Shown in pieces: positions 1 through 64,000 of a stretch of DNA of 64,000 nucleotides (positions are counted from its first letter, which is position 1; every line of letters begins with the position of its first letter). The notes beneath the pieces were generated by a model. The model was not told where the DNA came from, ran no database searches, and was given only the letters and a program-made list of their open reading frames with translations. A program made the translations under genes and the position numbers. Where the stretch lies: positions 4,074 to 68,073 of the forward strand of contig JAFQSA010000057.1 of the NCBI GenBank assembly GCA_017409765.1. Direction: 5' to 3'. The DNA comes from Clostridia bacterium. Its GTDB lineage: Bacteria > Bacillota > Clostridia > Christensenellales > CAG-314.

Positions 1-21
1 ATAAAAAACAACGTATTTCAT
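1..21 (-). CDS. 5' end of an ORF leaving the window (MKYVVF...)
   Basis: ATG at 19-21 on the minus strand, preceded by a GGGAGAA Shine-Dalgarno. Only 7 codons are visible. Confidence 0.3.
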
Positions 22-147
22 TTTGTTTCTCCCTAAATTCACTCGGCAAAACGAGTGTTTGTACGATGTGTATTTTGCACCTTGGCAAAAAATTTTTCAC
101 AATTTGACAAGGTATTTGCGGTTTTGTGAGCCTTTTTGCTGACGCAA

Positions 148-200
148 ACACAAAACTTTGTGTAAATAATACACAAACATTGTGTAAGTAAAACACAAAA
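148..200. promoter_or_regulatory. Two adjacent palindromes ACACAAA-N-TTTGTGT plus a third half-site; candidate operator for the gene starting at 21
   Basis: ACACAAAACTTTGTGT at 148-163, ACACAAACATTGTGT at 171-185 and ACACAAAA at 193-200, all read directly from the sequence. Confidence 0.35.
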
Positions 201-250
201 TCCACATCATAACTATACTGTGCAAATGTAAACTTTAGATAAACTGCTAC

Positions 251-297
251 AAAAAAAGAGCAACCGCGCAGGATTTTGGCCCTACATTGTTGCTCTT
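251..297 (-). terminator. Rho-independent terminator downstream of the nitroreductase gene
   Basis: AGAGCAAC...GTTGCTCT stem flanked by an A-run on the plus strand, which is a U-run on the minus strand. Confidence 0.6.
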
Positions 298-420
298 TTG
301 GATTGTTTTGTTGTCATTTGGGCGGTTTGCTGGCGCAATTTGACGAGTTGGCAAGGTTTGTACATCTTTGTTTGTGCTGTCGAAACTCCGTCAAACAACC
401 GCATTTGTGACGACTACTCG

Positions 421-939
421 TTACTCAACAAAGTACACACGGCCGTCGTTGATGGTTTTTGGTCTTGGTTCGCCATTTGGGTAGCCCAGTACGCAAAAAC
501 CAATGCCCTCGACATCCTCGGTGATGCCCCAATCGGCAAGCAGTTGTTTGCCTTCGGCGGAGTTGAAAACTTCCTTGGCGCGATGAATCCAGCAACTGCC
601 AATACCAAGGCTATATGCCGCGTTCATCAAGTTGGACAATGCTACGCTACCATCGTACACGTAGGTGTGGGCAACTTTGGATGCAAGCACAACGATGACG
701 TCCTTTGCGCCGTAAAATGGATCTCCTTTGGCGCCCATAACGTCGGCATTGAGTTGGGATAGGCGCGCAACAATATCGTCGTTGGTTACAACAACAAAGA
801 TGGGCGCTTGCAAGTTTCTGCCTGTAGCACCGTTAAGTCCGCAGGCAACAATTTCGTCAATGAGGTTTTTAGGTACGTGTTGTGGCTTGTAGTTTTTGCA
901 ACTACGGCGTGTTTTTAGCGTTTGTGTTGTTTGGTTCAT
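421..939 (-). CDS. Nitroreductase family protein
   Basis: 172 aa. N-terminal KTRRSCKNY motif and overall NfsB/NfnB-like layout. GAGGTGAGG SD upstream of the ATG. Confidence 0.8.
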   Translation of the reverse strand: MNQTTQTLKTRRSCKNYKPQHVPKNLIDEIVACGLNGATGRNLQAPIFVVVTNDDIVARLSQLNADVMGAKGDPFYGAKDVIVVLASKVAHTYVYDGSVALSNLMNAAYSLGIGSCWIHRAKEVFNSAEGKQLLADWGITEDVEGIGFCVLGYPNGEPRPKTINDGRVYFVE

Positions 940-947
940 ACCTCACC

Positions 948-1274
948 TCAGGGGAGCAAAAACATGATTACTGTGGCAATCACACCCAATCCGCACATAA
1001 CGGCATTGGCAATGGAAAGCCAGTTGAAATACTTACAGCACAGGGAAACAATTGTGACGATCAAGCAAACTGCATAGGGGATGATCAAGTAGATTTGCAA
1101 AACAAGCAAAATTGCAAGTCCAAGACCTGCGCCGTTATTTTCGTTGTTGGGGTCGTTCATGTCGCTTTTGGCATCAAATGCGCCTACAAGAATTGATGCA
1201 TTGAAAACCATACAAGCAATCAGGATTACAAAAATGATGATGTTTAGTACAAACAGCGCTTTACGTTGTTTCAT
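948..1274 (-). CDS. Small integral membrane protein (about 3 TM helices)
   Basis: ATG at 1274 with an AAAGGAGG SD; the ORF-track start at 1301 lies upstream of that SD. 108 hydrophobic aa. TTTACA-17-TATAAT promoter upstream. Confidence 0.55.
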   Translation of the reverse strand: MKQRKALFVLNIIIFVILIACMVFNASILVGAFDAKSDMNDPNNENNGAGLGLAILLVLQIYLIIPYAVCLIVTIVSLCCKYFNWLSIANAVMCGLGVIATVIMFLLP

Positions 1275-1413
1275 AGAGCCTCCTTTTGCACAAAGGTGCA
1301 AGATGTTTTTTTGTTTACAGTATTATACTTTACAAAAGGGCGTTTGTAAATACCCAAAATTTGGAAATTGAATAGATGGGGGATACATTGCAAGATAACC
1401 CATGGTAGTTTGA

Positions 1414-1462
1414 GCGCCCTCTCAGTCACGCTATGCGCGCCAGCTCCCCCAAAGTGGGAGCC
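1414..1462 (+). repeat. Family B intergenic repeat (GCCCTCTCAG...CCAGCTCCCCCAAAGTGGGAGCC)
   Basis: Near-identical copies at 23577-23621 and 30371-30416, with a variant at 24464-24503. Contains the hairpin GCTCCC-ccaaagt-GGGAGC. Confidence 0.8.
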
Positions 1463-1517
1463 CTTTGCATAGTTACGATTGTACAAAACAACCAAAGTTG
1501 ACAAGAGAAGTGTTGTT

Positions 1518-2006
1518 TTAGTGGAAATACAGCGCCAAGATGTCTAGTTCCGCCCAAGGGAAGACGTTTCGGCCTTCCTTGACAAAGCCAAGGTGGTAGT
1601 AAAGTTGTGTGGCACGCGTGTTGAAATCGTCCACCAAAATGCCAACACCATCGTAGCCAAGGTTGCGTGCTTCGGCAATCATATTTTTGACGAGAAAACT
1701 GCCCACGTGCTTGCCAACAAAGTCGTTTGCTACCATCACCCTGCCAAAGGACATCACGTTGTTGCTCTTGAAAGTGTCCTTGGGATACTCGTAGTGGGCG
1801 GGATGGAAGGTGGCATAGCCGACAATGCGTCCGTCAATTTCCACCACGCGACCAAAGCCGTTAGCAAAGTCGTCCACTATCAATTGGTCTTGGGGATAGC
1901 CGTCCTGCCAAATGGCAAGGTTTTCGGCAATCACGCGCTCTTTGACTTGGTTTTTGAGTGAAAGCACGACATCTAAATCTTGTTGTGTTGTTTTGCGGTA
2001 GGTCAT
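1518..2006 (-). CDS. GNAT family N-acetyltransferase
   Basis: 162 aa. Acetyl-CoA-binding-type segment RVMVANDFVGKHVGSFLV followed by a GYDGVGILVD beta-strand region typical of the GNAT fold. Confidence 0.75.
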   Translation of the reverse strand: MTYRKTTQQDLDVVLSLKNQVKERVIAENLAIWQDGYPQDQLIVDDFANGFGRVVEIDGRIVGYATFHPAHYEYPKDTFKSNNVMSFGRVMVANDFVGKHVGSFLVKNMIAEARNLGYDGVGILVDDFNTRATQLYYHLGFVKEGRNVFPWAELDILALYFH

Positions 2007-2062
2007 GGTTGGTTTTCTATTTTTTTTGATACATGTGTTGTGTTTTTGAGATATTTGTGATG

Positions 2063-2341
2063 TTATTTTTGTTGCATATTGCCATCTTGTTGATGGTTAT
2101 TTCGCTTGCTTTTGACAATGGATTTTGCCCATTGGACAATGATACAAACAAGTAACAAAACAAACAAAAAGGCGAACACGCCTATCAAAATTAGCGTGTC
2201 GGGGTCTGTTTCCCACATGGAAAAATCTACCCCAAAAAGATGCAGTACAAGTGCGCCAAGCGCAAGGCAAATGGCGGTTAAAACTATTTCCAGCAGGGCC
2301 TCGACCAAGACCTCGCGAATTTTACGTTTTTTTGATTTCAT
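2063..2341 (-). CDS. Small membrane protein (2 TM)
   Basis: 92 aa with two hydrophobic helices, AAAGGAGC SD, basic N- and C-termini. Confidence 0.5.
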   Translation of the reverse strand: MKSKKRKIREVLVEALLEIVLTAICLALGALVLHLFGVDFSMWETDPDTLILIGVFAFLFVLLLVCIIVQWAKSIVKSKRNNHQQDGNMQQK

Positions 2342-2376
2342 GATAAGCTCCTTTGAGAACTTTGTGGGAGGAATAT

Positions 2377-2658
2377 CTAAACAAGACTATCGCCCCAGTC
2401 TTCCCAATTTGGATTTTTGCTTTCAACAAGCAGATTCTTTTTGGCACGAGCCCAACGTTTTAGTTGCTTTTCTCTTGCGAGGGCGTCGTTAATTTCCGAG
2501 TACTGCTCAAAATAAACAAGTTTGTGAACATTGTATCTTTGGGTAAATCCATCAACAAGTTTGTTTTTGTGTTCATACAAACGGCGCTGTAAGTTGTTGG
2601 TTACACCGATATACATAACCGCATTTGTTTTGTTTGTTAGTATGTAGACGTAATACAT
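2377..2658 (-). CDS. GIY-YIG nuclease family protein (stand-alone URI domain)
   Basis: 93 aa. MYYVYIL, YIGVTNNLQRRLYEHK and REKQLKRW are the GIY-YIG/UPF0213 signature blocks. GGAGAG SD. Confidence 0.85.
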   Translation of the reverse strand: MYYVYILTNKTNAVMYIGVTNNLQRRLYEHKNKLVDGFTQRYNVHKLVYFEQYSEINDALAREKQLKRWARAKKNLLVESKNPNWEDWGDSLV

Positions 2659-2746
2659 TGGCTCTCCTATTCCAAGATTTTGCTTGGCTTAGTGCATGCG
2701 ATATTTCACAATTCGGTTTGCGCTAACACAAGCAAGTTTTCACTTT

Positions 2747-2838
2747 GTCATCCTGAGCGCAGTCCCGCCTGAGATTCCACTCGGTTTCACCTCGTGCTTT
2801 TGGTGCGTTGCCCAAAAGTTCGACAAGCTCAGAATGAC
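2747..2838. repeat. GTCATCCTGAGC / GCTCAGAATGAC inverted repeat enclosing a nested CTTTTGG/CCAAAAG hairpin
   Basis: Outer arms at 2747-2758 and 2827-2838 pair at 11/12 positions. Inner hairpin at 2796-2818. From memory, this sequence type commonly accompanies small GIY-YIG genes. Confidence 0.6.
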
Positions 2839-3028
2839 ACCTTGCGGTGTCGGCGGGACGAAGTCGAAATCCGCGCGAAGCAAGGATCAAATGGAGCGCA
2901 GTGACATTTGGGATCTCACACCATGTGCCAAACATTTACAGGCACATCACATTTTTTATTAGCTTGGTAACCCACGTGACATCTTTGCAAACTCATTCAC
3001 GTAAGTGTTTCGGCAAAGATTTCTTTTT

Positions 3029-3056
3029 CGGCGGGAGTAAACCCCCGCCCTACGGA
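3029..3056 (+). repeat. Family A GC hairpin repeat (GGCGGGAG-taaac-CCCCGCC + CTACGG)
   Basis: Shares the flank-and-hairpin architecture TGC/GG-stem-loop-stem-CCTACG with 7 other copies. Confidence 0.7.
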
Positions 3057-3059
3057 TGG

Positions 3060-3260
3060 TTATTTGGTTGTTAGATAAACGAGGGTTTCTACGTTGTCGG
3101 TATTGGGGAACATATATCTTCGATGTATGATTCTCTCGCACCGAGGGTGATACTCGAAACGTCGAACCACTTGGCACGCTTCGCTTGCCTTTGCAAATCT
3201 ATACGCCTGCCACTCTGCTTGTGCAAGCACAACAGTTGCACTCGTATGCTTTGCGTTTGG
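3060..3260 (-). pseudogene. Relic 3' end of a second RumA/TrmA-type methyltransferase gene, in frame directly behind the live gene's stop codon
   Basis: The frame stays open for 66 codons after the TAG at 3261-3263. It ends ...RYMFPNTDNVETLVYLTTK*, versus the live C-terminus ...PYDMFPNTDNVETLVWLTK*. The nucleotide differences are mostly synonymous. Confidence 0.6.
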
Positions 3261-4598
3261 CTACTTTGTTAGCCAAACAAGTGTTTCGACGTTATCGGTA
3301 TTGGGGAACATATCGTATGGTTCGACGTAGGCAATGGTGTACTTAGTGGAAAGCATGGCTAGGTCGCGGGCGAGGGTTGCCGAGTCGCAAGAGATGTAGA
3401 CGATGTTATCCACATCGGCTTGCAAAATTGTGTTGCAAATGTTTTCGCCAAGGCCTTTGCGAGGGGGATCCACCACCATTGTGATGGTTTTTCCCTTTAG
3501 TTCCTGCGTGAGTTTGGGAAGTTCCACATTGACGTCGCCACAAACGTTGGTAACACGTGGGGTGTTGTTGAGTTCCACCATTTTGTTGGCGTCCGCTACG
3601 GCGCTGGGGACAATTTCCAACGCGTAGGTTTGATAACGCTCCGATGCAAGGGCAGTTGTCAAAATGCCGATACCGCTAAAGCAATCAATCAAAACGTCGG
3701 TGTTGGCCACATTCAAAAGATCCTTTGCCTTTTGGTAGATTGCATCCTTGACGCCATTGTTAACTTGGAAAAAGCTATCCGGTTCCAAGCAGAATTTTAC
3801 GCCAAAATGCTCGCCCATAATTTGGGAAATTCCGTACACGTGTCGCGTAATTTTGCCCAAAATGACGTTGTTTTTGTAGGTGTTGACGTTGACAAAAAGT
3901 CCAAACGTTGGAAACACCTTTTTGAGCTCCGTAACAAGAGGTTTCAAGTCGAAATTGAACTCGCCATTGGATACAATTGTTACAAGCAGTTGCTCGTCCA
4001 CATACCTTGCAACCAAGTGGCGCACCACCCCTGTGAAGGTTTTTTCGTTGTAGGGTGGGATGTTGTTTTGGTTGAGATAGTCACGGAAAATTTGCGTGAG
4101 TTTGGTGGACCAACTGCCACCCAAAAGGCAATCGTCCATGTTGACAACAACGTGACTGCCCCTTTGGTACATGCCGATTTTTGCATTGCCCACGCGCCCT
4201 GCCACCGGCAAGGAAAGTTTGTTGCGGTAGCCAAACACAAGGTTGGATGGCACGCAAGGCAACACGTCAACATCCAACTTGGCAAGTTTTTTGATATTTC
4301 CTGCCACCTTGTTTTGTTTGAATTTGAGTTGCTCGGCGTAGTCCATGTGCATCAAAGTGCATCCGCCACACTTGCCAAAGTGACGGCAAGTGGGATTGAC
4401 ACGCATTGGAGATGGTGTCAAAATTTCCACCACGTCGGCATAGGCAACGTTCTTTTTGACGTAGGTAACCTTGACTGTGGCAGTTTCGCCAACAATCATG
4501 CCACCCACAAACACGGTGTAGCCATCAACTTCGCCAACAGTTTCCGCATTGGCGTAGCCGGTGGCTGTGTATGTAATTTTGTCGTTTTGTTTTAGCAT
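3261..4598 (-). CDS. 23S rRNA (uracil-C5)-methyltransferase, RumA/RlmD (TrmA) family
   Basis: TRAM-like N-terminus, Cys cluster CRHFGKCGGC, SAM-binding DCFSGIG, catalytic-region PPRKG, and DMFPNT near the C-terminus. The start is uncertain (ATG at 4598 versus the ORF-track start at 4661). Confidence 0.85.
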   Translation of the reverse strand: MLKQNDKITYTATGYANAETVGEVDGYTVFVGGMIVGETATVKVTYVKKNVAYADVVEILTPSPMRVNPTCRHFGKCGGCTLMHMDYAEQLKFKQNKVAGNIKKLAKLDVDVLPCVPSNLVFGYRNKLSLPVAGRVGNAKIGMYQRGSHVVVNMDDCLLGGSWSTKLTQIFRDYLNQNNIPPYNEKTFTGVVRHLVARYVDEQLLVTIVSNGEFNFDLKPLVTELKKVFPTFGLFVNVNTYKNNVILGKITRHVYGISQIMGEHFGVKFCLEPDSFFQVNNGVKDAIYQKAKDLLNVANTDVLIDCFSGIGILTTALASERYQTYALEIVPSAVADANKMVELNNTPRVTNVCGDVNVELPKLTQELKGKTITMVVDPPRKGLGENICNTILQADVDNIVYISCDSATLARDLAMLSTKYTIAYVEPYDMFPNTDNVETLVWLTK

Positions 4599-4663
4599 AG
4601 TTTTACCTGACGTTCCATTTGTACGGAACATAATTACTTGTAAATTAGATGTTGTTTGCAAAC

Positions 4664-4690
4664 TGCGGGAGGGGCAACCCCTCCCCTACA
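4664..4690 (+). repeat. Family A GC hairpin repeat (TGCGGGAGGGG-caa-CCCCTCCCCTACA)
   Basis: Perfect 8-bp GC stem with conserved TGC and CCTAC flanks. Confidence 0.8.
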
Positions 4691-4824
4691 ATTGTGCAGT
4701 TGCTGTGGGGTTGTGCAGTACAAATAGTTTGCAAATGGAAATTATTTCCAATTTTAAGGCAATTTTCCAAAAAACATTGTACTTGGTTATTGAAATGCCA
4801 TTTAGTGTTGACTGATACAAAAAG

Positions 4825-5919
4825 TTACTTTGTTTTGGGCAAAAGGACGGTAAACGTACTGCCCTTGCCAACTTCGCTTTGCACTTGAATATCGCCACCG
4901 ACAAGTCGCAAAATCTTGTGCACGATGGCAAGTCCAAGGCCGTTGCCTTCGCCAGAGTGGGATTTGTCCCCTTGGTAGAATTTGTTGAAAATGTACTGTT
5001 GTGTTTCCGCGTCCATGCCACAGCCATAGTCTTGGATGGATACGGAAACTTTGTCGCCAATGTCCGTTGCGACAACGTCGATTTTGGAATCGCGTGGGCT
5101 AAATTTGATGGCATTGCCCAAAATGTTTACCCACACTTGCGACAATAGTTGTTGAGAACTGTGGATGGAAATTGCCTCGGCGGAAAGGTCAAGTTGCATG
5201 TTTTTGTCCTTGAGGGCCTTGTCGAAAAGCAACACGCTTTGGCGAAGTTGTTCGTCCAAAGAATAGGTGGTCTTTTCCACCACATGATCGTCCAATCGGG
5301 AAAGTGCTAGTACGCTTTGGGAAAGGTTTACAAGTCTGTCCGACTCGTTGATGATAACGTCCAAGTACTCGTTGCGCTCCTCTTCGGTAAGGTCGGCAGT
5401 TTTCAGCAGTTTGGCAAAGCCGGCAATGGAAACAATTGGAGTTTTGAATTCGTGGGAAAAATCGGAAATAAAGCCTTCGCGAAGGGTTTCGACACTACGC
5501 AGACTTTTTACCATGTGGTTGAATTTTTCCGCAACAAGGGTGTTTTTCAAAATTTCGTTGTCGTCGGCAACACCGGTGGTAAAGTCCCCTTGACTTACCT
5601 TGTCCAATGCATCAAAGTAGGGTTTGATGGCTTTTTTGACCTGCTTGGAAAACCAAATGGACAAAATTGTGCCAACAATGGTGCCGACACCAAGTGATAC
5701 AGGCACAAACACCCAAAAATACACGGATGAGTCCTCGGTGATGTGGAACAATTCCTCAACCAAAAGCATGATGCCGAAAATTAGCACGGCAACAAGGGCA
5801 ACGACAATAATCAAGCCAAAGATGATATTTCTTGTCAGTTTGCTTGTTGAGGACAAGATTTGTTGCAGTTCGCTAAAGGACTCCTGCAGGGTGGGTTGTT
5901 TAGTCGTTTTGTTCGTCAT
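4825..5919 (-). CDS. Sensor histidine kinase (TM-HAMP-HisKA-HATPase)
   Basis: H-box SHEFKTPIVSI, N box and G boxes (GNGLGLAIV). The ATG at 5919 overlaps the stop of the upstream response regulator. Confidence 0.85.
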   Translation of the reverse strand: MTNKTTKQPTLQESFSELQQILSSTSKLTRNIIFGLIIVVALVAVLIFGIMLLVEELFHITEDSSVYFWVFVPVSLGVGTIVGTILSIWFSKQVKKAIKPYFDALDKVSQGDFTTGVADDNEILKNTLVAEKFNHMVKSLRSVETLREGFISDFSHEFKTPIVSIAGFAKLLKTADLTEEERNEYLDVIINESDRLVNLSQSVLALSRLDDHVVEKTTYSLDEQLRQSVLLFDKALKDKNMQLDLSAEAISIHSSQQLLSQVWVNILGNAIKFSPRDSKIDVVATDIGDKVSVSIQDYGCGMDAETQQYIFNKFYQGDKSHSGEGNGLGLAIVHKILRLVGGDIQVQSEVGKGSTFTVLLPKTK

Positions 5920-6586
5920 AGCGCACCGCCTTGTAACCAAGACCACGCACGGTTACAATTTCGAAATCTTTGTTGTCGGCAAAGTGGGTGCGTAGTCGGT
6001 TGATATGTACGTTTACTGTGTGTTCGTCACTTTCCGCATCCATACCCCAAATTTCGTCCATCAGTTGCATGCGAGTGAACACAATTTCCGGGTAGGAAAG
6101 TAGTTTGTACAACAGCAAAAACTCCTTTTTGGGCAAAGTTTCCTCCCCATCAGGAGTGATAACCTTAAAGGAATTGTAGTCGAGAGTGGTACGGCCTACA
6201 ACAAGTTTGTGGTCGGAAACGATTTTGGAACGTCTTAGTAGCGCCTTGACACGCAAAATGAACTCTTCGAAATCGAAGGGTTTTGTGAGATAGTCGTCGA
6301 TGCCTACCAAAAAGCCTTGTTTGATATCTTGCACTTTGTCCTTGGCGGAAATCATTAGCATGGGCATTTGACTGCCACCTTCGCGCAGGGTTTGTGTCAA
6401 GGTGTAGCCATCCATTTTGGGCATCATAACGTCGATAACCATCAAGTCGATGTAGTTGTGTTCAAGTTTGTCCAATGCATCTTCGCCATCAGTTGCCAAA
6501 ATAACGTTGTAGCCATTTGTTTGCAAAATTTTGGAAAGCAACATGCGGGTATGTTTGTCGTCTTCCACTACCAAAATGTTGAACAT
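5900..6586 (-). CDS. OmpR-family response regulator
   Basis: MFNILVVEDD receiver start with a GAGGAGAAA SD. Winged-helix C-terminus (VNVHINRLR...VRGLGY). The ORF-track start at 6709 lies upstream of the SD. Confidence 0.9.
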   Translation of the reverse strand: MFNILVVEDDKHTRMLLSKILQTNGYNVILATDGEDALDKLEHNYIDLMVIDVMMPKMDGYTLTQTLREGGSQMPMLMISAKDKVQDIKQGFLVGIDDYLTKPFDFEEFILRVKALLRRSKIVSDHKLVVGRTTLDYNSFKVITPDGEETLPKKEFLLLYKLLSYPEIVFTRMQLMDEIWGMDAESDEHTVNVHINRLRTHFADNKDFEIVTVRGLGYKAVRYDEQND

Positions 6587-6790
6587 AGTTTTTCTCCTCG
6601 TACTGTTAAAAATGTTTGGGGCGAGTTGACTTTTGCAAGCAAGATTGCCTTTGCGGATTGCCACGTCGGTTGTAAGTGCGCTTACACAAAGCAATACAAA
6701 TTGCCCCATTATTGAATATATTATACACTATATTTACAAAAAGGTAAATAGTTTGGGGAAATTTGCGACAAATCGACTAGTAAATTTGTA

Positions 6791-6818
6791 TTTTTCGCCG
6801 ATACGTGGTGGTTTTTTG
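6791..6818 (+). repeat. Family C motif copy (TTTTTCGCCGATACGTGGTGGTTTTTTG)
   Basis: One of about 15 copies. Lies ~205 nt upstream of the response-regulator start, co-oriented with it. Confidence 0.75.
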
Positions 6819-7031
6819 AATGTTAATGACAAACAAAATGTTGCCGAATTGAGGCATCTTTGGGCGGGAATTTGTCCACAAAAATACAGTTTTTGCAAAA
6901 GTTGACCTGTTGTTGACGGTAAATTTAAGTACAGTTTAAGAAAGTTTTGTATAATCTTTGGCATAAACTTGAAATGTAAAAATGCAGGTACAATGGGGGG
7001 GGTGTTGATACCTACACAAGGAGGATAAAAC

Positions 7032-7772
7032 ATGAACAACTACTACAAAATGCCTCACAAAGTGGAGTTTTCCGAAGTGGACTTTGGCTACAACATGCGC
7101 GTTGATCACATGGTGGAGCAATTCCAAAACATCACGGGACTGCACTCCACCGAGTTAGAAATTGATGCCAACACAATGAGAAACACCTCCAATGCCTTTT
7201 GGATACTTTCCAAATGGAAAGTTAAGGTTTTTCGCATGCCAAAGTTTGACGAAATTGTTACCATCGACACTTGGCCCACCTTTGCCAAAGGTGTAAGATT
7301 TGGCAGAGAGTTTACCATCCACAACGAAAAGGAACTGCTTGTTGCTTGCAACAGCGAATGGTGCACGTTGGACTTGGACACAAAACGCCCTCGCAGAGTA
7401 AACTCGGTGCACTACCCACACGACATGCCCCACCGCGAGGACAAAAGTGGCGCAGGGGATTTTTTGCAAGTGCGCGAAGTGGTTGACCAAGCACATCTGC
7501 ACCACATCCACAACGTGATGCTGACCGACATTGACGGCAACAAGCACACCAACAACATTGTGTACATCAAGATGATGTTGGACTGCTTTTCCATTGAGGA
7601 ATTTGCAACGCTCGACTTGGACGAAATGCAAATAACTTACCTATCGCAGACGTTTTGCGGGGACAAAATCCAAGTGTACAAAAAGCAAACGGACTACGGC
7701 TACTACATCCAAGGTAGTTGCAATGACAAGCCAATTTTTACTTGCGTGCTAACTTGCAAAAATTGCAAATAA
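7032..7772 (+). CDS. Acyl-ACP thioesterase
   Basis: 246 aa with a double hot-dog layout. The N-terminal block VDFGYNMRVDHMVEQFQNITGLHS is typical of the FatA/B-like bacterial acyl-ACP thioesterase family. AAGGAGGA SD. Confidence 0.8.
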   Translation: MNNYYKMPHKVEFSEVDFGYNMRVDHMVEQFQNITGLHSTELEIDANTMRNTSNAFWILSKWKVKVFRMPKFDEIVTIDTWPTFAKGVRFGREFTIHNEKELLVACNSEWCTLDLDTKRPRRVNSVHYPHDMPHREDKSGAGDFLQVREVVDQAHLHHIHNVMLTDIDGNKHTNNIVYIKMMLDCFSIEEFATLDLDEMQITYLSQTFCGDKIQVYKKQTDYGYYIQGSCNDKPIFTCVLTCKNCK

Positions 7773-7783
7773 ACAATAAACTA

Positions 7784-7821
7784 AAAAAGGCAAACACAAC
7801 TGTGTTTTGCCTTTTGTTTTT
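7784..7821 (+). terminator. Rho-independent terminator of the thioesterase gene
   Basis: GGCAAACACA-actg-TGTGTTTTGCC stem followed by a T-run. Confidence 0.75.
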
Positions 7822-7836
7822 GCACAAACTACTGCA

Positions 7837-7864
7837 TTTTTTGCGGATACGTGGTGGTTTTTTG
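7837..7864 (+). repeat. Family C motif copy (TTTTTTGCGGATACGTGGTGGTTTTTTG)
   Basis: Lies in a convergent intergenic region between two terminators. Confidence 0.75.
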
Positions 7865-8010
7865 TACGCAGTTGGGATATATGAGTGCTGTGCGCCATTT
7901 TGAAAAAACTTGATATTTAGCACAAAAAACACTATAACATCTGTACATGATTGTACAATTCAACATCCTGCATGTGCAAAAAGAATACGCCACACAACCC
8001 TATTAAAATT

Positions 8011-8045
8011 AAAAAGAGCAATCGAAAGTTGATTGCTCTTTTTGT
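8011..8045 (-). terminator. Terminator of the ABC exporter operon (usable in both directions)
   Basis: AGAGCAATC-gaaagt-TGATTGCTCT stem flanked by A- and T-runs. Confidence 0.7.
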
Positions 8046-8115
8046 ATTTGTAGATGAAAACAAAAATTAAAGTTGTTGCAAACCACGTTTACTTGTGTGG
8101 TTATTGTACTACTCA

Positions 8116-10059
8116 TCAACTCAACTCGAACATACCTGTGTAGAGTTGGTAGTACTTGCCCTTTTGCGCGATCAAGTCGTCGTGGTCGCCACGCTCGATA
8201 ATTTCGCCCTTTTCCAAAACCATAATAGCATTGCTGTTGCGAACGGTACTAAGGCGGTGGGCAATTACAAAGGTTGTTCGGCCTTCCATAAGCGCATCCA
8301 TACCGCGTTCAATAAGCCACTCGGTGCGGGTGTCGATGGAACTTGTTGCTTCGTCCAAAATGAGTACAGGTGGATCGGCTACCGCTGCGCGAGCAATGGC
8401 AATGAGTTGACGTTGACCTTGGGAAAGGTTTTCGCCATCGCGAGTGATAAGTGTGTTGTAACCATCGGGCAAGTGCTTGATAAAGTTGTGCGCATTTGCC
8501 GATTTTGCAGCAGCAATACACTCTTCGTCGGTGGCATCAAGTCGGCCGTAGCGGATGTTGTCCATAACTGTGCCGGTAAACAAGTGGGTATCTTGCAAAA
8601 CCATGCCAAGGGATCTGCGCAAATCCGCCTTTTTGATTTTGTTAATGTTGATGCCGTCGTAGCGGATTTTGCCATCGGGTACGTCGTAGAAACGGTTGAT
8701 CAGGTTTGTGATTGTTGTTTTGCCCGCACCGGTTGAGCCAACAAAGGCAATCTTTTGACCGGGCTTTGCGTACAAAGATACGTTGTGCAAAACAGTTTTG
8801 TCTTCCTCGTAGCCAAAGGTTACGTCTTCGAAACGAACGTCGCCCTTTAGTTCGGTGTAGGTGATTGTGCCATCGCCATGGGGATGTTTCCAAGCCCAAT
8901 GGCCTGTGCGAGTTTCGCTTTCGGTAATGGTTCCGTCTTCGGCGATGTTTGCGTACACAAGTGTTACGTAGCCATCGTCCACTTCGGCAGGGGTATCCAA
9001 AAGCGCAAACACTCTTTCGCCACCGGCAACTGCCATAAACAACATGTTTACTTGTTGAGAGATTTGTTGGATGGGCATTGTGATGTTGCGAATGTACATC
9101 AAAAACGTTGCAACGATACCAACGTAGGCAAGGGGGCTATCGGAGTTGATAGCAATGATTGCGCCCAAAACGGCAAGTCCTGCATAGAAGAAGTGGGACA
9201 TGTTGTTCATGATGGGGCCCATGATGTTTGCATAGGCGTTGGCGCGTCCGGCAACCTTTTGCCACTCGGAGTTGATTTGGTCAAACTCCTCAATCGCCTT
9301 GTGCTCGTGGTTGAACACTTTTACGACCTTTTGACCTTCCACAAGTTCTTCGATGTAGCCGTTGAGTTTGCCCACCGCTGCTTGTTGCTTGACAAAGTTT
9401 GTTTTGGATTTGCCACCGATAAACTTGACGATGAACGCCATCAAAACAAGCATAACCACCATGACAAGAGTTAGTTTCCAACTCAATACTATCATTGCGG
9501 TAAACACACCGATGATTGTCAACGCACTACTGAATACTTGTGGGATGCAACGAGCGACAAAGTCGTTCAATAAGTCCAAGTCGTTTGTATAGCGGGACAT
9601 CAATTCGCCGTGGGTGTTTGTGTCGAACACCTTGATGGGCAGTTTTTGCATGTGCGCAAACAATTCGTTGCGCATGCGCTTGATTGTGGATGTGGAAACG
9701 GTAATCAAGATGCGGTTAAGGATGTAGTTTACCAACAAACTTACTAGGTAAACACACGCAACGGCAATAACAAGAGTTACCAAGTATTGGATTTTGTCCT
9801 CCACCACGCCGGAAAGAGCAAGTTTGTCTAGCTCGGGAATGCCTGTCAGTTTGATGTCGGCACCGGCTGTTGCGGAAAGACCATTGAGAAGGGGCGTTAG
9901 TGTTGCGGTTGCCATGATGTTGCAACCAACTTGGAGCAAAATGCAGAAAAATACAACTATCATTTTGCCTGTGTGGGGTTTGAGGTAGGACAAAATGCGA
10001 CCAACCGTACCCTTTAGATCTTTGGGTTTTTGTGTAGCGTAGCGTTTGATTGGGGGCAT
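8116..10059 (-). CDS. ABC transporter ATP-binding/permease protein (exporter half-transporter)
   Basis: 647 aa. N-terminal 6-TM domain. Walker A GSTGAGKTT, signature LSQGQRQ, Walker B ILILDEATS. The start overlaps the upstream stop (TAATG). Confidence 0.9.
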   Translation of the reverse strand: MPPIKRYATQKPKDLKGTVGRILSYLKPHTGKMIVVFFCILLQVGCNIMATATLTPLLNGLSATAGADIKLTGIPELDKLALSGVVEDKIQYLVTLVIAVACVYLVSLLVNYILNRILITVSTSTIKRMRNELFAHMQKLPIKVFDTNTHGELMSRYTNDLDLLNDFVARCIPQVFSSALTIIGVFTAMIVLSWKLTLVMVVMLVLMAFIVKFIGGKSKTNFVKQQAAVGKLNGYIEELVEGQKVVKVFNHEHKAIEEFDQINSEWQKVAGRANAYANIMGPIMNNMSHFFYAGLAVLGAIIAINSDSPLAYVGIVATFLMYIRNITMPIQQISQQVNMLFMAVAGGERVFALLDTPAEVDDGYVTLVYANIAEDGTITESETRTGHWAWKHPHGDGTITYTELKGDVRFEDVTFGYEEDKTVLHNVSLYAKPGQKIAFVGSTGAGKTTITNLINRFYDVPDGKIRYDGININKIKKADLRRSLGMVLQDTHLFTGTVMDNIRYGRLDATDEECIAAAKSANAHNFIKHLPDGYNTLITRDGENLSQGQRQLIAIARAAVADPPVLILDEATSSIDTRTEWLIERGMDALMEGRTTFVIAHRLSTVRNSNAIMVLEKGEIIERGDHDDLIAQKGKYYQLYTGMFELS

Positions 10060-11888
10060 TAGTTGTCACCTCCTTCCACAGTACCCTTTTGTTGAGAGTG
10101 GTACACTTCTTGGTAGATAGCGCAACTTTCAAGCAGTTGTTCGTGAGTGCCAACGGCGTTGATTTTGCCGTCATCAAGGACGATGATCTTGTCGCACTCG
10201 GCAATGGAAGAAATACGTTGCGCGATAATGATTGTTGTCATGCCTGTGAGTTGTTTGAGTCCTGCGCGGATTTTGGCATCCGTTGCTGTATCAACCGCAC
10301 TTGTAGAGTCGTCCAAAATCATGATTTTGGGCTTTTTGAGAATAGCGCGAGCAATGCAAAGACGTTGCTTTTGGCCACCGGATACGTTTACACCACCTTG
10401 ACCAAGGTCGGTGAGGTAGCCATCGGGAAAACTGTTGATAAATTCGTCCGCGCAAGCGTACTTGCAAGCAAGGGCAATTTCCTCATCAGTTGCATTTTCG
10501 TTACCCCAAAGGAGGTTATCCTTGATGGTACCGCTAAACAACACGTTCTTTTGCAATACCATTGATACCCCTTCGCGGAGGTTGTAGAGTGTGTAGTCCT
10601 TGACGTTTCTGCCGTCAACAAGCACTTCGCCTTGCATAACGTCGTAGAAACGAGGGATAAGATGTACCAAACTGGATTTGCCATCGCCCGTGCCACCAAT
10701 GATGCCGACGGACTCGCCAGAGTTGATGGTTAGGTTGATGTTTTCCAAGGTTGGGTTGTCCTTGTCGTCGGTGTAGGAGAAACTTACGTTATTGAACACA
10801 ATTGAGCCACTTTCCACCTTGGCATCGCTTGGGCCATCGGTGATGGTGGGTTCAGTTTCCAACACTTCGTAGATACGGTCGATAGAAGCTCTACTCATTA
10901 CAAGTTGAACAGCGATAAAGCAAATCATCATCACGCTGGAAAGAATTTGTGTGGAGTAGCTCATCATTGCGGAAAGTGTACCCGATGCCATTGTGCCATG
11001 GGCAATTTCCGTACCGCCAATCAAAATCAAGGCAATCATTGTGCCGTACATAACTGTGCTTGTTAGGGGGTTCATCAAAATTATGATGCTTTCCGCCTTG
11101 AATTGGTGTTGACGTACGTCTTCGGTGGCTTGTTCGTACTTTTGCTCTTCGAAGTCGTCACGAACAAATGCCTTTACAACGCGGATAGCAGTCAAGTTTT
11201 CTTGTACGGTGGCGTTCATCTTGTCGTACTTTTTGAACATAGTTCTAAAGTACGGATGCACCTTGGTTGCCAAAAATGCCATAACGATACCCAACAATGG
11301 AACGGCAATCAGGAACACCCACGCCATTTGTGGTTGATTGATAAATGCCATGATTGTGGAGAAAATGAGCATTGATGGCGCACGGAAAACTGTACGAATC
11401 AGCATCATAAATGATTGTTGCGCGTGGTTGACGTCGGTTGTGCAACGAGTTACCAAACTTGCTGTGGAGAGTTTGTCCACGTTGGCAAAGGAAAACTCTT
11501 GCACTTTGTTAAACAGGCTTGCGCGCATGTTTTTGGAAAATCCTGCGCCTGCCATTGCACAATAGTAGCCGGCAAGTCCACCAAAGGTAAGGCTGATTGC
11601 AGAGGATATTACCATCAATACGCCGTAGGTGATAACAACGTCAATCAGCACGTCACTTGTGACGATTGCATTCTTGTAGATGGTTTGCATTTCAAACGCG
11701 CTCCACTCCAAATAGGTGATGTTTGCAACAAGACCTTTGTTTGTGGAAAAGGATTGAAGCGAGTTCAAAATGTTGGACATAAACATGGGCAAGACAACTT
11801 CCAAGGCTGTTTCCAAAAGCACCAACACAACGGTCAGTATGGAAAACTTTTCGTAGCCTTTTGCCCCTTTTAGTAGTTTTTTGATCAT
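10059..11888 (-). CDS. ABC transporter ATP-binding/permease protein (exporter half-transporter, partner of 8116-10059)
   Basis: 609 aa. Walker A GGTGDGKSS, signature VSGGQKQR, Walker B IMILDDSTS. Confidence 0.9.
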   Translation of the reverse strand: MIKKLLKGAKGYEKFSILTVVLVLLETALEVVLPMFMSNILNSLQSFSTNKGLVANITYLEWSAFEMQTIYKNAIVTSDVLIDVVITYGVLMVISSAISLTFGGLAGYYCAMAGAGFSKNMRASLFNKVQEFSFANVDKLSTASLVTRCTTDVNHAQQSFMMLIRTVFRAPSMLIFSTIMAFINQPQMAWVFLIAVPLLGIVMAFLATKVHPYFRTMFKKYDKMNATVQENLTAIRVVKAFVRDDFEEQKYEQATEDVRQHQFKAESIIILMNPLTSTVMYGTMIALILIGGTEIAHGTMASGTLSAMMSYSTQILSSVMMICFIAVQLVMSRASIDRIYEVLETEPTITDGPSDAKVESGSIVFNNVSFSYTDDKDNPTLENINLTINSGESVGIIGGTGDGKSSLVHLIPRFYDVMQGEVLVDGRNVKDYTLYNLREGVSMVLQKNVLFSGTIKDNLLWGNENATDEEIALACKYACADEFINSFPDGYLTDLGQGGVNVSGGQKQRLCIARAILKKPKIMILDDSTSAVDTATDAKIRAGLKQLTGMTTIIIAQRISSIAECDKIIVLDDGKINAVGTHEQLLESCAIYQEVYHSQQKGTVEGGDN

Positions 11889-12080
11889 TTTTTACTTCCT
11901 TGATTTTGCGGGAAATCCGCAGTTGAAAAATTGGTTACATTGTTGTTTGAATTGGATGGGTAATTGTGCACCGCATTGCAGACACAACCAGACGTTGCTA
12001 CATTGCGATGGATACCGCACCATCAAAATAATACTTATTTATATACTATTTGAGTATGAAATAAAACTGAAAAACATCAA

Positions 12081-12098
12081 CTACGTGTGTGTTTTTTG
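12081..12098 (+). repeat. Family C motif copy, 5'-truncated (CTACGTGTGTGTTTTTTG)
   Basis: Lies ~190 nt upstream of the ABC operon start, co-oriented with it. Confidence 0.55.
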
Positions 12099-12156
12099 AA
12101 TTTTTGTTGCAAATTTTTACCAGTTTGATTACTGCTTGTTTGCAAGGTTAACCTTG

Positions 12157-15100
12157 TTACTTCTCAAAAAATACAACACACTTTTCGCCAAGAAGTCCTG
12201 CTAGTTCGTACTCGATTCCGGCACACTTGCGCACCTTTTGGTCGAGGGTGTACGCTTTGCCTTCGATCTTGATTTTTACAGGGATATCCCCTTGGTATTG
12301 ATCCAACACGTCGCACACTTTGGCAAAAATTTCCTCGTTGCGCTCTTCCATCTTTAGCCACAAAGTGACGTTTGGTTTGGTTGGAGTGTGGTCCGCCTCG
12401 GCAATGGCCTTTTTCTTGCTTTCGTCCGAGTTGGGGTCGATAATTTCGCGGATGACAATTTTGTAGCCCTCGCGTGCTTCGGAAAGTCCGCCCTTGATAA
12501 CTACAAATGCGTCGGTAACAAACTTGTCCTTGTAGCGCTCGTAGTTGACACCGTAGATGCTAACTTCGATGGAATCGAATTGGTCTTCCAAAACGGCAAA
12601 GCCCATCTTGTTGTTGTCCTTGCCGATAACCACGCGGATGTCGCGCAAAATACCGCCGGTAACCACTTGGCGTTTTTCCACCTTGGGGTAGACTTTTTCG
12701 CCATCGGGCGCACCGTCAGGAACGTAGGGCGCGGTGATTTTTGTGGAGAAGTCGAAGTGGTACTGACTTGCCACCTTGTCGTAGTCGTCCAAAGGAGAGC
12801 CCGTCATGTACAAACCAAGCACTTCGTTTTCGAAGGTGTAGAGCATTTGCTTGGGTAGTTCGGGAATTTGTTCGTGGGTTGGACGAGTGTCGTTTTTGAG
12901 TTCCGGCATCATGTCGAAAAGTGACATTTGACCTGTTTTGCGACGCTCAGCGCGCTCCAGCACTTCGTCGTACTCTTGCATGTAGAATTGGAGCATGTCC
13001 GCACGAGTTCTACCAAAGCAGTCGAATGCGCCACCCTTGATGAGGTTTTCGATCATGCGCTTGTTCAAGAAGGTTGCGCAACGCTCGTACAAGTCGCTTG
13101 TGTCGGCAAACTCGCCATGTTGTTCGCGTTCGTCCACCAACTTTTTGATAGCGTCCACACCAACGTTACGGATACCACCCAGACCAAAGCGGATAGCACC
13201 ATCTTCTACGTGGAACAACTCGCGACTCTTGTTAACGCAAGGTTGCAAAACGGCAATACCTTGGGACTTGGCGTACTCCATGTACTTTTTGATTAGGGAG
13301 ATATCGTTGATGCGGTTGTTCAACAGCGCACAAATAAGTTCCGTTGGGTAGTAGGTTTTGAGCCAAGCAGTTTGGTACGTTACGTAGGCGTAGCAAGTTG
13401 CGTGGGATTTGTTGAAGGCATATTGAGAAAATGCATCCAGTTGTTCGTAAATCTTTTGAGCAACTTCCTCGGGGATGCCATTGTTAACACAACCGGGGAC
13501 AGTTTCGCCATTGGCAGGCCAAGTGCCACCGTGGATGAACAATTGTCCAAGGTCTTGCATCATTTGAGTTTTCTTTTTGGACATGGCGTAACGAACGTTG
13601 TCCGCAAGGGCGGTAGAAAAACCGGCAAGCTTTTTAACCAGTTGCATAACTTGCTCTTGGTAGACAATACAGCCGTTTGTTACTGCCAAGATTGACTCCA
13701 TCGATGGGTGCAAGTAGTGAATTTTGGATTTGTCGAACTTGCAGGCGATAAAGTCGTCTATATATTGCATTGGGCCGGGACGATACAGGGAAATACCCGC
13801 GATGATTTCTTCCAAGTCGGTGGGCTTCATGCGGTGCATAAGGTCCGCCATACCGCCACTTTCAAGTTGGAAGATACACATTGTGTCGCCACCGGAAATG
13901 TTGTTGAACACGTTTTGGTCGGCGTAACTATCGTTGGAGAAATCAACTTTTACGCCGTGGTTTTCGTAGACGTAGTCGCACGCCTTTTTGATGTCGGTAA
14001 GTGTTCTAAGCCCCAAAAAGTCCATCTTCAAAAGGCCCAACTCTTCCACTTCGATCATGTTGTATTGGGTGGTTACAACACCGCCCTTAGATACACGACC
14101 ACCGTTTGTTTGAAGGGGTACGTGGTCGCTAACCTTTTCGCGACAGATAACAACGCCCGCTGCGTGCATACCTGTGTTGCGTGGGGAGCCTTCTAGGCGC
14201 ATTGCGCAGTCCAACAACTTGTGTGTTGCTGGATCGTTGTAGGCATCGATAAGTTCTTGGGAGATGTAGGTATCTTCCGGCTTTTTGTAGGTTTTTTTGC
14301 CCAACAAATGGCGAAGCGTGTACTTGAAGTTGTCCGGAACCATCTTTGCAAGGCGGTTGGAATCGGCAACGGAAAAGCGCATTACTCTGGCAACGTCGCG
14401 GATGGCATTTTTGGTTGCCATTGTACCAAAGGTTACAATTTGGCAGACGTTATCTGCGCCGTACTTTTTGTGTACGTAGTCGATAACTTCGCCACGGCGG
14501 TCCATACAAAAGTCGACGTCGAAGTCGGGCATGGACTTACGTTGTGGGTTCAAAAAACGCTCGAACATCAAATTGAAGCGGAAGGGTTCAACTTCGGTAA
14601 TGCCGATGAGGTAGGCAATGACACTACCTGCGCCACTACCACGGCCGGGGCCAACGGGGATACCATTTGTCTTGGCGTAGTTAATGAAGTCCCAAACGAT
14701 AAGGTAGTAGTCCACAAAGCCCATGTCGCAAATAACGCCATACTCGTACTCGACGCGCTCGCGGATTTCGTCCGTTACAACTGGGTACTTTTTCTTTAGT
14801 CCTTCTTCCAGCAAAAATCTGAGGTACTCTGGAGAGGACATTCCTCCTGGTGGAGTGTACAGTGGCAAAAGTTTTTCCTTGCCAAAGTCCACGTTGCACT
14901 TGTCGGCAATTTCCAAGGTGTTGTCCATGGCATCGGGCAAATTGGGGAACAAACTTGCCATTTCGTCGTAACTCTTGAGGTAGAATTGGTCACCTTCGAA
15001 CTTCATACGGTCGGTGTCGTCCACAAAGCGTCCCATTGCAACGCACATCATGATGTCTTGCAGTTCGGCATCTTCTTGGCGAAGATAGTGAACGTCGTTT

Positions 15101-15702
15101 GTTACAACAAGTTTGATATCTAGTTCACGAGCGATTTGCACGAGTTGGGGCATAACAGCCTCTTCGTCGGCAATGCCGTGGCGTTGAATTTCGATGTAGT
15201 AGTCGTCGCCAAACAAGTCCTTGTATTGTTGCGCCAACTCCAACGCCTCTTGGTAGCGGTCGGCAAGCAAAAGTCGTGGCAATTGACCTGCGATACACGC
15301 GGAAAGGCACACCAAACCTTCGGAATACTTTTGGAGAGTTTCGAAGTCGATACGTGGTTTGGAGTAGAATCCTTCGGTAAAGGCAATGGAGTTAAGTCGG
15401 CACAGGTTGTAGTAGCCTGTGTTGTTTTTGGCAAGAAGTATCAAGTGGAAGTACTCACGATTGGTGACGCCTTCGGCGTGCAAGTCCTCGCACATGTAAA
15501 CTTCGCAACCGATGATAGGTTTGATATTTTTTGCCTTGGCAGCCTTTAGGAACTTCCAAGCGCAGTACATGTTGCCGTGGTCGGTTACGGCAATGGCGGG
15601 CATGTTGTATTCCACACACCTATCCAGCATTTCGTCGATGCGTGTTTCGCCGTCCAAAAGGCTGTACTCGGTGTGAAGGTGTAAGTGAACGAATGGTTTC
15701 AT
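12157..15702 (-). CDS. dnaE: DNA polymerase III alpha subunit
   Basis: 1181 aa. PHP domain start FVHLHLHTEYSLLDG, polymerase core, and a C-terminal OB-fold region. Confidence 0.95.
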   Translation of the reverse strand: MKPFVHLHLHTEYSLLDGETRIDEMLDRCVEYNMPAIAVTDHGNMYCAWKFLKAAKAKNIKPIIGCEVYMCEDLHAEGVTNREYFHLILLAKNNTGYYNLCRLNSIAFTEGFYSKPRIDFETLQKYSEGLVCLSACIAGQLPRLLLADRYQEALELAQQYKDLFGDDYYIEIQRHGIADEEAVMPQLVQIARELDIKLVVTNDVHYLRQEDAELQDIMMCVAMGRFVDDTDRMKFEGDQFYLKSYDEMASLFPNLPDAMDNTLEIADKCNVDFGKEKLLPLYTPPGGMSSPEYLRFLLEEGLKKKYPVVTDEIRERVEYEYGVICDMGFVDYYLIVWDFINYAKTNGIPVGPGRGSGAGSVIAYLIGITEVEPFRFNLMFERFLNPQRKSMPDFDVDFCMDRRGEVIDYVHKKYGADNVCQIVTFGTMATKNAIRDVARVMRFSVADSNRLAKMVPDNFKYTLRHLLGKKTYKKPEDTYISQELIDAYNDPATHKLLDCAMRLEGSPRNTGMHAAGVVICREKVSDHVPLQTNGGRVSKGGVVTTQYNMIEVEELGLLKMDFLGLRTLTDIKKACDYVYENHGVKVDFSNDSYADQNVFNNISGGDTMCIFQLESGGMADLMHRMKPTDLEEIIAGISLYRPGPMQYIDDFIACKFDKSKIHYLHPSMESILAVTNGCIVYQEQVMQLVKKLAGFSTALADNVRYAMSKKKTQMMQDLGQLFIHGGTWPANGETVPGCVNNGIPEEVAQKIYEQLDAFSQYAFNKSHATCYAYVTYQTAWLKTYYPTELICALLNNRINDISLIKKYMEYAKSQGIAVLQPCVNKSRELFHVEDGAIRFGLGGIRNVGVDAIKKLVDEREQHGEFADTSDLYERCATFLNKRMIENLIKGGAFDCFGRTRADMLQFYMQEYDEVLERAERRKTGQMSLFDMMPELKNDTRPTHEQIPELPKQMLYTFENEVLGLYMTGSPLDDYDKVASQYHFDFSTKITAPYVPDGAPDGEKVYPKVEKRQVVTGGILRDIRVVIGKDNNKMGFAVLEDQFDSIEVSIYGVNYERYKDKFVTDAFVVIKGGLSEAREGYKIVIREIIDPNSDESKKKAIAEADHTPTKPNVTLWLKMEERNEEIFAKVCDVLDQYQGDIPVKIKIEGKAYTLDQKVRKCAGIEYELAGLLGEKCVVFFEK

Positions 15703-15723
15703 GTTTTCTCCTGTGTGATGGTG

Positions 15724-15751
15724 TTTTTAGGGGATACGTGTTGTGTTTTTG
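15724..15751 (+). repeat. Family C motif copy (TTTTTAGGGGATACGTGTTGTGTTTTTG)
   Basis: Sits inside the 57-nt whiA-dnaE spacer, 22 nt upstream of the dnaE ATG. Confidence 0.75.
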
Positions 15752-15759
15752 CGAATGGG

Positions 15760-16704
15760 CTAGTCCTGTTGGGAAAGTTGGATTAGTCGTGTTAGACGGT
15801 GGTTAGCACCGCTTTTGGATATACCAAGTCGGTTGGCAAGTTCCTCGAGGCCTGCTTCTGGGAACTCTTCGCGAAGGAGAGCAATTTCCTTGAGTTGGTC
15901 GGACAAACTATCGAACAAACCCTTTTGGCGCAAGGTGGCAATGGCGATTAGTTGCTTTTCCGAGGCTTGGATGGCCTTGTCGATGTTGGCGGAAATGCAG
16001 TTGCTTTGGCGGTTGGCCGTGTTACGAATACTGCGTCCAATGATGACGTTTTCCAACTTCAAACTGGCGCTAGTTGCACCCAAGTACACCAAAAAGTCGG
16101 CAATTTTTTCGCTTTCCTTTAGGTACAAGATTGTGCGGTTTTTGCGCTCCAAGGTGTGGAAGGACCACTCGGCAAAGGTTTGTTGGATTGCCTTGGCAAG
16201 TTGGGTGTTTGCCAGTCGCAACTCCAAGTGGTACTTGCCCCTTGTTTCGCTTTCCGCAAGGTCGTTGGAGCCAAGTGGAATTACTACCGAGCCACTTGCA
16301 ACAAACAATCCTTGCATAAAGGCGCGTTTGCAACAATCCTTGGTGGGCAAAATTTCCTCCAGGCGATTGTTGATTTGCATTGTGCCTTCCTCATCGCGGT
16401 ACACAAGCCCCAACTTTTCGCCAATGTTGCCCAAAAACTCGCAACTGTACACCGCTTCGCCTTTGACGTTCAAGTTGGAACTTTCAATTTCGGCGGAAAT
16501 GCCAAGGTTGGCTTCGGCAAGGTGTTTGCAGAAAGTTAGCATTTCGTGATTTTCGCTTTCCACAACAAAGCCGAAACTTTTGTAGCCCAAAGTTAGACTA
16601 CCGATGCTTTTTAAGACGGCAGTCAAAAAGGAAGTTGCACAGCAACCCCTAAGATGGCGAAGAATTTTGAGAATTTCCAGTTTGGTGGATTGAGAAAATG
16701 TCAT
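15760..16704 (-). CDS. whiA: DNA-binding protein WhiA
   Basis: 314 aa. N-terminal ...CC..SFLTAVLKSIGSL, LAGLIDADG-like middle region, and a C-terminal HTH (LEELANRLGISKSGANHRL). Confidence 0.9.
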   Translation of the reverse strand: MTFSQSTKLEILKILRHLRGCCATSFLTAVLKSIGSLTLGYKSFGFVVESENHEMLTFCKHLAEANLGISAEIESSNLNVKGEAVYSCEFLGNIGEKLGLVYRDEEGTMQINNRLEEILPTKDCCKRAFMQGLFVASGSVVIPLGSNDLAESETRGKYHLELRLANTQLAKAIQQTFAEWSFHTLERKNRTILYLKESEKIADFLVYLGATSASLKLENVIIGRSIRNTANRQSNCISANIDKAIQASEKQLIAIATLRQKGLFDSLSDQLKEIALLREEFPEAGLEELANRLGISKSGANHRLTRLIQLSQQD

Positions 16705-17611
16705 TTGTGGCCTCGTCGAAGTTCAGCAGGTTTAGTTCCACTTGGGATGTCACTTGGTAGCGTTCCCAAAGTACCCGTTGAATATAACTTATTAATAAGT
16801 ATATATCTTTTGAGGCACTTTTGTCAATGTTTATAACGAAACCTGCGTGCTTTTTTGAAACTTTTGCTTGGCCAATTTGGTAACCCTTTAGCCCTGCCTC
16901 GTCGATGAGTTTGGAAAGGGGGACGTTTTCGTTGTACAAAACGCATCCGGCCGTCTTTGCGCCCAGCGGTTGGGTTTTGGCTTTTTGCCCTTTCATCCAT
17001 TGGATTTTGTGGGAAACTTGCGTTGGCGTGGACTTTGCAAAGCAAAAAGTCACTTGCAAAACCACGTAGTTGGAGTGTTTGAAAATGCTGTTGCGATGGG
17101 CAAAGTTGCATTGTTTAGCGGAAAGTGTTTTTACAACGCCATTGTGCAACACCTTGACGGAGTGGACGATATCCTTGGCGCATTGTCCAAAGCAACCGGC
17201 ATTGCAAACAACCACACCACCTACACTTGCTGGCAAACAAGCAAGAAACTCCCCACCGGTTAGCCCCTTGGCAACACAAAGTTGCGCAACCTTGGCTGTT
17301 GGCGCACCACAATCGGCGGTAACAAAGTTGCCGTCAAACGCAATGCCATTTAGATTTTTGGTGGAAACAACAACACCATCGAAGTGATTGTCGCTTGCAA
17401 GGACGTTGCTACCCTTGCCCAAAATGTAAAAAGGTATCTTGTTGCGACGCAGATACCTTGTTGCAGAAACTAGTTGTTTTGTTTGGCTTGGATACACAAC
17501 CAATGCGATTGTGCCACCCACTCCCAAGGTGGTTAAATTGGCAAAGGTACAATTTGTGTTTGTGGCAATGCCAAGGGAGTGCATTTTGGATACAATTTTT
17601 TGAGTGTTCAT
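16649..17611 (-). CDS. murB: UDP-N-acetylmuramate dehydrogenase
   Basis: 320 aa. FAD-binding TTLGVGG, GKGSNVL, and catalytic-region GGEFLACLPASVGG. The 3' end overlaps the whiA start by 56 nt. Confidence 0.9.
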   Translation of the reverse strand: MNTQKIVSKMHSLGIATNTNCTFANLTTLGVGGTIALVVYPSQTKQLVSATRYLRRNKIPFYILGKGSNVLASDNHFDGVVVSTKNLNGIAFDGNFVTADCGAPTAKVAQLCVAKGLTGGEFLACLPASVGGVVVCNAGCFGQCAKDIVHSVKVLHNGVVKTLSAKQCNFAHRNSIFKHSNYVVLQVTFCFAKSTPTQVSHKIQWMKGQKAKTQPLGAKTAGCVLYNENVPLSKLIDEAGLKGYQIGQAKVSKKHAGFVINIDKSASKDIYLLISYIQRVLWERYQVTSQVELNLLNFDEATNDIFSIHQTGNSQNSSPS

Positions 17612-17637
17612 AGGACAAAATTGAATTTTTTTGGAAA

Positions 17638-17664
17638 TTTTTGGGGATACGTGTTGCTTTTTTG
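17638..17664 (+). repeat. Family C motif copy (TTTTTGGGGATACGTGTTGCTTTTTTG)
   Basis: Lies 27 nt upstream of the murB ATG, co-oriented with it. Confidence 0.75.
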
Positions 17665-17759
17665 AAAATTTTAATTTTTAGAAATTGAAAAAAATTGGAA
17701 GGATTTTGTGGGGCAATAGAACACTTGATTGCGCAAAAACTCGTGCAAAAACGGTTTTT

Positions 17760-18884
17760 TTACTGCGAATTTATCTCTTTCAATGCGCTACTGCGAGCAT
17801 CCAAAATAGACTCTTCGTCGGCAAAAACATTTGGAACAATTGCCTTTGAAATGCCACTTTCGCAGGCGGAATACCACTCGTTTGTGTACAAATTTTGACA
17901 AGTGACGCTAAACATGGAAATATCTCGCACACTTTGCTGAACGGTGTCCGTCAAAAGATACTGCACGTACTTTTGGCAAATGGATAGATTGGATGTGTGC
18001 TTGCTAATGCCCACGTAACTAACAAGGTCGGTATAGGCGGTCAAGGGAGCAAACAGCAGTTCTTCCATTTTGCCAAGTTCCAGTTTTTTGCCGAGGCGGT
18101 ACATATCCCGTTGAGTACCAAGCAACGTTACTGCACTTTTGTTGGCAACAAACTGCTCGTAGGCGGTGTACTGGGTTGTGGAGTAATCTGGTTGAAACGC
18201 GCCTTTGACGCCACTTTTTGCCAAAGCGGTTAGTGGACTGTTGTACCCGCTAAATCCGCACACAAGGGGAGCAAGCGTAATTGTGTTTTTGCCCACCTTT
18301 CGCGTGAAAGTTGTAGTTAAACAGTTTGCCAAAACGTCGCCATTTTGCTGACTTTTTCGTGCAAAAACGCAGTACGTACCCACAAAAATTGGAATTGCAT
18401 AGGTGGAGTTGTGCACCCGTCCGCTTTGGGCAAAATTGTCCAAAACACCACCAAAATCTACGTCCATTGGGGCAAGATTTTGCAACACTTTTGCACCCAC
18501 TCCGCGGGAAAAACACAGCAAATCAAACTTTTGCCCATCCGCCAGTTTTGCCAAGAGTTGGCTTTCCGTAAGCGCCGTTACGCACACAAAAACACCCTTG
18601 TTTTGGCTTTCGAACTGAGCGGAGCGCTTGGTAAACCAACTTTGCCTGCTGCCGCTACCGCCTTCGAAACTATCCACCAACCACAAATTGATTACACCTT
18701 GATAGGTGGCGTTTGCATCCGTTGTTGGCCTTTGCGGAAGGTTTGGCATGGCAAAAATAAACACGCCGGCAATTGCCACCACAACCAATGCTTGAGCAAT
18801 CAGTTGCGGAGTAAGTCGTTTGAGATGCATAACCTTTTTGTCTTTTTGCTTATTCTTTGGCTTTACTATCTTGATTTTACCCAT
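17760..18884 (-). CDS. Membrane-anchored extracytoplasmic protein, possibly with a periplasmic-binding-protein-like fold
   Basis: Single N-terminal TM (LIAQALVVVAIAGVFIFA) followed by ~330 soluble aa. No family motif recognised. The start is ambiguous (18884 or 18830). Confidence 0.45.
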   Translation of the reverse strand: MGKIKIVKPKNKQKDKKVMHLKRLTPQLIAQALVVVAIAGVFIFAMPNLPQRPTTDANATYQGVINLWLVDSFEGGSGSRQSWFTKRSAQFESQNKGVFVCVTALTESQLLAKLADGQKFDLLCFSRGVGAKVLQNLAPMDVDFGGVLDNFAQSGRVHNSTYAIPIFVGTYCVFARKSQQNGDVLANCLTTTFTRKVGKNTITLAPLVCGFSGYNSPLTALAKSGVKGAFQPDYSTTQYTAYEQFVANKSAVTLLGTQRDMYRLGKKLELGKMEELLFAPLTAYTDLVSYVGISKHTSNLSICQKYVQYLLTDTVQQSVRDISMFSVTCQNLYTNEWYSACESGISKAIVPNVFADEESILDARSSALKEINSQ

Positions 18885-19243
18885 AAATGCATCATTCCAT
18901 CGCAATAGTATATGCAAAAGTTGCGCAAAATAGATAACAATGGGGAGTGCAAAAGAATTCCTGTACACCAAAAGGGCCCCATTTTGGTTTTGAGCCAAAT
19001 TGCAATGCAAAAAATGAGTATCACAACACAAAAAATTGAATATCTCAACGCAAAAAACAATTTTTGCATACCAAATTTCAATTTGGGTATTTACATTTGT
19101 TATATTTTATTTTATAATTGGTATGTTGTGGGCAAGATTGCAAACAACTTTTGTCTGTTGAAAAGGCACTTTGTCAACAATCAATTTGCGTTTGCACCAC
19201 CGCAACCTGCCTTTGGGCAAATACATCGAAAGGAAAACTTTTT

Positions 19244-20947
19244 ATGAAACTGAACACCAAACGTACAATTCTTGTGGGATTTGCATTTTTCCTGATTAGT
19301 GCTTTTTGGCAAGCATACGATGCAATCATCCCCCTTATGCTTACAAACAAATTTGGTCTGGACCAAACTTGGTCGGGCCTGATCATGTCCTTGGATAACA
19401 TTTTGGCGTTGTTCATGTTGCCAATTTTTGGTTCCTTGTCCGACAAGACAAAAACCAAGTACGGCAAACGTACACCATTTATTGTTATCGGCACAATTTT
19501 GGCAATTGTGTGCTTTGTGGGACTCTCATTTGTTGATGCGGCACAACTGCAAAAGATCAAGGACGAAAACGTTACAAATGCAACCTACTGGAGCCAAAGA
19601 GAATCCTACACCGAGTTGGAAAACCGCGAGTTCCACACCATCACGAACAACGACGTAGACAGCAAATACAGTTTGAGTGACTACGCATCTCAAGTGCGCT
19701 TCAACAAAGATTACGACGAGTTGACCGACGCGGAAAAGGCAGAACTGCAAACTTGGTACGAAGGTATTGACTTTGAAAGCAGATACGCCTACGACCCAAA
19801 TACCAACACCTACACAATCTACCCAAGCAAAGATGCCGTACCCAAGGGAGTGCTAACAACAAACACCTACTCCACACTTGTTAGCGCGCCAGAAAGTCAA
19901 TTTGCCAAGGAAATCACAAAGGGTAACGTGTTTGTTTTGGTGTTGTTCATCATTGTGCTTTTGATGACGTTGATTAGCATGGCAACATTCCGCTCCCCTG
20001 CGGTAGCATTGATGCCGGACGTTACAGTAAAGCCACTAAGAAGCAAGGCAAATGCCATCATCAACTTGATGGGTACTGCCGGAGGTATTTTGGTACTTTT
20101 GCTTGGCAAATTGTTTGGTACAGGTAGCGTACAAAATCAATTGATGGACTACCGTTGGTTTGTTGCAACCGTTTGTGGCATCATGCTTGTGGCACTTACA
20201 ACATTCATTTTGACCGTAAAGGAAAAGAAATGGAATCAACAAATGCTTGACGAGCAAGCAAAACTTGATGCGGAAGAACAAAACGACCAACCCGAAGTAC
20301 AAGTGGAAGAACCTGTACAAGAAACAAAACTCCCCAAGGACAAACTCCGCTCGTTGATATTTATCCTTGCATCCGTTGCAATGTGGTTTACTGGTTACAA
20401 CGCAGTTACAAGCAAGTACAGCGTTTACGCGCTTAACGTTTTGAACAAAGACTACAACACCACACTTTTGATTGCGCAAGCAGCCGCAGTTGTTGCCTAC
20501 ATCCCTGTTGGTATGATTGCAAGCAAACTTGGTCGCAAAAAGACAATCATGATTGGTGTTGGTATGTTGTTTACTGCATTTTTTGGCGCGGCATTTATTG
20601 GTCCATCCTCCCCAGGATTCTTGATCACATTGTTGTTTGCTTTGGCTGGTGTTGCTTGGGCAACAATCAACGTAAACAGTTTCCCAATGGTTGTAGAACT
20701 TGCACAAGGATCCACCATTGGTAAGTACACAGGCTACTACTACACGGCAAGCATGGCAGCGCAAGTTATCACACCTATCCTTTCCGGTTGGTTGATGACA
20801 CAATTTGGCACAATGAAGATTTTGTTCCCATACGCATCCATCTTTGTGGCAATTGCATTTGTAACAATGTGCTTTGTAAAGCACGGCGATGCTAAGCCCG
20901 AACAACCCAAGGATAAACTTTCTATGCTTGGTGGCGCAGAGGACTAG
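19244..20947 (+). CDS. MFS transporter, GPH/SLC45-like, with a ~130-aa hydrophilic insertion after TM4
   Basis: ATG at 19244 with an AAAGGAAA SD. LPIFGSLSDKTKTKYGKRTPF loop motif (GPH-type DxxxxxGRRxP). 12 TM segments. Confidence 0.8.
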   Translation: MKLNTKRTILVGFAFFLISAFWQAYDAIIPLMLTNKFGLDQTWSGLIMSLDNILALFMLPIFGSLSDKTKTKYGKRTPFIVIGTILAIVCFVGLSFVDAAQLQKIKDENVTNATYWSQRESYTELENREFHTITNNDVDSKYSLSDYASQVRFNKDYDELTDAEKAELQTWYEGIDFESRYAYDPNTNTYTIYPSKDAVPKGVLTTNTYSTLVSAPESQFAKEITKGNVFVLVLFIIVLLMTLISMATFRSPAVALMPDVTVKPLRSKANAIINLMGTAGGILVLLLGKLFGTGSVQNQLMDYRWFVATVCGIMLVALTTFILTVKEKKWNQQMLDEQAKLDAEEQNDQPEVQVEEPVQETKLPKDKLRSLIFILASVAMWFTGYNAVTSKYSVYALNVLNKDYNTTLLIAQAAAVVAYIPVGMIASKLGRKKTIMIGVGMLFTAFFGAAFIGPSSPGFLITLLFALAGVAWATINVNSFPMVVELAQGSTIGKYTGYYYTASMAAQVITPILSGWLMTQFGTMKILFPYASIFVAIAFVTMCFVKHGDAKPEQPKDKLSMLGGAED

Positions 20948-20962
20948 AACTAAACAAAAACT

Positions 20963-20994
20963 ATGGACGTGGCAAAAGTCACGTCCATTTTTTG
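20963..20994 (+). terminator. Terminator of the MFS gene
   Basis: ATGGACGTG-gcaaaagt-CACGTCCAT stem followed by TTTTTT. Confidence 0.8.
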
Positions 20995-21048
20995 TTGGAT
21001 TTTTTGCGGAAAAATCTCAAAAATACGTTAGGTTTTTGTACAGTTTTA

Positions 21049-21077
21049 TTGACTAAATTGTGCAAAAGATGTAAAAT
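21049..21077 (+). promoter_or_regulatory. Sigma-A type promoter (TTGACT-17-TAAAAT)
   Basis: Read directly; lies 31 nt upstream of the ATG at 21108. Confidence 0.55.
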
Positions 21078-21107
21078 CTATATGCAATATCTCATTGGAG
21101 GTAAACT

Positions 21108-22280
21108 ATGGACTATCAAGGTACAATTTCGCGCGGAATTCGCGCACCAATCATCAAACGTGGCGACGACCTTGCGCAAATCGTTGCTGATTGCGTTGTA
21201 AACGCATCGGTTAGTGGCGGTTTTGAACTAAACGACAAGGACGTTGTTGCCGTTACCGAGGCGGTGCTTGGACGCGCTCAAGGTAACTACGCAACTTTGG
21301 AACAAATCGCAAAGGACGTGCACGAAAAGTTTGGCGACGAAACGGTTGGTCTTGTTTTGCCAATTCTTTCCAGAAATAGATTTTCCATGCTTTTGAGAGC
21401 CATCAGCATGGGCGTTAAGAAGTTGATTGTGCAACTATCCTATCCAAGTGACGAAGTGGGCAACAGTTTTGTTACCACCGAGCAATTGATGGAAAAGGGC
21501 GTTAACCCCTACACCGACGTGTTTACAGCGGAGGAGTTCCACAACACCTTTGGCGACGTAAAACACGTGTTTACAGGTGTGGACTACATCGACTACTACC
21601 AAGAAATTGGCAACTGCCAAGTTATCCTTGCAAACAATCCTTGCGAAATTTTGAAACATACAAAGTACGTTATCAATGCGGATATCCACACTCGCAAGCA
21701 AACAAAGGCAATCCTTTTGAATGCCGGCGCAAAGAAAGTTTGCTCGTTGGACGAATTTATGACACACTCCGTTGACGGCAGTGGCTACAACGAACAATAC
21801 GGTATTTTGGGTAGCAACCTTGCCACCGAAAACAGCGTAAAACTTTTCCCACGCGATTGCGAAAACTTTGTTTTGCGTGTGCAAAAACTCATCTTCGAAA
21901 AGACAGGCAAAATGCTGGAATGCATGGTGTACGGCGATGGCGCTTTCAAAGACCCTGTTGGTGGCATTTGGGAACTTGCTGACCCAGTTTGCTCGCCAGC
22001 GTTCACAAGCGGACTTGTTGGCACTCCTAACGAAATCAAACTCAAGTACGTTGCAGATAACAAACTTGCAGGACTATCTGACGAGGAAGCGGAACGCGAA
22101 CTGAAGAAGATAATTGCCCAAAAGCAAAACAACCTTGTTGGCAACATGCTCAGCCAAGGCACAACACCAAGACGCATCACCGACTTGCTTGCCAGCCTTG
22201 CCGACCTTACAAGTGGTAGCGGCGACAAAGGCACACCAATTGTGCTTGTACAAAACTACTTCAAAAACTACGCAATGTAA
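21108..22280 (+). CDS. CofE-like (F420-0:gamma-glutamyl ligase family) protein
   Basis: 390 aa. The N-terminal block IKRGDDLAQIV...DKDVVAVTEAVLGRAQGN resembles the CofE/FbiB ligase fold signature. Assigned from memory only. Confidence 0.5.
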   Translation: MDYQGTISRGIRAPIIKRGDDLAQIVADCVVNASVSGGFELNDKDVVAVTEAVLGRAQGNYATLEQIAKDVHEKFGDETVGLVLPILSRNRFSMLLRAISMGVKKLIVQLSYPSDEVGNSFVTTEQLMEKGVNPYTDVFTAEEFHNTFGDVKHVFTGVDYIDYYQEIGNCQVILANNPCEILKHTKYVINADIHTRKQTKAILLNAGAKKVCSLDEFMTHSVDGSGYNEQYGILGSNLATENSVKLFPRDCENFVLRVQKLIFEKTGKMLECMVYGDGAFKDPVGGIWELADPVCSPAFTSGLVGTPNEIKLKYVADNKLAGLSDEEAERELKKIIAQKQNNLVGNMLSQGTTPRRITDLLASLADLTSGSGDKGTPIVLVQNYFKNYAM

Positions 22281-22362
22281 TTGGTTGTTGAACAATGCAC
22301 TTGTAAGCTTGTGTTGTTGAAAATTCAACGCACAAACCAAATAAAACTAAATTAGCACAAAG

Positions 22363-22394
22363 AAAAGACTTTGGATTGTTCCAAGGTCTTTTTT
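22363..22394. terminator. Bidirectional terminator hairpin, copy 1 of a direct repeat
   Basis: AAAAGACTTTGGA-ttgt-TCCAAGGTCTTTTTT. Confidence 0.7.
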
Positions 22395-22453
22395 CAAACA
22401 AACATTTTGATGGATAAACAAGTTTCACAAAGATATACTGCTATCACAAAAAG

Positions 22454-22485
22454 AAAAGACTTTGGATGTTTCCAAAGTCTTTTTT
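22454..22485. terminator. Bidirectional terminator hairpin, copy 2 (91 nt after copy 1)
   Basis: AAAAGACTTTGGA-tgtt-TCCAAAGTCTTTTTT, near-identical to the 22363 copy. Confidence 0.7.
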
Positions 22486-22657
22486 GGTTGGTATTGAACT
22501 GAAGAACGGAAGTAATTGAACAAAGAAAATAAAAAACTACAAAATAAAAGGAGTAAAATGTAGCAACGTGCAATACCAACCGTAAAATTACACAAGCGAT
22601 GCCCGTGAAATTTTGCAATGGGTGAGTGTTTCCACAACGTTTGTTGCAGTTTTGCGC

Positions 22658-22686
22658 AAAATCGCCGATACGTGGTGAGTTTTTGA
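22658..22686 (+). repeat. Family C motif copy (AAAATCGCCGATACGTGGTGAGTTTTTG)
   Basis: Lies 11 nt downstream of the pdxK-like stop codon, co-oriented with that gene. Confidence 0.75.
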
Positions 22687-22696
22687 GCAAATTGGA

Positions 22697-23512
22697 CTAC
22701 TTCAACGTGGGCAAAAGATTGGCAAAATCCACGCCAAAACGAGGGTCGGTGCGCTCCGTTTGACTTGCGCAGTTGCCAACAAAGATGGCGGATAGTTGAG
22801 TGGCTTGCAAAAGATTGCAAGAACAAAGCAGTTCGCCCAAAAGCACCGAACTGAACAAATCCCCCGTGCCAGAGAAAGGTGTGCCAACGCGAGTGTTTGT
22901 GACAAATCGCGCGCCACTTGGTGTAAGCACCACGTTACCAATCAATTCATTACAGGGCACTCCTGTAATAACGGCGTTTTTTGCACCAGTTTTAGCAAGG
23001 AGATCTTGGAAAATTTTGCCAACGGTTGCCAAAAAGGTAGGCTCATCTTGGTGGGACATCACGTTCGCAAAAGGAACGTCACAAAGCAAACACGCCTCCG
23101 TTAGGTTTGGTGTGATAACGTCGGCATACTTGACGATTTGTTTCATCTCACTAACGTAGTCGGCATCAAACACGCTGTACAGTTTGCCGTTGTCGCCCAT
23201 GATGGGGTCTACCAAAACAAAGGCGTCCTTGAACGTTTGCACCACGTTTGACACCTCTTTGAGGGTTTGTGTGCATTGGCAAAAACCAACGTACACGGCA
23301 TCCGCAGAGATCTTTTGTAGGACGTCTTCCGCAAAAATTTGCACGCGCTCGTTGGGTAAAACGTGGAAACGGCCAAAGCCAGTTTGTGCGGAGTAGTGAG
23401 CAGTTACAATGGGCATACACATGTGGCCCAAGTGGGAAAGCACCGGCAAGTTGACACTCATCGAGCAGTTGCCAAGTGCAGATATATCGTTGAATACAAG
23501 AATTTTTTTCAT
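22697..23512 (-). CDS. pdxK: Pyridoxal/pyridoxine/pyridoxamine kinase (ribokinase superfamily)
   Basis: ATG at 23512 (MKKILVFNDISALGNCS). Ribokinase-fold blocks VDPIMGDNGKLY, VITPNLTEA and GTGDLFSS. Confidence 0.75.
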   Translation of the reverse strand: MKKILVFNDISALGNCSMSVNLPVLSHLGHMCMPIVTAHYSAQTGFGRFHVLPNERVQIFAEDVLQKISADAVYVGFCQCTQTLKEVSNVVQTFKDAFVLVDPIMGDNGKLYSVFDADYVSEMKQIVKYADVITPNLTEACLLCDVPFANVMSHQDEPTFLATVGKIFQDLLAKTGAKNAVITGVPCNELIGNVVLTPSGARFVTNTRVGTPFSGTGDLFSSVLLGELLCSCNLLQATQLSAIFVGNCASQTERTDPRFGVDFANLLPTLK

Positions 23513-23576
23513 AGTTGGGTTTTGGTTTACAATAGTTATTTTACGAATATTAGATAAAGCAATTAGGAAAATATTT

Positions 23577-23621
23577 CGCCCTCTCAGGCACTCACGTGCC
23601 AGCTCCCCCAAAGTGGGAGCC
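23577..23621 (+). repeat. Family B intergenic repeat
   Basis: CGCCCTCTCAGGCACTCACGTGCCAGCTCCCCCAAAGTGGGAGCC, followed 11 nt later by a degenerate Family A copy. Confidence 0.8.
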
Positions 23622-23631
23622 TTTTACAAGG

Positions 23632-23658
23632 TGCGGACGGCCATAGGTTGCCCCTACG
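23632..23658 (+). repeat. Family A repeat, degenerate stem (TGCGGACGGCCATAGGTTGCCCCTACG)
   Basis: The TGCGG and CCCCTACG flanks are conserved; the stem has decayed. Confidence 0.5.
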
Positions 23659-23716
23659 TTTTATAATGCGTGCCGTCATCGCAATTTGAGCAAAATGGTT
23701 TCAGTTTTTTGTTTAG

Positions 23717-24385
23717 TTAGTCGTTTTGGTCGCCTTCAACTGGAGTTATGTCCGTTTGGGGAGCATCTTGCGCAACAACAACTACAACTTTGGCTTTTTT
23801 ACTTGGGGCTTTGGGCGCAGTTGTTTGAGCGGTTTGCTCGATACTTGGCGCAAGGGAGTGCATCAAACCGCTTGGCAATGCGCGCAAAATAAGATTTACC
23901 GCAAAGCCAACGATAAGTCCCGCCAAAATGCCAACAAGTGCAAGCCATGGCATGTAGGAAAACATTTCCGGCGTGTTGGATATCAAGCAAAATACCACGT
24001 TTTGTGTGATGTTGTGGCAAATTGCCGACACAACGGAAATGGCGATGATGCTAACGTGTGGGTAGGCAAACTCCACCAAAAAGGCGGAAATAACAACGGA
24101 AACGATGCCGGCTGTCAAACTGTACATAAGCGTGGACATACCGCCACCAAACATACTGCCAAGCACGGTGCGCACCACCACGACAATCAACGCGTCAACT
24201 GGTCCAAGAAGGTACAACGTGAGCAAGGAAAAGATGTTTGATAGGCCCATTTTTGCGCCCGGCAAAAACAGCGGTGGGAACAGACTTTCCACCATGAACA
24301 TGATTAGCCCCATTGCGCACAACACGGATAACGTTGCAATGCGTTTGGCATTGAAATATTTAGTTTTTGTGTTGAGTGATGGCAT
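23717..24385 (-). CDS. Gx transporter family protein (Pfam 'heptaprenyl diphosphate synthase component I'-type polytopic membrane protein)
   Basis: ATG at 24385 with an AAGGAAC SD. About 5 TM helices with blocks GAKMGLSNIFSLLTLYLLGP and RTVLGSMFGG. Low-complexity Ala/Pro/Lys C-terminal tail. Confidence 0.7.
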   Translation of the reverse strand: MPSLNTKTKYFNAKRIATLSVLCAMGLIMFMVESLFPPLFLPGAKMGLSNIFSLLTLYLLGPVDALIVVVVRTVLGSMFGGGMSTLMYSLTAGIVSVVISAFLVEFAYPHVSIIAISVVSAICHNITQNVVFCLISNTPEMFSYMPWLALVGILAGLIVGFAVNLILRALPSGLMHSLAPSIEQTAQTTAPKAPSKKAKVVVVVAQDAPQTDITPVEGDQND

Positions 24386-24463
24386 AGGTTTGTTCCTTTT
24401 TTGGGGGGATGTGGTAGTTTTTTGAGTGAAGTTTTTGTGTAGGCGAGCGCAAGTCCACAATTT

Positions 24464-24503
24464 GCCAGTCACTCTCGTGACAGCCACCTTTACACAAAGG
24501 GGC
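24464..24503 (+). repeat. Family B variant (GCCAGTCACTCTCGTGACAGCCACCTTTACACAAAGGGGC)
   Basis: Same two-hairpin layout (GTCAC/GTGAC, then CCACCTTT/AAAGGGG) in the ApbE-Gx intergenic spacer. Confidence 0.5.
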
Positions 24504-24557
24504 TTTTGAGGCAAAACAAACGTGGACGAATCACACGTAATTTAGCGTGATATGACG

Positions 24558-26570
24558 TTAATCGGTAACAACTTTGAGGTAGTTGGGGCTACAAACGATG
24601 GTTTGGCCGGCGGTTGTCATTGTGCCAAAGTTGCGGACGCAATCTTGGTGGAAACCGCAAATGGAATCGGTCATCTTGGCGGTGGGTTGCGCGCCTGTGG
24701 TGATTGTCACTTGGTTGAAGCGCATTTCGCCATCAAATTCCCTTTCAAAGCGAACAACGATGCCGTTCTCTGTTTGGGTTACAGTAACACTCCAGGGGCA
24801 ATCTTCCGCCACTTGGTACTCGTTACGAGTTACGTTGTACATGAACAACACTTGGTTTGTTTGCATGTCCACAACGGAAACGGTTTGGATATTTTGGAAT
24901 GCTTGGTCGTTTTCCCCAAAGAATACGGAAAACAGCACCACAATTACCAATACCAACACAATGTACACCATCACGTCGGCTGGTTTGAAGAATTTGTCCT
25001 TTTTGACAAATGGGATGTTTTGCGATTGCTTGTGCTTGTGGGTTGTGTATCTTGCAACTACAACCACCGTAAACAATGCCACCACAACTACTGCAAACAC
25101 AACAAGTAGCCAGGTGTAGTCCGTTTTGGGTAGCTCGATGAGTTCGGCATTGCCATCATACGTCCAATGGCCATCCACCTTTTTCAAGTTCCAACTGAGT
25201 TGTTGCCAACTGTCGCTCAAAGGTGTGAGGGCGCTTTGGTCCATGTTGGAAAGCACTTGTTTGCCACCATCAATTGCTTGGTGGAACACCAAAACATCAA
25301 TGTTGTTTTCACTAAAAAAGCCCGTGTTGCAAAAGTCCACAATGCCATCTCTGCCAAGCACCGTCATTGCGGTGGAAAGGCAGTCGGCCTTGCAAGCCCA
25401 GTAGTTACTGCCGTCGTCATCGGGGATGGTGATGGTGATAGAGTTGATGCCCGTTTGCGCAGGAGCACCACGTTTACCATCCACAATGTGTGCATACTCG
25501 ATACCATTTGTTGTGTACTTGCGTACGTACTGACCGCTTGTGGATACCGAGCGATTGGCAATTTCAAAACCAACAAGTCCCGTTGGGAAAAATCCTGCGT
25601 ACTCATCAAATGGGTCGTTGATGGACATTTTGATATTTCCACCGGTGGAGTTGAAACCGTAGGTTTGGCTACTGCTACCAGCATCGACAAAAAACCTTGT
25701 TTGGCCGATTTGGGCAAGTTGTTGCTTGACTAGGTCCACAACGTAGCCTTTGGCAATACCGCCAAGGTCCAGCCATTGGTCGAACTTGACACCATCCACC
25801 ACCGCTGGCGCAACGTTTTTGGTAACAAAGTAGTTGCCGTCTTTTTCCGTAAGGGTTACTGCGCTTTGAGAAAAATCGGTAAATGCCGTATTGGAAAAGG
25901 CATCAATATACTTTTGATCAGGCAATGGGTAGCCATTTGCTTGCCACTCGGCAAAGGTAACTTCGCGGTCGTAAGGCAAACCAAAGTTGCCTTGGGAGTA
26001 GATACGGCTAGAAAATCCCCACAAGTCCACCAAGCGGTAGATTGCTGGGTTAAATGCGCCGTTGGTTAGTTGGTACATCTCGCGACCGATACTCAGCATC
26101 TTGTAGGTGTGGTAGTCAATTTGTAGTTCCGCGCCTTGGGATGCTTGGTTGTAGCGGTAGATGTCGGACGTAGGCAGACCGTTTTGTCCGTTGTACTGAG
26201 TGTTGGCAACGGCATCAACAGCATTGGTGGTTGCATCCACCCAATCGAAAAACTCCACCACTTTGGCTCTGGTTGCAAGTTGGTCGTCCGTCAAACTGTT
26301 GCCACCAATCCAAAAGCCAAGGTCAAAGCCGTTTGGATCGGAATACAGTTGGATGGATACGGCAATTCCGCTTGCGCCAAAGTAGCTTTTGGAAAAGCTG
26401 ATACCCACAGGGTTACCGTCGCCATCCACCATGGAGTGCAACGTGTAGCCGTTGGCATGTGGTTGGTAACTCTTTTCGCTTTCCGTAGCGGAAAGGGCGC
26501 TTGCAGGAATTACCGCAAACGTAGCAAACAACAAGGAAAGTATCAAGATTGCTAAAAAGAGTTTTTTCAT
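24558..26570 (-). CDS. apbE: Secreted FAD:protein FMN transferase (ApbE) fused via a TM hairpin to a C-terminal NusG_II domain
   Basis: ATG at 26570, signal peptide MKKLFLAILILSLLFATFAVIPASA. ApbE blocks GAFNPAIYRLVDLWGF, LDLGGIAKGYVVD, VSTSGQYVRKY...AHIVDGKRGAP and ADCLSTAMTVLG. Two TM helices flank a basic loop at about 24900-25120. The C-terminal ~115 aa match the NusG domain II family (QVLFMYNV...NGIVVRFE...VTITTG...CGFHQDC...IVCSPN). Confidence 0.8.
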   Translation of the reverse strand: MKKLFLAILILSLLFATFAVIPASALSATESEKSYQPHANGYTLHSMVDGDGNPVGISFSKSYFGASGIAVSIQLYSDPNGFDLGFWIGGNSLTDDQLATRAKVVEFFDWVDATTNAVDAVANTQYNGQNGLPTSDIYRYNQASQGAELQIDYHTYKMLSIGREMYQLTNGAFNPAIYRLVDLWGFSSRIYSQGNFGLPYDREVTFAEWQANGYPLPDQKYIDAFSNTAFTDFSQSAVTLTEKDGNYFVTKNVAPAVVDGVKFDQWLDLGGIAKGYVVDLVKQQLAQIGQTRFFVDAGSSSQTYGFNSTGGNIKMSINDPFDEYAGFFPTGLVGFEIANRSVSTSGQYVRKYTTNGIEYAHIVDGKRGAPAQTGINSITITIPDDDGSNYWACKADCLSTAMTVLGRDGIVDFCNTGFFSENNIDVLVFHQAIDGGKQVLSNMDQSALTPLSDSWQQLSWNLKKVDGHWTYDGNAELIELPKTDYTWLLVVFAVVVVALFTVVVVARYTTHKHKQSQNIPFVKKDKFFKPADVMVYIVLVLVIVVLFSVFFGENDQAFQNIQTVSVVDMQTNQVLFMYNVTRNEYQVAEDCPWSVTVTQTENGIVVRFEREFDGEMRFNQVTITTGAQPTAKMTDSICGFHQDCVRNFGTMTTAGQTIVCSPNYLKVVTD

Positions 26571-26773
26571 AGTTACCTTGGTGGCAATTTCACAATGCCA
26601 AATTTTTACTGATACCATTTTACCACAAACTTGCAACCTTTGGCAAGAAATAAGGATATGGTTGTGTAGATAATATTATATAATTAAATATATTTGGAAA
26701 ATTTGCAAACAAAAAAGGCATCCAAAACAAATTCGCATCGCTTGTGTTTGCAAAAAAAATGCATTACACCATA

Positions 26774-26798
26774 TCGGGAGGGGCAACCCCTCCCTACG
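26774..26798 (+). repeat. Family A GC hairpin repeat
   Basis: TCGGGAGGGGCAACCCCTCCCTACG. Confidence 0.8.
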
Positions 26799-26934
26799 TT
26801 TTTCGTGGTTATGGGCTAATGTGAGAGCACAGGTCCTTTGGCCCTATTTATCTGCTTGTATCACGATATGTCAAAATTAGTACACGCAACACTTGGCAGT
26901 TGTGTTTGTGTAGTACGTTGTGTAAAATTTGCAA

Positions 26935-26964
26935 ACAAAAAAGGCATCCAGTTTGGATGCCTTT
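26935..26964 (-). terminator. Terminator of the 251-aa lipoprotein gene
   Basis: GGCATCCAAACTGGATGCC stem followed by a U-run on the minus strand. A truncated copy of its 5' half lies at 26700-26730. Confidence 0.8.
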
Positions 26965-26998
26965 TGTTTTGTGGTTTAGTGTTTAGGTTGGACCAAAA

Positions 26999-27754
26999 TT
27001 ATTTTTGGATAGCAGCCTTCAAGATTACAAGGTAATCCCACATGTCTGTCCATGTAGCACCTGTCTTAACGCCGTTTTTGTCAACCCATTCGTTGTCGTA
27101 AACACCAGTAGCGCCTTCTTGGTAACGAGAAGCTTGTTTGAAGTCTTCCTTAGCTGTGATAGCGTCAACACCGTTTTTAACAACGTATCTGCATGTAGCA
27201 TCAGCATTGATAGCCCAACCAGCAGCGGATTGACCGATGTTGCCGTTTGTGGACCAGTAACCGTTTTGGCTCTTGAGAAGTTTTGCAGCTGTCATGATTG
27301 TTTTGTCTTCCTTACCACCAATCATAACGGAAACTTCGTTTTTAGCAACTGCTTCGAAGTAGAGTTCGCAGTTAGCTTCGTCAGCAAAGAAGTCGAGCAT
27401 CTTTGTGGAACCAACTTGGTAGCCGTTTGTAGCATCGTAAACCATTTCTACGCCACCAAATCTAACTGTTTTGTAGAAGTGCTTTTGAACTTCGTTACCG
27501 TGGTCAAGAACTGTTGCTGTAACTGTATCAGCAGATGCTTCGGAAGCAACAATGTATGTTGGCAAGCAAGCTTCGTCAAGAGATGCGTCAAGAACTTTGT
27601 CGCCATCTACAAAAACAGTTGCCTTACCTACGTAGCCTTTGCCGTGTACAAGACCGTAAGCAGACTTTGTTTGAAGGGATTGACCGCAAGCAACAAGTGC
27701 AAGAGCGGAAACCATCATTACTACTGCAAGAGCAATAACAAGAATCTTTTTCAT
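26999..27754 (-). CDS. Lipoprotein with an expanded FMN-binding-like domain and a C-terminal TGAT flavinylation-type motif
   Basis: Lipobox LALVAC. N-terminal GKGYVGKATVFVDGDKVLDASL beta-hairpin block. C-terminal GVKTGATWTDMWDYLVILKAAIQK. The signal peptide is identical to the two downstream paralogues. Confidence 0.65.
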   Translation of the reverse strand: MKKILVIALAVVMMVSALALVACGQSLQTKSAYGLVHGKGYVGKATVFVDGDKVLDASLDEACLPTYIVASEASADTVTATVLDHGNEVQKHFYKTVRFGGVEMVYDATNGYQVGSTKMLDFFADEANCELYFEAVAKNEVSVMIGGKEDKTIMTAAKLLKSQNGYWSTNGNIGQSAAGWAINADATCRYVVKNGVDAITAKEDFKQASRYQEGATGVYDNEWVDKNGVKTGATWTDMWDYLVILKAAIQK

Positions 27755-27814
27755 TTTAGTTTTCTCCTATAAAAATATATTTTTGGGGATATGGAATTTG
27801 CTCCATACGCCTTC

Positions 27815-27843
27815 ATTATATCTATAATTGACATTCCGGTCAA
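27815..27843 (-). promoter_or_regulatory. Sigma-A promoter TTGACC-17-TATAAT of the 251-aa lipoprotein gene
   Basis: Read on the minus strand. Followed by the 5'-UTR hairpin TATGGA/TCCATA at 27790-27807. Confidence 0.7.
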
Positions 27844-28047
27844 GTCTATAACTACAAAAATCGTTATATTTTTTTACTATTGGGTTATAAATTTTATTTA
27901 TGGTTGTTGCGACAATATTATATCTTGTTTATAGATGCAAAATTGTTTTGTTGGATGTTTGATATCGCGCTACAAACAACTACAGCAAACAACGTTTGCG
28001 CAACAAAAAAATGACATACTTTGCAAAATTACCACAAAAATTGTAGC

Positions 28048-28076
28048 AAAAAAGGCACCCGACTTGGATGCCTTTT
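28048..28076 (-). terminator. Terminator of the 160-aa lipoprotein gene
   Basis: GGCATCCAAGTCGGGTGCC stem followed by a U-run on the minus strand. Confidence 0.75.
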
Positions 28077-28099
28077 GAGGTTTGCTAATTGAAGATCAA

Positions 28100-28582
28100 T
28101 TATTTTGCAAGTTTGCTAAGAGCGTTTTGGATAGCAAGGATTGTACGACCGGAAGATTGTGTAGCACCAGTAACATATTCAACACCTGTGATTGTTTTTG
28201 GTTGGCTCTTATCGTCACATTCTACTACGATAGCGTTAACTTCTTCAACTGTCATGCCTACAAAGCTTTGAGCAAAGCTGTCACGTTGAGCAAGCCAAGC
28301 TTGTTTACCTTCTGTTGGGTTACCATCTGGTTGATAGTTATCTGTCCAACCAGCGGAAACGTTGAAGAATGTTTCTGTATCAGCTGTAACTTCAATCTTT
28401 GTGATAGTTCCGTTAACAACAGTTACCTTAACTTTGCAACCGTAAGAGCTTTCGCCTGTTTCGTCGTGGCTGTTTTTGTAGCTGTATTCACCTTCAACAA
28501 CTTGTGGTTGAGCGCAAGCTGTAAGAGCGAAAACGGAAACCATCATTACTACTGCAAGAGCAATAACAAGAATCTTTTTCAT
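28100..28582 (-). CDS. FMN-binding domain lipoprotein (predicted ApbE substrate)
   Basis: Lipobox ALTAC. YGCKVKVTVVNGTITKIEV block. C-terminal EYVTGATQSSGRTILAIQNAL, which matches the [ST]GA[ST] flavinylation motif. Confidence 0.75.
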   Translation of the reverse strand: MKKILVIALAVVMMVSVFALTACAQPQVVEGEYSYKNSHDETGESSYGCKVKVTVVNGTITKIEVTADTETFFNVSAGWTDNYQPDGNPTEGKQAWLAQRDSFAQSFVGMTVEEVNAIVVECDDKSQPKTITGVEYVTGATQSSGRTILAIQNALSKLAK

Positions 28583-28641
28583 TTTTGTGTTCTCCTTAAA
28601 ATATATTTTTATTGTTATGAACTTTGATTCATACGAGCAAC

Positions 28642-28670
28642 ATTATATACCCATTTTTATAACAGGTCAA
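28642..28670 (-). promoter_or_regulatory. Sigma-A promoter TTGACC-17-TATAAT of the 160-aa lipoprotein gene
   Basis: Read on the minus strand. 5'-UTR hairpin TATGAA/TTCATA lies downstream. Confidence 0.7.
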
Positions 28671-28813
28671 GTTGTTGATTATAAATTGTTTATAAGTTTT
28701 TTATAATGTTGTTATAAGTTTTTGCTATGGATGTAACACAACTATGACACAAACCTTTGCCACTACAATACTATCGTTGTTGCAAACACGCTTATACACC
28801 AGGAAAATTGCAA

Positions 28814-28845
28814 CAAAAAAAGACACCCCCTTGGGATGCCTTTTT
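28814..28845 (-). terminator. Terminator of the 152-aa lipoprotein gene
   Basis: GGCATCC...GGGTGTC stem with G-U pairs, followed by a U-run on the minus strand. Confidence 0.6.
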
Positions 28846-28867
28846 GATTTTGCTAATTGCAAGTTAA

Positions 28868-29326
28868 TTATGCAGCAAGTTTGCTAAGAGCGTTTTGAAC
28901 AGCAACGATGATGCGTGCAGCGGAAACTGTACCACCTGTGATTGCCCAACCTTCGGTTGTAACGGATTGACCATCAGCTGTTGCTGTAGCAACGATAGCG
29001 TTAACTTCTGCAACTGTCATACCAACAAACTTGTTGAGGAATGCTTCGTAAGCGCCTTCAACTGCATCGAACTTTTCTTGTGTCCAACCATATTCTGGCA
29101 TTGGAGAGGAAGTTCTAACCCAACCAGTTTCTGCATCTGTGTAGAGTTTTACTTCTGTGATGATGTCGCCTTTAACTGTAACATCAACTTTAACACCATA
29201 CTTTGTGCCGTGGGAATTTTCGTACATGCATTCGCCTGTAACTGTTTGTGGTTGAACGCAAGCTGTGAGAGCAAAAGCGGAAACAACCATGATTACTGCA
29301 AGAGCAATAACAAGAATCTTTTTCAT
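28868..29326 (-). CDS. FMN-binding-domain-like lipoprotein with a variant acceptor motif (TGGT)
   Basis: Lipobox ALTAC. YGVKVDVTVKGDIITEVKL block. C-terminal WAITGGTVSAARIIVAVQNAL. Confidence 0.7.
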   Translation of the reverse strand: MKKILVIALAVIMVVSAFALTACVQPQTVTGECMYENSHGTKYGVKVDVTVKGDIITEVKLYTDAETGWVRTSSPMPEYGWTQEKFDAVEGAYEAFLNKFVGMTVAEVNAIVATATADGQSVTTEGWAITGGTVSAARIIVAVQNALSKLAA

Positions 29327-29381
29327 TTTCGTTTTCTCCTCTATAATATTTATTATTGCTATTTACATAGCAATTTAGTTC

Positions 29382-29410
29382 ATTATAGTGATTTTGGAGA
29401 ACGCGGTCAA
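29382..29410 (-). promoter_or_regulatory. Sigma-A promoter TTGACC-17-TATAAT of the 152-aa lipoprotein gene
   Basis: Read on the minus strand. 5'-UTR hairpin TTGCTAT/ATAGCAA lies downstream. Confidence 0.7.
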
Positions 29411-29685
29411 GCAGTTAAAAACAAGTTTTTGGTGATATTTTTTGCATGTTTTAGGTGTGTTTTAGCGATGTTTTAGTGATGTTTTTATGATATTATATGG
29501 TTGGTATAACCATCAAATATTGACATTGTGCGCCTTGTTTGATTGCTTGCGCAGGCAAAAACAGTTGGACGATTGACTGCAAGACAACGGAGCGAGGAAA
29601 CACATTGTGATTAGTCATTGCAAGTTGTGGCAACTATCAAAACGTTTTGAAATAGTTTTGTGGTGGGCAGTTTACGTTGATGTTT

Positions 29686-30252
29686 TTACTCGCCAAACAT
29701 TTTGAGTTTTACCCTTTGGTTGAGTTTGCAAAGGGGCGCAAAACCGATGGCGAAAAGAGCCAAGTTGCACAGCACTTGTGTGGCGTAGAAGGGAATGCCT
29801 GCTAGGTACATTGCAACAAATCGCTTGCCAAAGTTATCGAAATCGAAAAAGAATCCGCCACCTTGAACAAAGCCCACGCAGGTATCCACACCGCTTGTGA
29901 GCAAGCCAAACAATGCCGACATCACAACTGCCAAAGTTGTTGCAAGCACAACCTTTGCCAACTTGCCCACCTTGATTTTGGAAAGTAACCAAAAAGCAAT
30001 GGCAAGGCAATTCCAATGGATGACGTAGCTGATAACCCAGGTGTTTGGGCCAAAGATTGCAACGTCGATGGCGATGAATACAAATACTGCAGGCAAAGCC
30101 ACCCCAAGCCCCCAAACGTAGGAACAAAGGGCAACAACAATTGTAACAACCTCCACGTTGGGGATTGCCGAAAGCGCTTGTTTGCCACCCACAAGCAATG
30201 CGGAAAACATTGCCGTGATGGCGATGTAGAGTGCGGGATTTTTGCGTTTCAT
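29686..30252 (-). CDS. ECF-transporter S-component-like membrane protein (possibly cobalamin-specific, CbrT-like)
   Basis: ATG at 30252 (MKRKNPALYIAITAMFSALL). ~188 aa with 5-6 TM helices. Lies downstream of the B12-riboswitch-controlled DUF4430 gene. No clear SD. Confidence 0.5.
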   Translation of the reverse strand: MKRKNPALYIAITAMFSALLVGGKQALSAIPNVEVVTIVVALCSYVWGLGVALPAVFVFIAIDVAIFGPNTWVISYVIHWNCLAIAFWLLSKIKVGKLAKVVLATTLAVVMSALFGLLTSGVDTCVGFVQGGGFFFDFDNFGKRFVAMYLAGIPFYATQVLCNLALFAIGFAPLCKLNQRVKLKMFGE

Positions 30253-30370
30253 AGTTGATGTTTGTTTGATAGATAATTTATGCCTTGTGCTTATTAGAAT
30301 ACCATCAATATCTTTGAGCAAAACGGAAAGCGATATGATGATATAGATGTGTGGTATTTCGAATAGTTTT

Positions 30371-30416
30371 GCCCTCTCCGTCTTGCTACGCAATCCACCT
30401 CCCCCAAAGTGGGAGG
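30371..30416 (+). repeat. Family B intergenic repeat
   Basis: GCCCTCTCCGTCTTGCTACGCAATCCACCTCCCCCAAAGTGGGAGG. Confidence 0.75.
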
Positions 30417-30547
30417 CATCGTGTCGCGTATTAAACGCGTCGCGCACAAAGTGGAAGCCATCGCGAGTTGTTGAATTATGCCGTGTCATCCAACGGGGAA
30501 AGCGCTTGCCACGATATAATTTTAGTTACTATGCTACAATTTGCGTG

Positions 30548-30575
30548 TTTTTTGGGGATACGTGTGCTGTTTTTG
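30548..30575 (+). repeat. Family C motif copy (TTTTTTGGGGATACGTGTGCTGTTTTTG)
   Basis: Lies 6 nt downstream of the DUF4430 stop codon, co-oriented with that gene. Confidence 0.75.
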
Positions 30576-30580
30576 ACAAT

Positions 30581-31078
30581 CTAGAAGGTGGAAATTTCGA
30601 AGTAGAAAATTGCGCCACTTTGCACTTTGGCATCACTAACGCCCACTTGTGCGGACACAATTTGTGTGCCATCCACGTTGTAGGTGGGAACGCCTGCCCA
30701 GTTGCCTTTGTCGCTTTCCACCGTAGTGAAAAATGCGACAAACTCGTTTTTGGATGCATCCGGCACCGCTTTGCCAATGGCGTTGAGCATCTTGCCGTAG
30801 TCGCTGTCCATCCAATCCAAATGCATGCCGTTTTCCTTGAGGTAAGCAAGCACGTCTTCCACCGAAGTCATATCCTCGGACAATGTTACGGTGTAGCTTG
30901 TGTAGTCGCTTTCGCCATTTTTGATGATTACTGCAACTTGGCCTTGCTTGAGAGTGGGCAACTCAAGTTTATCAAGTGCCTTTTCGGTGGGTTTTTCCAC
31001 ACAGGCAACCAAACCAGTTGCACAAACAACAAGCACCACCATCAAAATCCACGTTAACAGTTTTGTTGTGTTTTTCAT
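30581..31078 (-). CDS. DUF4430-type (transcobalamin-like beta-grasp) lipoprotein
   Basis: ATG at 31078 with an AAAGGAGA SD. Lipobox GLVAC. Blocks SVEDVLAYLKENGMHLDWMDSDYGKMLNAI and AKVQSGAIFYFEI, typical of DUF4430. Confidence 0.7.
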   Translation of the reverse strand: MKNTTKLLTWILMVVLVVCATGLVACVEKPTEKALDKLELPTLKQGQVAVIIKNGESDYTSYTVTLSEDMTSVEDVLAYLKENGMHLDWMDSDYGKMLNAIGKAVPDASKNEFVAFFTTVESDKGNWAGVPTYNVDGTQIVSAQVGVSDAKVQSGAIFYFEISTF

Positions 31079-31162
31079 AGTTATTCTCCTTTGCAACATT
31101 TGTTGCGCTATTCTAACACAATTTTCCGTGTGGAGTTGATGTTTTTTGCCAAAAATGCAATA

Positions 31163-31190
31163 AAAATCGCCGATACGTCGTTGTTTTTTG
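31163..31190 (+). repeat. Family C motif copy (AAAAATCGCCGATACGTCGTTGTTTTTTG)
   Basis: Lies inside the 5' UTR, between the riboswitch terminator and the DUF4430 ATG. Confidence 0.75.
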
Positions 31191-31216
31191 TAGGATTGCG
31201 CAGTCATTTTGCCAAC

Positions 31217-31255
31217 AAAAAAGCCACGGCAAAGTTCACATCAAATTTGCGTGGC
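31217..31255 (-). terminator. Riboswitch expression-platform terminator
   Basis: GCCACGCAAA...TTTGCCGTGGC stem followed by U6 on the minus strand. Confidence 0.7.
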
Positions 31256-31440
31256 AAAAATGAGTTGAATCTTTGCATCGAAGACCACTCGAAAATTGTT
31301 GCAGTTGGGCATTCGGACTTGGCAATGCCTTACCGTAGCGGGACTGTCAATGATTTGCACATTGTTCCCCCACAAATGCGATTGTTACAATTCAATTTGT
31401 AAGATACCAACAACGTTTTCCATCGTAAAGTGGGTGCTTT
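31256..31440 (-). promoter_or_regulatory. Cobalamin (B12) riboswitch
   Basis: The minus strand reads GGGAAC-AATGTGCAAATCATTG-ACAGTCCCGCTACGGTAAGG and then GCCAAGTCCGAATGCCC. This matches the GGGAA / GGUG.AAAUCC / CCCGC.AC.GUAAG core and a B12-box-like segment. The downstream genes are a typical B12 regulon. Confidence 0.75.
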
Positions 31441-31691
31441 TGCAAAGATTTTGGGTTGTTTGCAACCTTTTTTGCAAAAATGCACTACTTTGTGCAGAAA
31501 ATTTGTTTGGCAACACTTTACACATCGAGGATTGTTCACGCAACCTGCAAACTATTGTGTTGTGGGATAATTATACATCAAAACGTCCAACTGTACAAGT
31601 AAATTTGCAATTTTGTTTGCAGATATTGACGGATAGAATATTTATTAGTATAATCAATATAACAATTTGCGGAAAAGTTCAAACAATTTGG

Positions 31692-31724
31692 CAAAAAAAT
31701 TGCGTTGAACGTTTCCTGTTAAAG
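31692..31724 (-). repeat. Family C motif, degenerate, opposite orientation (CAAAAAAATTGCGTTGAACGTTTCCTGTTAAAG)
   Basis: Lies 62 nt upstream of the plus-strand protease gene, co-oriented with it. Confidence 0.35.
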
Positions 31725-31785
31725 CGGTCGATTGGTAACGTCTTGCCAAATCGCCCAGCCTACACCTACCAAAGGGGGTACATCT

Positions 31786-34353
31786 ATGAAAAAGTTAGCA
31801 TTAGCTTTGCTGATGGTTTTGTGCGTCACTTGCCTGTTTTGCGCTTGTGATTTTATGGAAGAGCCGTGCACAATCACAACGGAAAAAAGCAGATACACCG
31901 TCTACGTTGGGGACACGGTAGACTACAAAAGTTACTTTACAATCACTAGCGCTACAGGGGAAAACGTGCCCGTTACCGACGACATGATTTCCGCGCCTGA
32001 TGCGGACTTGACAAGGCCATGGTCTTTCCTTGTGACATGCGCCTACCAAGGCGTTTCCAAATCCATCATCATCTCGGTGGAAAACAAACCTGGTGCGCAC
32101 ACCCACCAATTTGCCGATGCAACCTGCACCGCTCCAAAGACATGTTCTTGTGGAATTACCGAAGGCGAGGCGCTTGGTCACACAGAAAAGGTTGTGGATG
32201 CAACACCTGCCACTTGCACACAAAGCGGTCTAACCGAGGGCAAGGTTTGCTCCGTTTGCAACGAGGTGCTTGTGGCGCAACAAAGCGTTACAGCAACAGG
32301 TCACACCGAGCCAAACGCTCAAGGACGATGCGCTACTTGTGGCGAACAACTGCTACTTTCCACTTTGGATCTTGCCGATGCCATGGCAAAGTGCAATAAG
32401 TACGAAAAGTGGAACTTTGCTGTGAAGTTTGACGTGTCCGTTGCGGACAAATCCCTTGCGGAAGAGTACGCCTACACATACATCTACTACTACGACGGAG
32501 TAAACTTCTACTACAGCGACGTTGAAGGCAGTTTTTACGACTACATCGTCTACACCGACGACAACATCTTGTACTACTTGGATAACGAAAACGGAACGCA
32601 CTCGCTTTTGACTGCCGAGGATGATGCCTTTTACGATTGGTATCCCTACTTGGATTTTATCGAATTGACAACACTTGTACAATTTAACTTTGAGACAAAT
32701 GGCAACCGCTTTTCGGCAAGTTTGCCAAATGCTGTTGGCGAAGAGGTTATCGGTGGCTACGAGGATTGCGTGTACACCGCATTTGATATCTACGTTGTGG
32801 ACGACGTGATTGTAAAGATTGTGGCAATTCAACAAGACTATCAACTGAACACAACCTTTACCTACACGTTGGAGTTTTACAACCACGGCAACATCACAAT
32901 GGACACAAGCAAGTTGGTTGTGGAAAACGACCCCAGCCTTGACCAAGGTGGCGGAGAAACTCCACCAGTTGACGGCGGAACAATGCCTGAGCAAGTGTTT
33001 GACGAAAACAATCACGTGGACTACGACGACATTTTGTACGATGCCATCACCGACTACGACGACAAAAACTACTACTTGCCATCTACTGGATTGCCATCAC
33101 AAGGCAAGTACAACGTGCTTGTTGTACCTGTGGAGTTTTCCAACGACGTTTTTACCGCGCAAGAACTAGAAGACATTGCAAAAGTGTTCAACAATCAATC
33201 GGCAACCGGTTGGCAAAGTGTTGCAAGTTACTACAAAACCTCCTCCTACGGAAAGTTGGACTTGACCTTTGATATTGCTGACAAAGTTTCCTTGAGCGCA
33301 ACCTACCAAAGTTTCAACAAGGCGGACACCAATGGCGAAAAGGACTACGGTCAAAGCATCTTTAAGCAAGCATTGGATAAACTTGATGCGCGCGGATTTG
33401 ACTTTTCCAAGTACGACTACGATAACAACGGCATTATTGATGGTGTGTACATCATCTACAGCGCGCCAGTTGACTACGACACAACCGACTACTACTGGGC
33501 GTACGTAACCGCCTACACCGCTGATGACCAAACGGAGTACGACAATCTGTTGCCCTACACCTACCTGTTTGCAAGTGTGGACTTTGCCTACGAGGATATC
33601 GAAACAAGCGACCCTGAGGAGTTTAGCCCCATTGCTAGTCTAAAACTAAACGCAACAACCTACATCCACGAAACGGGCCACATGTTGGGATTGGACGACT
33701 ACTACGACTACATGCCTGACCAAGGTAGCGACCAAGGTTTGGGCGGTGCGGACATGATGGACTACACCGCGGGCGACCACAATGCCTACTCCAAGTTGTT
33801 GCTTGGTTGGGTAAAGCCAACGGTTGTAACGTCATCACAAACTGTGACCATCAACCCACTGGAAAGTAGCGGACAGTTCATCATTGTGCTACTGGACTAC
33901 AACGGAACGTACTTTAGCGAATACTTGATCATCGATTTGTACTCCGCAACGGGACTAAACGAGATGCACGCCAACGTGGAAGGTAGTTACCTCTACGAAG
34001 GGGCAAAATTTGGTGCGCGTATCTATCACGTTGACGCCACCATCAACATCCCCTACAACGAAAATGACACCTACCAATCCTTTACAGATAACAACAACTC
34101 CACCACAGCGCATCCGTTGTTGCAGTTGGTGGAAGCGGACGGCGACAAGAATTTTGAAAGCGAAGGGGAATACTACCAAGGTCAATACTACACCCAGGCG
34201 GGCGCAGACGACTTGTGGCAAACGGGCGACGTGTTTAGAAACGTCCATCCATACTACACTCGCCACGATGGCAAGGAAGTAAACTTTGATATCACATTTG
34301 ATAGCGTAACTGCAACAAGCGCAACCATTACAATATCTTTTGACTACGAATAG
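31786..34353 (+). CDS. M6-like (immune inhibitor A-type) zinc metalloprotease lipoprotein with N-terminal Cys-rich repeats
   Basis: ATG at 31786 with an AAAGGGGG SD. Lipobox-like LFCAC. Three ATC-x-G/CxxC modules (ATCTAPKTCSCG, ATCTQSGLTEGKVCSVCN, RCATCG). M6-type start KYNVLVVPVEFSND. HExxH site IHETGHMLGLDDYYDY. Confidence 0.75.
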   Translation: MKKLALALLMVLCVTCLFCACDFMEEPCTITTEKSRYTVYVGDTVDYKSYFTITSATGENVPVTDDMISAPDADLTRPWSFLVTCAYQGVSKSIIISVENKPGAHTHQFADATCTAPKTCSCGITEGEALGHTEKVVDATPATCTQSGLTEGKVCSVCNEVLVAQQSVTATGHTEPNAQGRCATCGEQLLLSTLDLADAMAKCNKYEKWNFAVKFDVSVADKSLAEEYAYTYIYYYDGVNFYYSDVEGSFYDYIVYTDDNILYYLDNENGTHSLLTAEDDAFYDWYPYLDFIELTTLVQFNFETNGNRFSASLPNAVGEEVIGGYEDCVYTAFDIYVVDDVIVKIVAIQQDYQLNTTFTYTLEFYNHGNITMDTSKLVVENDPSLDQGGGETPPVDGGTMPEQVFDENNHVDYDDILYDAITDYDDKNYYLPSTGLPSQGKYNVLVVPVEFSNDVFTAQELEDIAKVFNNQSATGWQSVASYYKTSSYGKLDLTFDIADKVSLSATYQSFNKADTNGEKDYGQSIFKQALDKLDARGFDFSKYDYDNNGIIDGVYIIYSAPVDYDTTDYYWAYVTAYTADDQTEYDNLLPYTYLFASVDFAYEDIETSDPEEFSPIASLKLNATTYIHETGHMLGLDDYYDYMPDQGSDQGLGGADMMDYTAGDHNAYSKLLLGWVKPTVVTSSQTVTINPLESSGQFIIVLLDYNGTYFSEYLIIDLYSATGLNEMHANVEGSYLYEGAKFGARIYHVDATINIPYNENDTYQSFTDNNNSTTAHPLLQLVEADGDKNFESEGEYYQGQYYTQAGADDLWQTGDVFRNVHPYYTRHDGKEVNFDITFDSVTATSATITISFDYE

Positions 34354-34526
34354 TTGTTGCGCCGTTGAGCAAACGTAAACTACTACAAAATAGATTGGTT
34401 TTGAACAATACTTGTGAGTGTTGCTACACAATGCTGTGAGGTGCGCTACACAATACTGATTGGTTGTATTCTAACTACATTGATAGATTGAAAAATCTAA
34501 CAGTCCAAAACTAAAACAAAACATAA

Positions 34527-34562
34527 ATAAAACCGCCTTGGAAAGCCCAAAGCGGTTTTTTG
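34527..34562. terminator. Bidirectional terminator between the protease and yfcE-like genes
   Basis: AACCGCCTTGG-aaagc-CCAAAGCGGTT stem flanked by A- and T-runs. Confidence 0.7.
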
Positions 34563-34702
34563 TTTTAGATAATGTAGTAAACTTCGATAATGAATTTTAG
34601 TAAACTCCTCATAAAATCCGTTGATAAAACAACTCCCAACACAAAATATCCAAAAGCGATAAATCCGCAAGGAAATTCTGCAAAACGTTGACAATTTGTG
34701 CG

Positions 34703-34731
34703 TTTTTCAAGGGGACGTGGTTGTTTTTTTG
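34703..34731 (+). repeat. Family C motif copy (TTTTTCAAGGGGACGTGGTTGTTTTTTTG)
   Basis: Lies 65 nt downstream of the yfcE-like stop codon, co-oriented with that gene. Confidence 0.7.
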
Positions 34732-34795
34732 CATTTACAAGGGCTGGAGTGCGCATCAATTTGCACCCAAAAGCATTCCCTTGCAGAGCGCAAAA

Positions 34796-35338
34796 CTACA
34801 TTTTGTAGGTCTTGTATGGTGTGCCTTCGAGGTCTTTCCAAGTGAACAGACCATCTTGCAAAACAAGGTAACTGTGGGGGCTTTGTTCCTTGGGGATGGA
34901 AACTGAGCCACAGTTGATGTAGAGATTGTTGTTGCCGAAAGTTTCCACCGTGGGCACGTGGAAGTGGCCGTTTACAAGCACGTCGCCACTTGCTAATGCT
35001 GGTGGATTGGATTTGCTGTGAACGTGTCCATGGGAGCAAAAGATTGTTTTTCCGTCGACAAACAGCATGGCATTTTCCACAACGGGGAAGTGTAGGAGCA
35101 TTTGGTCGATATCGGCATCGCAGTTGCCCTCTACCCAAATGATACGATCGGCAATTGTGTTGAGCAGTTCCGCAACCTTTTGTGGGTTGTAGTCCATTGG
35201 CAATGGATTGCGTGGGCCGTGGTACAAAACGTCCCCCAAAATTACAAGTTTGGTGGGGTTTTCGTCGTGAAAACAATCAACAAGTTGTTTGCAAAAATGC
35301 GCTGAGCCGTGGATATCGCTTGCTATCATAAGTTTCAT
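34796..35338 (-). CDS. YfcE/MJ0936-family metallophosphoesterase
   Basis: 180 aa. MKLMIASDIHGS, ILGDVLYHGPRN, GNCD and GHFH metal-ligand blocks. Confidence 0.85.
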   Translation of the reverse strand: MKLMIASDIHGSAHFCKQLVDCFHDENPTKLVILGDVLYHGPRNPLPMDYNPQKVAELLNTIADRIIWVEGNCDADIDQMLLHFPVVENAMLFVDGKTIFCSHGHVHSKSNPPALASGDVLVNGHFHVPTVETFGNNNLYINCGSVSIPKEQSPHSYLVLQDGLFTWKDLEGTPYKTYKM

Positions 35339-35560
35339 AGTGAGTACTTCCTTGCATATATTAGCACCATTTTACCATTTTTTGTGGAAACTGGCAAGAG
35401 GATTACACAAAATGACAAAGGACATATCCAAATTGACCGTATTGGCTACTTTGAAAATGCCCTTCGAGATGGTATGTTGAAAAAGTTTTGCAACTTCACT
35501 ATTGATAAGGTTGTTGCAAATGTAGTGTGCTGCCCACTAGCACAAAAATACTTTGAAAAA

Positions 35561-36166
35561 TCACTCTGGTGGTTTTTTGAGGTAGTGGATGGCTCGACCC
35601 TCCTTCAAGGTGAGGTAACTCCGTCCAATGCCAAACGTGCCACTTGGGATGTCCTTATCCACAGTTGTGCCACAGGCAACAAAGCAGTTATCCCCAATGG
35701 AAAGGGGCGCGACAAGGTTGCTGTTGCAACCGATAAAACAATTTTTGCCAACGGACGTTTTGTGCTTGAGTTTGCCATCGTAGTTGACGAAAATTACGCC
35801 ACAACCAATGTTTGTGTTGGCGCCAACAAGAGCATCGCCAATGTAGGCAAGATGGCTGGCTTTGACACCGCTTTGGAGCAGGCTGTTTTTGATTTCCACA
35901 AAGTTGCCAACGCGACAACCATTGCCTACCACGGCATTGTCCCTAAGGTGCGCGTTTGGGCCAACTGTGCAATTTTGCCCCACTTGGCTATTGACAATAC
36001 GCGAACTTTTTACAACCGTGTTTGCGCCAATTACTGCACCATCGAGATAACTAAAACTGCCCACCACGCACCCGTCGTGCAAAATGGTGTTGCCCTTGAC
36101 GACGGCATACGGCTCGATTGTTACGTTTGCACCCACTTTGACGGTTGGTTCCAAAATGTAGTCCAT
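35561..36166 (-). CDS. Left-handed beta-helix acetyltransferase corresponding to the C-terminal domain of GlmU only
   Basis: Hexapeptide repeats throughout. The blocks VKASHLAYIGDALVGANTNIGCGVIFVNYDGKLKHKTSVG match the GlmU acetyltransferase active-site region. No nucleotidyltransferase domain lies upstream. Confidence 0.7.
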   Translation of the reverse strand: MDYILEPTVKVGANVTIEPYAVVKGNTILHDGCVVGSFSYLDGAVIGANTVVKSSRIVNSQVGQNCTVGPNAHLRDNAVVGNGCRVGNFVEIKNSLLQSGVKASHLAYIGDALVGANTNIGCGVIFVNYDGKLKHKTSVGKNCFIGCNSNLVAPLSIGDNCFVACGTTVDKDIPSGTFGIGRSYLTLKEGRAIHYLKKPPE

Positions 36167-36245
36167 ACAATCCCCTTGATAGATTAGTGTATGTTTTAGG
36201 CCATCATTTTGCCACAAAAGTTGATTGATTTTTTGTCAATTTGTG

Positions 36246-36276
36246 CAAAAATGTGGGATACGTGGTTGTTTTTTTG
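36246..36276 (+). repeat. Family C motif copy (CAAAAATGTGGGATACGTGGTTGTTTTTTTG)
   Basis: Lies 80 nt upstream of the GlmU-C-like ATG, co-oriented with it. Confidence 0.75.
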
Positions 36277-36352
36277 GAGCAATTGGATTTTGATTTTTGT
36301 TTTAGTTGAGCAAGGGTGTGACAATGTGTAATTTGTATTTTTGTTGTTTTAA

Positions 36353-36382
36353 TGCGGGCGGATATAGAATCCGCCCCTACGG
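36353..36382 (+). repeat. Family A GC hairpin repeat with a different stem (TGCGGGCGGAT-ataga-ATCCGCCCCTACGG)
   Basis: The flanks are conserved and the stem sequence is replaced with full compensation. Confidence 0.8.
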
Positions 36383-36430
36383 AGTGACGAACATTTTGTT
36401 TTTTGCGGTTGGATTTGGTTGATGAAAAGA

Positions 36431-36457
36431 TGCGGGAGGGGAAACCCCTCCCCTACG
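36431..36457 (+). repeat. Family A GC hairpin repeat (TGCGGGAGGGG-aaa-CCCCTCCCCTACG)
   Basis: Read directly. Confidence 0.8.
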
Positions 36458-36540
36458 ATTTGGGATAGATTGGGCATTGATCAATGAACAAAAAGTAAAC
36501 CATCGAATGTGATAAACATGAACCTTATATTGCTTGTTGA

Positions 36541-36577
36541 CCTAGATTATCTTTGAACGACAACTGTCATAACTATT
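36541..36577 (-). pseudogene. Displaced duplicate of the last ~11 codons of spoIIE
   Basis: ACCTAGATTATCTTTGAACGACAACTGTCATAAC compared with the live 3' end ACCTAAATTATCTTTGCGACGACAACTGTCATATC at 36651-36687. One indel. Confidence 0.55.
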
Positions 36578-36651
36578 GTCCCTACAATAGTATTTGTTGA
36601 TAGGACTTGCGATTTGATTTGATAGTTTGTCCTTACACAAGTGCTTTGCAC

Positions 36652-38913
36652 CTAAATTATCTTTGCGACGACAACTGTCATATCGTCTGGGGGAGTGTTG
36701 TTGCATTGTTTTAGCGTTTTGGCTAAAATTGTTTCCGCAATGCTTTGGGGAGTTGTGTAGGTGACGTTGTGGACAATTTCCGCAAGCACAGTTACATCCT
36801 GATAGCAATCGGCAATGCCATCGCTAACAAGCACAATGATATCGGTACTGTGCAAGGCTTTTTTGGTGACGGAAGGTTTCATTTCCTCCAAGACACCAAG
36901 GGGCAGACTGCTTCCGCGGATCATTTCCACAGTTTGGGCGCACTTGACAAATCCCACGGGCGCACCCAATTTTACAAAGTCGGCAAAGCCGTTGTACAAG
37001 TCCACCACAACCATATCCACCGCGCAAAAGATTTCGTTGCCAGATTGTGTGAGCAGACCGTTGACAGCGGACAAAATTGTGTCGGAATCGAACCCCGCGC
37101 GGTAGAAACTTTCCACCAAGTTGATTGCGGTGGAGGACATTTTTTCCGCCTTGGCACCGCTACCCATACCATCGCAAAGTGTGACGATGCTTTTGCCGTT
37201 GTCGGTGACAATTTGGCCGTGGGTATCGGCGGAAATTTCGCTACCGGATTTAGCAACGGTAGCAACGCCAAAGGACATTTCAAACCGCGGTTTGACAGTT
37301 AGGTAGACGTTTACCCAGCGAGAGTTATCGGTGGATTCCACCTTTTGAGTGGACATCGTTTGCTTGACCACAATGCCAACACATTGCTCGATTGCCGATT
37401 CGTCAAGGTCCGTTTTGGCAACCGTCACCACCACAAGCAATCGGTTTGCGTGTGTTACAAGCGCAACGTCGGCACACAGCACGTTGTGGAAAATGAGCGT
37501 TTCCTTGATTTCCCTTTCGCGAGTGGCATCGAAGGAGATGTTGTTTTTGTAGTCGCTGGCAAGTTGCAACAATAGTTGCGACACCCCCGACATTTGGTCG
37601 GCAACAAGCAGTTTGGAACTGTTGCGGTCCTGTGATTCGACGACAAATTGTTTGTGCGTTTGAGCAAGGTCGTTGATGTGAGAAATGATCATGGAAAGCC
37701 GATCGCACTTGGCGGACAACGTTTGAGGGATATCCAAAATGGTACACTTGCCGTTGGCTATGGCAAGATGGGCTAGTTGCAAAAGGGCTTTTTCCGTAGT
37801 GGGCAAGTTTTGACGCCAACAAAGGGCACGACTTTTGCAGTTTTGGCAAATGGAACTACTGCACTCCTTGACAATCATACAAGCAACTTGCTGGGTGGAT
37901 GCTTGTCCAACGGACAAAGTATAAAAGGCGTTTTTGATAGCCATAAAAATTTCCGACAGACGAAAGAGCCTACGTGTTAGGTCTTGCGTGAGTTTGGTGG
38001 ACAAACTTTTTGCGATGTATCGTGTGGTGTTGCCACAAAAACTATCTCGTAGTTTTTTGTACACCGAAGTGGGGATAACCACAAACACCAACACCGACGT
38101 TAGCGTTGGCGCAAAAAACAATGCGTAAAAGTTGCCGTGCAAACCCAAAAAGTAACTAAGCGCCACATCCACCACGATCACTCCCAATGCCGAAAGGTAG
38201 CGGGAGATTGTGCCAAATGCAACAATTGCCAAGGCGGAAAGTACACAAAAAGCCATACCCTCCAATGCGCCTGTGGCAAGCAAGTTGCCTAGTCCGCAAA
38301 CCACCGCTGTGACAAAGGTTGTTTTTTCGTCAAAGCAACTGTTGGCAAAAAGCAAAGCAAAAGGCAACACAAAGTAGACCACTTCCAACGTGGCAATTGT
38401 AAACTTGGACAGGCAAAAAGTTTCCACAATGGCAAAAAGCGCAATGCAGATTTTTTCGCCCACTTGCGGTGGGTAGTTGAGTCCCCTTGCAAACACCGCG
38501 CGGAACACGTACAGCGAAACAAAACTGAACGCCACTCCGCAAGCAACAAAGGCAATTTTGTTGAACAAAGTTGGGTAGTCCACAAAGTTGTGACATAGGT
38601 AAAAGACGTTGGCAAGCAGAACGTACAACAAAAGATTGAACTTGCCAATTTTGCGCTTGGCAAAGTAGTGGATGGCCCAACAGGCAATCATCACGGCGAC
38701 GCGCACAGCGCATTGCAACAGATGAGTTAGTCCCCACATGGTGCTACTTGCAAGGTAGATAACACCCACTAGCAACGGATTGCCAGCATACAATCCGCCC
38801 ACAAAGGCGCCAAAGGAAAACATGCCGTCAAACACCTCGCCAGAGAGTACAACAGTTGCCGTGTACACAACGTAAAACAAAATTTGTTTTGCGGAAATTT
38901 TACTCTTTTTCAT
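36652..38913 (-). CDS. spoIIE: Stage II sporulation protein E (PP2C phosphatase with a 10-TM N-terminal domain)
   Basis: ATG at 38913 with an AAGGGGGC SD. Polytopic N-terminus. C-terminal PP2C blocks GDTHGQ-type (SADTHGQIV), LCDGMGSG and VSDGI. Confidence 0.85.
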   Translation of the reverse strand: MKKSKISAKQILFYVVYTATVVLSGEVFDGMFSFGAFVGGLYAGNPLLVGVIYLASSTMWGLTHLLQCAVRVAVMIACWAIHYFAKRKIGKFNLLLYVLLANVFYLCHNFVDYPTLFNKIAFVACGVAFSFVSLYVFRAVFARGLNYPPQVGEKICIALFAIVETFCLSKFTIATLEVVYFVLPFALLFANSCFDEKTTFVTAVVCGLGNLLATGALEGMAFCVLSALAIVAFGTISRYLSALGVIVVDVALSYFLGLHGNFYALFFAPTLTSVLVFVVIPTSVYKKLRDSFCGNTTRYIAKSLSTKLTQDLTRRLFRLSEIFMAIKNAFYTLSVGQASTQQVACMIVKECSSSICQNCKSRALCWRQNLPTTEKALLQLAHLAIANGKCTILDIPQTLSAKCDRLSMIISHINDLAQTHKQFVVESQDRNSSKLLVADQMSGVSQLLLQLASDYKNNISFDATREREIKETLIFHNVLCADVALVTHANRLLVVVTVAKTDLDESAIEQCVGIVVKQTMSTQKVESTDNSRWVNVYLTVKPRFEMSFGVATVAKSGSEISADTHGQIVTDNGKSIVTLCDGMGSGAKAEKMSSTAINLVESFYRAGFDSDTILSAVNGLLTQSGNEIFCAVDMVVVDLYNGFADFVKLGAPVGFVKCAQTVEMIRGSSLPLGVLEEMKPSVTKKALHSTDIIVLVSDGIADCYQDVTVLAEIVHNVTYTTPQSIAETILAKTLKQCNNTPPDDMTVVVAKII

Positions 38914-39072
38914 AGAGCCCCCTTGGTGCAAAAAGCCACAAAATTTGCAAACTTTTTGCATCACAAAAAATCCAACGATATGCGTTGGTTACCCCTATGA
39001 TAAAGCCAAAATGACAAACTATTTTGGAAAAGTATCCAAAACTTTGTCGGCTTTTACAATTTTATAAACAGG

Positions 39073-39160
39073 CAAAATTCGGCAAAAATCTTATAAAAAG
39101 CCACAAAAAAGTTTATAAAATGGTGTTTGATGCGGAAAATTCGGCAAAAATCTTATAAAG
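39073..39160 (-). promoter_or_regulatory. Two 23-nt direct repeats, each carrying a Spo0A-box-like TGCCGAA, upstream of spoIIE
   Basis: AAAATTCGGCAAAAATCTTATAAA at 39074-39097 and 39136-39159. TTCGGCA is the reverse complement of TGCCGAA, which fits the 0A-box consensus TGNCGAA. Confidence 0.4.
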
Positions 39161-39242
39161 TTGGCCTTTTTGTCCTGCCTGACGAGCCAAGTTTTGCAAA
39201 TTGTTTATCAAGTAGATTTTCTTTTGCCTGTGCAATACAAAC

Positions 39243-39746
39243 TTACAAAAATCTACACAAAATGCACGCCAAAATGCCACCTGCAAGGTTGCAAAAAAGT
39301 GCAATGGGGATAGCCCATCCAAGGCGCTTTACGCGTGTTTGGGAAAAGTAGACAGCGGAGATGTAGAACACCGTTTCGCTACTGCCCATGATTACAGATG
39401 CGCAGTTGCCAACGTAACTATCCGTGCCGTAGGTGTTGTACACGTCGGACAAAATTGCCAAACTTCCACTACCGGAAAAGGGCCTAATCAAAAGCAGTTC
39501 CAACACTTGCTTGGGTATGCCCACAAGTTGAAATGGCGGGCTGACAAAGTCCACAATGAGCGCACTTACACCACTTGCGCGAAGGGCATTTACCATCAAA
39601 AAGGTGGCAAAAAGATAGGGAAAAATGGCAACCGCAGTTGGGATGGATTGCTTGGCACCATCCACAAAACTGTTGTAGACGTTTACCCTTTTGAAACTGG
39701 CAAACGCAAAAAGTGCAACAATCAAAATAGGAACAAGGTAACTCAC
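39243..39746 (-). CDS. spmB: Spore maturation protein B (nucleoside-recognition-domain membrane protein)
   Basis: 167 aa, polytopic, paired with an upstream spmA-like gene. Block LLLIRPFSGSGSLAIL. Confidence 0.75.
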   Translation of the reverse strand: MSYLVPILIVALFAFASFKRVNVYNSFVDGAKQSIPTAVAIFPYLFATFLMVNALRASGVSALIVDFVSPPFQLVGIPKQVLELLLIRPFSGSGSLAILSDVYNTYGTDSYVGNCASVIMGSSETVFYISAVYFSQTRVKRLGWAIPIALFCNLAGGILACILCRFL

Positions 39747-39884
39747 AGTGAAAAATTTGATGATAAAATGGCAAAAAGATGCAGTTAATTGCCTAATAAA
39801 GGTTAGTTTTTTTGAAGATATTTGAGTGTTGAATTGCGGAGTTTGGATATCTAATTTTTGTTTTAGATACCTATTTTTTGTCGG

Positions 39885-40454
39885 TTACAAATTGGAACTT
39901 TGTGCCTTTTTGGGGTAGGCAATGTTGGTTAGAAACACGCCAAGTATCAAACTAAACAACGTGCAAACAATGGTAGGCCAAAGTATTTGGGAGGGGTTTT
40001 GCGAGCCAAAGGTTGCACGCAGTCCAATGACAGTTGTGGGCACAAGTTGCAATCCGCAAGCATTCAACACAAATAGCATCGCGCCACCACGAGAAAGTTT
40101 TTGCCCACCTTCCATCAGTTTGATTGCCTCGATTGCCGATGGAGTTGACGCGTTACCTACGCCCACGACGTTGCTTGCCATGTTCAAAGCAAGGTACTTT
40201 TGCGCTTGCTTACTAACGTTGCCGTACAAAAAGTTGTTCAGTTTTGATAGGATTTTTGCAAGCTTTTCCACCAAGTTACACCGCTCGGCAACACAAAACA
40301 CACCCTGCCAAAGGGCATAGATTGCCACAAGTTGAAAGGTGTAGTCCACCGCTTGCTTGCCACTTTCCACGCACAAGGTTAGTACCGAGTTGGGATTGGT
40401 GGCGGTGAGCAAAGCAAAGCAAATGATAACAAGAGTTGTCCAAATTGCGTTCAT
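39885..40454 (-). CDS. spmA: Spore maturation protein A
   Basis: 189 aa. MNAIWTTLVII start and the AIYALWQG and NASTPSAIEAIKLM blocks typical of SpmA. Confidence 0.75.
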   Translation of the reverse strand: MNAIWTTLVIICFALLTATNPNSVLTLCVESGKQAVDYTFQLVAIYALWQGVFCVAERCNLVEKLAKILSKLNNFLYGNVSKQAQKYLALNMASNVVGVGNASTPSAIEAIKLMEGGQKLSRGGAMLFVLNACGLQLVPTTVIGLRATFGSQNPSQILWPTIVCTLFSLILGVFLTNIAYPKKAQSSNL

Positions 40455-40543
40455 AGCCTGTCCAAAAGGTATCGTTAGGGTATTTTACGACAGATTTAGC
40501 AAAAGTATGCGACAAACAAGGTGGCAATTGGGTATTTTATAGT

Positions 40544-40571
40544 TTACAAATTGTATATATCTTGATATAAT
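40544..40571 (+). promoter_or_regulatory. Candidate sigma-A promoter of metG (TTTACA-16-TATAAT)
   Basis: Read directly. Implies a ~355-nt leader. Confidence 0.45.
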
Positions 40572-40648
40572 ATACACGCAAATGGCGACAAAGGATGTTT
40601 GGTTGCTGATAGATGCAATTTGTACTGCGATATGGTTCGCAATCAAAT

Positions 40649-40676
40649 TGCGGGAGGGGCAACCCCTCCCCTACGG
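40649..40676 (+). repeat. Family A GC hairpin repeat inside the metG leader
   Basis: TGCGGGAGGGGCAACCCCTCCCCTACGG. Confidence 0.8.
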
Positions 40677-40745
40677 AAATCTAAGGCAATCGGCATTTGG
40701 TAGTCGTCGGCAAATTTAACAAAGGGGCTCATTTGTTCTTGGAAA

Positions 40746-40916
40746 GGTGCTGTCGCAATAAATGGTTGATTAGCCATTTGGCGATTGGCGGATAAAACAC
40801 AAGCAGGCGATGTGTTCTTGTGAAGGAGCATACCCTCAGTGGTCTGTGACTGAACAAAACACAGATGATTGCGTAGTGTTTTGCCACCAAAAGCAACCAG
40901 GAATTGAGAAAGCGCC
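40746..40916 (+). promoter_or_regulatory. Helix-closed ~171-nt leader element, copy 1 (candidate cis-regulatory RNA or MITE)
   Basis: About 80% identical to 43663-43835. Outer helix GGTGCT/AGCGCC, inner helix TGGTTG/CAACCA, then GGCGG/CCACC enclosing three hairpins. Ends 20 nt before the metG ATG. Confidence 0.45.
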
Positions 40917-40935
40917 TTTAAAACAGAGGGAAAAA

Positions 40936-42879
40936 ATGAAAAAACCATACTACATCACAACTCCAATTTACTACTCTAGTGGCAAATTCCACATTGGTCA
41001 CTGCTACACAACCATCATTTGCGATGCAATTGCACGCTTCAAGCGCATGGATGGCTACGACGTGTTTTACCTTACCGGTACAGACGAGCACGGTCAAAAG
41101 GTGCAACAAAAGGCAGAGGCAAAGGGCGTTACTCCCAAAAAGTTTGTAGACGAACTTTACGACCAAATCATTGAACTTTGGAAGTTGTTGGATATCAGTT
41201 ACGACAAGTTCATTCGCACAACGGACGACTACCACGAGGCAACCGTACAAAAGGTGTACGAAAAACTTTTGGCAAACGGCGACATTTACAAATCCAGTTA
41301 CGAAGGTTGGTACTGCACACCTTGTGAGTCCTTCTTTACCGAAAGCCAACTGCACGACGGCAAATGCCCCGACTGCGGACGCGAAGTTAAACTTGCCAAG
41401 GAAGAAAGTTACTTTTTCCGTCTTTCCAAATACCAAGACAAACTCATCAAGTTCTACGAGGAAAACCCCGACTTTATCAGTCCAAAGGCGCGCATGAACG
41501 AGATGATCAACAACTTTATCAAGCCAGGACTAAAGGATTTGTGCGTATCCCGTACAACATTCGATTGGGGTGTAAAACTTCCATTTGATCCAAAGCACGT
41601 TGCATACGTTTGGGTGGATGCTTTGACAAACTACATCACCGCTTTGGGATACCTACAAGAAGACCACGCAAACTTCGACAAGTTTTGGCCAGCAGACCTG
41701 CACATGGTGGGCAAGGAAATTGTACGTTTCCACACCATCATTTGGCCTGCACTTTTGATGGCGCTTGACCTTCCACTACCCAAAAAAGTTTACGGCCACG
41801 GCTGGTTGCTCTTTGACAACGACAAGATGAGCAAATCCAAGGGCAACATTGTTGATCCATTTTTCCTTGCGGAGCGCTACGGAGTGGATGCAATTAGATA
41901 CTTCCTCCTGCGTGAAATTCCATTTGGAAGTGACGGCAACTACACCAACGAGGCGTTACTCACTCGCACCAACACCGACCTTGTAAACGACCTTGGTAAC
42001 CTTGTTAGCCGTACAACAGCAATGGTAACACAATACTTTGGTGGAACAATCCCTGCACACAACGAGTTTACCGAATTGGACAAGGAAATTGTTGCGCTTT
42101 GCGAAGGTACACTTGCAAAGGTTCGTGAAGACATCGAAAACCTTTCCGCACCAGATGCCCTTGCAAACATCTTCAAAATTGTTCAACGCGCAAACAAATA
42201 CATTGACGAAACAATGCCTTGGGCCTTGAACAAAAACGGTGACAAAGAGCGCCTTGCAACAGTAATGTACGTTTTGTGCGAATGCATCCGCTTTGCATCC
42301 ACAATGTTGTTGCCATTTATCCCAAAGACAGCAAAAACTATCTTCGGCAAGATTGGCGTAGAAGTTCCATCTAACTTTGACGGAATCACAGCATTTGGTG
42401 GCATTGCCGAAGGTACAGTTGTAACCAAGGGCGAAAACCTTTTCAACCGCATTGACATTGCAAAGGAGCTGAAGATTTTGGAAGAATTGCACGCAAAACA
42501 AGTTGCCGAAGCGCAAGCGAAAAACGCGCCCAAGCAAGAAGAAAAACCACAAGATGAACTGATTGACATCACAGACTTTGCAAAAATCAAACTTTGTACA
42601 GCAAAGGTTCTCAGTTGCGAAAAGGTTGCAAAGAGCGACAAACTACTTTGCTTCCAATTGCAAGTAGGGGACGAAGTACGTCAAGTTGTTAGCGGAATTG
42701 CTCAACACTACACACCAGAATACATGGTGGGCAAAACTGTTGTACTCGTCAAGAACTTGAAACCTGCAAAGATTCGTGGCGTGGAAAGCAACGGCATGAT
42801 TTTGTGCGCTGCGGACGACAAATCTGTTATCTTTGTAACACCCGAAAAGGACATGGACAGCGGTAAGGAAGTAAGATAA
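40936..42879 (+). CDS. metG: Methionine--tRNA ligase with a C-terminal tRNA-binding (EMAP/Trbp111-like) domain
   Basis: ATG at 40936. HIGH motif (KFHIGHCYT), Zn knuckle CTPCESFF...CPDCG, KMSKS. Confidence 0.95.
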   Translation: MKKPYYITTPIYYSSGKFHIGHCYTTIICDAIARFKRMDGYDVFYLTGTDEHGQKVQQKAEAKGVTPKKFVDELYDQIIELWKLLDISYDKFIRTTDDYHEATVQKVYEKLLANGDIYKSSYEGWYCTPCESFFTESQLHDGKCPDCGREVKLAKEESYFFRLSKYQDKLIKFYEENPDFISPKARMNEMINNFIKPGLKDLCVSRTTFDWGVKLPFDPKHVAYVWVDALTNYITALGYLQEDHANFDKFWPADLHMVGKEIVRFHTIIWPALLMALDLPLPKKVYGHGWLLFDNDKMSKSKGNIVDPFFLAERYGVDAIRYFLLREIPFGSDGNYTNEALLTRTNTDLVNDLGNLVSRTTAMVTQYFGGTIPAHNEFTELDKEIVALCEGTLAKVREDIENLSAPDALANIFKIVQRANKYIDETMPWALNKNGDKERLATVMYVLCECIRFASTMLLPFIPKTAKTIFGKIGVEVPSNFDGITAFGGIAEGTVVTKGENLFNRIDIAKELKILEELHAKQVAEAQAKNAPKQEEKPQDELIDITDFAKIKLCTAKVLSCEKVAKSDKLLCFQLQVGDEVRQVVSGIAQHYTPEYMVGKTVVLVKNLKPAKIRGVESNGMILCAADDKSVIFVTPEKDMDSGKEVR

Positions 42880-43661
42880 TGATTGACAGTCATTTGCACC
42901 TAGATGACGAGCGCCTGATTGGTCAAGTGGAGCAAATTGTTGCAGAATTTGACACACGTGGCATCGATTTTGTCATCAACAACAGCGCAGACCTTGCGGG
43001 AATGATTGCAAGTTACAAGCTTGCCAACACCTACGAAAAGGTGTTTGCAACAGTTGGTATGCACCCACACACCGCCAAAGATTTTGACGCAAACTTTGTC
43101 CATTTGATGAAGGAATATGCCAAAAATCCCAAGGTGGTTGCCGTTGGCGAGATTGGTTTGGACTACTACTACGACCTGTCCGAGCGACAAATCCAACGGG
43201 ACGTGTTTGCCGAGCAAATTGAAATTGCCGATCAACTTGGTTTGCCAATAACTTTGCACATCCGTGATGCCTACGGCGATGCGATGGACGTGTTGAATGC
43301 GCAAAAAAAGTATCTCAACAGCAACGTTTTGTGGCATTGTTACAGTGGCTCGGCAGAGTTTGCAAAGCAATGTGCCAAACTTGGACACTACTTTGCTTTT
43401 GGTGGCGCGATAACCTTCAAAAATGCCAAAAAGGAAGAGGTTTTGCAAGCAATCCCCTTTGACCGCATTTTGACGGAAACGGATGCACCCTACATGGCGC
43501 CTGTGCCACTTCGCGGAACAACCAACACACCTTTCAACATTCCGCTGATCATCGAAAAAATGGCAAGTGCGCTTGGCAAAACTCCACAAGAAGTGGAAAA
43601 TCAAGTGCGCAAAAACACTTTGCAAATGTTCCCACGAATTGGGGAGTATCTTAATAAATAA
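42879..43661 (+). CDS. TatD family metal-dependent hydrolase
   Basis: 260 aa. MIDSHLHLD start, GEIGLDYYY, HIRDA and ETDAPY blocks. The start overlaps the metG stop (TAATG). Confidence 0.9.
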   Translation: MIDSHLHLDDERLIGQVEQIVAEFDTRGIDFVINNSADLAGMIASYKLANTYEKVFATVGMHPHTAKDFDANFVHLMKEYAKNPKVVAVGEIGLDYYYDLSERQIQRDVFAEQIEIADQLGLPITLHIRDAYGDAMDVLNAQKKYLNSNVLWHCYSGSAEFAKQCAKLGHYFAFGGAITFKNAKKEEVLQAIPFDRILTETDAPYMAPVPLRGTTNTPFNIPLIIEKMASALGKTPQEVENQVRKNTLQMFPRIGEYLNK

Positions 43662-43662
43662 A

Positions 43663-43835
43663 GGCTATGTCACAAGAAATGGTTGATTAGCCACTAGGTG
43701 ATTTGGCGGATAAAACGCAAACAAGACATGTGTTATTGTGAGGGCGCATACCTGGAAGGTCTGTAACCGAGCAAAACACATAGGATTGTGCAGTCGTTTT
43801 GCCGTCAAAAAGCAACCAGAGTTTGTGACAGAGCC
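43663..43835 (+). promoter_or_regulatory. Helix-closed ~173-nt leader element, copy 2
   Basis: Begins 2 nt after the tatD stop. Outer helix GGCTATGTCAC/GTGACAGAGCC pairs at 10/11 positions. Followed by a Family C copy and two hairpins before the radical SAM ATG. Confidence 0.45.
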
Positions 43836-43845
43836 TAACAAAAAA

Positions 43846-43871
43846 TCAATCACGTGTCCGCAAATTTGCGG
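43846..43871 (-). repeat. Family C motif copy, opposite orientation (AAAAAATCAATCACGTGTCCGCAAATTT)
   Basis: Lies 51 nt upstream of the plus-strand radical SAM gene, co-oriented with it. Confidence 0.65.
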
Positions 43872-43921
43872 AAAAAAGGTAGCCGTAAAACAAAACTTTA
43901 CGGCTATCATTAAGGAAAAAT

Positions 43922-44515
43922 ATGAACAACTACGTTTACACTATTGGAAACAAAATCTACATAAATTTGACAAATCGTTGCTCCAACAACTGCGACTTTT
44001 GTATCCGCAAGGGCCGTGATGGAATGGAAAATCAACGCCTTTGGATTGATGCTGAGCCGGACGTACAAGACATCTTGGACCAACTGCCCGACAATCTTGA
44101 CGACTACGACGAGGAAATTGTTTTTTGCGGTTTTGGCGAGCCCACCTACAACCTTGATACGTTGGACGAGGTGGCAAGCTACCTCCATTGCATTGACAAA
44201 AAAACTCGCATCAACACCAACGGACAAGCAAATCTCATTCACAAGCAAGACGTATCGGACGTTATCGTGACAAGTTGCGACGTTATCAACATTTCCTTGA
44301 ACGAGTGCAACGCAAAAAAGTACCAAGCGCATTGCAAAAGTATCTACGGCGAAAAGGCATTTGATGCATTGCTGGAGTTTGCCACACTTTGCCTGCAAAA
44401 GGGCGGAAAGGTGGTATTTTCCGTTGTGGATAGCATTGGCTACGCGGACATCGAGGCGTGCAAAAAATTGGCGGAAAAGGTGGGCGTACCCCTTAGAGTG
44501 CGCGTGAAGGAATGA
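43922..44515 (+). CDS. TatD-associated radical SAM protein
   Basis: 197 aa. CSNNCDFC (CX3CX2C) cluster near the N-terminus, and FCGFGEP. The position next to tatD matches the family name as I recall it. Confidence 0.75.
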   Translation: MNNYVYTIGNKIYINLTNRCSNNCDFCIRKGRDGMENQRLWIDAEPDVQDILDQLPDNLDDYDEEIVFCGFGEPTYNLDTLDEVASYLHCIDKKTRINTNGQANLIHKQDVSDVIVTSCDVINISLNECNAKKYQAHCKSIYGEKAFDALLEFATLCLQKGGKVVFSVVDSIGYADIEACKKLAEKVGVPLRVRVKE

Positions 44516-45120
44516 TAAACAACTACGATTTGGCATTTAGGCAAAACAGCCGAAAGTACAAACTTGGCGACAAACTTTTGCTCCACGTTTGTTGTGCGCC
44601 CTGCACCACCTACTGCTTGACGCGTCTTGTGGACAAATTTGACGTGACGTTGTACTTTGCTAACGACAACATCACAGACTTTGACGAGTGGCAAAAGCGC
44701 CTTGCCGAAGTGCAAAAGTTGGTGGACATTGTCAACAATGGCGATTTCGAAGTGCAACCAAAGTTCCCTTTGAAACTGGTTGTGCAACCATTTGACAGCC
44801 AAAGATTTTTTGACGTGGCAAAGGGGTTGGAACTGTGCAAAGAGCGCGGACCACGTTGTACCGAGTGTTTCAAACTGCGCCTTGGCGACACGCACAACTA
44901 CGCAAAGGAACACGGCTTTGACTACTTTGGCACCACTTTGACGGTATCGCGCAGAAAGGATAGCATGGTTATCAACAAAGTTGGTTTGGAGGTTGCAACG
45001 GACGTAAGTTGGCTAGTTGCCGACTTCAAAAAGCACAACGGATTTGACGAAAGTTTGCGCCTTGCCGAAAAGTACGATTTGTACTGCCAAGACTACTGCG
45101 GATGTGTGTTTAGTAAATAA
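44512..45120 (+). CDS. queH: Epoxyqueuosine reductase QueH (DUF208)
   Basis: LLLHVCCAPCTTYC N-terminal motif and C-terminal YCQDYCGCVFS. 4-nt overlap with the upstream gene. Confidence 0.85.
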   Translation: MINNYDLAFRQNSRKYKLGDKLLLHVCCAPCTTYCLTRLVDKFDVTLYFANDNITDFDEWQKRLAEVQKLVDIVNNGDFEVQPKFPLKLVVQPFDSQRFFDVAKGLELCKERGPRCTECFKLRLGDTHNYAKEHGFDYFGTTLTVSRRKDSMVINKVGLEVATDVSWLVADFKKHNGFDESLRLAEKYDLYCQDYCGCVFSK

Positions 45121-45129
45121 TTGCAATAG

Positions 45130-45165
45130 AAAAAGGAAGTATCGAGTCGATACTTCCTTTTTTTG
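45130..45165. terminator. Bidirectional terminator between queH and cvpA
   Basis: GGAAGTATCGA-gt-CGATACTTCC stem flanked by A- and T-runs. Confidence 0.8.
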
Positions 45166-45184
45166 ACGTTTAGTTAAGTTAACA

Positions 45185-45724
45185 CTACACCGTTGGAATG
45201 AGTGCCTCTTCCAGCAGTTCGATGAGTTTTTTGAAAGCGGAGTTAACCAAGCCCTCGCCAATGGGGTTTGTTTTGAATACGTTTTGTACAATCCAACTTT
45301 GGTTGAAGGCCTCGCCGTACTTTTCGCGGATGGATGCAAAAAGGGTGTTTTCGTTTTGCATGAAAGCCGTAACGATGGAAACAACCAAGTACACCATCAC
45401 AACGCCAAGCACACCACCAATCAGACGGTTTGCGGTGTTGAGCAATTTGCTTTTGCCAATGAGTTTGAGCACAATGCGAGAAACCAAAAAGTACAACAAC
45501 CACACAAGTAGCATAGATGCAATGGCGCTTGCAATAGAACAGGTGTTTTCGTTGGGGATAACCTTGGAAATCAAGGGGAACAAAATGGAGGAAAATGATC
45601 CGCCGGCATACAGCACAACGAAAAATCCTGCCAAGTTTACGATGGGATTCAAAAATCCCTTTACCAAGCCCAGTACAAAAGATACCACAGCTACGGCAAT
45701 GATAATATAGTCAAGAACGAGCAT
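45185..45724 (-). CDS. cvpA: CvpA family membrane protein
   Basis: 179 aa. MLVLDYIIIAVAVVSFVLGLVKGF start and NRLIGGVLGVVMVYLVV block. Confidence 0.8.
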   Translation of the reverse strand: MLVLDYIIIAVAVVSFVLGLVKGFLNPIVNLAGFFVVLYAGGSFSSILFPLISKVIPNENTCSIASAIASMLLVWLLYFLVSRIVLKLIGKSKLLNTANRLIGGVLGVVMVYLVVSIVTAFMQNENTLFASIREKYGEAFNQSWIVQNVFKTNPIGEGLVNSAFKKLIELLEEALIPTV

Positions 45725-45737
45725 TGTTTTTTACCTC

Positions 45738-46631
45738 TTATTGAACGAAATCGATGCGAGCGCTACCTGTATCGACGTTGATTTCCAAAACTTGCGAGCC
45801 TGTGCCAATTTGGTCTTTGACATTGCAACTGCCGGTATCCACATCTACCAAGATGGAGTATTGCGCTTTGTCGCCATGGATTGTGCCACGGATAGAGCCT
45901 GTGTCACTTTCCACATGGATGGTTGTGTTGTTGGTTACTTCAAAGTTGATTGCGCCTGTGTCGGTGGAGAGATCCATGTGTTGAACCTGCATATCCACTT
46001 TGATAGCGCCTGTGTCGGTATCTACTGTGACGGTGTTTGCACTGCCTTCCAAATTGGTTGCACCGGTATCCACTTCCACATCCAAAGTGTCCGTTTTGCC
46101 TTGGAACATAACGGCGCCTGTGTTGGACTCGATGGAAACGTTGGTTGCGTTTTGTGTTACAACCTTGCATGCGCCTGTATCAAGTTCTACGTGGATGGAG
46201 CCTGCCTTGGAGTCCTCGATGCCAAGTGCGCCAACGTCTACGTCGGCATTGATGGAGTAGCCCGTCCAACTTTCGGGAATACCCACAACCAAGCACAACG
46301 TACTTCTACCAATGTGTATTGTGAGTGGTTTGCAATCTTGAACGATGTACAATGTGTTGTTTTCGATGCGTTTGGTTACGCTACATTTGTCGTGGTGAGT
46401 GAAATCGATTGTAACCTTGTCGCCAGGGACGTTGTAGAATGCCACCGCGTACAAATCGGCAGAAATGTCGATGTTAAGCATGGTTTCCAATGGGTTGGTG
46501 GTAATGTTGTCGTCACAATGTGGCAACATTTCTTCAGCAGACATCACCGATGTATCAACGCTACATGCCGAAAATACCATCGGTAGCAGACAAAGTGTTG
46601 CTATCAATACAAATACAAGTAGTTTTTTCAT
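45738..46631 (-). CDS. DUF4097-type beta-helical repeat lipoprotein (putative adhesin family)
   Basis: Lipobox VFSAC. Repeated (V/L)(D/E)(T/S)(D/N)TGA-x-x-(V/L) strands in the C-terminal two thirds. Confidence 0.7.
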   Translation of the reverse strand: MKKLLVFVLIATLCLLPMVFSACSVDTSVMSAEEMLPHCDDNITTNPLETMLNIDISADLYAVAFYNVPGDKVTIDFTHHDKCSVTKRIENNTLYIVQDCKPLTIHIGRSTLCLVVGIPESWTGYSINADVDVGALGIEDSKAGSIHVELDTGACKVVTQNATNVSIESNTGAVMFQGKTDTLDVEVDTGATNLEGSANTVTVDTDTGAIKVDMQVQHMDLSTDTGAINFEVTNNTTIHVESDTGSIRGTIHGDKAQYSILVDVDTGSCNVKDQIGTGSQVLEINVDTGSARIDFVQ

Positions 46632-46822
46632 AGTAGTACCTCTTTTGTTTTATTGTACAATATGTTTTGGTAATTGTCAATTGTTGTTTTTAGTAAAAAC
46701 AAATGCGCAAAAGAGTAGTTTTATTGCATAACCATTACACAAATTGTTGACAAATTGGCTAAATTTTAGTTGCGTGGGAAAGTTGTTAACCATTTTGCGG
46801 TAGTTTGATGTTGCAAAGAATA

Positions 46823-46850
46823 TTTTTTGCAAACGTGATGTTCGTGTTTT
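46823..46850 (+). repeat. Family C-like degenerate copy (TTTTTTGCAAACGTGATGTTCGTGTTTT)
   Basis: Abuts a Family A hairpin. Lies ~200 nt upstream of the DUF4097 gene. Confidence 0.35.
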
Positions 46851-46877
46851 GGGACGCCGAGGACGTCGTCCCCTACA
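46851..46877 (+). repeat. Family A GC hairpin repeat with a different stem (GGGACGCCGAGGACGTCGTCCCCTACA)
   Basis: The CCCCTAC 3' flank is conserved and the stem is replaced. Confidence 0.7.
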
Positions 46878-46976
46878 ATATATATATTCTAAAAACAAAT
46901 CTTGTGGGAATATGCAACCAAGGTGCGAACAAAGCGGAAGTGACACATATCAAGGTAATCAATTTGTTTGATAGAA

Positions 46977-47010
46977 AACAAAAAGCAGTAGAGTGTTCTA
47001 CTGCTTTTTA
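46977..47010 (-). terminator. Terminator of the gyrB-gyrA-argS operon
   Basis: AGCAGTAGA-acac-TCTACTGCT stem followed by a U-run on the minus strand. Confidence 0.8.
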
Positions 47011-47016
47011 ATTGTG

Positions 47017-48714
47017 TTACATTTTTTCAGGCGCTTCGATACCCAACAACGCAAGGCCCTTTTTCAAAACTGTTGCAGTTGCCTTGACAACTTGCAAACG
47101 CGCGTTTTGAACAGCTACGTCGTCGCAGATGACGCGGTGCTCGATGTAGAAACGGTTGAATGCTTGGGCAATATCGATGAGCAAGCCGGAAATTAGGCAT
47201 GGCTCGTACTTGGTTGCGGAGTCCTTGACAATTTGTGGGAAGGAGCGCAAAAGTTTGCACAAGCGGACAGTTTCGATGTTATCAAATGCGGATGGGTCAA
47301 CGGCAATCTTTGCGTTGGCGGAAAGTCCTGCCTTGGCAACGATGGAGTTGCAACGAGCGTGTGTGTATTGGAGATATGGCGCTGTTTCGCCATCGAAGTT
47401 AAGTACTCTGTCAAACGTGAAGGTGATATCCTTGATTTTGGAGTTTTCGAGAGCCGAGAACAATACCGCACCAACACCAACTTGTTCGGCAACCTTTTGG
47501 CGGTTGTCCAAATTGGGGTTTTTGGCTGTGATGATATCAAGGGACTTGGCAACTGCCTTGTTGATAACATCACGGAGCAAAACAACATTGCCCTTGCGGG
47601 TGGACATTGCGCCGTCCTCCAAACTTACCATACCGTAGGCAACGTGAACAAGGTCCTTTGCCCAATCAAGGTTGGCAAGTTCCAGAACTTTGAAAAATTG
47701 CTTGAAGTGCAAATTTTGTTGGTAAGCAACAACGTACAAGCACTTGTCGAAGTCGTACTCCTTCTTTCTCCAAATGGCTGCTGCGATATCGCGAGTTGCA
47801 TACAAACTGCTACCGTCGCTCTTTACAAGCAAGCATGGTGGCATGTTGTAGTCGGCAAGGTCAACAATTTGTGCGCCTTGGTTGACAGTTACAAGACCTT
47901 TTTCGCGGAGCATATCAAGTGGGCCGTCCATCTTGTCGTTGAAGAAACTTTCGCCATTCCAACTGTCGAAGTTAACGTTCAAGCGGTCGTAGATTTCCAT
48001 AACGTCCGCCAAAGTTACCTTTTTGAAGAATTGGAAAAGTTCTTGAGCCTCCTCGTCGCCCTTTTCGATTTTTACAAACCACTCGCGAGCCATGTCGGTG
48101 AGTTCGGGATGAGTTTCCTCCTCTTGGTGGAACTTGACGTACAATCTTTGCAATTCAGCAACGCCTTCGCGTTCGGCAACTTCGCGGTCGCCCCAAAGTT
48201 TGAAGGCAACAATCATTTTGCCAAATTGTGTGCCGTAGTCGCCAAGGTGGTTGATACCCACAACTTTGTAGCCAAGCGCATTGTAGATTTTGTACAAAGC
48301 GCTACCAATGGCTGTTGTGGAAAGGTGGCCAATGTGGAAGGATTTGCAAATGTTTACCGAACTGTAGTCGATGCAAATTGTTTTGCCGGCGCCAATATCG
48401 CTGTTGCCGTACTTGTCCCCTTGGGAGTTGATTTCGCCAAGGACTTCTTGCACCATTGCGTTGCGGTTTACAAAAAAGTTAAGGTAGCCGTTTACTGCCT
48501 CCACTTTGGTTACAACGTCGTCACAAACAATTTCGCTTGCAAGTTTTTGCGCGATCATCACAGGGGACATGCGCATTACCTTGGCAAGTTTGAAACAAGG
48601 AAATGCGTAGTCGCCAAAGTTGTCGTCCGCAGTTGGTGCAATCAAGTTGACAAGTTCATCTTTGTCGAGATCCACGTTGATTAAGTTTGCTATGTGTTTT
48701 TTGTAGTCAATCAT
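47017..48714 (-). CDS. argS: Arginine--tRNA ligase
   Basis: 565 aa. HIGH-type SFHIGHLST, an MSTRKG (KMSKS-like) motif, and a DALR anticodon-binding C-terminus. Confidence 0.95.
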   Translation of the reverse strand: MIDYKKHIANLINVDLDKDELVNLIAPTADDNFGDYAFPCFKLAKVMRMSPVMIAQKLASEIVCDDVVTKVEAVNGYLNFFVNRNAMVQEVLGEINSQGDKYGNSDIGAGKTICIDYSSVNICKSFHIGHLSTTAIGSALYKIYNALGYKVVGINHLGDYGTQFGKMIVAFKLWGDREVAEREGVAELQRLYVKFHQEEETHPELTDMAREWFVKIEKGDEEAQELFQFFKKVTLADVMEIYDRLNVNFDSWNGESFFNDKMDGPLDMLREKGLVTVNQGAQIVDLADYNMPPCLLVKSDGSSLYATRDIAAAIWRKKEYDFDKCLYVVAYQQNLHFKQFFKVLELANLDWAKDLVHVAYGMVSLEDGAMSTRKGNVVLLRDVINKAVAKSLDIITAKNPNLDNRQKVAEQVGVGAVLFSALENSKIKDITFTFDRVLNFDGETAPYLQYTHARCNSIVAKAGLSANAKIAVDPSAFDNIETVRLCKLLRSFPQIVKDSATKYEPCLISGLLIDIAQAFNRFYIEHRVICDDVAVQNARLQVVKATATVLKKGLALLGIEAPEKM

Positions 48715-48716
48715 TA

Positions 48717-51206
48717 TTACTCTCCATCGCCTTCGTCAGTTTCGTCGGAGGCGGGGCTTTCGGAAACGCAAACAACTTTTGTTTCCTCGCCGTGTTTGAT
48801 GTTCATAACCTTGACGCCCATTGTATCACGGCCAATCTTGGAAATTTCCTTGGCTTTGATACGGATAACGATGCCGTTGTCGGCAATGAGCATAAGGTCG
48901 TTTTCGGGATCGATAAGTTTCAAGCTTACAAGCTTGCCAGTTTTTTCGGTAAATACGCCCGCCTTGATACCCTTGCCTGCACGAGATTGCAAGCGGTAGT
49001 CGGACATATCGCTACGCTTTCCGTAGCCCTTTTCGGAAATGGTCACTGCTTCCAAGCCTTCGCGGATGATGGCCATGTCTACAACGTAGTCGCCATCGGC
49101 AAGTTCGATGGACTTGACACCTTGCGCTTCACGGCCCATGTTACGCACGTCACTTTCGGCAAAGCGGATGCACTTACCTTGGTGGCTGGCAATGATGATT
49201 TCCTCCTCGCCACTTGTCATATCCACACCGATAAGTTCGTCACCTTCCAACAAGGAGATGGCAATTTTACCAGTTTTGCGGATGGACTCGAACTCGGCAA
49301 GATCCGTCTTTTTGATAAGACCATTGCGTGTTGCCATAACAAGGTTACCGGTGCTATCTTCCTTGCGGGGGATAACTGCAGTTACCTTTTCGCCATTATC
49401 CAATTGCAACAGATTTACAATTGCACGGCCACGCGCTGTGCGTTCCGCCTCGGGAACTTCGTAGCCCTTGATGCAGTACACCTTGCCACGGCTTGTGAAG
49501 AACAACAAATCGTCGTGGGTGTTGGTGATAAACATGTTGGTTACAAAGTCCTCTTCGCGAGGTTTGTGCGCTGTTACGCCCTTGCCACCGCGTTTTTGTG
49601 TGCGGTACTCGGCAACTGGCAAACGCTTGATGTAGCCAAGGTGTGTCATGGAAATTACAACGTCTTCCTTTTCGATAAGGTCGCCGATGTCGATTTCCGA
49701 GTAGTCGGTGCAAATTTCCGTACGACGCGCTGTGCCGTACTTTGTTTTTACTTCGATAAGTTCGTTCTTGACAATTTCCTCGATTCTTGCAGGTGTTGCC
49801 AAGATGTCTTTGAGGTCTGCAATCAATGCTGCAAGTTGAGCAAGTTCGTTACGCAAAGTTTCCACTTCCAAGTGAGTAAGACGAGAAAGTTTCATTTCCA
49901 AAATGGCGTTTGCTTGACGGTCGCTCAAACCAAACTCTTCCATCAATGCTTGGAGTGCAGTTTGTCTGTCGGCACTACCTTTGATGATGGCAATAACGCG
50001 GTCGATGTTATCAAGCGCAATTACCAAACCTTCGATGATGTGGTAGCGGTCTTCGGCCTTTTCCAAGTCGTACTTGGTACGGCGTGTTACAACTTCCTTT
50101 TGGTGTGCGTTGTAGTGAACCAAAATTTCCTTCAAGGACAAAATTTTTGGTTCGCCGTCAGCAAGAGCCAACAAAATGATACCATCGCTTACTTGAAGTT
50201 GGCTGTGCTTGAACAATGTGTTCAAAACAACTTGAGCATTTGCATCGCGCTTGAGTTCGAAAACAATGCGCATACCGTGGCGGTCGGATTCGTCGCGGAT
50301 GTCGGAGATGCCGTCCACACGCTTGTCCTTGACCATGTCGGCAATGCTTGCAATAAGTTTGGATTTGTTAACTTGGTATGGTAGTTCGGTAACGATGATG
50401 CGCTCACGGCCGTTGTGTTCTTCAATTTCCGTCTTGGCGCGTACCAAAATGCTACCTTTACCAGTTTTGTAGGCATTGCGAACGCCCACGCGTCCCATCA
50501 TGATACCACCTGTTGGGTAGTCTGGCGCGGGAACGTACTTCATCAAGTCCTCGACGGTAATGTCGGGGTTTTCCATAACGGCAATTGCACCGTCGATTAC
50601 TTCCGAAAGGTTGTGAGGAGGGATGTTTGTTGCCATACCAACGGCAATACCATCGGCACCGTTTACCAACAAGTTGGGGAAACGGCTAGGCAATACCACC
50701 GGTTGCATCAAAGTGTTGTCGAAGTTGGGGTAGTAGTCTACTGTGTTTTTGTCAATTTCGCGGAGCATTTCGCTTGCAATCTTGGACAAGCGTGCTTCGG
50801 TGTAACGTTGAGCAGCGGCTGGGTCACCATCCACACTACCAAAGTTGCCTTGGCCATCAACCAATGGACAACGGATGGAAAAGTCTTGCGCAAGACGTAC
50901 AAGCGCTTCGTACACGGCGCTGTCACCGTGGGGGTGGTACTTACCCAAAACGTCACCGACAATACGCGCGCATTTGCGGTATGGCTTGTCGTTGTACAAG
51001 TTGAGTTCGCCCATTGCGTACAAAATACGACGGTGAACGGGTTTTAGACCATCGCGTACGTCGGGGATAGCACGGGATACGTTAACTGCCATCGCGTAGG
51101 AGATAAAGGACTTTTTCATTTCATCTTCCATCTTGATGGGCTTAACTTTGGTTGTTGCTAACGCTTGAATATAGTCAATGTTGATATGTTCATCTTTTTT
51201 TGCCAT
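48717..51206 (-). CDS. gyrA: DNA gyrase subunit A
   Basis: 829 aa. [23 protein letters not shown], the active-site Tyr region, and a C-terminal beta-pinwheel with an acidic tail. Confidence 0.97.
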
Positions 51207-51220
51207 TGTAAGCCACCTTC

Positions 51221-53302
<2,082 letters not shown>

Positions 53303-53401
53303 TCATTGCCAATTTTAGGGGAAATAGACCATTTTTCAAGCAAATGGTCGGCTGGCCCTAAACTTTGCTCTAAAGGGGCGCAAACAATGTTTTTGTAACA
53401 G

Positions 53402-53430
53402 TTGAAATATGCAAAAATTTGTGGTATAAT
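53402..53430 (+). promoter_or_regulatory. Strong sigma-A promoter with an extended -10 (TTGAAA-17-TGgTATAAT)
   Basis: Read directly. Would give a ~280-nt leader before recF. Confidence 0.55.
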
Positions 53431-53614
53431 AGTTTGCGCGTGGGCAAATTTACAACAAAAAACCAAGTGTGTTTTGTGATTGCTACACCACCATTTTTGC
53501 AAAGAAAAACGGCAAAAATTTGATTACTAAAACAGTCAAAACACAGGGCGAATTTGTCTACAATACAATGTCGCGTTTGGGACAAAAATTGCATCCCGTG
53601 CAAAAAAGTTTCAA

Positions 53615-53644
53615 CAAAAATTGCACCACGTGTGCGCAAATTTT
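53615..53644 (-). repeat. Family C motif copy, opposite orientation (CAAAAATTGCACCACGTGTGCGCAAATTTT)
   Basis: Lies 73 nt upstream of the plus-strand recF gene, co-oriented with it. Confidence 0.6.
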
Positions 53645-53716
53645 GGCAAATATTACTGCAAAACTTTTGCGCCCCAAAACAAAAGGCAAACAAACAATAC
53701 CATCAAGGAAAAGGAT

Positions 53717-54817
53717 ATGAAAGTAACACAAATTCAACTGACAAACTACCGCAATCTTGCGCAACAAAAAGTTGTGCTTGGGCCGGGGTTGAATATTTTT
53801 GTTGGGGACAACGCTCAGGGTAAAACCAACCTTGTGGAGAGCGTCTATTTGTGTTGCATTGGAAAATCTCCCCGCACCGACAAGGACAAGGATTTGGTTA
53901 GATGGGGAGAGCAAAAGGCATTTGTTCGCGTAAACTACAACTGTCGATATGGCGATGGAGAAATTGCCATCGACCTAAAAACCCAAGGCAAAAAACAAAT
54001 TGCCGTAAACAGCGTGCCTATCACAAAAATGGCAGAGTTGATGGGATACCTCAACTGCATCTATTTTTCCCCAAACGAGATAAAAATTATTTCCCAATCC
54101 CCTGTGGAAAGGCGCAGATTTTTGGATATTGACCTGTGCCAAACGGACAAAAACTACTTTTACAGTTTGCAACGGCTAAACAAGGCGCTTGCGCAACGCA
54201 ACAACCTGTTGAAATCGGCGCAAAGTGTTGAACAACTGAAGGAAACTGTGTTTGTTTGGGACGAGCAAATTGCCGAAGAGGGCGCGCGCGTTGTGGCAAA
54301 ACGCAGGGCCTTTTGCGAAAAACTGAAGGTGTACGCAAAGCGCTGTCACGAAAAGTTGACGGACGGTAAGGAAACACTAGACCTAAGTTACGTCACACAA
54401 ATTGACGGAGAAAACGTAAAGGAACTTGCACAAAACTACCTACAACTTTTGCAAAACAGTTTGGAAAAGGACTTCAACTTGCGCCACACCTCCATTGGTT
54501 GTCAACGCGACGACATCTGCTTGAAAATCAACGGAGTGGACGTGAGAACGTTTGGTAGCCAAGGACAACTTCGAACCACCGCACTATCACTTAAACTTGC
54601 AGAGTTGATGATCTTCAAAGATATCATTGGCGAGTACCCTGTGTTGATACTAGACGACGTGTTGAGCGAGCTGGATTTGGACAGACAAAAGCGCCTACTG
54701 CACTTTGACAAGCGATTGCAAATACTGCTTACAACTGCAACGGAAATCCCCCAAGAACTGCTTGGCGAGTGCAAGCAATTTGTGATTACCAATGGCGTTT
54801 GCAGGGAAAAGAAATAG
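53717..54817 (+). CDS. recF: DNA replication and repair protein RecF
   Basis: ATG at 53717 with an AAGGAAAAGGA SD. Walker A GDNAQGKTN, signature-region GSQGQLRT, Walker B LILDDVLSELD. Confidence 0.9.
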   Translation: MKVTQIQLTNYRNLAQQKVVLGPGLNIFVGDNAQGKTNLVESVYLCCIGKSPRTDKDKDLVRWGEQKAFVRVNYNCRYGDGEIAIDLKTQGKKQIAVNSVPITKMAELMGYLNCIYFSPNEIKIISQSPVERRRFLDIDLCQTDKNYFYSLQRLNKALAQRNNLLKSAQSVEQLKETVFVWDEQIAEEGARVVAKRRAFCEKLKVYAKRCHEKLTDGKETLDLSYVTQIDGENVKELAQNYLQLLQNSLEKDFNLRHTSIGCQRDDICLKINGVDVRTFGSQGQLRTTALSLKLAELMIFKDIIGEYPVLILDDVLSELDLDRQKRLLHFDKRLQILLTTATEIPQELLGECKQFVITNGVCREKK

Positions 54818-54844
54818 TTGCACGTTTATACAATCAATATCAAA

Positions 54845-54880
54845 CAAAAAAGGACGTCTACACAAGACGTCCTTTTTTTG
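54845..54880. terminator. Bidirectional terminator shared by recF and the small Cys-rich gene
   Basis: AGGACGTCT-acaca-AGACGTCCT stem flanked by A- and T-runs. Confidence 0.8.
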
Positions 54881-54908
54881 CTTACAATTTGGTTTTGGAA
54901 AGGTTACT

Positions 54909-55169
54909 TTAGATACCGTTTAGGCCGAAGAAGGTATCGCCACAGCAACAGTTGTTGCCGTTCGACCAGTTGTTGCCGTTGCGCAATCCGTAGCAGTTGT
55001 TGTTCCAGCCGTTGCGACCGTTGTTGCATCCAATGTTTTTGAGGTAGCAATTTAGTAGCATGATGACAAATGCAATGGTCAACCCCGTTGTTAGCGAAAG
55101 GCGCCTGTTATCTTTGTCTAAAACGGCGTACAGTAACAATAGATACAAAAGACTTTTGGTAAGACTCAT
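54909..55169 (-). CDS. Small membrane protein with a Cys/Asn/Gly-rich C-terminal tail
   Basis: 86 aa. Strong AAGGGGGAAAAC SD. Two hydrophobic segments, then CNNGRNGWNNNCYGLRNGNNWSNGNNCCCGD. Has its own terminator. Confidence 0.5.
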   Translation of the reverse strand: MSLTKSLLYLLLLYAVLDKDNRRLSLTTGLTIAFVIMLLNCYLKNIGCNNGRNGWNNNCYGLRNGNNWSNGNNCCCGDTFFGLNGI

Positions 55170-55252
55170 GTTTTCCCCCTTGATTTTCCAAAGATTGTTT
55201 TTACCTTACAATATGCACAATTTTTCGACATTGTGACAAATGTACAATTTTT

Positions 55253-55270
55253 GTTGTAAAAAGGTACAAC
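55253..55270. promoter_or_regulatory. Perfect inverted repeat GTTGTA-N6-TACAAC in the arsR / small-gene divergent region (candidate operator)
   Basis: Read directly. Lies 33 nt upstream of the ArsR ATG. Confidence 0.3.
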
Positions 55271-55302
55271 CTGTAACAATATACTTGGGGGAAATACAAT
55301 TT

Positions 55303-55632
55303 ATGCTACAAGCGACACCACAAATTTTGGACGATTTGGACAGTTACCTTCCAACACAAAAGGACACGACAAAAATTGCGCAGTTTTTTGCCCTGCTTGC
55401 CGACCAAACAAGGGTAAGGATGCTTTCCGCATTGGCAATTGCGCCATTGTGCGTGACGGATCTTGCGCGCGTGTTGGGGCTCAATCAAACGACGGTATCG
55501 CACCAACTGCGACTACTGCGCGACGTGGGCATTGTGGAAACCAATCGCAAGGGCAAAATTATCCAGTACAAAATTGCCAATCCCAAAATAAACGAAATTT
55601 TGCTTGTGGGTGTGGAATACTTGGGCTATTGA
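55303..55632 (+). CDS. ArsR/SmtB family metalloregulator
   Basis: ATG at 55303 with a GGGGGAAA SD. LADQTRVRMLSAL, the CVTDLA metal-site/HTH start, and the recognition helix TVSHQLRLLR. Confidence 0.85.
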   Translation: MLQATPQILDDLDSYLPTQKDTTKIAQFFALLADQTRVRMLSALAIAPLCVTDLARVLGLNQTTVSHQLRLLRDVGIVETNRKGKIIQYKIANPKINEILLVGVEYLGY

Positions 55633-55734
55633 CTTGCGCTTTTTGTTGTGGTACAATTTGTTTAGCAAAGGGACTGTTGACAAATTTTGCCAACAAAACA
55701 AACCACAAAAATACGCAAAAAAGGTGCAAATTTG

Positions 55735-55755
55735 CAATACGTATCCGCAAAAATG
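55735..55755 (-). repeat. Family C motif copy, opposite orientation, 5'-truncated (CAATACGTATCCGCAAAAATG)
   Basis: Lies 16 nt upstream of the plus-strand HAD gene ATG, co-oriented with it. Confidence 0.6.
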
Positions 55756-55770
55756 CGCCGAGGAGGAGCA

Positions 55771-56481
55771 ATGTACAAAAACATAATTTTTGACGTGTAC
55801 GGCACGATGGTGGACGTATGGACGGACGAACAAGACATCCAAACTTGGCAAGCCGTTGCCAGTTTGATGGATTTTTATGGAGCCAATTTGCTACCCGAGC
55901 AAATCAAAGTGATGTTTTTTGAGGGGTGTCAAAAGCAAATTGTCCAAGGCAAAAAGCGCTACGACTACCCCGAGATTGACGTGGTAAAGGTGTTTTACGA
56001 CATACTGGAAAGCCAAAATCTTGGTTGCAAAACAAAGGCAACCTTTTTGACACATGCATTTAGAGTGGCATCCACAAGAAAACTGCAACTGTTCGACAAC
56101 GTTTTGGAAACTCTTGCCAAACTAAAAAAGGCGGGCAAAAAGTTGTACATCCTTTCCAACGCGCAAGCAAGCTTTACGCAGTTTGAACTGAAAAAACTGG
56201 GACTGCCAAAGTACTTCAACGGAATTGTGCTTTCCTCCAAGTACGGCGTGGCAAAACCCAGCGCAACCTTTTTCGATATCATTTTGGAAAAATACCACCT
56301 AGAAAAGAGCGAGTGCATCTACGTTGGCAACGATTTGCACAGCGACATTTTGGGCGCAAACAATGCAGGTATCCACAGCATTTGGCTAAACACCGGACAC
56401 CTGCAAAACGACAGCGGACACACGCCCACCTACACCATTGATGACGGCGACTTTGCAAAAATTTGCGACGTTGTTTTGTAA
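55771..56481 (+). CDS. HAD-superfamily hydrolase (haloacid dehalogenase type II-like; motif I is DVYGT)
   Basis: ATG at 55771 with a GAGGAGGAG SD. IIFDVYGTMVDV, ILSNAQ and YVGNDLHSDILGA motifs. Confidence 0.8.
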   Translation: MYKNIIFDVYGTMVDVWTDEQDIQTWQAVASLMDFYGANLLPEQIKVMFFEGCQKQIVQGKKRYDYPEIDVVKVFYDILESQNLGCKTKATFLTHAFRVASTRKLQLFDNVLETLAKLKKAGKKLYILSNAQASFTQFELKKLGLPKYFNGIVLSSKYGVAKPSATFFDIILEKYHLEKSECIYVGNDLHSDILGANNAGIHSIWLNTGHLQNDSGHTPTYTIDDGDFAKICDVVL

Positions 56482-56490
56482 AACCCACAC

Positions 56491-56524
56491 AAAAAAAGAC
56501 CTCACAAGTTGTGAGGTCTTTTTG
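56491..56524. terminator. Bidirectional terminator between the HAD gene and glpK
   Basis: AGACCTCACAA-gt-TGTGAGGTCT stem flanked by A- and T-runs. Confidence 0.8.
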
Positions 56525-56574
56525 TAATGCTTATGTAATCAAATTGCGTTTGACACGTCAAGTAGTTGCAAAAA

Positions 56575-58059
56575 CTATCTTGTGCGCGCTTGACGAACTG
56601 CGTGGTTCCAACCATCAACAAGTTCGGCACGTCTTTCCGCTGTCATCTTTGGCTTGAACACCTTGTCAACTGCGATGTTTGTGCGGATATCTTCGATATC
56701 TGCCCAGTAGCCCATCATCAAACCAGCAAGGTAAGCAGCGCCAAGTGCTGTAACTTCGACAACCTTTGGACGGATTACTTCCGCACCCAAAATGTCAGAT
56801 TGGAATTGCATCAAGAAGTTGTTTGCAGATGCACCACCGTCAACGCGAAGGGATGTGATTTCCGCACCGGAGTCCTTTTTCATTGCGGTTACGAGGTCGT
56901 AAACTTGGTAGTCGATAGCCTCGAGTGCTGCGCGAACAAAGTGATCCTTGTTTGTACCACGAGTGATACCAACAACTGTACCGCGCGCTTCGGCATCCCA
57001 ATATGGAGCGCCAAGTCCTGTGAACGCAGGAACGATGTACACGCCGTTTGTATCGGGAACACGCTTAGCGTAGGTTTCTGTTTCGGGAGCGGAACGGATC
57101 ATACGCATTTCGTCACGCAACCATTGGTTGATTGCGCCACCGATAAACACGGAGCCTTCCAAGATGTATTGTGGTTTGTTGCCATCGGTGCATGCTGCCA
57201 ATGTTGTTACAAGACCATTGTTGCTTGCAACGGCTTGGTCGCCTGTGTTCATCAAAAGGAAACAGCCTGTACCGTAGGTGTTTTTGATGTCGCCTTTGTT
57301 TACGCAAAGGTGTCCAAACAATGCAGATTGTTGGTCGCCAACAACACCGCAAATGGGCACTTCTCTGCCGATAAACGTTTCGTCTGTGCAACCATAGTTG
57401 TGACCAGATGGGCAAACTTCGGGGAGCATACTGCGTGGGATACCGAACAATTGCAAAAGTTCGTCGTCCCAATCGAGTGTGTGGATGTTGTAGAGCATTG
57501 TACGGCTTGCGTTTGTGTAGTCAGTTGCAAAGATACGGCCGTTGGAAAGTTTCCACATGATGAATGTGTCTACTGTACCGAAAATGAGATCGCCCCTTTC
57601 TGCTCTTTCGCGAGCGCCTTCCACGTTGTCCAAAATCCATTTGATTTTTGTTGCGGAGAAGTAGGCGTCCAAAACAAGACCTGTTTTGTCGTAGATCATT
57701 TGGCTGAGGCCCTTTTCCTTGAGTTCTTCGCAGTAGCCGGCAGTTCTACGACATTGCCATACGATTGCGTTGTAGACAGGTTGACCTGTTTTGCGATCCC
57801 AAACAAAAGTTGTTTCGCGTTGGTTGGTGATACCGATGGACAAGATGTCTTCCACAGCGATATCCGCTTGAACGATTGCTTCCGTCATAACGGCAATTTG
57901 AGAGCCGTAGATATCTTGTGGACGGTGTTCTACCCAACCTGCTTTTGGATAAATTTGTTCAAATTCTTGTTGTGCCTTACCGATGATTTGACCGTGTTTG
58001 TCAAATACGATAGCGCGGGAGCTAGTTGTTCCTTGGTCGAGTGCAAGAATATATTTCAT
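56575..58059 (-). CDS. glpK: Glycerol kinase
   Basis: 494 aa. [20 protein letters not shown] start and FGGY-family blocks throughout. Confidence 0.95.
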
Positions 58060-58106
58060 AGTAGTTTTCCTTTTGCATTTAGCAGATATTTATTGATTGG
58101 GGATTG

Positions 58107-58466
58107 TTACGCCTTTGTAATTTCCTTGGTAGCAATGATGTCTACACCGCAGCCACAAACGTCTGCGATAACAACATCACCAATGTGAACAGGTGCTTGC
58201 AAAACAACGTCTTTCAAAAGTTCCAAGCTATCAAAGATGAGGTGCTTGGGGATAGCTTCGCGTGTTTTTACGGAAACCATAGCAATGTTGCCACCTGCAA
58301 CTTTAACAGAACCTGTTACCATACGTTTTGGGCTTGTGATTTCGTTTTTAGCATAGATTACGCCACGTGGGCAAATGTTACCGGTAACTTTGATATCTTG
58401 CAAGTTGGAGTCATCTACAGTCAAACGGCAACCCATTGGGCAGTTAATACAAATCATTTCTCTCAT
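58107..58466 (-). CDS. DUF1667 domain protein (small subunit of the three-gene GlpA-type dehydrogenase set)
   Basis: 119 aa. MICINCPMGC...GNICPRG Cys motifs. Confidence 0.8.
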   Translation of the reverse strand: MREMICINCPMGCRLTVDDSNLQDIKVTGNICPRGVIYAKNEITSPKRMVTGSVKVAGGNIAMVSVKTREAIPKHLIFDSLELLKDVVLQAPVHIGDVVIADVCGCGVDIIATKEITKA

Positions 58467-58478
58467 AGCATTTCTCCT

Positions 58479-59735
58479 TTACTTAATCAAAGTGATTTCG
58501 ATGTGTTGTGCTTTTTTGAGTGTTTCTACTTGTTCAGCAGTAAGGTTGATGCTTTCCATTTCGCCTGGAGCAACAACTGGACGTTTTTTGCCAAATACCT
58601 TTACACCATCAGCAAATACGGCAAGTTCTACCTTCTTGAATACGTTAGCAACACGCATTTTGAAGTTCAAAGGTTGGTAGTTGTCGTCACGGTTGAGTTG
58701 TGTTGGAACACAGTAACGAACACCGTTTGTGCAGTTGATAGCAATCTTTTCTGCGCAGGATTCCAAACCGTTGATATATGCAACAGCGCACTTACCAGCG
58801 TTTTCGCTTTCGGCAGAAACAAAGTCAACAAGGTCGTGAACGTGAAGTACGTTACCGCACTCGAACACGCCGTCGATGTTTGTCATCATGTTTTCGTCAA
58901 CTACTGCACCACCTGTAACGTTGGAGAGTTCCACGCCACCTTGCTTAGCAAGTTCGTTTTCGGGGAGCAAACCAACGGAAAGGAGCAATGTGTCGCACTC
59001 GATGAGTTCAGCCTTGTCCATGATTGGAGCAAGTTTTTCGTCAACGGGGGCAACAACAACGCCTGTAACACGATCCTTACCTTTGATATCTACAACTGTG
59101 TGAGAGAAGTAGAGAGGGATGTCGAAGTCGTTCAAGCATTGAACGATGTTACGGTTAAGACCGGAGGAATATGGCATGAGTTCTACAACTGCTTTTACCT
59201 TTGCGCCTTCGAAGGTCATACGACGAGCCATGATAAGGCCGATGTCGCCAGAACCAAGGATAACGCATTCCTTACCGGGCATGTAGCCATCGATGTTTAC
59301 AAGTTTTTGAGCAGTACCAGCGGAAAATACGCCTGCACCACGCATACCTGCAATGTTGATACCGCCACGAGGACGTTCACGGCAACCGCAAGCAAGGATG
59401 ATTGCCTTTGCTTGGATTTGAGTAAGACCATCAACTGCGGAAACGTATGTTACAACTTTGTCTTTTGATACATCAATAACTGTTGCGTTAACGCGGTACT
59501 CGATGCCACGTTCAACAACTTGGTCGATGTATCTTTGAGCGTATTCGGGACCGGTGAGTTCTTCCTTGAAGGTGTGAAGACCAAAACCGTTGTGAATACA
59601 TTGGTTCAAAATTCCGCCAAGCTCTGCTTCGCGTTCCAAAATCAAAATATCTCTTTCGCCACAATCGTATGCGGCTTTTGCGGCAGCAAGACCAGCAGGA
59701 CCGCCACCAACGATAACCAAATTCATCTTTCTCAT
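58479..59735 (-). CDS. NAD(P)/FAD-dependent pyridine nucleotide-disulfide oxidoreductase
   Basis: ATG at 59735 behind a GGGAGAA SD; the ORF-track TTG at 59753 was rejected. Two Rossmann motifs, VIVGGGPAGLAAA and VILGSGDIGL. Confidence 0.85.
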   Translation of the reverse strand: MRKMNLVIVGGGPAGLAAAKAAYDCGERDILILEREAELGGILNQCIHNGFGLHTFKEELTGPEYAQRYIDQVVERGIEYRVNATVIDVSKDKVVTYVSAVDGLTQIQAKAIILACGCRERPRGGINIAGMRGAGVFSAGTAQKLVNIDGYMPGKECVILGSGDIGLIMARRMTFEGAKVKAVVELMPYSSGLNRNIVQCLNDFDIPLYFSHTVVDIKGKDRVTGVVVAPVDEKLAPIMDKAELIECDTLLLSVGLLPENELAKQGGVELSNVTGGAVVDENMMTNIDGVFECGNVLHVHDLVDFVSAESENAGKCAVAYINGLESCAEKIAINCTNGVRYCVPTQLNRDDNYQPLNFKMRVANVFKKVELAVFADGVKVFGKKRPVVAPGEMESINLTAEQVETLKKAQHIEITLIK

Positions 59736-59736
59736 A

Positions 59737-61164
59737 TTACTTTGTTCTCCCAAATACTACTTGGCTTGCGCCACCACGCTTGGTAACTTCTTCCAAAGGA
59801 AGGTTAAGTTCGCGTGCAATGATTTCCATGATACGAGGTGTGCAGAAACCTGCTTGGCAACGGCCCATGCCTGCGCGTGTACGACGTTTTACACCGTCGA
59901 GGTCAACTGCGCCTGGTTTACGGCGGATGGACTCAACGATTTCGCCTTCGGTTACAACTTCGCAACGGCAAACGATGTTACCATACAATGGGTTTTGATC
60001 GATAAGTTTTTGTCTGTCGATGTTACTAAGATGAGAGAATTGTGGGATTGCTTTGCGTGTTGCAACAAAGTTAGCGTTTGCTTTGAGTGCAAGTTTTTCA
60101 GCAACCCAACCAGCAACTTCTACTGCAATTGCAGGAGCGGCGGACAAACCTGGGGATTCGATACCAAGGCAGTTGTAGAAACCTTCTACTTCGCTCTCTT
60201 CAACTACAAAGTCGTTTTCGGGGATGTGAGCACGAAGACCACTAAATTGTGTGATGATTGTGCGCTTGTTGAGTGTTGGAACGGACACAAGTGCCTTTGC
60301 AAATGCTTCGCCAAGTTCTTCGATGGTTGTGTTTACGTCGTCTTTGTCCAATTTGTCAGTTGCAGTTGGGCCAACCAAGATGTTGCCGTGAGTAGTTGGT
60401 GTAACCAAGATACCCTTACCCATCTTTGTGGGTTGTTGGAACAATGTGTGGTCAGCAAGGTAACCAACGGATTTGTCCATCAACATGTAGTCGCCCTTGC
60501 GAGGTTGAACTTGATACTTGCGTTCGCAGATGAGGTTGTTGATTTCGTCTGCAAACAAACCTGCTGCGTTAACAACAACTTTTGCTTGTTCGGTGTAGCC
60601 ATCGGCACAAGTAACTGTAAAGATGCCATCTTCCTTTTTGAGACCTGTTACTTCGCTCAAGAAACGGAATTCAACACCGTTTGTGCAAGCGTTTTCTGCA
60701 TAGGCAACAGCCATTTCGTATGGGGAAACAATACCACCACTTGGGATAACCAATGCTGCAACAACGCTCTTGGAAAGATGTGGTTCCATTTCGCGCGCTT
60801 TGTCGCCATCAACAATGTAAAGTCCCTTTACACCGTTTTGTTCGCCACGAGCAAGCAAGTCGTTCAAACCACACTTGAGATCTTCGTTGAAGCAAAGAAC
60901 CATGGAGCCATTTCTGCGGAATGGGAAGTCCAATTCCTTGGAGAGTTGGTCGAACATTGCGTTACCCTTAACGTTGTAGTACGCTTTTTTGCTATTGGGA
61001 TATGCGTCATGGCCACCGTGTACGATACCGCTGTTTGCTTTTGTGGTACCTACGGATACGTCGTTGCCCTTTTCAAGCAACAAGATATCTGCGCTAAAGC
61101 GAGATAATTCGCGGGCGATGGAACAGCCAATAATACCACCGCCGATAATGATTATGTCTTTCAT
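59737..61164 (-). CDS. FAD-dependent glycerol-3-phosphate dehydrogenase/oxidase-like protein with a BFD-type [2Fe-2S] C-terminus
   Basis: ATG at 61164 with an AAGGAGGA SD. IIIIGGGIIGCSIAREL. C-terminal CRCEVVTEGEI...GMGRCQAGFC. Confidence 0.85.
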   Translation of the reverse strand: MKDIIIIGGGIIGCSIARELSRFSADILLLEKGNDVSVGTTKANSGIVHGGHDAYPNSKKAYYNVKGNAMFDQLSKELDFPFRRNGSMVLCFNEDLKCGLNDLLARGEQNGVKGLYIVDGDKAREMEPHLSKSVVAALVIPSGGIVSPYEMAVAYAENACTNGVEFRFLSEVTGLKKEDGIFTVTCADGYTEQAKVVVNAAGLFADEINNLICERKYQVQPRKGDYMLMDKSVGYLADHTLFQQPTKMGKGILVTPTTHGNILVGPTATDKLDKDDVNTTIEELGEAFAKALVSVPTLNKRTIITQFSGLRAHIPENDFVVEESEVEGFYNCLGIESPGLSAAPAIAVEVAGWVAEKLALKANANFVATRKAIPQFSHLSNIDRQKLIDQNPLYGNIVCRCEVVTEGEIVESIRRKPGAVDLDGVKRRTRAGMGRCQAGFCTPRIMEIIARELNLPLEEVTKRGGASQVVFGRTK

Positions 61165-61304
61165 TAGTCCTCCTTGCTCGCACAAATTTTTGTCTTTGGA
61201 TATCTACTATCCAAACTATGCGTCCTAATAATTATACAACATTTGTAAACTCATTTCAATAGCAAAATGTAATTTTTTTTATAAAAAATATAACATTTTT
61301 TTTA

Positions 61305-61343
61305 CAAAAAAAAGCAACCGAAGAGCGCTTCGATTGCTTTTTT
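61305..61343 (-). terminator. Terminator of the repeat-protein gene
   Basis: GCAATCGAAGCGCTCTTCGGTTGC stem followed by U8 on the minus strand. Confidence 0.8.
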
Positions 61344-61459
61344 GCTGTGATATTTGAAATTATAATAATGTTATAAATTTTCTCTATGACAAACGGCATT
61401 TTGCGAACAATTTGGCAATACAATTACCGACGCTTTTTTGACTAAAAAAGTTGGCTGGC

Positions 61460-64000
61460 TTAACCAAAAACTTCGCGTACTGTTTCGATAGAGTTGGCAA
61501 TTTTGTTCAAAACTTCCACCACATTGTCGGGTGTGCATTCGGACAAATCCTTGAGCATCAAATCCAGCACCACTTGGTAGTCGGGATCGAACTTTTCTTG
61601 CAGGTTGTAACCCATAAATTCCTCGCCGTTTAGCCACTTGGTTGCTGCGGTGTTGATGACGTCCGTTGCCATAGCGCGGAACTCGTCGTTATCCTCCAAA
61701 ACTTTGCCAATGTCGCGAACGGCTTGGTCGTTCAAAGTGGAGATACTGCTAACACTATTGACAAACTCCTTGGCGCTTGGGATGATGGATTGTACCGATT
61801 TGACGGAATCTGCCATGTTGTTTAGTACGTCAACAATGGTATCTGGGGTACAAGCAGACATATCTGCAAGTATCGGATCGAACAAGCTCTTGAGCTCGGG
61901 GTCGAGTTTTTCCGCAAGGTTGATACCCATGAATGCCTCGTTGTTGAGCCACTTGGTTGCGGCAGTATTGATTGTGTCCGTTGCTAAGATACGCAACTTT
62001 TCGTTGTCCGCCAAGATTTCGACAATGTTACGAATAGCTTGGTCGTTGATGCTGGAAAGGTCGCCAACACTATCCACAAATTCTTTTACAGCAGGAATAA
62101 GTGGTTTTACAGCTTGGATGGTGTCCGCCATGTCATTGAGAACACCAACGATATTGTCTTTGGTGCAAGTTGCCATGTCGTTGAGCATGGGATCGAACAC
62201 AGGTTTGAGCTCGGTGCCGAGTTTTTCCGCAAGATTGATACCCATAAACTCTTCGCCATTGAGCCATTTGGTAGCTACTTGATTGACAACGCCCGCTGCC
62301 ATGGAGCGAAAACCATCGTTTTGGGCCAGTACTGCGCCGATATCGCGAATAGCTTGGTCGTCCATCGTTTCGATACTGCCACTGCTGTTTACAAAACTAT
62401 CCACAGATGGCATGATATCCTTGACTGCTTTGATGGTGTCTGCCATGTCATTGATGATACCAACGAGATTGTCCTTGGTGCAAGTTGCCATGTCGTTGAG
62501 CATTGGGTCGAACAAGGGTTTGATCTCGTCACCCAATTTTTCCCGAATATTAAAGCCCAAAAACGATTCGTTATTGAGCCATTTTGTTGCAGCGGTGTTA
62601 ACTAGGCCTGTTGCCAAAGAGCAAAAGCTATCGTTATTGGCCAATACTGCGCCGATATCACGAATAGCTTGGTCGTCCATCGTTTCGATACTACCACTGC
62701 TGTTTACAAAGCTATCCACAGATGGCATGATATCCTTGACTGCTTTGACAGAGTCAGCCACACCATTGATGATGTCAACAAGTGTGTTCTCGGTGCAAGT
62801 TGCCATGTTGTTGAGCATTGGATCAAACACGGTTTTGAGCTCATCGCCCAACATTTCTTGTAGATTGAAACCTAAAAATGGCTCGTTATTGAGCCATTTT
62901 GTTGCAGCACTATTTACAATTTCCGTTGCCATTGCGCGTAATTTGGGATGTTCACCAAGCGCTTGGCCGATATCGCGAATGGCTTGGTCATCTAGCGTTT
63001 CGATGTTTTGCGCGCTATTGACCAAACTTAGTATAGGGGGAAAAAAAACTGTTTGTGCAGTCTCGATTGTGTTGGCGATGTCGTTTAGGACACCAACAAT
63101 TGTATCAGGTGTGCAGGTTGCCAAATCGTCCAAAATCAAATCGAGTACGAGTTTGTAGTCAGGGTCGAACTTTTCTTGTAGATTAAATCCCAAAAAGCTT
63201 TCGTTGTCAATCCATTTTTGCGATGCGTAGTTGACAATTTCCGTAGCAATTGTGCGCCACTTGTCGTTTTTGCCAAGTATTGTGGCAACGTCGCGAATGG
63301 CTTGGTGATCCATTGTTTCGATTTCGCCAACGCTGTTTACAAAGCGCAATGCAGGTGGAACAAGGGAGGTTACGTAAACCAAATCGTCCAGTGCGGAAAC
63401 TTCCTTTTCGCCATCCTTGTAGGTTACAAGTTTTTTGAAGTAGGATCCGGCAAGGTCGTTGGTAATTTTGATAGATTTGTTATTGGGAAGGTTGATGATT
63501 GCCTCCTCAACAGCGGGATCGATGGGTTTTTCCTCTGTGGAAACAATGTCGCTAACGTTTGTGTAGACGGAGGGCGCGACAGTACAGTAGCCAGCAATGG
63601 GGAACACAAAGAACAATGCAACCATCACGCCAGCAACAAGCCCAAAGGCAAGTCCGCCAAGGCGACCGATTAGACCCTTTTTCTTGGGGAGAACTGGCTT
63701 GAGGAGCAAGTTAACAATTGCGCGAACAAGGCCAGCCACAAGCAAGCAAACTGCAAACACAACAATGAACACAATTGGTTTGATGAGTGCTTGAACAAGT
63801 GTTGGGAAAAACTCCTTTAGTGTTGGGGATGCGACAAACACATCGCCAAACTTTGCCAACAGGTCGTCGATTGTGGGCAATGCAAGTTCGTAGGCTTTGG
63901 AAAGGACAAGTGGCGTTACCGAAAAGGCAACCACAAATGCCAAAATGATTGTTACAACCTTAACGGCGGAACGAATCAGCCCCTTGGAAAAACCTCCTAG
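61460..64000 (-). CDS. CvpA-like membrane anchor fused to six ~105-aa tandem repeats (5'-truncated by the window edge)
   Basis: The frame is open to position 64000; the TTG at 63943 is not the true start. The N-terminal TM region with GLIGRLGGLAFGLVAGVMV is CvpA-like. The repeat unit reads FVNS.G.IETMDDQAIRDIG..L..ND.FR.MAT..VN.AATKWLNNE.F.G.NL.EKLG.E.K..FDPML.DMA.CT.D..V...N.MAD. Confidence 0.6.
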   Translation of the reverse strand, partial: LGGFSKGLIRSAVKVVTIILAFVVAFSVTPLVLSKAYELALPTIDDLLAKFGDVFVASPTLKEFFPTLVQALIKPIVFIVVFAVCLLVAGLVRAIVNLLLKPVLPKKKGLIGRLGGLAFGLVAGVMVALFFVFPIAGYCTVAPSVYTNVSDIVSTEEKPIDPAVEEAIINLPNNKSIKITNDLAGSYFKKLVTYKDGEKEVSALDDLVYVTSLVPPALRFVNSVGEIETMDHQAIRDVATILGKNDKWRTIATEIVNYASQKWIDNESFLGFNLQEKFDPDYKLVLDLILDDLATCTPDTIVGVLNDIANTIETAQTVFFPPILSLVNSAQNIETLDDQAIRDIGQALGEHPKLRAMATEIVNSAATKWLNNEPFLGFNLQEMLGDELKTVFDPMLNNMATCTENTLVDIINGVADSVKAVKDIMPSVDSFVNSSGSIETMDDQAIRDIGAVLANNDSFCSLATGLVNTAATKWLNNESFLGFNIREKLGDEIKPLFDPMLNDMATCTKDNLVGIINDMADTIKAVKDIMPSVDSFVNSSGSIETMDDQAIRDIGAVLAQNDGFRSMAAGVVNQVATKWLNGEEFMGINLAEKLGTELKPVFDPMLNDMATCTKDNIVGVLNDMADTIQAVKPLIPAVKEFVDSVGDLSSINDQAIRNIVEILADNEKLRILATDTINTAATKWLNNEAFMGINLAEKLDPELKSLFDPILADMSACTPDTIVDVLNNMADSVKSVQSIIPSAKEFVNSVSSISTLNDQAVRDIGKVLEDNDEFRAMATDVINTAATKWLNGEEFMGYNLQEKFDPDYQVVLDLMLKDLSECTPDNVVEVLNKIANSIETVREVFG
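61463..63343 (-). repeat. Six in-frame ~315-bp tandem coding repeats
   Basis: Repeat starts fall at aa 201, 307, 412, 517, 622 and 727 of the visible ORF. Units 3 and 4 share an identical 30-aa block, MPSVDSFVNSSGSIETMDDQAIRDIGAVLA. Confidence 0.85.

Follow-up and report, generated by a model that had tools for sequence, protein, structure and literature searches.

An oriented, clade-restricted family of asymmetric 32-bp intergenic elements in a Christensenellales genome, with a possible role as protein docking sites

Analysis of 64,000 nucleotides of a Clostridia bacterium genome (contig JAFQSA010000057.1; "the window" hereafter) revealed a family of short, non-palindromic and unstructured elements that lie mostly between genes, are oriented with transcription, are restricted to this species and one sister species, and share a core conserved between the two. 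Tentatively, we read them as a young, insertion-spread, clade-restricted family of asymmetric ~32-bp DNA sites that may be docking sites for a protein. In gene sense, the 32-base consensus is CAAAAA(A)-N4-5-CACGT(A/G)TC-SSC-(A/T tract)-GC. Its parts are CAAAAA, which is invariant, a 5-mer rich in C and A, the likewise invariant core CACGT(A/G)TC, a triplet of strong bases (CCC, GGC or CGC) and a tract of A(n)T(m) type.

The sequence GATACGTG occurred eight times in the window, on the plus strand only, against 1.25 expected, and none of 100 shuffles reached eight; the stricter pattern CAAAAAN{4,5}CACGTATCSSCNWWWW was found six times in the window and in none of 100 shuffles. With a 32-column position matrix, 14 sites reached the threshold for window copies (≥18 bits), while five shuffles yielded only zero or one site at ≥10 bits. 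The 14 sites are as follows.

6788..6819, minus strand: copy of 43.1 bits (TCAAAAAACCACCACGTATCGGCGAAAAATAC) in a divergent gap, ~55 nt upstream of the -35 of a good sigma-A promoter of a response-regulator/kinase operon; orthologous copy in L048.
7834..7865, minus strand: top-scoring copy of the window (45.4 bits), flanked in its convergent gap by two intrinsic terminators (8010-8044 and 7786-7818) and followed by no ORF; missing in the sister species and L141.
15721..15752, minus strand: copy of 40.6 bits in the 57-nt whiA-dnaE gap, ending 22 nt from the dnaE ATG.
17634..17665, minus strand: copy of 42.0 bits, 27 nt upstream of the murB ATG (murB-whiA-dnaE cluster).
18361..18392, plus strand: weak variant of 19.7 bits with core GTACGTACCC (core A at 18374) and no GAYAC, within a poorly supported hypothetical ORF, kept in other strains and L019; doubtful as a family member.
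22655..22686, minus strand: copy of 32.7 bits in a convergent gap, starting 11 nt past the stop of a thiD-like kinase gene, with tandem terminators ~170 nt beyond.
24394..24425, minus strand: weak copy of 18.5 bits with core CACATCCCCC (core A at 24412), immediately upstream of the ribosome-binding site and ATG of Hpre_diP_synt_I.
30545..30576, minus strand: copy of 38.5 bits, starting 5 nt past a stop codon; orthologous copy at L041 1957.
31160..31191, minus strand: copy of 32.3 bits that separates ORF 30581-31078 from the terminator of its AdoCbl-II riboswitch (31299-31390, minus strand); in L041 the ortholog of this copy has decayed (11/14 core positions).
34700..34731, minus strand: degenerate copy of 20.8 bits with core CACGTCCCC, in a convergent gap bordering a 3.2-kb segment specific to the window.
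36245..36276, minus strand: copy of 37.3 bits, 29 nt upstream of a hexapeptide-transferase start (36217), with two REP-like hairpins in the same gap; orthologous copy at L041 4410.
43839..43870, plus strand: copy of 28.4 bits with a palindromic-type core CACGTGTC, 52 nt upstream of a radical-SAM gene.
53615..53646, plus strand: copy of 28.9 bits with core CACGTGTG, in the divergent gyrB/recF gap, ~72 nt upstream of the recF ATG (53718).
55726..55757, plus strand: weak copy of 18.7 bits with GCAAATTTG in place of the 5′ CAAAAA, 14 nt upstream of an HAD hydrolase ATG.

A preliminary description of this DNA had listed 15 copies, and the motif it described is real: 12 of its positions were recovered (6791, 7837, 15724, 17638, 22658, 30548, 31163, 34703, 36246, 43846, 53615 and 55735), while the remaining three (12081 and the two it called degenerate, 46823 and 31692) scored below 10 bits and were indistinguishable from chance. 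The placements it singled out were also borne out, namely before dnaE in the whiA-dnaE gap, between the terminator of a B12 riboswitch and its ORF, soon after stop codons (starts at 5, 8 and 11 nt), and, on the plus strand, ~14 to 72 nt upstream of radical-SAM, recF and HAD genes.

Folding of eight copies as RNA on both strands gave 0 to -5.2 kcal/mol, with z-scores between -0.4 and +0.4 for seven copies and -2.0 for one, in agreement with the absence of hairpin potential noted earlier. Of the Rfam covariance models none matched the motif, and only the AdoCbl-II riboswitch reached the gathering score anywhere in the window; neighbouring repeats had no Rfam match, and a literature search with the core 9-mers returned primers only. 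The set was enlarged to 51 sites from the window and further loci, 41 of them strong, with genes assigned by a codon-usage model and checked against Pfam. Practically all of the 41 strong sites have a 3′ tract of the A(n)T(m) type, with A6T, AT5, A3T3-5 and T5-6 interchangeable. The sole variable core position is +4 (A/G), positions +7 and +8 are merely "strong" bases (CC, GG or CG), and CAAAAA stands exactly 17 bp from the A/T tract (CAAAAA-N17-AWWWWT). The interchangeable tract and the loosely specified +7/+8 suggest a readout of DNA shape and stability rather than of RNA sequence. Moreover, the motif shares the phase of the A-tracts that recur in the intergenic DNA around it. Their periodicity of 10.7 to 11 bp is a genome-wide intergenic property that accounts for part of the motif's flanking A-tract signal, and phasing was thus rejected as a motif-specific trait.

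Canonical copies are limited to this species and one syntenic sister species, "Ca. Fimimonas sp." (84 to 88% nucleotide identity). A scan of 185,579 species genomes placed 23 of 47 exact matches in a single genome, that of "Ca. Fimimonas sp.", the remaining matches being singletons with no second copy nearby, and phage, plasmid and viral collections gave chance matches only. In relatives whose WhiA is 90, 87 and 84% identical, the syntenic 21-kb loci contained no canonical copy; the matrix detected one variant of 28.2 bits and two weak sites (14.2 and 21.5 bits) there, compared with seven copies in the same stretch of the window. In more distant loci the motif was not found.

The copy in the whiA-dnaE gap is part of a clean 42-nt insertion after the whiA stop, with boundaries between TAG and CCCATTCG on one side and between ACACCAT and CACACAGG on the other; it is missing in L019, L141, L142, L143 and L144. 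Other lineage-specific copies are also accompanied by extra DNA. No target duplication, terminal inverted repeats or associated transposase was seen for the motif. The copy upstream of murB is probably the oldest, because a diverged homologous sequence occupies the matching position in L141 and L142; this homologue could be the ancestral copy. Site-specific cassette recombination at the motif was unsupported, since junctions fall outside the core and flanks are non-homologous. Three strain- or species-variable segments adjoin copies (6816-8111, 31620-34797 and, in L003, the ORF after dnaE). The preliminary description had held that confinement to one strain as flanks of a known mobile element would speak against its reading. 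No known mobile element has the copies as its flanks, but the clade is very narrow and at least one insertion is recent, so the population behaviour of the family is closer to that of a dispersed repeat than had been assumed.

Conservation within orthologous copies is uneven. Between the two species, 66 of 70 invariant positions were kept, against 64 of 90 variable positions and 340 of 592 flank columns (57%), and Fisher tests on these counts gave p = 6e-11 and 2e-4. A core conserved at 94%, where variable positions of the same copies reach 71% and flanks differ at ~43%, points to position-specific constraint and not to mere youth.

Apart from six of the 51 sites inside ORFs (codon-usage model calls without homology check; four of the six at 18 to 26 bits), the copies are intergenic. 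Occupancy was highest in convergent gaps (10/16) compared with divergent ones (3/17), and at ~38 of 44 classifiable intergenic sites in the 51-site set the upstream neighbour is the end of a co-oriented gene; the earlier emphasis on locations upstream of genes was therefore too narrow. Ten copies start 4 to 11 nt past stop codons. Co-orientation with a flanking gene, previously said to be invariable, nearly is: in tandem gaps (26 sites), 23 copies are co-oriented and 3 anti-oriented. A general strand asymmetry of intergenic DNA was rejected as the source of this bias, given a background CAAAAA:TTTTTG ratio of 78:87 in tandem gaps outside the motif. The bias is measured relative to genes, and gene-level and replichore-level orientation are inseparable in the present sample. 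A replication-origin switch within the window was also rejected, as origin evidence was absent, cumulative GC skew rises monotonically and skews track gene strand. The gyrBA and argS genes are located on the minus strand, right of 45 kb.

Of the 14 window copies, 10 are 9 to 82 nt upstream of a co-oriented start codon, never nearer than a ribosome-binding site allows. Window copies 7852, 22673 and 34718, together with ~10 copies of the sister species, face convergent gene ends or terminators, and for about one quarter of the strong copies such an end or terminator lies 20 to 60 nt ahead. The consensus-perfect copies 7852, L051 3809 and L030 720 are downstream of strong terminators or between two of them. 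A few strong copies (L053 3834, L050 6250) are anti-oriented to both neighbours. Sigma-A promoters of ordinary type occur downstream of several copies, and no coherent regulon was found among the flanking genes. Copies located between converging genes, or with a terminator on either side, sit poorly with a promoter and with a UTR element alike.

Several explanations other than a protein-binding DNA site were weighed. One is an RNA-level cis element: transcribed leaders, intercistronic spacers and 3′ UTRs would carry an unstructured, C/A-rich tract, with ACGUAUC at its core, as the target of an RNA-binding protein or RNase. It would agree with the strong co-orientation with transcription, the unstructured and G-poor sense strand, the toleration of copies within the gap of an essential operon and of one separating a riboswitch from its ORF, and the copies just past stop codons. 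We nevertheless regard it as unlikely, given that A6U, AU5 and U6 in the 3′ tract, and CC, GG and CG at +7/+8, occur alike and are not RNA-equivalent, that the perfect copies past or between terminators are expected to be little transcribed, and that a few strong copies run against both neighbours. Of the alternatives left by the preliminary description, an RNA site is thus weakened by the interchangeable tract and the copies at terminators, and a DNA operator, taken in a broad sense, is preferred. It is rather unlikely, in our estimation, that the family is a selfish or neutral miniature repeat devoid of host function, copied by template switching at A-tract microhomologies or by a trans-acting enzyme, with its uniformity reflecting youth or gene conversion and its orientation the purging of harmful insertions. 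Such a repeat would account for the clade restriction and recent expansion, for the discrete 42-nt insertion and the extra DNA with other lineage-specific copies, and for the highest frequency in convergent gaps, where insertions harm least; the antisense strand of the GGC class is also flagged as weakly terminator-like, two such copies combining a 6-pair stem (G-T pairs allowed) with T6 in a terminator scan. The position-specific constraint on the core argues against it, however, as does the lack of the inverted repeats, hairpin and target duplication of known MITE and REP mechanisms. An intrinsic terminator was itself rejected, the sense strand being unstructured and antisense fold energies no better than those of shuffles.

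A promoter for an alternative RNA polymerase holoenzyme, with CAAAAA and the A/T tract as -35 and -10, or ACGTATC as an ECF/ComX-like -10 and transcription starting within the 3′ tract, appears improbable. The CAAAAA-N17-AWWWWT geometry, the majority of window copies ahead of co-oriented start codons, and their adjacency to a preceding stop codon or terminator, as expected of the first element of a new transcription unit, all suit it. Yet AT5, or T6 lacking any A, may stand in place of the "-10" hexamer, CAAAAA shares only 2 of 6 positions with TTGACA, and the A-tract is 6 to 7 nt from CGT as opposed to 16 to 17 nt in ECF promoters; in addition, about a quarter of the strong copies point at a nearby convergent gene end or terminator, several have ordinary sigma-A promoters downstream, and the flanking genes lack a coherent regulon. 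A sigma-70 consensus scan did not call the motif a promoter. Least probable is a DNA uptake signal of the Haemophilus USS or Neisseria DUS kind, accumulating through biased uptake and recombination. The core with phased A/T tracts, the strict confinement to one lineage, the conservation with turnover of orthologous copies and the frequent proximity to terminators recall such signals, but the copies are far rarer than USS or DUS (about 1 per 5 to 10 kb or less; 14 in 64 kb), are virtually absent from coding DNA, are oriented with genes and are gained by insertion rather than point mutation, and the phased tracts are general to intergenic DNA here. To our knowledge, sequence-specific DNA uptake has not been described in Gram-positive bacteria. 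Among further candidates, all compared informally, DnaA boxes matched at 7 of 9 positions in the CCC class only and poorly in the GGC class, while parS, sigma-54, sigma-B/D/H/I/W, ComX -10, ComK boxes and LacI/GntR operators did not fit in spacing, in orientation or in the second sequence class.

Under the preferred reading of a protein-binding DNA site, the motif would act as double-stranded DNA that docks one sequence-specific protein asymmetrically, probably as a monomer, which bends the DNA or profits from DNA already bent. The family would have been amplified in the common ancestor of both species through insertion of modules of ~40 bp or more into intergenic DNA, and purifying selection would have acted on the motif ever since. 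Co-orientation with transcription would likewise be upheld by selection, possibly because the reverse orientation adds a G/U-rich stretch and a U6-7 run to transcripts. Against this reading, the position of 10 of the 14 window copies less than ~100 nt upstream of a co-oriented start suits a promoter or leader element as well.

The complementary strand, SSS-GAYACG-TG-N5-TTTTTG, points to WhiA as a candidate binder, which is a lead and not a finding. The core consensus read by the WhiA helix-turn-helix is GAYAC (PMC3781837, PMC11701221), and the complement of +6 to +2 reads G (88%), A (100%), Y (T 77%, C 23%), A (100%) and C (100%), with the variable core position +4 (A/G) coinciding exactly with the Y. 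Within the extended GAYACRCY, the R is present (G) and positions 7 and 8 are TG, not CY. The invariant TTTTTG lies at positions 13 to 18 from the G of GAYAC, its TTG overlying that of the -35-like Mycoplasma auxiliary element GTTGT (15 to 19), and the rest differs. WhiA binds an asymmetric site as a monomer, its ~34-bp coverage including a second, downstream contact (PMC11701221, PMC10243135), and in B. subtilis it occupies many chromosomal sites unrelated to the expression changes of a whiA mutant (PMC10714963). The WhiA of the window (15760-16704, minus strand) keeps the equivalents of S. venezuelae R266, L274, K287 and R293, with R295 replaced by T. Like WhiA boxes (GACAC in Streptomyces; GAYACRCY plus GTTGT in Mycoplasma gallisepticum and Firmicutes rpsJ promoters), the motif is asymmetric, has GAYAC followed by R, and carries a TTG-containing second element 16 to 18 bp from the G of GAYAC; the long WhiA footprint on bent DNA is a further likeness.

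That the motif represents genome-wide, oriented WhiA docking sites amplified from an ancestral site upstream of the murB-whiA-dnaE cluster nonetheless seems quite unlikely. The GAYAC match has an a priori chance of ~2 to 3% per factor, with many factors compared informally, and is suggestive only. Mycoplasma WhiA is sensitive to single core substitutions and the motif differs at positions 7 and 8; known boxes are situated in promoters, upstream of or overlapping the -35, and point to the gene, whereas motif copies are mostly downstream of co-oriented genes with GAYAC pointing away. Moreover, tens to hundreds of near-identical 32-bp copies in one small clade are unheard of for WhiA. The WhiA recognition helix showed no co-evolution with motif presence, being identical in the relative L061, where 14 kb sampled contained no copies; WhiA alone therefore cannot account for the clade restriction.

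Short interspersed extragenic repeats are common, and nearly all of the well-understood ones are either palindromic, such as REP and MITE ends, or uptake signals. The motif resembles RAYT-associated REP/BIME elements in being ~30 to 40 bp long, abundant, extragenic and multi-copy, in its location at gene ends and in convergent gaps, and in its lineage-specific gain and loss between close relatives; REP/BIME can also be protein-binding sites (gyrase, IHF). It differs from them in lacking a palindrome or hairpin and, by the position matrix, the 5′ GT(A/G)G tetranucleotide. No RAYT transposase was found among Pfam-scanned genes of the 64-kb window and the 8-kb loci. A separate family in the window, with GTAGGGG and a GC hairpin, genuinely fits REP, and the earlier view of the motif as a specific, non-palindromic, unstructured and oriented recognition element that is not of REP type stands. 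Unlike MITEs, the motif has no inverted arms, and its 42-nt insertion made no target-site duplication. USS/DUS share with it a lineage-specific core of ~10 bp and orthologous conservation with turnover, and their helically phased A/T tracts have a counterpart in the 11-bp A-tract phasing that is general to intergenic DNA here; they occur at ~1 copy/kb within and between genes without orientation, in contrast to the sparser, intergenic, oriented and insertion-spread motif. KOPS, SRS, Chi and Ter are similarly non-palindromic and uniformly oriented over long chromosome stretches, but KOPS, SRS and Chi are 5 to 8 bp and mostly inside genes and Ter numbers about ten per genome, whereas the motif is 32 bp and extragenic, and three window copies flip with local gene direction, contrary to polar chromosomal motifs.

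What marks out the motif is its strict asymmetry, the constraint on particular positions, its orientation with transcription and an age no greater than that of one genus-level split. Annotators of metagenome-assembled genomes (MAGs) from this clade could take the motif for a promoter or an RNA element. Provided that it docks a protein, it offers a defined 32-bp probe with which to isolate the binder, and if that binder is WhiA, a handle on WhiA function outside actinomycetes. Should the WhiA docking reading be true, a non-regulatory, nucleoid-associated role of Firmicutes WhiA in chromosome compaction, segregation and cell division would be written as a DNA code at the ends of transcription units.

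The motif was real and beyond chance. The sequences listed in the preliminary description were present in the window, where GATACGTG occurred eight times, on the plus strand only, against 1.25 expected, and CAAAAAN{4,5}CACGTATCSSCNWWWW matched six times versus none in 100 shuffles. With a 32-column position matrix built from 40/43 aligned copies of the window and the sister species, "Ca. Fimimonas sp." (JAZRHU01), 14 window sites scored at least 18 bits, while shuffles gave zero to one matches of at least 10 bits. Twelve of the 15 positions first reported were recovered, the three described as degenerate (12081, 46823, and 31692) remaining below 10 bits, and two weak copies were added. Neither strand folded into any structure, in keeping with the earlier statements that the motif lacks hairpin potential and is not a REP-type repeat.

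Motif columns in gene sense, numbered from the A of ACGT
-12 to -7: CAAAAA, A at 95 to 100%
-6 to -2: variable, C/A-rich
-1 to +6: CACGT(A 77%/G 23%)TC
+7 and +8: C or G
+9: C
+11 to +16: A/T tract, T at end
+17 and +18: often GC

Additional weak copies from the matrix scan
Core A at 24412, minus strand
Core A at 18374, plus strand

An exact-pattern scan of 185,579 species, with one genome per species, returned 45 stretches, of which 21 (23 matches) came from the single assembly JAZRHU01, which is syntenic with the window at 84 to 88% nucleotide identity and encodes a 95.5% identical WhiA. Each remaining stretch held a single match without a second motif-like sequence, and viral, phage, and plasmid collections yielded chance matches only. 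The window WhiA was 100% identical to that of GCA_017408955.1 and of many ENA/Logan contigs. Matrix scanning of syntenic loci from relatives with 90, 87, 84, and 74% identical WhiA revealed no canonical copy, compared with seven in the same 21 kb of the window. Among these fetched loci, L143 held one fairly good variant (28.2 bits) within a called Hpre_diP_synt_I ORF, weaker variants lay upstream of murB in L142 (14.2 bits) and L143 (21.5 bits), and a proto-site upstream of a response-regulator gene was seen by eye in L141. The comparison with related genomes proposed earlier thus found canonical copies in one sister species and none in these relatives, which places the expansion of the canonical family in an ancestor shared by two species-level lineages. 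Identification as a REP, a MITE, or the flank of a known mobile element was rejected; of the earlier alternative of strain-confined mobile-element flanks, what stands is the narrow range.

A relative with 76% identical DnaE had no copy; its convergent gap did hold a single palindromic cousin, CAAAAAAGCGATACGTATCGCGATTTTG. This perfect palindrome (positions 4055 to 4094 of L061, a locus of a more distant relative) lies upstream of a bidirectional terminator and hints that a GATACGT half-site with A/T tract may predate the asymmetric family. In the NCBI taxonomy, Candidatus Fimimonas is listed with the Myxococcaceae (incertae sedis), and one homologous WhiA carries the source label "Corallococcus sp.", yet SpoIIE, WhiA, and clostridial synteny give it the gene content of Clostridia. 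The window itself stems from an uncultured Clostridia-type bacterium of gut or rumen and encodes SpoIIE, WhiA, DnaE, GyrBA, and RecF.

The whiA-dnaE gap records one insertion. In five relatives it reads TAG/TAA-CACACAGGAGA-N4-ATG (15 nt), while the window species has 42 more bases, CCCATTCG-CAAAAACACAACACGTATCCCCTAAAAAC-ACCAT, without target duplication and with the first 8 inserted bases already strain-variable. Since dnaE expression must continue, the element there is not a strong terminator. Extra DNA accompanies other lineage-specific copies as well. Across five orthologous copy pairs from the window and sister species, the 14 invariant positions were identical in 66/70 cases, compared with 64/90 for variable positions of the same copies and 340/592 aligned flank columns (p = 6e-11 and 2e-4), a pattern of position-specific constraint more than of youth. 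The copy upstream of murB-whiA-dnaE, whose homologues in the relatives with 90% and 87% identical WhiA are diverged but recognizable, may be the founder. The murB start at window 17611 (conserved CCTATGAACACTC) lacks a recognizable Shine-Dalgarno sequence in any relative, and murB may be leaderless or otherwise translated.

A second family, in which (C/T)GTAGGGG precedes a GC-rich hairpin and then CGC (e.g., CCGTAGGGGAGGGGTTGCCCCTCCCGC), has eight window copies, all minus-oriented and all intergenic, and is found as well in the sister species and in more distant relatives (GTAGGGGCGACCTGTGGTCGTCCGC). Its signature is as expected for RAYT-associated REPs, and the family is genuinely REP-like. 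The degenerate position 46823 directly adjoins one such element.

REP-like elements (G of GTAG; minus strand, each extending ~30 nt leftwards)
3053
4689
23657
26797
36380
36456
40674
46876

Placement was analyzed for 51 scored sites from the window and 18 sister-species loci, using gene calls from a codon-usage model whose training set was Pfam-verified genes. Forty-five were intergenic; the six within ORFs, which are unverified gene calls, comprised four of 18 to 26 bits and two strong sites.

Strong sites inside called ORFs
L035 (sister-species locus), 3606: 42.4 bits
L026 (sister-species locus), 6576: 33.4 bits

The copies had been described as always co-oriented with a flanking gene; in tandem-gene gaps 23 were co-oriented and 3 anti-oriented, against a CAAAAA:TTTTTG background of 78:87 there, and the copies at L053 3834 and L050 6250 opposed their adjacent genes. 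The end of a co-oriented gene was the 5'-side neighbor in ~38/44 intergenic sites with a neighbor within the locus; ten copies began 4 to 11 nt after a stop codon, and others directly behind a terminator T-run. Of the tandem, convergent, and divergent gaps, 20/78, 10/16, and 3/17, respectively, held a site of at least 26 bits. In the window alone, where gene calls were verified, 3/4 sizeable divergent gaps were occupied and 10/14 copies also preceded a co-oriented start codon by 9 to 82 nt; a promoter role is nevertheless unlikely. Only "intergenic" and "mostly co-oriented" are robust rules. Most contigs showed one motif orientation throughout, and because the REP-like family is likewise uniformly oriented in the window, there may be an orientation component at the scale of the whole replication arm (replichore). 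Against such a component, the three plus-strand window copies all lay within runs of plus-strand genes, with gyrBA and argS nearby on the minus strand; in its favor, the L053 3834 and L050 6250 copies ran counter to the genes beside them.

Several positions had been held to be transcribed spacer or UTR only. The best copy overall (7852, 45.4 bits) is situated in a convergent gap between two intrinsic terminators with nothing to transcribe; behind several sister-species copies, the convergent gene's terminator followed 20 to 60 nt further on. Among 41 strong sites, the tract at the 3' side took the forms A6T, A5T, AT5, A2T5, A3T3-5, and T5-6, each an A(n)T(m) stretch as in classical DNA A-tracts, any TpA step falling at an edge, and columns +7/+8 accepted any "strong" base; these alternatives are the same for duplex DNA geometry and different as RNA. 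This interchangeability, together with copies outside likely transcripts, favors action at the DNA level, so that of the recognition sites first suggested, a protein-binding DNA site is preferred over an RNA one. Phased A/T tracts at +21, +32, +44, and +55 were in register with the motif; since the intergenic DNA of these genomes shows this 10.7- to 11-bp periodicity generally, the motif sits within curved DNA and is not its cause. Autocorrelation of A-tracts (AAA/AAT/ATT/TTT) in the window and Fimimonas loci peaked at lags 11 to 12, 21 to 22, and 31 to 32 in intergenic and not coding DNA, with units like GCAAA(A/T)TTTGC, implying strongly phased and curved non-coding DNA.

Other elements were observed nearby. 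A ~50-nt element, GGCTCCCACTTTGGGGGAGCTGGCACGTGAGTGCCTGAGAGGGC, with a thiamine-box-like CTGAGA, occurs at window 23578-23623 and 1415-1469 and at 3194-3239 of L025, one upstream of a thiD-like kinase gene; Rfam returned no family at E<0.1. Behind the thiD-like gene, a 417-nt convergent gap holds two near-identical tandem bidirectional terminators (AAAAGACTTTGGAAACATCCAAAGTCTTTT, 22357-22485), the first separated from motif copy 22673 by ~170 nt of non-coding sequence. A ~3.2-kb segment (31620-34797), missing from the sister species, contains a sigma-A-like promoter (31626-31654), an 855-aa plus-strand ORF (31786-34353) without Pfam match, and a terminator (34529-34559). A 178-nt direct repeat (40743-40917 and 43660-43836; 78% identity; no Rfam match) lies upstream of metG and of a radical-SAM gene, in the latter case stopping just short of motif 43852. 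In ~97%-identity strains (L003 14549-15140 and L005), a 168-aa lipoprotein-like ORF directly behind the dnaE stop replaces the 84-nt window segment (12074-12157) with the degenerate 12081 copy.

The motif groups with known short interspersed extragenic repeats and dispersed sites for protein binding. The description that fits best is a young family of asymmetric, putatively protein-binding DNA sites that is restricted to one clade, has spread by insertion, and is under purifying selection. One candidate binder is WhiA. Read on the complementary strand, the repeat is (A/T tract)-SSS-GAYACG-TG-KKTKK-TTTTTG; Streptomyces WhiA binds asymmetric GACAC as a monomer (PMC3781837), and Mycoplasma gallisepticum WhiA recognizes GAYACRCY with a downstream auxiliary GTTGT, covering ~34 bp and distorting the DNA (site TTGCTGATACACCAAAAACCGTTGTCAAG; PMC11701221). 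The repeat's sole variable core base is the Y of GAYAC, the following base is R, and the invariant TTTTTG sets TTG 16 to 18 bp from the G of GAYAC, as in Mycoplasma. Of five residues that the S. venezuelae structural study mutated (PMC10243135), window WhiA keeps four, including K287, described as base-specific. On the B. subtilis chromosome, WhiA has numerous sites that bear no relation to altered expression in a whiA mutant, and it influences chromosome compaction (PMC10714963). In contrast, core positions 7 and 8 depart from the WhiA consensus, copies are not promoter-proximal, and GAYAC points away from the co-oriented gene; L061 encodes the same recognition helix, yet no copy occurs in the 14 kb sampled. 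A GAYAC-type match has a ~2 to 3% chance per factor, and many factors were compared. Weighing literature and inference, we consider it rather unlikely that WhiA binds the repeat; such a link, if true, would raise the interest of this motif family.

Follow-up and report, generated by a model that had tools for sequence, protein, structure and literature searches.

Gene organisation of the locus

The window, meaning the whole 64-kb stretch of DNA analysed, carries on its minus strand a gene that joins an ApbE (FmnB) flavin transferase and an EetA protein in one polypeptide. Three lipoprotein genes lie upstream and an eetB gene lies downstream:

23717..24385, minus strand: eetB, coding for an ECF-S-type FAD exporter subunit (PF07456, Hpre_diP_synt_I, E=2.5e-35)
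24558..26570, minus strand: ApbE(FmnB)-EetA fusion gene, 670-aa product, stop codon 24558-24560 included
26617..26646, minus strand: promoter-like site upstream of the ATG at 26570, TTGCCA-18-TAAAAT with a TG (consensus match only)
26999..27754, minus strand: lipoA, 251-aa lipoprotein lacking a Pfam match, GATW.D motif (T234) invariant in its family, candidate flavinylation substrate
28100..28582, minus strand: lipoB, FMN_bind-domain lipoprotein, TGAT at aa 138-141, likely flavinylation substrate
28868..29326, minus strand: lipoC, paralogous lipoprotein with TGGT at aa 130-133 and an FMN_bind match of 20.2 bits, just below the cut-off

The open reading frame of the fusion gene extends from 24558 to 26636 and its ATG at 26570 yields a product of exactly the 670 residues assigned to it in an earlier, sequence-only reading. 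This start is favoured because the promoter-like site (26646..26617) falls within the longer, TTG-started frame. The gene for EetB follows 172 bp downstream on the same strand, and no terminator-like site is found in the gap. In 47 of 48 related loci, and in all four independent contig look-ups, an eetB homologue likewise lies immediately downstream in the same orientation. The three upstream lipoproteins have [ST]G[AG]T flavinylation-type motifs, and an FMN_bind-type lipoprotein is encoded near the fusion gene in 37 of the 48 loci.

No gene for Ndh2, UbiA/polyprenyl synthase, a CbiQ-type ECF-T or an ECF ATPase is present among the scanned genes of the 64-kb window, nor are there quinone or Rnf genes at the fusion locus. 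The window does not hold a complete FLEET (flavin-based EET) locus, in which Ndh2, DmkA/DmkB and FmnA accompany FmnB, PplA, EetA and EetB. A Pyr_redox_2 gene at 58479-59735 belongs to a glycerol kinase/DAO cluster. The only Rfam hit is a cobalamin riboswitch outside the fusion locus, and a search for plasmid matches gave none.

Architecture of the fusion protein

The 670-residue product is composed, from amino to carboxyl terminus, of a signal peptide, an ApbE domain, a first transmembrane helix (TM1), a basic loop, a second transmembrane helix (TM2) and a divergent NusG_II/DUF1312 domain. The AlphaFold model of the protein has a pLDDT of 87.5 and a pTM of 0.79. The segments, all encoded on the minus strand, are:

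26487..26570, minus strand: signal peptide, aa 1-28, with MKK, a hydrophobic core and ASALSA, without a lipobox cysteine (sequence)
25131..26486, minus strand: predicted extracytoplasmic ApbE / FAD:protein FMN transferase domain, aa 29-480 (PF02424, model, Foldseek, alignment)
25053..25112, minus strand: TM1, aa 487-506, predicted out to in, an anchor of ApbE missing from unfused lipoprotein ApbE (hydrophobicity, model)
24975..25052, minus strand: predicted cytoplasmic basic loop, aa 507-532 (sequence, family alignment)
24918..24974, minus strand: TM2, aa 533-551, predicted in to out, counterpart of the single transmembrane helix of stand-alone EetA (sequence, profile alignment)
24561..24917, minus strand: predicted extracytoplasmic EetA/NusG_II/DUF1312 beta-domain, aa 552-670 (PF07009 family matches, hhalign, Foldseek)

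The ApbE domain matches PF02424 with E=1.1e-42 (146.9 bits against a cut-off of 25.6) over a core of aa 119-415 (25326..26216). The domain also has additional beta-strands at its amino terminus, a beta extension at its carboxyl end and an insertion around aa 184-235. Foldseek aligns the AlphaFold model with 39 solved ApbE/Ftp/FmnB chains (E~1e-19, TM-target 0.72-0.84). Four motifs, DLGGIAKGY, STSGQY, Y-x-H-I-I-D and D-x-L-T-T-A, do not vary in the family and align with the solved enzymes; D268-G275, S343-Q347, H361, D396 and T400, invariant across 99 sequences, are matched to motifs of 1VRM, 6NXI and 4IFU. We take the metal, FAD and catalytic roles of these residues to be those assigned in published work on ApbE. 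The block F64-G65-x-S67-G-I69 is also conserved in the family. Y126, conserved in at least 90% of members, stands opposite Tyr57 of TM1553 in one profile alignment, while in a dedicated search its segment was left unaligned to E. coli or T. pallidum Ftp. In E. coli ApbE, Y60 is the transferase-type tyrosine that contacts the isoalloxazine ring, as opposed to the pyrophosphatase-type asparagine (PMC4767422).

Hydrophobic stretches of the fusion protein are found at aa 4-22, 487-506 and 533-551. The amino terminus is signal-peptide-like in 95 of 99 family members, and a lipobox-like motif is seen in only 15. The loop between TM1 and TM2 has 7 K/R against 2 D/E. Its mean K/R content in the family is 7.4, against 1.4 and 0.9 in its flanks, and in each of the 99 members it is richer in K/R than either flank. 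Its length of 25-27 residues is conserved among proteins down to about 32-36% identity. The loop ends in KKDKFFKPAD, leading to VMVY at the start of TM2, which reproduces the K-x-F-K-x-x-D-x-x-x-Y motif at the amino terminus of stand-alone EetA. Since two transmembrane segments separate the ApbE and EetA domains, both should lie on the same side of the membrane, and the N-terminal signal peptide together with the lipoprotein nature of the substrates places ApbE outside. The sequence-only proposal that ApbE and NusG_II both face outward thus agrees with all these signals, the positive-inside signal included. Its description of ordinary NusG_II proteins as small and single-TM also fits the stand-alone relatives.

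The carboxyl-terminal module is a complete EetA

The window protein scores 20.5-21.9 bits with PF07009, under the cut-off of 29.6 bits. Its family is more telling: PF07009 is found with E<=0.01 in 20 of 20 members, at best with 1.4e-8, although just 3 of 44 family domains come up to roughly that cut-off and Pfam detects the EetA part in less than 10% of members. By hhalign, the fused module matches stand-alone NusG_II proteins with a probability of 100% (E=1.1e-39, 142 columns); PF07009 is present at E<=1e-6 in 34 of the 36 stand-alone proteins used. After ApbE, the best structural matches are the DUF1312 crystal structure 4ESN of RUMGNA_02503 (probability 1.0, TMt 0.72) and Aquifex NusG 1M1G (probability 0.93). 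The assignment to NusG_II made from the sequence alone is consequently upheld by the family, the profiles and the structure, whereas the protein's own PF07009 score falls short of it.

Aligned with stand-alone EetA proteins, the last 150 residues of the fusion cover them from about residue 9 right to the end. As the alignment covers them nearly end to end, it is a complete EetA that is fused. Fused and free forms have in common the basic motif, the transmembrane helix and a C...C...C signature. C638, C644, C660 and N663, whose codons lie within 24582..24659, are invariant in the family, and the three cysteines recur in 4ESN within a shared C...C...C-x-P-N motif. Fused EetA has the same beta-domain fold as 4ESN and as domain II of Aquifex/Thermotoga NusG. 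The latter is a cytoplasmic insertion in a transcription factor and offers no functional analogy to EetA. Two other identities were rejected for this domain. A CUB match of similarly weak score appears in the window protein, but only one of 20 members has it, whereas all 20 match PF07009, and a role as flavinylation substrate does not fit a domain without a conserved [ST]G[AG][ST] motif.

Distribution of the fusion

The fusion is full-length in all 120 best homologues, down to 44% identity, and about 35 more 50%-identity representatives of 590-700 residues have the module at their carboxyl terminus. About 48 species genomes carry it, every one a MAG of gut Clostridia, and it is preserved along its whole length in more than 100 protein clusters. 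At one locus (L057) the ApbE and EetA parts lie in different frames, a split version of the same arrangement. That the fusion is a sequencing frameshift or misassembly, or that its last domain is not NusG_II but, for instance, CUB-like, is a negligible prospect: the sub-threshold PF07009 score, the comparable CUB score and the split frames of L057 speak for it, but more than 100 independent clusters, drawn from ENA, Logan, NCBI and JGI, share the same continuous frame with those species genomes, and both hhalign and Foldseek lead to DUF1312/NusG_II. The frameshift feared in the sequence-only reading is thereby refuted.

Relation to known flavinylation systems

FmnB (ApbE), EetA and EetB are components of the FLEET locus of Listeria monocytogenes, reportedly described by Light et al. 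in 2018 and treated again by Rivera-Lugo et al. in 2023 (PMC9973259). That locus has the same three families, with an extracytoplasmic ApbE that flavinylates FMN_bind lipoproteins (PplA-like), EetB as FAD supplier and eetA adjoining eetB. The present locus differs in having ApbE and EetA in one polypeptide, a Sec/SPI-type signal and a transmembrane anchor on ApbE instead of a lipobox, and no Ndh2, DmkA/B or FmnA (ECF-T) genes nearby. Its putative substrates are single-domain FMN_bind lipoproteins and one unclassified lipoprotein.

NusG_II (PF07009) corresponds to EetA and Hpre_diP_synt_I (PF07456) to EetB, the ECF-S subunit by which FAD is exported to ApbE/FmnB in Listeria (PMC9973259). EetB binds FAD and is needed for FAD export and PplA flavinylation, and eetB co-localises with eetA in 3,328 of 4,214 genomes and with apbE in 2,169; the same authors suggest a targeted delivery of FAD to ApbE (PMC9973259). 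The association of ApbE, EetA and EetB is therefore already published. The sequence-only reading had recognised neither NusG_II as EetA nor the downstream gene for "heptaprenyl diphosphate synthase component I" as eetB.

Only the covalent ApbE-EetA fusion appears to be undescribed. An ApbE+NusG_II architecture did not turn up in the portion of Data Set S1 of PMC9973259 that was searched, and one part of that portion shows separate genes only. The main texts of the eLife flavinylation survey, the 2024 mSystems paper and the 2025 ApbE review have no mention of NusG_II or EetA, and the only ApbE fusion they mention is the trypanosomatid fumarate reductase. In that enzyme of Trypanosoma brucei and Leptomonas (PMC12052999) an N-terminal ApbE is likewise covalently joined to a functional partner. 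That protein is intracellular, however, and the partner is itself what becomes flavinylated, whereas fused EetA has no conserved flavinylation motif. Domain surveys miss the present fusion because Pfam detects its EetA part so rarely and, with PF07009 failing in more than 90% of the proteins, Pfam-based surveys score these loci as lacking eetA.

Single chains of EetA+EetB are known from 14 genomes, and EetB+ECF-T and EetB+ECF-A chains have also been reported (PMC9973259). They are evidence of the Rosetta-stone type, tying EetA to the flavin export machinery. In the EetA+EetB chains the partner is a transporter subunit; in the present protein it is the flavin transferase, which provides the missing link between EetA and ApbE.

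The closest unfused counterpart is an apbE-eetA-eetB cassette with the same gene order and families, found at three related loci (L005-L007) and in Paenibacillus and others (Data Set S1 of PMC9973259). Its ApbE is a separate lipoprotein of 340-420 residues with the characteristic insertion, and no stand-alone protein is more closely related to the fused module than its EetA, a separate single-TM protein of 125-165 residues. At L005-L007 a 419-residue lipoprotein ApbE (PF02424, E=3e-51), 33% identical to fused ApbE and with the same insertion, is encoded by a gene that overlaps by 4 bp an eetA gene (164 aa, PF07009 37.7 bits), followed by eetB.

Proposed role of the fusion

We favour the hypothesis, with a probability of about 0.6, that the fusion protein and EetB form a flavin export and flavinylation module in which EetA docks ApbE at EetB for direct hand-off of FAD. 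Shared ECF T and A/A' modules are often encoded elsewhere in the genome. Driven by such a module, EetB would carry FAD to the external membrane surface, where ApbE would use it to place FMN on a threonine within the [ST]G[AG]T motif that the neighbouring lipoproteins carry. Held at the exporter via EetA, ApbE would receive FAD directly and not by diffusion. A transmembrane hairpin joins it to the whole of EetA, namely the basic motif, the transmembrane helix and the beta-domain; the new helix TM1 was needed for a consistent topology. In this lineage a covalent tether to EetA may have replaced the lipid anchor of ApbE, and EetA may act as a docking adaptor between exporter and transferase. Action of ApbE and NusG_II on the same extracytoplasmic substrate, as the sequence-only reading had it, is probably not the best framing.

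The conserved fusion to ApbE provides an independent line of genomic evidence for EetA working together with the flavin transferase. Together with the reported EetA-EetB fusions, which it complements, it links exporter, EetA and transferase. This matters since EetA is widespread and published models are at odds over whether it carries electrons. The fusion offers a testable model, FAD hand-off at the membrane, and a natural single-chain construct for structural work.

Several observations weigh against a docking adaptor. Listeria eetA is dispensable and its deletion silent (PMC9973259), another model places EetA in the electron path (PMC9888254), and the ECF-T and ECF-A/A' genes required by EetB-type export are absent from the 64-kb window. 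An adaptor also leaves the three invariant cysteines without a role.

A more specific and tentative version of the hand-off hypothesis would give them one. EetA might be a coupling factor whose transmembrane helix and juxtamembrane motif dock on EetB and whose tri-Cys domain receives or gates FAD for ApbE, in one channelled complex of which the fusion is the hard-wired form. If true, this would provide a function for DUF1312/NusG_II, found in thousands of genomes including that of Treponema pallidum, and would account for secreted FAD being undetectable in Listeria.

We consider it unlikely that EetA takes part in electron transfer, as the original FLEET model and the L. plantarum model have it, with a metal, a cluster or a redox-active disulfide at the tri-Cys site and a fusion that co-localises the maturation enzyme with the electron conduit. 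The invariance of C638, C644 and C660 in fused forms, stand-alone forms and 4ESN would suit such a site, and the L. plantarum eetA/B double mutant loses flavin-dependent EET, EetA being placed between Ndh2 and PplA or flavin (PMC9888254). However, eetA and eetB were removed together in that mutant and single complementation failed (PMC9888254), while in Listeria the eetA deletion has no EET phenotype and EetB and FAD export were identified as the source of the phenotype (PMC9973259). Moreover, no way for electrons to cross the membrane is apparent in a protein that has a single membrane pass and one small beta-domain, and Ndh2, quinone and Rnf genes are absent from the locus.

Somewhat less probable still is a neutral merger of overlapping apbE and eetA genes, its sole effect being a transmembrane anchor in place of a lipid, with neither channelling nor cooperation. 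The 4-bp overlap in the unfused cassette, the loss of the lipobox from fused ApbE and the split arrangement at L057 speak for it. Yet plain read-through would give EetA the wrong topology, so that an additional transmembrane helix had to evolve, along with a loop whose length is conserved; both are maintained down to about 32-36% identity, and fusions of EetA to EetB exist independently (PMC9973259).

The Fused ApbE-EetA Gene

The minus-strand ORF at 24558..26636 yields a 670-aa product from the ATG at 26570, as in the sequence-only reading. This start is favoured because a sigma-70-like site (26646..26617, -) lies inside the longer ORF initiated at TTG. A search of 5.8 billion proteins gave 241 homologues of the product, the best 120 of which are nearly all 650-720 aa long, with query coverage of 92-100% and identity down to 44%. 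The protein is continuous and conserved in alignments of 26 and of 99 members, and the region of its two transmembrane helices (TM1-loop-TM2) has constant length, with a loop of 25-27 aa. When genomes were scanned, one for each species, 52 loci emerged, and some 48 of them hold a complete fused gene, all fused loci coming from uncultured animal-gut Clostridia MAGs; the nearest relative belongs to Candidatus Fimimonas sp. (83%). This conservation over the full length and across species excludes a frameshift artefact joining two genes in the window, and the earlier observation of ApbE and NusG_II domains in one polypeptide is confirmed.

The ApbE profile PF02424 matches aa 119-415 (E=1.1e-42). 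The AlphaFold2 model, built from the 99-sequence alignment, is confident (pLDDT 87.5, pTM 0.79), and Foldseek against the PDB retrieves 39 ApbE/Ftp/FmnB chains (E~1e-19, TM-target ~0.8). The fusion family keeps DLGGIAKGY, STSGQY, Y-x-H-I-I-D and D-x-L-T-T-A without variation, and these motifs align to their equivalents of 1VRM, 6NXI and 4IFU, so that the enzyme looks catalytically competent. The transferase-type tyrosine of ApbE is Y60 in E. coli (PMC4767422).

The NusG_II domain (PF07009, DUF1312), labelled EetA in Data Set S1 of PMC9973259, gives only 20.5-21.9 bits in the window sequence, under the cut-off of 29.6, and a CUB match is similarly weak. PF07009 is nevertheless matched by 20/20 tested family members at E<=0.01 (best 1.4e-8). 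Only 3 of 44 family domains reach roughly gathering level, in agreement with precomputed annotations (PF07009 in 4 of 120 homologues); Pfam-based surveys overlook the fusion. The model has helices at 486-514 and 530-551 followed by an all-beta domain (563-669), and Foldseek ranks next after the ApbE chains 4ESN, a crystal structure of a DUF1312 protein (prob 1.0, TMt 0.72), and Aquifex NusG, which contains domain II. 4ESN is also the best hit of a PDB sequence search with the C-terminal part; three of its cysteines and an Asn align with C638, C644, C660 and N663 of the fusion.

Origin and Topology of the C-Terminal Module

The last 150 aa of the fusion (loop end, TM2 and domain) were compared exhaustively, by HMMER, with 1.84 billion representatives, and 363 proteins matched. 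Among the best 150, about 35 have a length of 590-700 aa and carry the module at their C-terminus. Five of these were inspected and all have the ApbE motifs, TM1, basic loop, TM2 and EetA domain, the more distant ones with the canonical 'ADCP..C ... C.PH' motif. More than 100 matches are stand-alone proteins of 150-170 aa, aligned from their own residue ~9 through to the end. When the profile of the fused module is aligned with that of 36 stand-alone proteins, 34 of them PF07009 members, the probability is 100% (E=1.1e-39, 142 columns); the aligned columns take in the K-x-F-K-x-x-D-x-x-x-Y motif, the helix that follows it, and the three-cysteine domain. Alignment over nearly the whole stand-alone protein indicates that a complete small membrane protein, EetA, was appended to ApbE. 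Because EetA starts in the cytoplasm and ApbE ends outside, joining them required the extra helix TM1.

Hydrophobic segments are found at aa 4-22, 487-506 and 533-551 (Kyte-Doolittle). The first is signal-peptide-like in 95/99 members, and the two others, standing between ApbE and EetA, put both domains on one side of the membrane. Their loop holds 7 K/R and 2 D/E between acidic outer flanks; across 99 sequences its K/R mean is 7.4, the 15 residues on either side averaging 1.4 and 0.9, and in 99/99 the loop has more than either flank. The SpoIIE gene at 36652-38964 leads us to take the organism as an endospore-forming Firmicute. From these features and the presumed lipoprotein substrates we infer that ApbE and EetA both face the outside of the cytoplasmic membrane, which upholds the orientation proposed earlier from the positive-inside rule.

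Genetic Context

The fusion gene adjoins eetB, and genes of probable flavinylation substrates lie upstream:

23717..24385 (-): eetB, PF07456 (Hpre_diP_synt_I) gene directly downstream of the fusion, 172 bp gap
26999..27754, 28100..28582 and 28868..29326 (-): lipoprotein genes lipoA, lipoB and lipoC
27843, 28670, 29410: TTGACC-17-TATAAT promoter-like sites, one per lipoprotein gene
26925-26965, 28036-28076, 28804-28844: conserved hairpin terminators, one per lipoprotein gene

No terminator-like site was found in the 172-bp gap. The same fusion-PF07456 order occurs on four contigs encoding three homologues of 44-48% identity. By tblastn, a PF07456 gene is immediately downstream on the same strand in 47/48 species loci, and an FMN_bind-type lipoprotein is near the fusion gene in 37/48. 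The three upstream lipoproteins of the window have near-identical signal peptides and the C-terminal motifs TGAT, TGAT and TGGT; two of the three are FMN_bind-like.

These lipoprotein genes (26900-29420, -) are tandem paralogues whose signal-peptide coding regions form a 154-nt repeat family. The 251-aa lipoA product has 119 homologues, some longer ones also with FMN_bind, and no Pfam match; its invariant G232-A233-T234-W235-x-D237 is a flavinylation-type motif. Its AlphaFold model is confident (pLDDT 87.7), with no significant PDB match in Foldseek (best E=0.3). LipoA is possibly a member of a family of flavinylated lipoproteins that has yet to be described.

Among stand-alone proteins, the one closest to the C-terminal module is P0160 (PF07009, 37.7 bits), whose gene lies between a PF07456 gene downstream and, upstream with a 4-bp overlap, a 419-aa ApbE (PF02424, E=2.7e-51) that is 33% identical to the ApbE part of the window, characteristic insertion included. 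This locus is the unfused state of the three-gene unit: its ApbE is separate, with a classical lipobox and no C-terminal helix, whereas in the window ApbE is joined to EetA through TM1.

One related locus (L057, 958-3337) carries a split fusion. Its 433-aa ApbE, without lipobox or TM, ends in a stop; a second ORF in another frame has a TM1-like segment, basic loop, TM2 and EetA, followed by eetB. Since this ORF still begins with the TM1-like segment, the split could be either secondary and genuine or an assembly error/frameshift. A PplA-like protein with two FMN_bind repeats is encoded upstream.

Next after eetB in the window comes a pyridoxamine/pyridoxal-kinase-like gene (22697-23512, -; PF08543; NF005491 173 bits, below its cut-off), and such a gene follows eetB in 38/48 related loci too, a conserved association of a vitamin-B6-type kinase with the flavin module.

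Possible Role of the Fusion

PF07456 is EetB, a FAD-binding ECF-S-like protein (Rivera-Lugo et al. 2023, PMC9973259). In Listeria, EetB, FmnA (ECF-T) and EcfA/A' are all needed to export the FAD with which FmnB (ApbE) flavinylates PplA, a lipoprotein (PMC9973259). eetB co-localises with eetA in 3,328 of 4,214 genomes and with apbE in 2,169, and single-chain EetA+EetB proteins occur in 14 (PMC9973259). The usual state in Data Set S1 is a separate single-TM EetA of 125-240 aa and a lipoprotein ApbE, and supplementary tables of the eLife flavinylation survey contain NusG_II genes adjoining apbE. No mention of an ApbE-EetA fusion was found in the searched text of PMC9973259, PMC9888254, that survey and the 2025 ApbE review. 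The fusion is a variant within the known flavin export/flavinylation system, not a separate kind of system. The sequence-only reading, which proposed one substrate for both domains, is partly supported: it was right on topology and on the reality of the fusion but missed the identity of EetA and EetB.

Published fusions join EetA to EetB; the one described here adds a link between EetA and ApbE. We infer that EetA is an adaptor keeping ApbE at the EetB exporter. Exported FAD would then pass directly to ApbE, the targeted delivery on which Rivera-Lugo et al. speculated (PMC9973259), and covalent tethering to EetA would have replaced the lipid anchor of ApbE in this lineage. Besides the three cysteines, D532 and Y536, where the TM helix enters the membrane from the cytoplasm, and N619 in the beta-domain (24561-24917, -) are invariant in fused and free EetA (P0160-P0270), which suggests that a contact at the membrane or on its cytoplasmic side is conserved too. 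The conserved juxtamembrane motif, on the cytoplasmic side of the EetA helix, suggests that EetA also touches a membrane or membrane-associated partner, plausibly EetB or the ECF module. The adaptor model is weakened by the dispensability of EetA in Listeria, where its deletion has no EET phenotype (PMC9973259); it also gives the three cysteines no part to play, and no ECF-T/A genes are found in the 64-kb window. EetA could alternatively have an electron-transfer role; a L. plantarum study places it in the electron path, the mutant being an eetA/B double deletion (PMC9888254). The fusion could also be neutral, altering only the mode of ApbE anchoring. The fusion bears on what this very widespread family of small proteins does.

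Other Features of the Window and Its Relatives

Candidatus Fimimonas is assigned to Myxococcaceae by NCBI taxonomy (taxid 2840648), and 'Corallococcus sp.' is the title of some related MAGs (loci L008, L012, L014, L029, L036, L048). By their gene content and composition (SpoIIE, WhiA, ~45% GC) the window and its relatives are Firmicute-like, and Clostridia is the label of most relatives; the Myxococcaceae and Corallococcus labels look like a taxonomy artefact.

A lipoprotein gene (30581-31207) and the gene of a multi-TM membrane protein (29686-30489), both without a Pfam match, stand behind an AdoCbl-II riboswitch (RF01689, 42 bits; 31299-31390, -). Related locus L001 (3469-4553) has this gene pair as well. 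The riboswitch-led unit (29686-31390, -) is probably a B12-regulated uptake pair. The 855-aa secreted or lipoprotein-like product of 31786-34353 (+) has no Pfam match at E<=1e-3, but around aa 690 it carries IHETGHMLG, a motif of the HExxH type, and so may be a metalloprotease that has not been classified. For the 390-aa product of 21108-22280 (+) there is a match to F420-0:gamma-glutamyl ligase (PF01996, E=6e-52) in which 218 profile positions are stretched over 374 residues, and its scores are far under the CofE equivalog cut-offs. It is a CofE-like protein with large insertions, encoded in a gut Clostridia genome.
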